Made by a program: the position numbers and the translations under genes
The notes under the pieces: model-generated
The model's input: only the letters and a program-made list of their open reading frames with translations
What the model was told of the DNA's origin: nothing
The model's database searches: none
Shown: positions 1-24,000 of the stretch, piece by piece
Layout of the letters: every line of letters begins with the position of its first letter
Numbering within the stretch: the stretch's first letter is position 1
Assembly: GCA_041390025.1 (NCBI GenBank)
Contig: JAWKQR010000029.1
Location: forward strand, 5,787-29,786
Length of the DNA: 24,000 bases
Direction of reading: 5' to 3'
From: a bacterium
GTDB lineage: Bacteria; Myxococcota_A; Bradymonadia; Bradymonadales; Bradymonadaceae

Positions 1-216
1 TCCTCCGGCTTCCGGGTGGTCGGTGCGGGTCGGGGTGTGTCTCGCAAGGATCGCCATGATAGGAGATCACCCGCCTCTGATCAAGTCTCTTGGATTTATA
101 GAAATATAGTCGTGGTAGTAGGGGCTGGGGAAAGTCGGGAAAACCCCCGGCGCCGCACGTAGACGCTTTGGCGTCAGGAGGTTGGCGAACGCGGGGTCCG
201 GGGATAACCACCGGAC

Positions 217-317
217 GGTTGCCCCCGTGCACCGGGGTTGTCCCCGCCCTCGGAGCTGTCCCCGCGACGCCTTCGCCACCGCCCGGGTTGTCCCTCCTTG
301 TCCCCAGGGTTGTCCCA
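217..317 (+). repeat. Array of six same-orientation copies of the motif (G)GTTGTCCC(C)
   Basis: Copies read directly: GGTTGCCCCC 217-226, GGTTGTCCCC 236-245, GCTGTCCCC 255-263, GGTTGTCCCT 286-295, CCTTGTCCCC 296-305, GGTTGTCCCA 308-317. The array lies in non-coding DNA downstream of the methyltransferase gene and next to a 33% GC island at 81-120. The TTGTCC half resembles the high-GC DnaA-box variant TTGTCCACA, but the ACA end is missing. Confidence 0.6.
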
Positions 318-361
318 AGGGAATCGCGCGCGGACGCCGGGCGCCGCGGGTCCCGCAGGGT

Positions 362-1144
362 TCAGCGGCAGACCGCGAGATGGGTGACGATGGGCGCCAG
401 CAGCGGCCCTTTGACCTGCCAGGGACCGAGGCGGCGGTCCATCTCGGCGACGATGGCGGGCTCGCCCGCGGCACACCGCTCGGCGTCGGCCGCGGCCGGC
501 GGCAGGTAGCGCAGGAAGGCGGCGGCGAAGGCGCCGGCCGAGGGGTGGGCGGTGTGCACGCTGATGCGGGTGACCGACACCCGCGCGAAGGAAGCCGCCA
601 GCAGCGCGTGCAGGTCCTCCTCCTCGGGCAGCGAGAAGGGGGCGCCGACGAACGCGGCGGCGGCCGGGCCCAGGTGGGTGCCCAGGACGTCGCGCAAGGC
701 CAGGTAGAAGGGGCAGTCGGCGATGTGGGTCCAGCACATGACCACGGCGCGGCCGCCGGCGGCGGTGACGCGGCGCATCTCCCGCACGACGGCGGCGCGG
801 TCGGCCGCGAACTGCAGGCCCTGGTGGCAGAGCAGCAGGGAGAAGGCGCCGTCACGGAAGGGCAGGCCGGCCATGTCGGCGCGCACCCAGGCGGCGGGCG
901 CGCCGCCGGTGTAGAAGGCGGCGGCCTTCTTGAGGATGTTGGGACCGATGTCCACGCCGCACACGCTGCCCCGCGCGCCGGCCAGGGCGCCGGCCTTGCA
1001 GGCGGCGATGCCGCTGCCGCAAGCCACGTCCAGCACGCGGTCGCCGGTGTGGGGGCGGGCCGCGGCGATGAGGTGGCGGATGGACGGCTCGAAAACGTTG
1101 GCGTCGAAGCTGTAGACCGGGCGGCTGCCGTCACCCGCGGTCAT
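362..1144 (-). CDS. Class I SAM-dependent methyltransferase (Methyltransf_11 / UbiE-like)
   Basis: A 260-aa frame starts at ATG 1144 (MTAGDGSRPVYSF...). It has SAM motif I (VLDVACGSG), an acidic post-I residue (CGVD) and LLLCHQGLQF. This is the 3' part of the listed 362..2677 ORF; the rest of that ORF is an off-frame read-through of dnaA. The ATG lies 2 nt after the dnaA stop. Confidence 0.8.
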   Translation of the reverse strand: MTAGDGSRPVYSFDANVFEPSIRHLIAAARPHTGDRVLDVACGSGIAACKAGALAGARGSVCGVDIGPNILKKAAAFYTGGAPAAWVRADMAGLPFRDGAFSLLLCHQGLQFAADRAAVVREMRRVTAAGGRAVVMCWTHIADCPFYLALRDVLGTHLGPAAAAFVGAPFSLPEEEDLHALLAASFARVSVTRISVHTAHPSAGAFAAAFLRYLPPAAADAERCAAGEPAIVAEMDRRLGPWQVKGPLLAPIVTHLAVCR

Positions 1145-1146
1145 GG

Positions 1147-2543
1147 TCAGCTCCGGGACCGGATCCGGTCCATGAGGTCGCGGATGGCCCCGCGGAAGCG
1201 GGGGTCCTTCTCCATCTCCTGCGCGATCTTCTGGCAGCCGTGGGCGACGGTGGAGTGGTCGCGGCCGCCGAAGGCGCGGCCGATTTGGTTGAGGGAGGCG
1301 CCGGTCATCTCTCTGGCGAGGTGCATCGCGATCTGGCGGGCCCGGGCCAGGTCCTGGGTGCGTCGCTTGGACTTGAGCTGATCGACGGTCACACCGTGGA
1401 CGTCCGCGACCACGGCCATGACATCGGCGATCTTCACGGGTCCGGGAGAGCTGCCCTGGATGAAGGAGGAGAGGACCTCCGAGGCCATCTCCAGGGAGAT
1501 CTCGCGCCCGGTCAGGCTCGCGAACGCCAGCAGACGAATCAGCGCCCCCTCGAGGCGGCGGATGTTGTCGGTGACGCGCTCGGCGATGAAGCCGATCACG
1601 TCGTCGGGGATGTAGATGGAGTTGACCTCGACCTTGCGCTTGAGGATGGCGATGCGCGTCTCGAGGTTCGGGGGCTGGATGTCGGTGATCAGGCCCCACT
1701 CGAAGCGCGAACGCAGCCGTTCCTCCAGCGTGGTGATCTCCTTGGGGGAGCGGTCGCTGGTCAGCACGATCTGCTTCTTCAGGTCGTAGAGTGCGTTGAA
1801 GGTGTGGAAGAACTCCTCCTGGGTCGATTCCTTGCCGGCCAGGAAGGCGACGTCGTCGACCAGGAGCACGTCCACGCTGCGGTACCGGAGCTTGAAGTCC
1901 GGCGTCCGGTTCTCCTTGATGGACAGGATGAGGTCGTTCATGAAGTTCTCGGCCGAGACGTAGCACACCCGCCATTCGGGGTTGCGGGCGGCGATGGCGT
2001 TGCCGACCGCCTGCATCAGGTGCGTCTTGCCCAGGCCGACCCCGCCGTGGATGAACAGCGGGTTGAAGTGGCCGCCGGGGTTGTTGGCCACGGCGGTGGC
2101 CGCGGCGTAGGCCAGGTCGGTGCCCGACCCCACCACGAAGTTCGTGAAGGTGTAATCGCCGTTCAGGTTGCTGCCCTGCCAGGCGGGGCGCTCCAGGACG
2201 GCCAGGCTGGCCGCGGGCCGGGGCGCCGGGCGGGCGGGCTCGTCCTCGGGGACGGCCGCCGGCGCGTCCTGCAGGGACAGGGGCCGGCTGGCCTCCTCGG
2301 CGTTCACGTCCAGCACGAAGGAGATGTTCCGCCCGAAGTAGGTGGACCCGGCCTCGTTGAGGATCTCCAGCTGGTGCTCGGTGAACCAGTCCCGGAAGAA
2401 GTGGTTGGGGCAGGTCACGTGGTAGGAGCCGTTGCTCCCCGCCACCGGCTTGAGGGGGCGAACCAGGTGTTGAACGTCTGCAGGCCGACGTTCTGGCGGA
2501 CGCGGTCCAGGATCTCAGGCCAGTGAGCGTCGAGGTTGGACAC
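1147..2543 (-). CDS. dnaA: Chromosomal replication initiator DnaA, with one apparent 1-nt frameshift near 2463
   Basis: ORF 1147..2445 carries the AAA+ Walker A (GGVGLGKTHL), Walker B (LLVDDV) and the C-terminal DNA-binding helix (HSTVAHG). The N-terminal domain (VSNLDAHWPEILDRVRQNVGLQTFNTWF) sits in another frame from GTG 2543. The two frames join if one base is restored in TGGTTC-GCCCCC, giving ...NTWFRPLKPVAGSNG.... Confidence 0.9.
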
Positions 2544-2588
2544 GGGAGCGGGCCCCTTCCCGGTTGGACACCCCGGCAGCAACCTGTG

Positions 2589-2698
2589 TTGTCCACAAGC
2601 CTGTGCCCGGCGAAGATCCAACATTGCAGCGACTTGAACTTCTCGCAGACCCGAGAAAGAAAAGTTATCCACAGCACTCTCTGGGTGTGGATAACTTT
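2589..2698. promoter_or_regulatory. DnaA-box cluster in the dnaA/rpmH divergent spacer (dnaA autoregulation and/or oriC element)
   Basis: A perfect consensus box TTATCCACA lies at 2665-2673 and its inverted copy TGTGGATAA at 2686-2694. Both sit inside a 13-bp perfect inverted repeat, AAAGTTATCCACA (2661-2673) / TGTGGATAACTTT (2686-2698). The variant TTGTCCACA lies at 2589-2597. The spacer is visibly less GC-rich than its flanks. Confidence 0.7.
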
Positions 2699-2986
2699 TG
2701 TCTCCCCTTCCGCGGGTTATCGTCAGGTGGCCGAAGTTATCATGGCCCCCAGGCCCCATCAAGGGATTTCTACCGGAAAAAATTCACGGTCCGTTAACCT
2801 GCGCCGGGCCAGGAAATTGAGGCGGGGCGCCGTCCTGCGCGGCTGCCCGCCGGCAGGGTCGGGTCCGCGGGGCGCCCCCGGACCCGGGGCTTCCGCCCGG
2901 GGGATAACCCGGTGTCTTTCCTTGACACTGCCGCCGTGGTTGCTTACTCTTTCGCGGCTGAATCAAGAACCCAAAAGGAGAGATCC

Positions 2987-3121
2987 GTGAAGCGGACGTT
3001 CCAGCCGAGCAACCTCAAGCGATCCCGGACCCACGGCTTCCGCAAGCGCATGTCCACGCGCGCGGGCCGCCTGGTCCTGAAGCGCCGGCGCGCCAAGGGC
3101 CGCAAGCGCATTTCGGCCTGA
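2987..3121 (+). CDS. rpmH: 50S ribosomal protein L34
   Basis: GTG 2987 is preceded by AAGGAG at 2975-2980. The 44-aa product [44 protein letters not shown] is the canonical L34 sequence. Confidence 0.95.
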
Positions 3122-3122
3122 G

Positions 3123-3551
3123 GTGCCGGACCGGGACCGCAGCGAGTGGCGGTCTTTGGTGCATAAAACGGAATTCCAGAGGGTATACGAAGAAGGCGTC
3201 AAGCGAGTCGGACGCCTTCTCGTGGTTTACCTGTTGCCTGCCGATGACACGGCGCGCGCCGTGGTGGCCAGCCGCAAGGTCGGAGGGGCGGTGCAGCGCA
3301 ACCGCGCGAAGCGCCTGTTGCGCGAAGCCCACCGAACCGGCATCCTGGCCCGGCGCGACGCGGTCATGGGCGTACGATCGAGGTTCTTCCCGACCTCGGC
3401 ACCGGCGGCAGCCGGCGCCGACCCCGCGGCCCCGACCGCGGATCGGGACGGCCGCGCAGGGCTCTGGGTCGTGCTGGTGGCCCGCCAGCGGATCCTCGAC
3501 GCGACGAGCGTCGAGGTGCGGGCCGAACTGGACGAGCTGTTGAGCCACTGA
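3123..3551 (+). CDS. rnpA: Ribonuclease P protein component
   Basis: It starts 1 nt after the rpmH stop, which is the conserved rpmH-rnpA synteny. It carries the RNR-type motif VASRKVGGAVQRNRAKRLLREA. Confidence 0.85.
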   Translation: MPDRDRSEWRSLVHKTEFQRVYEEGVKRVGRLLVVYLLPADDTARAVVASRKVGGAVQRNRAKRLLREAHRTGILARRDAVMGVRSRFFPTSAPAAAGADPAAPTADRDGRAGLWVVLVARQRILDATSVEVRAELDELLSH

Positions 3552-3641
3552 CGCGCCGCGGGAAGCCTCGAAACCGATGCCGAGCGCCCCATTCCTGTTC
3601 ATCCTGTCCCGGGGCGGGGCATCAGCGGGAAGTCATTGCGG

Positions 3642-3926
3642 ATGGCGCTGTGGCGTCTGCCCTATCTGCTGATCCTCGCCTACCGGCGGCTGCTCTCGCC
3701 GCTGCTGCCGTCCACGTGTCGTTTCCACCCGAGCTGCTCGGCCTACGGCCTGGAGGCCCTGCGCACCCACGGCCTGCTGCGGGGCTCGTGGTTGACGGTG
3801 CGGCGCGTGGCCCGCTGCCACCCCTGGCATCCCGGCGGCCTGGATCCCGTGCCCCCGGCCCGCAGCGGCGCCTGCCCGTCGTGCCCGCCCCCATCCCCGA
3901 CCCACGGAGAAACCGCCCATGGATAG
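3642..3926 (+). CDS. yidD: Membrane protein insertion efficiency factor YidD
   Basis: Characteristic sequence [65 protein letters not shown] 3642 is preferred over the TTG at 3636. The gene overlaps the yidC start by 8 nt. Confidence 0.9.
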
Positions 3927-5715
3927 GCGCACCGTTCTGGCCTTCGTCCTGATCTTCATCATCCTGGTGGGCTCGCAGGAACTGCTGCGCCGGCTCTACC
4001 CGAAGCCGGCCGCCACGGCGGGCGCCGACTCCACGGCCGTCGTCGCCGAGCCCGCCCCCGCCCGCCCGGAGGCCGGCCCCGTGGGCGTGCAGGCCGACCT
4101 GGGCGTGCCCGGCGGCGGCGACCCCGCGGCCGCGATCGCCACCGACGGCGAGCTGAACAGCCCCGCCGACGCCCTGCGCCTGGTCAACGAAGCCGCCCCC
4201 GCCCTGGTCACCGTCACCACCCCCCTCTACCGCGTCCAGGTGGCCACCGTGGGCGGCCGCATCGTCAGTTGGGAGGGCCTGCAGTACGAGCACTGGCAGG
4301 GCGGGCCCGTGCAGCTGGTGCCGGCCGAGAAGCCGCAGTTCGGGGCCGACGCCCTGCTGTTCGCGGGCAACCAGCTGGATCTGGGCGCCGCCGTGTTCCG
4401 CACCGACGCCACCACCCTGGACGTGCGCGAGGGCGCCCGCTCGCTGGCGCTCTTCGCCTCCCTGGCCGGCGGCCTGGAGGTGCGCAAGACCTACACGTTC
4501 CACGCCGACGGCTACGGCGTCGAGGTGGACTACGCCCTGGTCAGCGTCGACGGCGGGCCCAGCCGCCGCGCCCTCGAGCTGCTGGGCCGCCCCCAGGACT
4601 TCCGCTTCGCCTGGAACCAGGGCATCAACCCCACCGAGCGGAACCAGAAGATGGAGCAGACCGCCATGCGCGCCGTCGCGCGCGTGGGCGACGAATACCT
4701 GGCCAAGAGAAGGATGGATCTGAAGAAGGGTGAGGAGAAGGTGCAGGAGCAGCGGCGGGGCTCGGTCCGCTTCGCCGCCCTCCAGGACCGCTACTTCACC
4801 ATCGCGGGCGTCGTTCCCTGGGAGCAGGGGGAGGCGGTCGAGGGCACGATCCGGCTGGACGGGGACAAGGCGCACGACGCCCAGACCTGGTCCATCGACG
4901 TGCCGGCCCGGCGCGGCGTCGGCGGCGAGATCGCCGTCGCGCGCCTCGACCTGTACATCGGCCCGCAGAAGGCCGAACTGCTCAGCGTGTACAACCAGGG
5001 TCTGGAGAAGTCCATGGACCTGGGCTGGAAGATCTTCCGCCCCCTCACGGAAGTCGTGCTGTGGGGGCTGGATTTCGTGCACCGGTACATCCCGAACTAC
5101 GGGGTGATCATCATCATCTTCTCGGTGCTGACGCGGTTGGCGTTCTTCCCGCTGAACCGCAAGTCGACGGAATCCATGAAGAAGATGCAGGAGCTGCAGC
5201 CCAAGCTGAAGGCCCTCCAGGAGAAGCACAAGGACAACAAGGAGAAGCTGAACGAGGCGACGATGAAGCTGTACCGGGAGGAGAAGGTCAACCCCATGGC
5301 CGGCTGCCTGCCCCTGCTCGTCCAGTCGCCGGTGTTCATCGCCCTCTACCAGGCGCTGAACCACACGATCGAACTGCGCCGCCAGCCGTTCGTCCTGTGG
5401 ATCAAGGACCTCTCCCAACCCGACGCCCTGGCGCAGGCTGCCGTTCTCGCTGCCGATCATGGGCTCGGACCTGAACGTGCTGCCTCTCCTGATGGGCATC
5501 GCCATGTACTTCCAGACCAAGATGACCCCGACCAGCGGCGCGGCCGGCCAGATGGCCGCCATGAACGCGATGATGCCGCTGATCATGGTCGTCTTCTTCT
5601 ACAACATGCCGTCGGGGTCTGGTCCTCTACTGGCTGATCAGCACCATCATGCAGGCCTACCAGAGAGCGGCAGATCCACCGGGCAGCGCCGAGTCAAGGA
5701 GCACAGACAGCATGA
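3919..5715 (+). CDS. yidC: Membrane protein insertase YidC (long, diderm-type periplasmic domain); the 3' end is broken by at least 3 frameshifts
   Basis: ORF 3919..5637 has an N-terminal TM segment, a large P1 domain and the conserved core ([76 protein letters not shown]). After ~5435 the conserved sequence continues in other frames: [31 protein letters not shown]...FFYNMPSG, then [15 protein letters not shown], with a stop at TGA 5713-5715 overlapping the jag ATG. Confidence 0.9.
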
Positions 5716-7524
5716 CCGACAAGATCGAGATCCAGGGCAAGACCGTCGACGAGGCGGTGAGCGAGAACCCTGCTGCGCATGGGCGCCCGCCGCGACGAGG
5801 TGGACGTGACCGTGCTCGAGGAACCCAAGAACGGCTTCTTCGGCTTCCTGGGCGGCCGCCCCGCCCGCGTGATCGTCCCGCCGGCGCGCCAGCGGACCCG
5901 CAGGGCCAGGCCAACGACTTCCGCGTGGACAGCAGCGATCACCCGGCCCACGAGGCTGGGCAGCGGCGACGGCCGCGGCGGCACCCGCCGGCGGGGCGGT
6001 CGCGGCCGGGGCGGCGAGCGCGAGGGCGGCGAGCCGCAGCGAAGGCCGCAGCGAAGGGGCGCAGCAGGGGAGCCGCGGCGAAGGCCGGGGTCGGCGCAGT
6101 GGCAGGGCCGCGGCGAGCCGGAACGAAGGTCGGAACGAGGGCCGGGCGAAGGCCGGAGCGAAGGCCGGAGCGCAGAGGGTCGGGGCCGAGCGCCGGGGCC
6201 GTCGGGACGACGGCCGCCGGGACGACAGCCGGCGCGGCGAAGGCCGCCAGGATGAAGCCCGCGGCGACGGAAGCCGCCGCGAGGACAGCGGCCGCGGCGG
6301 CCGCGAGGCCGCGGCTCCCGGGGGGCGCAGGCGCGGCCAGGAGAGGAACCAGGAGCGCAACCAGGACCGTGGCGACGTGCGGGCGGCGGCCGGCGAGGCG
6401 CCGCGCGGCGACGACGCGTCGGCCGACAAGCGCGACAGCAGCCGCACCGGCGGCAGGGTCGCCGTGGTGGCCGGGGCGGGAGCGGTTCCGGGCGCGAAGG
6501 CCGGCCGCAGCCGCTGGCCGAGGCAGGTCGCCGCTGGACATGGACCACGACAACCTGCAGAGCATCGCCGCCGAGCAGGCCAGATTCCACGCGGATCCAG
6601 GCCCAGGGTAGCCGAGGAGACCGAGGAGGCGCAGCCCGAGGCCGAGGCGGCCGGCGACTTGAAGCGCGGCGAGGGCCACAGCCAGGGCCGGCGCGGCGGG
6701 CGTTCGCGGGGCGGCCGGGGCCGGCGGCGCGACGACGAGCGCGAAGGCGCGCGGGAGGGCGCGCGGGAAGGTGCGCATGAAGGTGCGCGTGAAAGTGCGC
6801 GTGAACGCATCCGACGTTGCGCCCCACGGCGAAGATTCGCAGCCGAGCGCGAGGGCGGCGGCCGGCGGCCGAGACGGCCAACGGCGAAGGCAGGCCATCC
6901 TGCCGGTGAGCGCGCCCGAGGATCGGTCGCGGTCGAGCGCGCCCCGGCGGCCGCCCTGGTGCCGGACAGGGAGATCGCCCTGGGCATCAAGGCGGTGGCG
7001 TATGCCCAGCCGAAGCGCGGCCTCGACAGGCGGCCCTCGACGCAGGCCTCACGGAGAGCGGCTTCGGGCATGCTCGTGCGCGCGGGCTTCCCCTGCCGCT
7101 GCGAGGTGCGGCCGGGCGAGTACCGCATGGTGCGGGTCGTCACCGACGACATCAGCGCCGGCATGCTGATCGGTCGGCACGGCCAGACCATCGACGCCGT
7201 CGAGCACCTGGTCGAGCGCATGGCCAGCACCGCCGCGGGCGACCGCGTGCGCATGAACCTGGACATCAACAACTACCGCCGCCGCCGCGCGAGCTCGCGC
7301 TGCAGGGCCGGGTCGACCAGGTCGTCGCCGAGGTCGCGCGCGACCGGGCAGGACGTGCACCTGGAGCCCATGGACGCGCGCGAGCGCCGCCTCGTGCACC
7401 TCGAGGTCGCCGACCACGAGGGCCACCACCACCCTGGACGGTCGCGGGCGCCGGTGGCAAGCACGTGGTGGTCGGCCTCGACGACGGGACGATCCGTCGG
7501 AGGAGGAGGAGGCCGCGGCGCTGA
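5712..7524 (+). pseudogene. jag: Jag/KhpB-type RNA-binding protein (Jag_N + KH + R3H) with a very long Arg/Gly/Glu-rich linker; several frameshifts
   Basis: The N-terminus [16 protein letters not shown] continues in another frame as MGARRDEVDVTVLEEPKNGFFGFLGGRPARVIV (Jag_N). The KH core is GMLIGRHGQTIDAVEHLVERM. The R3H part is HLEPMDARERRLVHLEVADHEG...GKHVVVGLDDG, with a stop at 7522-7524. The position after yidC is conserved synteny. The frame through 5.9-7.0 kb cannot be resolved by eye. Confidence 0.7.
6743..6802 (+). repeat. Five tandem 12-nt units GAAGGYGCGCRY inside the jag low-complexity linker
   Basis: Units read directly: gaaggcgcgcgg / gagggcgcgcgg / gaaggtgcgcat / gaaggtgcgcgt / gaaagtgcgcgt. 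They encode EGAR-EGAR-EGAH-EGAR-ESAR. Similar short tandem units occur at 6121-6171 (cgaaggccggag x2). Confidence 0.8.
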
Positions 7525-7662
7525 ACCATGCCGAGTCGGCCGATGACGCCGCCGACGCGGTCGAGGAACGAGGCGGCCGGGCGCCGACGCTGACCGGTCC
7601 GTGGTCACGGATGCGGGCGGCGCCCGGCGCCGCCCCTTTCGTCTGTCCGGCTGGAGGAAGCG

Positions 7663-9005
7663 ATGCACGACGCCACGATCGTCGCCCAGGCGACCCTGAG
7701 GGGGCGGCCGGCCTGGCGGTGGTGCGCCTGAGCGGTCCCGACGCCGTGGCGGTGGCCCGGCGCGTGCTGCGCAGCCGGCGCTTCGCCGCCGGCGGTCAGC
7801 CACGCCGTGGTCCAGGCCGTGCTGCACCACCCGGACGACCCGGCGCGGATCATCGACCGCTGCCTGGTGCTGACCCTGCTGGAGGCCGCGCTCCTACACG
7901 GGCGAGGACACCGTCGAATTCTTCCTGCACGGCGGCCGGGCCGTGGCCCGGCCGGAAGGCCGGCCGCCTACCCGCGCCGCCGGCGCCATGCCCGCGGCCG
8001 CGGCGAGTTCACCCGGCGCGCGTTCCTGGCCGGACGGCTGAGCCTGGACCAGGCCGAGGCCGTGGCCGACCTGATCACCGCCGAGGGCGAGCAGGCGGCG
8101 CGGGGCGCTGAACCAGGCTGCGAGGCGGCCTGGCCCGCGAGGCACATGGGCCGCGATCGAGCACCGCTGCTGGACCTGCTGGCGCGCATCGAGGGCAGGC
8201 GTTCGAGTTCCTGGACGAGGACGGCGTCAGGGTCGCACCGCTCGCCGCGGCGGACGAGTGTTCGGACGCCGCGGTCGCGGGCATCGACCGCCTGCTGGCC
8301 ATGGCGCCGGCGGGCCGCCTGCTGCAGGACGGCGTGCAGGTGGTGCTGGCGGGCCCGGTCCAGCGCGGGCAAGAGCGCCCTCTTCAACGCCCTGGTCGGG
8401 GACGAGCGGGCCATCGTCGGCGCGGAGCCCGGCGACCGCGACGTGGTCTCGGCACGGGTCGTGCGCGGCGCTACCGTGTTCGTGCTGCACGACACGGCGG
8501 GGCTGCGTGACGACGCGGGCCGCGTCGAGCGCAAGGGCATCACGCGCATGCGGCGCCGGGTGGCCGAGGCCGACATCGTGCTGGCGGTGGGCGAGGACGC
8601 GCCGCCGACGGTGCCGACAGGCGGCGCGGCGACCATCGCGGTGCGCAGCAAGGTGCGACCGGGGCGGGACCACGCCGGCGGGTTCGCGGTGGCGACGTCG
8701 GGCCTGACCGGCGAAGGTGTGGGCGCGCTGTGGGCGGCCATCGAGGCCGCGGTGGCCAGCCTGCGCCTGGACGACGCGGTGGCGCTGGGCGTGGTGCTCA
8801 ACGAGCGGCACGCGGCGCGCCTGGACGAATGCCGGCGCGAACTGGCCGAACTGGCGGCGATGGCGCGCGGCGCCGCGCCGCCCGGAGCCGAGGTGCTGGG
8901 CTCGCTGCTGGCTTCGATCCTGGCCCGGCTGGGCGAGGTGACGGGGCGCGTGTTCTCGGAGAACCTGCTGAACGCGGTGTTCGCGAAGTTCTGCGTGGGA
9001 AGTGA
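7663..9005 (+). pseudogene. mnmE: tRNA modification GTPase MnmE; at least 6 frame switches
   Basis: Conserved blocks are spread over three frames: MHDATIVAQAT, GLAVVRLSGPDAVAVARRVL, RSYTGEDTVEFFLHGG, GEFTRRAFLAGRLSLDQAEAVADLI, the P-loop SSAGKSALFNALVG, LHDTAGLR and the C-terminal FAKFCVG. The expected ending FCVGK-stop is restored by adding one A to GGAAGTGA at 8998-9005. The G2 motif reads PGDRDV where GTTRD is expected, a net 3-nt loss. Confidence 0.85.
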
Positions 9006-9012
9006 CCTGCCG

Positions 9013-10930
9013 ATGAGCAGCAGGTTCGACATCATCGTGGTGGGCGGGAGCCACGCAGGCATCGAGGCGGCCCTGGCGGCCGCGCGCCTGGGCGCACGCA
9101 CGGCGCTGGTGACCCCCACGACCCGCAGGAAGTCGGGCGCATGCCCTGCAACCCGGCCATCGGCGGCCTCGGCAAGGGGCACCTGGTGCGGGAGCTCGAC
9201 GTGCTGGGCGGCGAGATGGGCCGCGCCATCGACGCGACGGGCATCCAGTTCCGCGTGCTCAACCGCAAGAAGGGTCCCGCGGTGCAGTCGCCGCGGGCCC
9301 AGGCCGACAAGCACCGCTACCAGGCGGCCATGGTCGCGACGGTGCACGCCGAGCCGGGGCTGACGGTGATCGCGGGCGACGTGGCGGGCCTGGACGTCGT
9401 GCCCGACCGGGACGGGCGCACCCGCTTCGTCGGCGTGGTGCTGGGCGACGGCCGCCGGATCGCGGGCGCGCGCGCGGTGCTGGGCACGGGCACCTTCCTG
9501 CAGGGCCTGATGCACGTGGGCGACCGGCGCACGAGCGGTGGGCGCGAGGGCGCGGCCAGCGCCGAAGGCCTCAGCGGCAGCCTGCGCGACTACGGCTTCG
9601 CGCTGCGCCGCCTCAAGACGGGCACGCCGCCGCGGTTGCGGCGCGACAGCATCGACTTCGCGCGCCTGGCCGTGCAGCCGGGCGACGACCCGCCGACGCC
9701 GTTCTCGTTCCGCACGGGCGACTTCGCGCCGGTGCAGGACGTGTGCTGGCTGGCCTACACCAACGCCGCCACCCACGCGTTGATCGCGGGTTCGCTGGAC
9801 CGTTCGCCGCTGTACGGCGGCGCGATCGCGGGGCGCGGGCCGCGCTACTGCCCATCCATCGAAGACAAGGTCGTGCGCTTCGCCGACAAGGAGCGCCACC
9901 TGCTCTTCCTCGAGCCGGAAGGGCGTGACACCGACGAGATCTACGTCAACGGCCTCTCGACCAGCCTGCCGGCGGACGTGCAGGTGGCGATGGTGCGGTC
10001 GGTGGAGGGACTCGAGCGCGCGGATCTCGTGCGTTGCGGCTACGCGGTGGAGTACGACAGCGTGCCGTCGTGGCAGATCCTGCCCAGCCTGGAGACGAAG
10101 CCGGTCGCCGGGCTCTTCCTGGCGGGGCAGATCCTGGGCACCTCGGGCTACGAGGAAGCGGCGGCGCAGGGGCTGGTGGCCGGCGTCAACGCCGTGCGCA
10201 GCCTCGACGGCGGCGCGCCGTTGGCGCTCGGACGCGACGAGGCCTACATGGGCGTGCTGGTGGACGACCTCGTCACGAAGGAGATCGACGAGCCCTACCG
10301 CATGTTCACCTCGCGCGCGGAACATCGCCTGCATCTGCGCTGCGACAACGCGGAGGAGCGGCTCACCGGCACGGCCCTGGCGCTGGGGCTGCTGAGCGAC
10401 CGCGACGCGCGCCTGCTGCGGGCGCGGCGGGAGTTCGTGGCGGCGGTGGAAGCCGCGCTGGCGCGGGCGACCGTGGACGACCGGCCGCGCGGGTTGCGGC
10501 TGCCGGCGACGGACTGGCTGCGGCACCCGCACGCGCGGCTGGCGGACACTCGGCGCGGTTGATGGGGTTGATGATGAATACGATATGCATTAAACCATAT
10601 GAATCTGCGAGGTTGTTGGGGGGGTGGCGGGCGACCGGCGCCGTGCCGGGCGGCCCTCGAGCAGATCGAGAATGCGCACCGCTACGACGGCTACATCCAG
10701 AAGCACAACAAGGCAACGCGGCCAGGGAACACCTGGGCAACCTCGAGCGCCGGCCGACCTGGACTACCAGGCGGCCGAGGCGCTCAGCTTTCCGAGGCCC
10801 GGGAGAAGCTGACGCGCATGCGCCCGACCACCCTGGGCCAAGCGGGGCGCATCGACGGGGTGCGGAGCCGGCGACCTGGCGGTGCTGGCGGTGGTGTGCG
10901 CCGGCACCGAAGCGGCGGCGGCGGGGGATG
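9013..10930 (+). pseudogene. mnmG: tRNA uridine 5-carboxymethylaminomethyl modification enzyme MnmG (GidA); at least 5 frame switches and a ~43-nt AT-rich insertion. The 3' end is approximate.
   Basis: FAD-binding N-terminus MSSRFDIIVVGGSHAGIEAALAAARLGARTALVT. After a shift at ~9125, ORF 9141..10562 follows (MPCNPAIGGLGKGHLVRELDVLGGEMGRAID...TGTPPRL...GPRYCPSIEDK...FLAGQILGTSGYEEAAAQG...FTSRAEHRLHLR). The C-terminal blocks EQIENAHRYDGYIQK, LDYQAAEALSF, EAREKLTRMRPTTLGQAGRIDGV lie in other frames after 10,650. Confidence 0.9.
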
Positions 10931-11630
10931 ACGATGCGGCCAATGACTTCGCGCCGATCGTCGCGGCGTACCGCGCCGAGGTCTGCGCTGGAACCGCCAG
11001 ATCAGCCTGATTTCGCGCCAGGACACCGCGGCGACCCTCGACGAGCTGCTGGCCCAGTGCGCGCGCGCGCGGCGGACGGCTGCTGGGCGCCTGTCCGTCG
11101 GCACGGGGCCGGTGCTGTATTGCGACCTGGGATCGGGCGGCGGGTTGCGGGCGTCCTCTGGCACGCCACCTGCAAGGAGCGGGCGCCGGGCTCACCACTT
11201 ATATGGTGGAGCCGCGCGCGCGAGAAGCGAGGCCTGGTTCCTGCGGCGGGTGGCCCCGCTGGCGGGGGCTCCGGCCTACCACAGGTGCTGGAGGTCGCTG
11301 GGGGTGAGGTGGCGGCGGATCGCGCCCGGACGACGCGGCGATCGCCTTGATCTCCCTGAAGGCCCTGCGCTTGACCGATCCGGAGATCCTGGCGGGCCTG
11401 GGCGCCGTGCGGCCCGCGGCGGCGACCCTCCGGCAGATCGTCATCGCCCGGTTCCATCCGGTCGACGAGGTCCTGACCCCCGCGCTGAGCCGGGGAGCTG
11501 GCGATCGCGGGTCGGGGCGGCGGCTGGGGGCGTGGACCGGCGCGGGGGCGGAGATCCTGCCCCGTGGTCGGGCACGCCGGCCCCGAAGGCGGCCCTCGTC
11601 GTGTGCCGCTACGTTCCGGCGGGCGCCTGA
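10928..11630 (+). pseudogene. rsmG: 16S rRNA (guanine527-N7) methyltransferase RsmG (GidB); several frameshifts and an uncertain start
   Basis: Fragments in different frames: RWNRQISLISRQD, VLYCDLGSGGGL (SAM motif), VEPRARKAAFLRRV-type block, ISLKALRLTDPEILAGL, and the end ...ALVVCRYVPAGA-stop at 11630. The position between mnmG and parA is conserved synteny. Confidence 0.65.
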
Positions 11631-11804
11631 TCGTTGGTCCGCATGGAACATCGCCCTCGGCCGGCTGCTGCCGTCCCTGGCGCTGCGACCGACTACGTGG
11701 TCGACCCTCAGCAATCGATATCACCGACGCCGCCCGCTCACCGGCGGTACATTGGCGCTTCTGCGCGGCCTTGTTGCCCATCACACCCGGTCCTGAGGTC
11801 CGCC

Positions 11805-12566
<762 letters not shown>

Positions 12567-12653
12567 GTTTAGCGCGACATCACGCTTCCCCCAGTATTTG
12601 ACCAACGCGATGTTGCTTCGTGCTTCAACGGTGACTGTCATGCGGTGTTCCGT

Positions 12654-13229
12654 TCAACGATGGGAAAGGCCGTCCAACAGCAGTTGATGCATCAGGTCGA
12701 GCTCTTGAAACAAGTTGGAGAACGTCTGGTGGTAGAGCAGCGGGGGAGTGAAGGTGGCGTACGCCCTCAGAATCGCAGTCGCCGCAAGGTCTGGGTCGTG
12801 GATGGCAAAGTCCCCACTCATCGACGAGCCGCGCAGAAACTCCGCGATGACCTGCCGCTGCGCCGCCTTGAACGCTTCGAACTCGTTCTGAACGGCTTCG
12901 CAGCTGCAGTGAATCAGGTCACTCGCGTGCGCACCGTGATCGGCGACCTCGATGAACGCGCGAACCCGAGCCGTCATCATTGCCCGAAACCGGTCGTGAC
13001 AGGAGCCTTGGGACTGCGACGCGTCACGCATCGCATTCAGGATGCGTTCGTGCCGCTCGCTGGCTAACCGCGCCACGATGGCGTCTTTGGATGTGAACTC
13101 GAGGTACACGGTCCCGACACCAATGCGCGCTTCGCGCGCGATGTCCGAGATCGTGGTCTTGGCGACACCGTAGTGCGCTACGAGCCTTTCGGCCGCGAGA
13201 AGAATCTTATGTTGGCGGTCGTCATCCAT
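12654..13229 (-). CDS. TetR/AcrR-family transcriptional regulator
   Basis: N-terminal HTH: [50 protein letters not shown] 13229 (MDDDRQHK...) is preferred over the listed TTG at 13319 because it gives the usual short lead-in to the HTH. The gene is divergent from lon. Confidence 0.85.
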
Positions 13230-13347
13230 CGATTGTGCAGCCGTGAACGTTTTCTTCAATTGCTCATGGTAAGGCGACCTAAGGGTCAGCGCAACTCGAC
13301 CATGTTGAATCCTGACCAAAAACTTAACATCTATCTCTTGACTGAGC

Positions 13348-13374
13348 GATGAACGGATTTAGTTTTCGTTCATC
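13348..13374. promoter_or_regulatory. Perfect 8-bp inverted repeat GATGAACG-N11-CGTTCATC in the tetR/lon spacer (candidate TetR operator)
   Basis: Read directly: gatgaacg at 13348-13355 and cgttcatc at 13367-13374. The repeat lies between the divergent tetR-family and lon starts, downstream of a TTGACT hexamer at 13337-13342. Confidence 0.4.
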
Positions 13375-13424
13375 CGTCATTTATCTCAATGGCGAATCTG
13401 GCCTCAGGCCACGAAGGAGCAAGC

Positions 13425-15776
13425 ATGAACTCGACTACGTATCCCCTCATCCCGATGAGGAATCTGGTCCTCCAACCGGGGACCGTCTTGAGTGTCACCG
13501 TGGGCCGCGCCAAGTCGGTCCGATTGATCGAAACCCTTAAGGAGTCCGACCTGCTGGTTGCAGGCGTGCAGCGGGACCCGGAGCTGCGTGACCCCGACTT
13601 TTCGGACCTTCACCCGGTCGCGACTCTGGCGCGGGTCATCAAGGTGGCCAAACACCCCAACGGGGCATACGCACTGGTGATCGAGGGCGTGGGGCGTTTT
13701 CAAATCGAACGTCCCGTTACGACCGAGCCGTTCTGGACCGTCGAAGGTCACGCGCTCGCCGACGAAGGCGACGACACGGCCGAAGCCGAGACGTTGGCCT
13801 CCGTGCTGCGCGAACAGCTTGAAGAGATGGCAAGCGCCGATGGCGGTGCTTTCGCAGGTCAACTTCCCGAAGACGAGGCGCCTGGCCGGCTCGCCGATAA
13901 GGTCGCCGGCGCACTTCCGCTAGATCTTCATCAGCGAGTGACCGTGTTGATGACGCTCAACTCCGCAGAGCGTCTTCGTTTGGTTGCACGGCTCGTGGCT
14001 GAAGTGCGTGCGCAGGCCTCTCTGCGTCAGGCGATTGAGGCCGAAGTTCGCGAAGAACTCAACAAGAATCACAAGGACGCCATCCTTCGCCAACAGCTCA
14101 AGGCGATTAAGAATCAGCTCGGCAGCGACGAGGAAGACACCGACGAGCTGCGCGCGAAACTCGCTGCGATCACGTTCCCCGAGGACGCAGCCAAGGTCGT
14201 GGAGCGGGAGCTGTCGCGGTTGGATTCGCTGGAGCCCAATCAGGCCGAGTACAACGTCGTTCGCAATTACCTTGAGTGGATGGCCGACCTTCCTTGGGAC
14301 ACGGCGGCGCCGGTCAAAGAAGACCTCAACGCCATCGAGGAGCAGCTCGACGCCGACCACTACGGGTTGGATGACGTCAAACAACGCATCCTTGAGCACA
14401 TGGCCGTGTTGAAACTGTCGGGTAACCCCAAGGGCACCATCCTGTGCCTCGCAGGGCCTCCCGGCGTGGGCAAGACGAGCCTTGGCCAATCCATCGCCGA
14501 GGCGACCGGACGTCCGTTCGTGCGCATCGCATTGGGCGGCGTGCGCGACGAAGCCGAGATCCGTGGCCATCGGCGCACGTACATCGGGTCGCGCCCCGGA
14601 CGTATCATCCATGCGCTTCGCAAGGCCGGCGCAAACAACCCGGTGATGCTCCTCGACGAGGTCGACAAACTGGGCAAGGGCTGGGCAGGCGACCCCGAAG
14701 CCGCGTTGCTCGAGGTGTTGGACCCCGAGCAGAACTCGACCTTCCAAGACCACTACATGGAGGTGCCGTTCGACCTGTCGCAGGTGCTGTTCATCTGCAC
14801 GGCCAACCAGCTCGAGAACCTTTCGGCGCCGTTGCGTGACCGTCTCGAGATCATCGAGGTGTCGGGTTACACCTTGGAGGAAAAGAAGCACATCGCCCGC
14901 AACCATCTGGTGCCACGGCAGCTCGCGGACCATGCGATTTCGCCCGACGCACTGACCGTCACGGACGAGGCACTTGCCCGAATGATCTCGGGGTACACCC
15001 GCGAGGCGGGTGTGCGGCAGCTCAACCGTAACATCACCAAGCTGTGTCGCGCGGTCGCGCTCGAAGTCGCACGCTCGTCTGACCCGGCTGGCGTGGTCTT
15101 GTCGGTCGATGAGGACGACGTCACCAAGTACCTGGGCAAGGTGAAATTCCACAACGAGATGGCAGCACGGACCGCCGCGCCAGGGGTGGCGACCGGTTTG
15201 GCGTGGACTCCGGTCGGTGGTGACATCCTGTTCATCGAGACGTCGAAGATGCCTGGCACCGGTCAGCTGCAGATCACGGGGCAGCTCGGTGAAGTCATGC
15301 AGGAATCGGCGAGGGCAGCCCTGACCTATGTGCGCAGCCATGCCGAGGAGCTCAGGGTTGACCCGGCGTTCCTCAAGACGCACGACGTGCACATCCATGT
15401 GCCGGCGGGCGCCGTCCCTAAGGACGGACCATCGGCAGGGGTCACGATCTTCACCGCGCTGGCGTCGTTGTTGACCGACAGGCGTGTCCGGTCGGACACG
15501 GCAATGACCGGAGAGTGTACACTCCGAGGTCGGGTGCTGCCGGTCGGGGGCATCAAGGCCAAGGTCTTGGCGGCTCACCGCGCGGGGATCAAGCGCATCA
15601 TCTTGCCGGCCCACAACATGGCCGACCTTGACGAAGTGCCTGAGGCCGCGTTGGCGGATCTGGAAATCATTCCAGCCGAGGACATGAGCCAGGTGCTCGC
15701 TGCCGCGCTAGAGGATGCCACCGGGCCGCTCGTAACCTCGACGACCGACACCACGATGTCCGAGATGTCGGTCTAG
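13425..15776 (+). CDS. lon: ATP-dependent Lon protease (LonA type)
   Basis: ATG 13425 is preceded by AAGGAG at 13412-13417. The protein has an N-terminal LON substrate-binding domain ([23 protein letters not shown]), Walker [10 protein letters not shown] (~14452-14478), Walker [10 protein letters not shown], the catalytic serine motif [10 protein letters not shown] (Ser codon 15432-15434) and the lysine motif [15 protein letters not shown]. Confidence 0.97.
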
Positions 15777-15777
15777 C

Positions 15778-16479
15778 TCACTCGACGTCGACGACCACAC
15801 GATTGTCGACGATCATCCAACCGCCTTTGCCGGCCGCGCCTAGGTAGACCCACCAAATGCGCTCGGCGGGCTGGAATTTCATCGCATCGTCCGCGCCCTT
15901 GAAGTTGCCAACGTAGCTTTCGGGGCGCGGGCACATCGCCTCCACCAGTTTCCGGTCGACCTCGAGCAGGCACAATCCACTGCCCAGGTAGTGGTACATG
16001 TAGACCTGCTGCCCCTTCTTGAGCTCGGCGTAGAATTGCTCGTCACCGGTGCGATACGACGCCCCGTAGGTGAAGCCCTCGACGCCGACGGGAGCTTTGA
16101 CCCGGTACGTCGACGGCCGAAAAATCCCAACATTTGACTGAGACCAACGAATCACCTCGCCACGCTGAAACGTCGCTTCGGCCACCGGGATGCCATTGAG
16201 GCTAGGGATGTCGACAAGCGGCACGGGCTCCGAGCCCGAATTCCACGTCAGCGTAAACCGACGTCCCTCCTCTTGGAACGGCCATCCATCGATCGTGACC
16301 AATGCCTCGGGATTGTTCGTGGGGCGCGCCACCGGGGCCTTTTCCAACTGAATTCGGTCGGTTCGCGTTGGGCCGGCCGCCAGCTCGGTCGGCGGGGCGT
16401 TGCCCACAAGTTCGTCTTGGGGTGCCGCGCACGAGGCGAGCATCAGACTAATCAAAATACAAAACGTTCTTGTCGCCAT
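15778..16479 (-). CDS. Predicted lipoprotein of unknown function
   Basis: Signal peptide with lipobox: MATRTFCILISLMLAS|C. The 233-aa product shows no family I recognise. Its ATG lies 32 nt inside the 3' end of the upstream 932-aa gene, which suggests an operon with translational coupling. Its stop is 1 nt from the lon stop (convergent). Confidence 0.6.
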   Translation of the reverse strand: MATRTFCILISLMLASCAAPQDELVGNAPPTELAAGPTRTDRIQLEKAPVARPTNNPEALVTIDGWPFQEEGRRFTLTWNSGSEPVPLVDIPSLNGIPVAEATFQRGEVIRWSQSNVGIFRPSTYRVKAPVGVEGFTYGASYRTGDEQFYAELKKGQQVYMYHYLGSGLCLLEVDRKLVEAMCPRPESYVGNFKGADDAMKFQPAERIWWVYLGAAGKGGWMIVDNRVVVDVE

Positions 16480-19246
16480 GTTGCTCCACGAGCTCCGTCA
16501 CGCGCCCTAGGACTGCGTCGCGTCGTTGCCAGAAAATCTCGAGCCGTTGTTTTTCTAGGTCGTTGGGGTCGCTAAACAGGATGGGGTTGACCCAGCTTGG
16601 TTGCAAGTGGCGTAAGCCCTCGATCATCGTTCGGCTAAACCGCGTGACCGGTTCAAACCTCGCATCGACGCGCGAGCTGACCTGAATGTGGAACGCTGCG
16701 CCGTTGTCGATCGACACAAAATGGCCGTTCGCAAACTGGTTGTTCACCCCAAAATAGGGCTCTTGCACGCTGAAGCGGTCCCAGTTGTTGGTCAGGTAGT
16801 CGAACACCAACACATTCGATAGCTCTCGCGCCACCGAGCGCGTCGTCGTTCCGTCGTCTTCGCGCAGGATGTTTCGGTAATACTCGCCGTTTTTGTACAA
16901 CATCATGCCGCGGATGTTGGCGCCCAGCGGTTGGTCTAGGTCTGGTGGCTCTTCGACACCTAGCCATGGCTCCCAAAGGTGCGTGTACTCGATGGGCCAG
17001 TCCGCAAAATGCGGCACCCATGTTTTCAAGACGCCGTATAGGTACTCACGCTCAATGCCATCCGGCCCGGGTTCTAGCACCCATGTCAGCTCGGGGAAGC
17101 GCTGGGCGTAGGTGCGCTGCTTCTCGGTATCCATGGGATACATCGCATCGAGGTCCTCGCGCGAGATGCGTGACGGTCGGCTCCAAGGCACCATAAAACC
17201 GCACGGCACGAGCTCGCAAAGACGCCACGCCGCGACTTCGGCGCGCCATCCGTCACCCCATTCGGCTTGGGCTGGTTTGAACGCGTAGACGGTTTGATCC
17301 CCGCGTTTCATCTTGAGCGACACCGAACGCCCGCCACCGAGCGCACGAATGGTGTCGAAATCGGACGCCTTGGAAAGCGTGATGGTCTTCTGCGTCAAAC
17401 GCGCGTCGTTGTTGACCGCGCGCATGTATAGCGCGTCGAGGGTTTCGTCCTCGAAGCGCGTCATGGCGGCGATGGCCTGAACGCGCGCTTCGGACCACTC
17501 CTGCGAACCAAGCGAGATCTCGATCTCGCGCAGCGCCCACGATTTGTTGCCAGGTTCACGGACGCGAAGTTCCGAGATCAACTCCCACGCGTCGCCATAG
17601 TTCTTGCGGGCAATCAGCGCATCGACCTGCTGCGCGAGTTGCTCGGTGGTCTGTGCGCGAAGCGACGCGACCGCAGCTGCGATGCCCGCTGCCCGCGTCT
17701 CGACGAGCGTTGCGGCCTGAATCGACTCAACCGGAGGCGGGGAGGGCGGCGTATCCACGGGTTTGGGTTCGCCGATGAGGTGCGGAGCCAGAAGGTAAGC
17801 TGCAGCAGCGGTCGCCATGAGGCCGATCGCGATGGGGATCAACGGAAGGCTGGATTGTTTGGGTCCCACTTCGAACAAATCGGACGGCAGGCTCGAACTG
17901 TCTGGGCCGTCTAAGGGCTCGGGCAAGCTTGAAATGCCAGGGTTTGTGGCAAGTGGGGCGTCGGGCGACGTGGGCTCTTGTGTCGCATCCGGCGAACGCG
18001 GGCTTGGCGATTCTTCGCTTCGGTCCGGCGTGGTGTCCGGTAAGCGAGGGACGGCCGGCGGGACGGATGCATCCGGCAGCCTCGCGAACGTCACGGGTTC
18101 ATCGGGCGAGTCTGCTGTTCCCAGCGCCACGTCTGGCGATGCGGGGATCGAGGGTGGCACAGGTCTGGGTTCGACCGGGTCCGGTGTGATGAGCACCTCA
18201 ACCGTCTTGGCCGCATGTGCAGAGTGTCGCTCGACCTCGGCAGACACCACCCGTAGCGCTGCCTGAGTTTGTGACGCCAACTCTTCTTCGACCCGCGCAA
18301 ACACTGGATGAAGCGGCAGCGGCATCCACCGACCACTCGGGTCCAAGACCTCGATGGCGCCGGGCCACGCACCGCGCTGCAAGACACGCGCGATGGCCGC
18401 GAGCGTCATCTTCGAAAACGTCGCATCTTGCGTTCGTAGTTCGATCCCGGCGTCGAGCATCTCCTCGCTGAACATCGTCGCGCGGATGCGTGTCTCGCGG
18501 GTCACGTCAGCCGAGGCCGGTGGCTCATCAACGGGCTCCGGCTTGCGCGCGGGGGGCTTTGGCTCGGATGGCTCTGGCCCGGATGGCTTTGGCCCGGACA
18601 GCGGCGGGAGTCGCTGCAACCGCGTTCTTAGCGCGGAACGCGAAATCTTGGGCGCTGGGGCGTCTTTCGGTTTTGGGTCTGACGGCTCGGGTGTTGGTGC
18701 CTTTGGGTGAGCTTCGGCGCGTTCGATGGGCTCGGGCGCGATGTCCTTCGGCGGTGTCGCTAGTGCCTCGGGCAGCGCAGCGGGTTTGGGAAGCTCAGCG
18801 GCCGGGGCGGGCATCTCGGGTTCGGTTGCGACCAATGGCGGCACATCGGTCTGCGACGCACGCCGCGCAAAACCGCCAGGCGCCACCGGTTCTTGCACCG
18901 GCGGGGCCGGGGGCTGCTCGGGTACATCACCGCCGATTGGGGTGAAGTTGAAGCGCGCGGCCCGTGGTGCAGGTGGCTCCTCGATAGGGCGAGTCTGTTC
19001 GCCAAGCGTCGTGACGTCGGTGAAGACTTTGGGACGTTTTGTTGGCGCCGCAGGGGTCTCGCGCCCAAACACCGAGCTGATGCCGATGGACTGCCAAGGC
19101 TGTCCTACACTCGTGTCGATCGGGGTCTTGCACTTTGGGCACGGAATGGTGCCCGACGGCGGGTTTCCGGACTTCGAGGTCAGGCGAAATCTAGACGCAC
19201 ACGCTGGGCACTGAATTTCGAATTTCTGCGGTGCACTCTCGGCCAT
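16448..19246 (-). CDS. Multidomain membrane protein: N-terminal MJ0042-type zinc ribbon, Pro-rich linker, GYF_2-like segment, single TM helix, helical region, and a C-terminal Fam20/Four-jointed-like (PI4K-II-like) atypical kinase domain
   Basis: The 932-aa ORF is intact. Zinc ribbon: CPAC-x17-CPKC at aa 13-39. aa 60-250 and 355-460 are Pro/Glu-rich. A possible GYF_2-like block lies at aa ~257-320 (MTLAAIARVLQRGAWPGAIEVLDPSGRWMPLPLHPVF). The TM helix LPLIPIAIGLMATAAAAYLLAP lies at aa ~466-487 (nt ~17783-17851). The C-terminal ~300 aa (nt ~16451-17374) carry kinase-like motifs: VYAFKP (K657), RAEVAAWRL (E670), VFDYLTNNWDRF (D823), FVSIDNGAAF (D847). Confidence 0.75.
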   Translation of the reverse strand: MAESAPQKFEIQCPACASRFRLTSKSGNPPSGTIPCPKCKTPIDTSVGQPWQSIGISSVFGRETPAAPTKRPKVFTDVTTLGEQTRPIEEPPAPRAARFNFTPIGGDVPEQPPAPPVQEPVAPGGFARRASQTDVPPLVATEPEMPAPAAELPKPAALPEALATPPKDIAPEPIERAEAHPKAPTPEPSDPKPKDAPAPKISRSALRTRLQRLPPLSGPKPSGPEPSEPKPPARKPEPVDEPPASADVTRETRIRATMFSEEMLDAGIELRTQDATFSKMTLAAIARVLQRGAWPGAIEVLDPSGRWMPLPLHPVFARVEEELASQTQAALRVVSAEVERHSAHAAKTVEVLITPDPVEPRPVPPSIPASPDVALGTADSPDEPVTFARLPDASVPPAVPRLPDTTPDRSEESPSPRSPDATQEPTSPDAPLATNPGISSLPEPLDGPDSSSLPSDLFEVGPKQSSLPLIPIAIGLMATAAAAYLLAPHLIGEPKPVDTPPSPPPVESIQAATLVETRAAGIAAAVASLRAQTTEQLAQQVDALIARKNYGDAWELISELRVREPGNKSWALREIEISLGSQEWSEARVQAIAAMTRFEDETLDALYMRAVNNDARLTQKTITLSKASDFDTIRALGGGRSVSLKMKRGDQTVYAFKPAQAEWGDGWRAEVAAWRLCELVPCGFMVPWSRPSRISREDLDAMYPMDTEKQRTYAQRFPELTWVLEPGPDGIEREYLYGVLKTWVPHFADWPIEYTHLWEPWLGVEEPPDLDQPLGANIRGMMLYKNGEYYRNILREDDGTTTRSVARELSNVLVFDYLTNNWDRFSVQEPYFGVNNQFANGHFVSIDNGAAFHIQVSSRVDARFEPVTRFSRTMIEGLRHLQPSWVNPILFSDPNDLEKQRLEIFWQRRDAVLGRVTELVEQHGDKNVLYFD

Positions 19247-19346
19247 GCGAAAAGGCTACTCGTGGATGGGCCGGTTGTCGAAAACTCAGCCGGATTTGCA
19301 GTGCGCGTTGCGCATGGGCTAAACCAAGGCCTCATTGAGGCGAAGC

Positions 19347-21320
19347 ATGCAATTTTTGAAAAGCCATGGTCGGCGAATCGCCGGTTTCGTGATGACGCTC
19401 GTGGTGTTTGCGTTGGTACTGCCGCGCATGCAGGCGGACCCCGCGGTGGATGCCGAGATCACCGCACGAGTGGCCGCCCGCGAAGCCGCGACTGCCGTGG
19501 CCGAGGCGTACCCCGACGGACTCGAAGTTCACTACCAAGGCGCGCCGGAGCTAAAAACCGCGATTCTCGAGGAGTTGGGCCGCGGCCGGAATCTTTCCGA
19601 GTCTCCCAATGGCCCGATTTCGGTGACGTCCACCTTGGACGATTCCTTTGTTGGACTGAAGGTGTCGGCTCCCGCGATGGACTCTGCGTCCGAAGTCACG
19701 AAACGGCGTGGTCACTGGACGTCCGTGCTGCCGGCGCTTCTGGCCGTTTTGATCGCCATATTTTTCCGAAGCTTGGTTCCGGCACTGCTCGCTGCCGTGT
19801 GGATCGGCGGCTGGCTCGCGGCGGACACGGCATTGGCGGGCACCTACAAGGGCGCTGTTTTTGTGGGTTCGAGCCTCACGGGAGCGTTCAACCTCTACAT
19901 TATCGGGTTCACCATCGCTCTCGTCGGCATGGTTCAAGTGGTCACGCGTGCAGGCGGCGTCCGGGGTGTGCTGAGCGTCGTCACACGCTACGCCCGAACG
20001 AAACGGACCACCCGTGCCGCTACGGCGCTCATGGGGCTCGCGATCTTCTTCGACGACTACGCCAACACGATCGTCGTCGGCACGACAATGCGTCCCGTCA
20101 CCGATGCACAACGCATCAGCCGAGAAAAGCTCGCGTACATCGTCGATTCGACGAGCGCGCCCATCGCAGGTCTGGCGGTCATTAGCACGTGGATCGGCTA
20201 CGAAGTCGGCATTTTTGACGAGCTCAGCCGGCAGCTCTCGCTCGGCGCAAGCGGGTACGACATCTTCTTTGAAATCATGCCGTTGCGTTTCTACTGCCTC
20301 ACGACATTGATGTTTGTGATGGTCAACGCGCTTTGGGGGCGAGATTTTGGCCCCATGTTGACCGCGGAACGCCGCGCCGAATCGGGCCAGGTGTTGCGCG
20401 AAGGGGCAAAACCGCTGGCATCTGCCGGTCACACTGTGACCGAGCCCATCGAGGGCAAACCCCACCGCTGGTACAACGCGGTCGGTCCCGTTTCGTTTGT
20501 GCTGCTCTGCGTGTTTTTGACGATGTGGTGGTCGGGTTGGTCACACGGTGACCTCAGCATTCCCAATCTGATGGACGCGCCCGGTCAAGTGGCGTCGATG
20601 TTCATCGCGTCACTCTCGGATATGGGCAGCGCGGATGCGTGGCGCGACGCGTTCAGCAACGCCGACAACGCCAAGGCCCTGTTCTGGTCGAGCGTGCTGG
20701 GGTCTTTGTTGGCGATTGGCTTGGCCGTTGGGCAGCGCATCTTAACCGTGGTCGACGCCGCAAAAACATGGGCCGCGGCGCTTCCGGCGATGTGGTTGGC
20801 GATCGTGATTTTGGTGCTCGCTTGGTCTTTACGCGCGGTCTGCGACGACCTTGGGACAAGCATCTATTTGATGGGGGCCGTTCAGGATTTGATCACGCCA
20901 ATGGCGTTGCCCATCATCACGTTCCTGCTGGCCAGCGTTGTCGCATTTGCCACCGGAACGTCGTGGGGGACGATGGGGATCTTGTTGCCCGCGATCATCC
21001 CTTTGGCCGTTTTGGCATGTGCCGGTGAGCCGAACGGTCACCTGCTGATTATGCTGTGTTTTGGCGCCGTCTTGGATGGTGCCATCTTCGGAGACCACTG
21101 CTCGCCGATTTCAGACACCACGGTCATGAGCAGCATCGCGTCAGGCAGCGACCACCTCGACCACGTACGCACGCAAATGCCGTACGCCGTCGTCACGATG
21201 CTCATCGCGTCATGTGTTGGGTATCTGGGTGTCGCAGCGGGCGAGCCGATTTGGTTGGCTCACGCCGCCGCGTTGGGCTTGGTGGTCGCGGTGATGGGCG
21301 TGGTTGGTCGCCCACACTGA
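19347..21320 (+). CDS. NhaC-family Na+/H+ antiporter-like transporter with a ~130-aa N-terminal extension
   Basis: ATG 19347 (MQFLKSHGRRIAGFVMTLVVFALVL, a signal/TM-like start) is preferred over the TTG at 19335. The protein is polytopic and has the family-typical block MGLAIFFDDYANTIVVGTTMRPVTDAQRISREKLAYIVDSTSAPIAGLAVISTWIGYEV, and later GAIFGDHCSPISDTTVMSS. Confidence 0.8.
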   Translation: MQFLKSHGRRIAGFVMTLVVFALVLPRMQADPAVDAEITARVAAREAATAVAEAYPDGLEVHYQGAPELKTAILEELGRGRNLSESPNGPISVTSTLDDSFVGLKVSAPAMDSASEVTKRRGHWTSVLPALLAVLIAIFFRSLVPALLAAVWIGGWLAADTALAGTYKGAVFVGSSLTGAFNLYIIGFTIALVGMVQVVTRAGGVRGVLSVVTRYARTKRTTRAATALMGLAIFFDDYANTIVVGTTMRPVTDAQRISREKLAYIVDSTSAPIAGLAVISTWIGYEVGIFDELSRQLSLGASGYDIFFEIMPLRFYCLTTLMFVMVNALWGRDFGPMLTAERRAESGQVLREGAKPLASAGHTVTEPIEGKPHRWYNAVGPVSFVLLCVFLTMWWSGWSHGDLSIPNLMDAPGQVASMFIASLSDMGSADAWRDAFSNADNAKALFWSSVLGSLLAIGLAVGQRILTVVDAAKTWAAALPAMWLAIVILVLAWSLRAVCDDLGTSIYLMGAVQDLITPMALPIITFLLASVVAFATGTSWGTMGILLPAIIPLAVLACAGEPNGHLLIMLCFGAVLDGAIFGDHCSPISDTTVMSSIASGSDHLDHVRTQMPYAVVTMLIASCVGYLGVAAGEPIWLAHAAALGLVVAVMGVVGRPH

Positions 21321-21321
21321 A

Positions 21322-21759
21322 TCAGCTCAACCAAGCGCGCAGCATCCATGCATCTTGTTCATGCTGCTGCGCCAAGTCATCAAGCAAGTTGACCGTCGTG
21401 TCGTCGTTGGCCTTGTCCGCAAGTTTTCGGACTTCGTTGACGTAGGTGACGAGGTTGGTCAGGTCGCTACGCAGTTCCTCGACCATCACACCGGCCTGCG
21501 GAACCTCAAGTTGTTCCTTGACCCGACTCGCGTCCAGGAACTCTCGCATCGTCGATTTTGGGCGCCCACCAAGCGCGAGCACGCGCTCGGCGATGGCATC
21601 CACGTTGAGTGCCGATGCAGTGTACATCTCCTCAAACTTGGCGTGCAGTTGGAAGAACGCGGGCCCACGCACGTTCCAGTGGAAGTTTCTAAGTTTTTGA
21701 TAATAAACAGCTTCGTCTGCAAGTAGCTGATTGAGTGCGTCGATTTTTTCGGTATTCAT
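21322..21759 (-). CDS. dps: Dps-family DNA-protection / ferritin-like protein
   Basis: ATG 21759 is preceded by AAGGAG (reverse strand of ~21767-21772). The 145-aa product reads MNTEKIDALNQLLADEAVYYQKLRNFHWNVRGPAFFQLHAKFEEMY...LLDDLAQQHEQDAWMLRAWL, which includes the Dps ferroxidase-site pattern (H..W...G..F..LH..FEE and D....E). Its stop is 1 nt from the transporter stop (convergent). Confidence 0.9.
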   Translation of the reverse strand: MNTEKIDALNQLLADEAVYYQKLRNFHWNVRGPAFFQLHAKFEEMYTASALNVDAIAERVLALGGRPKSTMREFLDASRVKEQLEVPQAGVMVEELRSDLTNLVTYVNEVRKLADKANDDTTVNLLDDLAQQHEQDAWMLRAWLS

Positions 21760-21883
21760 GGCTTCTCCTTTTGTTCGCTGTGTTAGATGCAGACCACCCC
21801 GTCGAGGTTTCAAATCCGCGATTGCAGTTGAATCCGTAGATCGGTTGGGTTTAGGTTAGATGCACCATCCACGGAGGCACATT

Positions 21884-22225
21884 GTGAGTTTGCACGGAAG
21901 CAAGAACACCGCACGCACGCAGTCGAGTACGGTGACCACACCCGGCTCGGTCGCCGTCGAAATTCGAGGCCAAAAGCTTTCGATTCGCAGCGACAAAGAC
22001 CCCCGTCGCGTCGAAGAGCTCGCTGCGTTCATCGACACCAAGGCAGCTCAGCTCCAAGCGATGGCACCAGGCGTCCCGCTCGACAAGATTTTGATGCTCG
22101 TCAGCATGACTGTGGCCGAAGAACTCTTTGACGCCCGCGACCAAAACACACAGCTGCGCGAACAGATTAAGGCACGCGTGGATGCTGCCCTCAAGGCCGT
22201 CGAAGAGGCGGAACATCTGGGGTGA
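21884..22225 (+). CDS. zapA: Cell division protein ZapA
   Basis: GTG 21884 follows GGAGG at 21873-21877. ZapA-like core: VAVEIRGQKLSIRSDKDPRRVEELAAFIDTKAAQL...ILMLVSMTVAEELFDAR, followed by a coiled-coil tail. It sits directly upstream of 5-formyl-THF cyclo-ligase, which is the conserved zapA-ygfA synteny. Confidence 0.75.
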   Translation: MSLHGSKNTARTQSSTVTTPGSVAVEIRGQKLSIRSDKDPRRVEELAAFIDTKAAQLQAMAPGVPLDKILMLVSMTVAEELFDARDQNTQLREQIKARVDAALKAVEEAEHLG

Positions 22226-22764
22226 ACATCAGCGCCCATAAGGTTCGGTTACGCGCACAATTCAAGCGCAAACGCGAACGCCATCTCGATAAAGCGGCGC
22301 AACTCTCTGCCAGCCTTTGTCACATTCTCGAATCACTCGAACATCATGTGGTCGCCGTATACGCCGCGTTGCCCGGCGAGGCCGACCTGTCGTCCATCGT
22401 CGACACGTGGCTGGCCGAGGGTAGGATTGTCTTGTATCCGCGCGTCATCGGCAAAGGAACCATGGGGTTTGTGCGGGTGAGAAGTCGCAGTGAACTCTCC
22501 CCGGCCGCGTTTGGAATTCTTGAGCCCACCGGCGAAGTGTGGACGGGGTCTGTGGACGCCGTATTGGTGCCGGGTTTGGCGTTTGACCTCTACGGATACC
22601 GATTGGGCTTTGGCGGCGGTTACTATGACCGGTTTTTGCAGCCGCCCCGACCAAGCCGTGTCATCGGCGTTGGATTTGATTGGCAAATGGTTCGCAAACT
22701 GCCCACAGAACCCCACGATGTCGTGATGGACGCGGTTGTGACCGACCGACGCTGGTACGGCTGA
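22222..22764 (+). CDS. 5-formyltetrahydrofolate cyclo-ligase (MTHFS family)
   Basis: The GTG start overlaps the zapA stop (GTGA at 22222-22225). Family motifs: LYPRV...FGILEP...DAVLVPGLAFDLYGYRLGFGGGYYDRFL. Confidence 0.9.
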   Translation: MNISAHKVRLRAQFKRKRERHLDKAAQLSASLCHILESLEHHVVAVYAALPGEADLSSIVDTWLAEGRIVLYPRVIGKGTMGFVRVRSRSELSPAAFGILEPTGEVWTGSVDAVLVPGLAFDLYGYRLGFGGGYYDRFLQPPRPSRVIGVGFDWQMVRKLPTEPHDVVMDAVVTDRRWYG

Positions 22765-22883
22765 CGGTGACGTGACGTTGCGCCCTATCGATTTCTCACC
22801 CCAACGCTATCCAAGAGGTCACACCCGTATTCTGTTGGCCAAACCTTGATTTGAAACCTGATCGTTGGCGCGCAACTCGAACC

Positions 22884-23657
22884 ATGACACGCTACACATT
22901 CGTCGCACACAGGTCGCCTTTGCACAGGTCGTCTCCCAAATCAGCGGTGGTGCTGTTTACGCGCACCCCAAAAAACGAATCGAAAGGCATCGCGCGCCCT
23001 GCGTTGGCGCGTCGGATCCACCGCGCCATGATTCTTGATGCCATCCAGAAGATGGCCCAAGCCGACGATACCTGCAGTTTAATCGTCTCAACCGATGGCC
23101 CCCTTGATGCGCCGATCCAAGAGGTCTTGGAACAGCTGTGCACCCTAGGTCGCGACGTTCGGATCTTGGTCCAATCAGGCCGCACATTCGAACAACGGTT
23201 CCTTGGAACGTTGGATGCGGTTTTTGAACGCGGGTTCGAACGAGTCGTCGCGCTGGGTTCGGATACGCCGGCGTTCAGCGCCGCTGATGTCCGTTGTGCA
23301 TTGTTAAGCGACCAACTCACGGTTGGCCCCTCGCGCGACGGCGGTTTCTATTTGGTCGGACTTTCGGCCGACGAGGTCGGCCTTCTGCGCGGTCTGCCGT
23401 GGCGAACCACTGGCGTGTTCAAGTCGCTGTTCCAACGCGCTTGTCACATGACCGTTCTCTCCACGCGCGCCGATGTTGACTCGCCCCAAGACGCGAAGAC
23501 CCAGTGGACGTTGTTGTGTCGTCTCGTGGTCGAGCAGCTCGGGGAACTCCCCGATCACAATGTCCAGATTCCTTTCAAAGATTGTCCGCCGCCTCCTCAA
23601 GCCCCCCACCGGCTCCCGCGGCTGATGCGCGGTCCTCCTGTCATTTCGCTCGTCTGA
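22884..23657 (+). CDS. DUF2064 / TIGR04282-like GT-A-fold (MobA/CofC-like nucleotidyltransferase-like) protein
   Basis: ATG 22884 is preferred over the TTG at 22851. Pattern AVVLFTRTPKNESKG...QSGRTFEQRF...VVALGSDTPAFSAADV...TVGPSRDGGFYLVGL...LPWRTTGVF matches my memory of the DUF2064 layout (K.P.pG.vKTRL ... liGsD.P ... gPa.DGGyyLlG ... i.Wst..v). The match at the first motif is divergent. Confidence 0.65.
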   Translation: MTRYTFVAHRSPLHRSSPKSAVVLFTRTPKNESKGIARPALARRIHRAMILDAIQKMAQADDTCSLIVSTDGPLDAPIQEVLEQLCTLGRDVRILVQSGRTFEQRFLGTLDAVFERGFERVVALGSDTPAFSAADVRCALLSDQLTVGPSRDGGFYLVGLSADEVGLLRGLPWRTTGVFKSLFQRACHMTVLSTRADVDSPQDAKTQWTLLCRLVVEQLGELPDHNVQIPFKDCPPPPQAPHRLPRLMRGPPVISLV

Positions 23658-23723
23658 TTTTGCGCTCGCACCTGCGGGCAAAACCAACTTGCGAAGCCGA
23701 GCGATTCGGCGACAGGAGATTCT

Positions 23724-24000
23724 ATGAGTGACCCCAAGGCCACGGCATCTCGCCGTGGATTTTTGAAATTTGCGCTCGTCGGCACGGGCGCCGGCTTGCT
23801 CCAGGCGTGTGCACCAACTTCGCAAACCCCTGTTGGGCAAATCAAACCCGCAACACTTCGTCCGGTTGAACTGCCCAAAAGATTCGATTTTACAAAGGAC
23901 TCGGCCGCCCAAGGCGCGGACCAAGTTGTTAAATCAGCGTGTCAGTTCTGCAACGCGAATTGTGGGCTGAACGTCAACGTGAGGGCTGGGCGAGTGGTCG
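23724..24000 (+). CDS. Tat-exported molybdopterin (MopB-family) oxidoreductase catalytic subunit, 5' part only (runs off the window)
   Basis: ATG 23724 follows AGGAG at 23714-23718. Twin-arginine signal MSDPKATASRRGFLKFALVGTGAGLL, then the N-terminal Fe-S cysteine motif CQFCNANCG typical of formate-dehydrogenase / nitrate-reductase-type Mo enzymes. The frame stays open to the window end. It is not in the ORF track because no stop falls in the window. Confidence 0.75.
   Translation, partial: MSDPKATASRRGFLKFALVGTGAGLLQACAPTSQTPVGQIKPATLRPVELPKRFDFTKDSAAQGADQVVKSACQFCNANCGLNVNVRAGRVV

Follow-up and report, generated by a model that had tools for sequence, protein, structure and literature searches.

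Does a bacterial protein anchored in the inner membrane carry, on the outer side of that membrane, a relative of the Fam20 kinases, a family described as animal-wide only, and could such a domain be active there? The question is raised by one gene in a 24,000-nucleotide stretch of DNA from a member of the Bradymonadaceae (hereafter the window), for which an original prediction had proposed a Fam20-type kinase-like domain fused, across a membrane helix, to a cytoplasmic zinc ribbon. Our follow-up confirms that observation and supports the Fam20-like interpretation.

A composite membrane protein and its neighbour

The gene and its parts, all on the minus strand, are as follows.

16448..19246 (-): whole gene, encoding a 932-residue bitopic membrane protein (ORF list and translation check)
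19118..19219 (-): Cys4 zinc ribbon of the MJ0042 type, predicted cytoplasmic, residues 10-43 (C13, C16, C36, C39; NCBIfam TIGR02098)
18449..19117 (-): linker 1, proline-rich and of low complexity, residues 44-266, 23% proline (composition)
18245..18448 (-): conserved GYF-like domain of ~68 residues, 267-334 (local HMM, AlphaFold, Foldseek)
17855..18244 (-): linker 2, rich in proline and acidic residues, 335-464, 22% proline (composition)
17783..17854 (-): single transmembrane helix, residues ~465-488 (Kyte-Doolittle)
17390..17782 (-): helical TPR-like region, predicted periplasmic, residues 489-619 (family profile)
16451..17389 (-): Fam20-like protein-kinase-like domain, predicted periplasmic, residues 620-932 (~313 residues; AlphaFold, Foldseek, profile, hhalign)
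15778..16479 (-): downstream gene for a 233-residue lipoprotein with lipobox LASC (ORF list)

The reading frame matches the original call in position, strand and length; it opens with ATG and its stop codon occupies 16448-16450. A syntenic orthologue (L002) is a single uninterrupted frame, and another orthologue (L001) has its frame broken by an assembly gap. The lipoprotein gene overlaps the 3′ end of the kinase gene by 32 nt and is kept directly 3′ of it in the seven closest loci; the two are probably co-transcribed. The lipoprotein itself finds no match in Pfam or the PDB.

In the N-terminal half, the zinc ribbon of the original call passes NCBIfam TIGR02098 narrowly (E=2e-4), scoring 21.0 bits where 20.9 are required, and also gives weak matches to Pfam Zn_ribbon families. 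It is found in 55 of 193 family proteins, and in at least 13 fetched loci a single frame free of stops runs through both it and the kinase-like domain, so that the architecture is genuine. Linker 1, which holds a 15-nt tandem repeat at 18555-18598 (Tandem Repeats Finder), differs among orthologues in both length and sequence; the L001 counterpart of linker 2 is an expanded QEKPS(S/G) repeat. Between the linkers, the GYF-like domain is predicted as β-β-α-β-β plus a helix (AlphaFold pLDDT 96.7), is detected by a local HMM in at least 28 long-form proteins, and lies in the same frame at 14 loci and in an adjoining one at others. Its best Foldseek match, at a non-significant E=0.78 (TM 0.52), is the GYF domain (7z3c) of GltJ from Myxococcus xanthus, with GIGYF1/2 ranking next, while Pfam GYF_2 matches one of 18 members (E=0.2). 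The GYF-like label thus has support at the level of fold and none from sequence profiles.

A remote sister family of Fam20

Three kinds of comparison—profile, profile-profile and fold—identify Fam20 kinases as the nearest known relatives of the kinase-like domain. Its AlphaFold model (pLDDT 96.5) finds zebrafish Fam20C as its best match in the PDB (Foldseek E=4e-9, TM 0.57, ~15% identity), followed by PI4K-IIβ (1e-4), CotH (0.04) and HipA (0.1), an order that agrees with the earlier view of CotH and HipA-like proteins as more distant. Searched against the PDB with hmmsearch, a profile of the domain family recovers Fam20C (6e-9), zebrafish Fam20C (9e-8), Fam20A (2e-5), C. elegans Fam20 (3e-5) and Fam20B (0.02); all matches below E=0.1 are Fam20 proteins, and no other protein appears below E=0.6. 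Alignment of the family with animal Fam20 by hhalign gives a probability of 96% (E=4e-9). Among 25 members compared with Pfam, Fam20C is the best family for 19, in each case under the gathering cut-off; PI3_PI4_kinase matches three of the 25, HipA_2 two and CotH none. The window's sequence on its own falls below threshold against Pfam Fam20C (E=0.19), and the similarity rises beyond chance with a family profile, not a single sequence. A resemblance first noticed by motif is, at the level of the family profile, far beyond chance, and the alternative of an unrelated fold with no Fam20 relationship, tested directly, gave way to profiles and fold that both lie nearest Fam20.

Membership of Fam20 itself we rejected, given scores below the Pfam gathering cut-off, ~15% identity, and the absence of both the E306 loop and the Fam20 cysteine pattern: the family is a remote sister of Fam20. 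It comprises at least 357 clusters and seems restricted to Bradymonadia and related Myxococcota. The TPR-like region ahead of the kinase-like domain is 63% identical to that of the L001 orthologue; the window's sequence alone gives no TPR match in Pfam, while the family profile over these columns matches consensus TPR proteins (E=7e-9) and one homologue (P0003) carries PF14559.

The positions proposed as catalytic align with those of Fam20C, and their motifs and numbering were correct (K657 in YAFKP, E670 in WRAEVAAW, D823 in NNWDRFS, D847 in SIDNGAAF).

17276..17278 (-): K657, ATP-binding lysine, aligned with Fam20C K285; conserved in 191 of 191 sequences (alignment)
17237..17239 (-): E670, αC glutamate, aligned with Fam20C E311 (ceE218); 189 of 192 (alignment)
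16778..16780 (-): D823, catalytic-loop aspartate, aligned with Fam20C D458; 194 of 194 (alignment)
16706..16708 (-): D847, metal-binding aspartate of D-N-G, aligned with Fam20C D478 (ceD387), which Fam20 activity needs; 192 of 193

These four residues are essentially invariant among 196 homologues, and the check for a displaced K/E/D/D set found none. The motif F-D816-Y-L-x-N-N-W-D823-R824 matches F-D451-F-L-M-G-N-M-D458-R459 of Fam20C, in which D451 and R459 are Raine-syndrome positions; D816, N821, D823 and R824 are each conserved in 194 of 194 sequences, and these together with K657, E670, D847 and N848 are kept in at least 189 of ~193. A Gly-rich loop is essentially invariant family-wide, as are the Lys, Glu, Asp-Arg and D-N-G elements. 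Judged by this conservation, the domain is most likely an active nucleotide-dependent phosphotransferase. One assignment needs refinement: E670, originally called the ion-pair glutamate, is the canonical αC glutamate but not the Fam20-specific one (human E306, ceE213) that partners the lysine in Fam20C. The latter and its loop are absent from the family alignment, so active-site geometry may differ from that of Fam20C.

Topology, proposed activity and alternatives

Hydropathy agrees with the earlier description of one membrane helix and no N-terminal signal peptide: the 19-residue Kyte-Doolittle peak reaches 2.06 at residues 465-488, against a second-best of 1.28 elsewhere. A single peak occupies the equivalent position in ~66 of 74 listed long forms, typically ~340-370 residues ahead of the catalytic motif. 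The positive-inside charge bias flanking the helix was uninformative. GltJ has its ZnR-GYF part in the cytosol, which we count in favour of the same arrangement here. Strong support for the proposed extracytoplasmic placement comes from short paralogues, which carry lipoprotein or secretory signal peptides, recognizable in silico, immediately ahead of the same TPR and kinase module; such forms, lacking a cytoplasmic part, make up about half of the family. Beyond the zinc ribbon, the sole cysteines form a conserved pair.

17201..17218 (-): C677 and C682, kept in 182 and 183 of 196 sequences respectively (cysteine positions; alignment conservation)

This pair is a candidate periplasmic disulfide. 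From the one helix, the paralogue signal peptides and the cysteine pair we infer a topology in which the kinase-like domain is almost certainly extracytoplasmic.

The best overall explanation, to which we assign a probability of roughly 0.6, is that the protein is bitopic and its periplasmic Fam20-like domain is an active phosphotransferase for an extracytoplasmic substrate. The N-terminal ~460 residues—zinc ribbon, proline-rich linker, GYF-like domain and second linker—would be cytoplasmic, with the single helix spanning the inner membrane and the TPR-like region and compact kinase-like domain on the periplasmic side. The domain would phosphorylate, outside the cytoplasm, either a glycan or a protein that is secreted or belongs to the envelope; the TPR region would probably recruit the substrate, and the ZnR/GYF-like module may couple the enzyme's location or activity to cytoplasmic partners. 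A purple-acid-phosphatase-like gene with a signal peptide adjoins one paralogue group in six loci and hints at a phosphorylation cycle outside the cytoplasm; paralogue neighbourhoods show no overall conservation when compared and so offer no pointer to the substrate. The Gram-negative periplasm is generally regarded as ATP-free, which leaves the phosphate donor of a predicted periplasmic kinase without explanation and counts against this reading, as does the capacity of kinase-fold enzymes for other reactions (AMPylation, glutamylation).

We regard as possible, though doubtful, that the domain phosphorylates glycans, lipids or small molecules outside the cytoplasm rather than proteins, its target being perhaps a sugar in peptidoglycan, LPS or exopolysaccharide, on the model of Fam20B, which phosphorylates xylose, or PI4K-II, which phosphorylates a lipid head group. 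The glycan-kinase activity of Fam20B is regarded as ancestral within Fam20; a 2026 preprint, which already includes FAM20B among possible Myxococcota-related eukaryotic genes, ties Myxococcota to FAM20B specifically; PI4K-II is the second-best structural match; and the bacterial domain lacks the Fam20C-specific Kβ3-Kα3 ‘clash’ loop, which excludes saccharides. The family profile, however, favours Fam20C far over Fam20B (6e-9 versus 0.02), and the fused TPR-like region suggests protein–protein recognition.

Unlikely, in our judgement, is a non-catalytic, pseudokinase-like sensor of ligand or nucleotide, making the protein an outside-in receptor acting through its ZnR/GYF-like module, a signalling role proposed generally for bacterial ZnR-GYF proteins. 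Such a sensor would suit a periplasm in which no ATP supply is obvious and has a precedent in the pseudokinase Fam20A, but the full catalytic set is essentially invariant over the 196 sequences, including the glutamate lost in Fam20A, and the half of the family without a cytoplasmic part indicates that the domain functions independently of transmembrane signalling. Least probable is that the fold serves some other nucleotide-dependent chemistry, such as AMPylation (as in SelO) or glutamylation (as in SidJ), operating within the envelope or on prey. Such reactions are documented for the fold, Bradymonadia depend on contact for predation and have OMV-like structures, and the family has expanded, with several paralogues in each genome, whose lipoprotein forms could be predation effectors where prey ATP is available. 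Against this, the active-site residues are arranged as in canonical kinases and show no flipped or relocated motif, SidJ scores negligibly (Foldseek E=0.19-1.9), SelO is not among the 50 Foldseek matches listed, and the membrane that anchors the window's protein is the predator's own inner one.

Under the preferred reading of an active periplasmic phosphotransferase, a predatory bacterium would hold an apparently active domain, as judged from sequence, on the outer side of its inner membrane, and this uncharacterised family may reveal the means by which bacteria phosphorylate extracytoplasmic molecules.

Comparison with known systems

The best match overall is Fam20 (PF06702), which includes the Golgi casein kinase Fam20C, the xylosylkinase Fam20B and the pseudokinase Fam20A. 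Common to Fam20 and the bacterial domain are the catalytic segment F-D-[FY]-L-x-x-N-x-D-R ... D-N-G, the ATP-binding lysine in an [AL]-F-K-P strand, the αC glutamate in x-A-E-[IV]-A-A, the C-terminal helix and a non-cytosolic site of action: Fam20 works in the Golgi lumen or extracellular space, the bacterial domain, by prediction, in the periplasm. The bacterial domain is smaller (313 residues versus ~400) and lacks the Kβ3-Kα3 loop (E306/ceE213), the dimer motif and conserved Fam20 cysteines such as Q-C-C; unlike Fam20, it follows a TPR-like region and is tethered by lipid or by a transmembrane helix with a cytoplasmic ZnR/GYF-like module, whereas Fam20 uses a type-II signal anchor. CotH spore-coat kinases, the usual bacterial example of a Fam20C-like family, share the protein-kinase-like superfold, as do HipA toxins and type-II PI4-kinases; all are clearly more distant from the bacterial domain than is Fam20.

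For the N-terminal half the closest parallel is GltJ (AgmX), of the M. xanthus Agl-Glt gliding machinery, whose module order is the same: Cys4 zinc ribbon, flexible proline-rich linker, GYF or GYF-like domain, disordered linker, single transmembrane helix and periplasmic module. No significant sequence similarity to GltJ domains was detected, and the GltJ authors do not expect binding of MglA, MglB or AglZ outside Myxococcales. Since the ZnR-linker-GYF ‘switch’ of the GltJ type was described in 2024, the ZnR-GYF-TM part of the architecture first thought new was already known; the kinase-bearing family is real and uncharacterised. The two proteins differ at their C-terminal ends, where GltJ has a TonB-C domain and the 932-residue protein a TPR-like region followed by a Fam20-like kinase domain.

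Sequence and structural kinship with Fam20

The window protein is encoded by a single gene:

16448..19246, minus strand: kinase-like protein gene, ATG start, 932 aa (open reading frame and translation)

Translation reproduced exactly the motifs and numbering by which the original prediction had recognized a Fam20-like kinase domain at the C-terminus, here aa 620–932 (K657 in YAFKP, E670 in WRAEVAAW, D823 in NNWDRFS and D847 in SIDNGAAF). It likewise bore out the absence of an N-terminal signal peptide and the presence of one transmembrane (TM) helix, at aa ~465–488, the sole hydrophobic segment of the protein (Kyte–Doolittle 2.06; next best 1.28). Exactly six cysteines are present: four in an N-terminal zinc ribbon (C13/C16/C36/C39, C-x2-C...C-x2-C), which barely exceeds the cut-off of NCBIfam TIGR02098 (21.0 versus 20.9 bits), and C677 and C682 in the C-terminal domain. 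By profile and Foldseek searches, the predicted periplasmic part comprises a TPR-like region and the Fam20-like kinase domain.

In a single-sequence Pfam search, Fam20C falls on the catalytic segment at a sub-threshold E=0.19, with PF06702 scores of 11.8 bits for the whole protein and 14.4 bits for the domain alone against a gathering threshold of 26.8 bits; single-sequence phmmer of the window protein against the PDB gives no match, and the 59 close homologues of the C-terminal domain all lack Pfam domains and informative names. A family profile was needed to go beyond such searches, and because the untrimmed version was swamped by TPR matches, we trimmed it to the kinase-like domain. Against the PDB, this domain-only profile retrieves human Fam20C (6e-9), zebrafish Fam20C (9e-8), Fam20A (2e-5), C. 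elegans Fam20 (3e-5, aligned across almost the entire domain) and Fam20B (0.02), with families other than Fam20 all at 0.6 or above. When 25 family members were searched individually, Fam20C was the top Pfam family for 19 (best E=2.3e-4), none reaching its gathering score, and PI3_PI4_kinase, actin-fragmin kinase and HipA_2 were each matched by just two or three. Alignment by hhalign of the bacterial profile with an animal Fam20 C-lobe alignment, whose sequences were collected using the Fam20C segment of the PDB match as query, gives 96% probability (E=4e-9, 119 columns). The AlphaFold model of aa 620–932 (pLDDT 96.5, pTM 0.93) predicts a Fam20-type kinase fold, with zebrafish Fam20C the top Foldseek match in the PDB (E=4e-9, TM 0.56–0.58).

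In both HMMER and hhalign alignments, the bacterial [AV]-F-K-P strand lies opposite Fam20C A-L-F-K-P, R-A-E-[VI]-A-A opposite N-A-E-I-A-A, F-D-Y-L-x-N-N-W-D-R opposite F-D-F-L-M-G-N-M-D-R, and S-I-D-N-G-A-x-F opposite H-L-D-N-G-R-G-F. At the C-terminal 'RR' helix, hhalign is off by one residue relative to Fam20C D-R-R-L, and we draw no residue-level equivalence there.

Residues of the window protein and their counterparts in human Fam20C (numbering set by taking the L-D-N Asp of chain 5yh3_C as D478, an offset of 140)
K657: K285 (catalytic Lys)
E670: E311
D816: D451 (salt-bridge Asp)
D823: D458 (catalytic-loop Asp)
R824: R459
D847: D478 (D-N-G metal-binding Asp)

D478 is the equivalent of ceD387, which is essential for Fam20 activity, and D451 and R459 are Raine-syndrome positions. 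Across 196 aligned family sequences, D816, N821, D823 and R824 are each found in 194 of 194, K657 in 191 of 191, N848 in 193 of 193, D847 in 192 of 193 and E670 in 189 of 192; the L-G-G-G loop is likewise strongly conserved. E670, proposed as the ion-pair Glu, does align with the canonical αC Glu, to which the N-A-E Glu of Fam20C (ceE218) corresponds, but it is not the Glu that pairs with the Lys in Fam20C: that partner lies upstream (ceE213, human E306) and is replaced by Gln in the pseudokinase Fam20A. This Fam20-specific Glu is absent here, its Kβ3–Kα3 loop being a Fam20C insertion relative to the bacterial profile, and five residues before E670 the family alignment varies among S, T, E and D. 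The cysteines differ as well. Those invariant in the animal Fam20 alignment (C62, C63 and C122, including Q-C-C, in the C-lobe) oppose non-Cys residues of the bacterial profile in hhalign, and the only cysteines of the bacterial domain, C677 and C682, lie in the N-lobe.

Profile searches, hhalign, Foldseek and the alignments thus place the domain in the Fam20 fold rather than an unrelated one, with the predicted K/E/D/D residues on catalytic positions, and the resemblance to Fam20 is one of homology. The sub-gathering score, an identity with Fam20C of ~15% (Foldseek alignment), the missing Kβ3–Kα3 loop and the missing invariant cysteines lead us to keep the family apart from Fam20, as its remote sister in the protein-kinase-like superfamily; CotH, HipA and PI4K-II all lie farther from Fam20. 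The greater distance of CotH and HipA had been anticipated, and their Foldseek E-values are 0.04 and 0.1: CotH (PF08757) has no Pfam match in the 25 members, and its structure 5jd9 ranks 13th (TM 0.42). For these two, the bacterial relatives most often cited, the known site of action is the cytoplasm or the mother cell. Type II PI4-kinases come somewhat nearer in fold (PI4K-IIβ, Foldseek E=1e-4, TM 0.40); PI3_PI4_kinase is matched in Pfam by three of the 25 members (best E=0.017) and reaches E=0.05–0.12 in the PDB profile search with the untrimmed profile only.

Distribution and gene neighbourhood

A scan of one genome per species yielded 146 family loci, many genomes having two to four paralogues. 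Most of the 80 loci listed are labelled Bradymonadia or Myxococcota/Myxococcales, with Proteobacteria, Deltaproteobacteria, Bacteroidaceae and 'bacterium' as minority labels among them; an exhaustive search of 1.84 billion representatives gave 1427 clusters at E≤1e-3, of which 357 reach E≤1e-30. Loci from gut or rumen MAGs are labelled 'Proteobacteria'/'Bacteroidaceae' (L029, L060, L066; L032, L036, L044, L059, L068, L070, L071, L080), and the record of one homologous protein, P0010, is labelled Laminaria digitata, a brown alga. Such oddly labelled members are probably mis-binned or contaminating Bradymonadia-like bacteria, and could instead reflect a wider host range.

The kinase-like gene has a Na+/H+ antiporter gene on one side and a lipoprotein gene followed by Lon on the other, and the order antiporter–kinase–lipoprotein–Lon is kept in its closest relatives.

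Other genes of the window around the kinase-like gene
12654-13319, minus strand: TetR-family regulator gene, preceding Lon
13389-15776, plus strand: Lon gene
15778-16479, minus strand: 233-aa predicted lipoprotein gene (lipobox LASC), overlapping the 3' end of the kinase gene by 32 nt
21322-21813, minus strand: Dps/ferritin-like gene, downstream of the antiporter
22851-23657, plus strand: DUF2064 gene, downstream of the antiporter

Directly downstream of the kinase gene in the seven closest loci (35–67% identity) and with no Pfam or PDB match, the 233-aa lipoprotein is a candidate partner or substrate of the kinase-like protein. A promoter and terminator scan returned counts at chance level. 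Eukaryotic contamination or a recent animal-to-bacterium transfer is rejected on three grounds: the syntenic bacterial context of antiporter, lipoprotein and Lon, the low Fam20C identity (~15%), and membership of a large bacterial family that is deeply diverged and rich in paralogues.

Other family paralogues have different neighbours. In the homologous locus L081 (1-8497), a lipoprotein kinase paralogue is clustered with genes for TamB, an Omp85/POTRA protein, a purple-acid-phosphatase-like protein with a signal peptide and a 190-aa GYF-like protein; clusters of this type also occur in L015, L016, L046, L064 and L077, the phosphatase-like gene being conserved in six loci. The pairing of phosphatase and kinase, both secreted, hints that phosphorylation outside the cytoplasm is a reversible cycle. 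The 190-aa protein (L081 6436-7008) matches an HMM of the GYF-like domain in the N-terminal half of the window protein (aa 267–334) at E=1.5e-8, has no TM helix or zinc ribbon, and ends where the signal peptide of the lipoprotein kinase starts, its gene lying directly upstream with an 8-nt overlap. This arrangement, kept in several loci, resembles a long form that has been split in two, and the adjoining genes reinforce the tie between GYF-like and kinase-like domains.

Elsewhere, the window at ~6000–12000 has 72–79% G+C, as against ~59–64% in its remainder, with AT skew up to 0.51 at 6001–7000 and GC-rich short tandem repeats at 6033–6299 and 6739–6805. This block covers the jag(KH/R3H)–mnmE–mnmG region, where ORF 7807–9363 (within 7807–10562, plus strand) encodes MnmE domains and then, in frame, the first ~33 MnmG (GIDA) profile positions, the rest of MnmG (profile positions 38–389) falling in another frame, in ORF 9141–10562; the split points to an unusual overlap near 9100–9360, or else to a frameshift or sequencing error there. 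The order yidC, jag-like, mnmE, mnmG within window positions 3919–13319 is, in many bacteria, a typical arrangement near the origin.

Predicted topology and possible activity

The kinase-like domain had been assigned to the extracytoplasmic side, and in silico evidence agrees: a lone TM helix follows a signal-less N-terminus, and paralogues have signal peptides. In the short paralogues (~470 aa), the TPR and kinase module directly follows a signal peptide of lipoprotein or secretory type (such as ...LVGC or ...LIAC), and most long forms listed show a single TM peak, typically ~340–370 residues N-terminal to the catalytic motif. A signal-less N-terminus and one TM helix would leave the N-terminal part of the long forms in the cytoplasm and their TPR and kinase part in the periplasm. 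Conservation of C677 (182 of 196 family sequences) and C682 (183 of 196) fits an oxidising compartment, in which the pair may form a disulfide. A zinc ribbon needs a cytoplasmic setting, and the counterpart module of GltJ is cytosolic.

The mechanism that we propose as best supported is that of a bitopic protein of the inner membrane, whose Fam20-like domain in the periplasm would, judging from its sequence and model, be an active nucleotide-dependent phosphotransferase. Recruited by the TPR-like region, its target would be a protein (of the envelope or secreted) or a glycan, and the cytoplasmic ZnR/GYF-like module would tie the periplasmic enzyme to cytoplasmic partners; we infer both the substrate class and the direction of coupling. 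As the periplasm is regarded as ATP-free, the phosphate donor is the main difficulty of this mechanism. Bradymonadia are contact-dependent predators with OMV-like structures, and prey-derived ATP is a speculative source for surface-exposed or lipoprotein forms. As the family is expanded in such predators, its substrates could also be relevant to predation or to remodelling of the envelope.

Fam20 kinases carry out Mn2+/Co2+-preferring phosphotransfer to S-x-E proteins or xylose. With Fam20B regarded as ancestral and PI4K-II the second-best fold match, a kinase of glycans or lipids is a possibility that we entertain tentatively. A non-catalytic sensor is unlikely, given that the catalytic residues are invariant and that lipoprotein forms stand alone, and non-kinase chemistry on a kinase fold seems very improbable. 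The proposed phosphotransferase can be taken further, to a reading with a probability of roughly one in five: that eukaryotic secretory-pathway kinases have in this family their prokaryotic sister or donor lineage, and that its members truly use ATP to phosphorylate proteins or glycans at the cell surface or in the periplasm, where such chemistry is considered absent, under GltJ-like ZnR–GYF cytoplasmic control in the long forms. If true, this would be the first kinase system of bacteria to act outside the cytoplasm under transmembrane regulation, and it might be linked to contact-dependent predation.

The predicted cytoplasmic module and known systems

At 468 aa, the call for the closest relative, P0001, is artefactually short: a run of N, an assembly gap, interrupts a repeat, and the locus encodes zinc ribbon, Pro-rich region and middle domain further upstream. 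The fusion of ribbon and kinase, in turn, is no artefact, as one stop-free frame covers both in at least 13 other loci (ORFs of 593–1484 aa). A C-x2-C...C-x2-C pattern occurs within the first 80 residues of 55 of 193 family proteins; the ribbon has no significant match to solved ZnR domains. The cytoplasmic linkers are hypervariable low-complexity repeats, among them a long QEKPS(S/G) repeat at L001 8350-9010, broken by an assembly gap so that the gene was called as 468 aa, and a 15-nt repeat of 2.9 copies in linker 1 of the window protein (window 18555-18598).

Between ribbon and TM helix, at least 28 long forms share a conserved 68-aa domain (aa 267–334) with no significant Pfam or PDB sequence match, Pfam GYF_2 appearing in one of 18 members at E=0.2 only. 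Its model (pLDDT 96.7) is β-β-α-β-β plus a helix, for which Foldseek gives the GYF domain of Myxococcus xanthus GltJ (7z3c) as the best match (TM 0.52, rmsd 3.2 Å, 54 columns) and human GIGYF1/2 GYF domains at TM ~0.50, with E-values of 0.78–4.9 that are non-significant for so small a domain; the GYF label is thus one of predicted fold. In a second type of long form (P0073, P0083, P0096, P0103, P0106, P0109, P0113, P0123, P0126 and P0137), a different zinc ribbon, C-x2-C-G-x-x-N...C-x2-C-G, is followed by the conserved motif S-V-E-A-G-L-K-R-L-E-S-E-K-L-S-F-L-G, and the two stand in place of an MJ0042-type ribbon with a GYF-like domain. Cytoplasmic N-termini of more than one kind have therefore become fused to the Fam20-like module.

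Fam20 kinases, which make most of the animal secreted phosphoproteome, are presented as an animal family: reviews and 'Structure and evolution of the Fam20 kinases' leave prokaryotic members unmentioned, a Legionella kinome survey regards FAM20 as confined to eukaryotes or Metazoa, and the bacterial family usually named Fam20C-like is CotH. Full-text searches of the literature on Fam20 in connection with myxococci, the periplasm or prokaryotes turned up no characterization of such bacterial proteins, one preprint excepted, a phylogenomic screen of May 2026 that tentatively ties FAM20B to Myxococcota. By sequence and model, no structurally solved family comes as close to Fam20 as this one, with its catalytic residues kept and a predicted extracytoplasmic location. 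It would provide a prokaryotic outgroup for the origin of secretory-pathway kinases, and would pose the question of which donor and which substrate serve phosphorylation in a compartment considered ATP-free. The observation thus holds and its interpretation is supported with qualifications, its interest for kinase evolution and envelope biology being tempered by partial precedents.

The nearest precedent is GltJ, in which a ZnR, a linker, a GYF domain and a TM helix are followed by a periplasmic disordered region and a TonB-C domain, and which has been shown experimentally to bind MglA-GTP, MglB and a proline-rich segment of AglZ. Attia et al. found that ~44% of bacterial GYF proteins also carry a ZnR, N-terminal to the GYF domain in myxobacteria, and that ZnR–GYF modules, probably switches, are joined to various membrane or receptor modules. 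The ZnR/GYF-like/TM/Fam20-like order had been put forward as not known to be characterized; the ZnR–GYF–TM module was in fact already known, and what is new is its union with a predicted extracytoplasmic Fam20-like atypical kinase, in a previously undescribed and uncharacterized bacterial architecture. Such a kinase would be a new enzymatic output for the 'switch' module defined in GltJ, suggesting a way for enzymes of the envelope to be connected with partners in the cytoplasm. The window protein shares the cytoplasmic layout of GltJ (ZnR, linker, a domain GYF-like in predicted fold, TM helix), whereas in the periplasm the TonB-C domain of GltJ gives way to a TPR-like region and a Fam20-like kinase domain.
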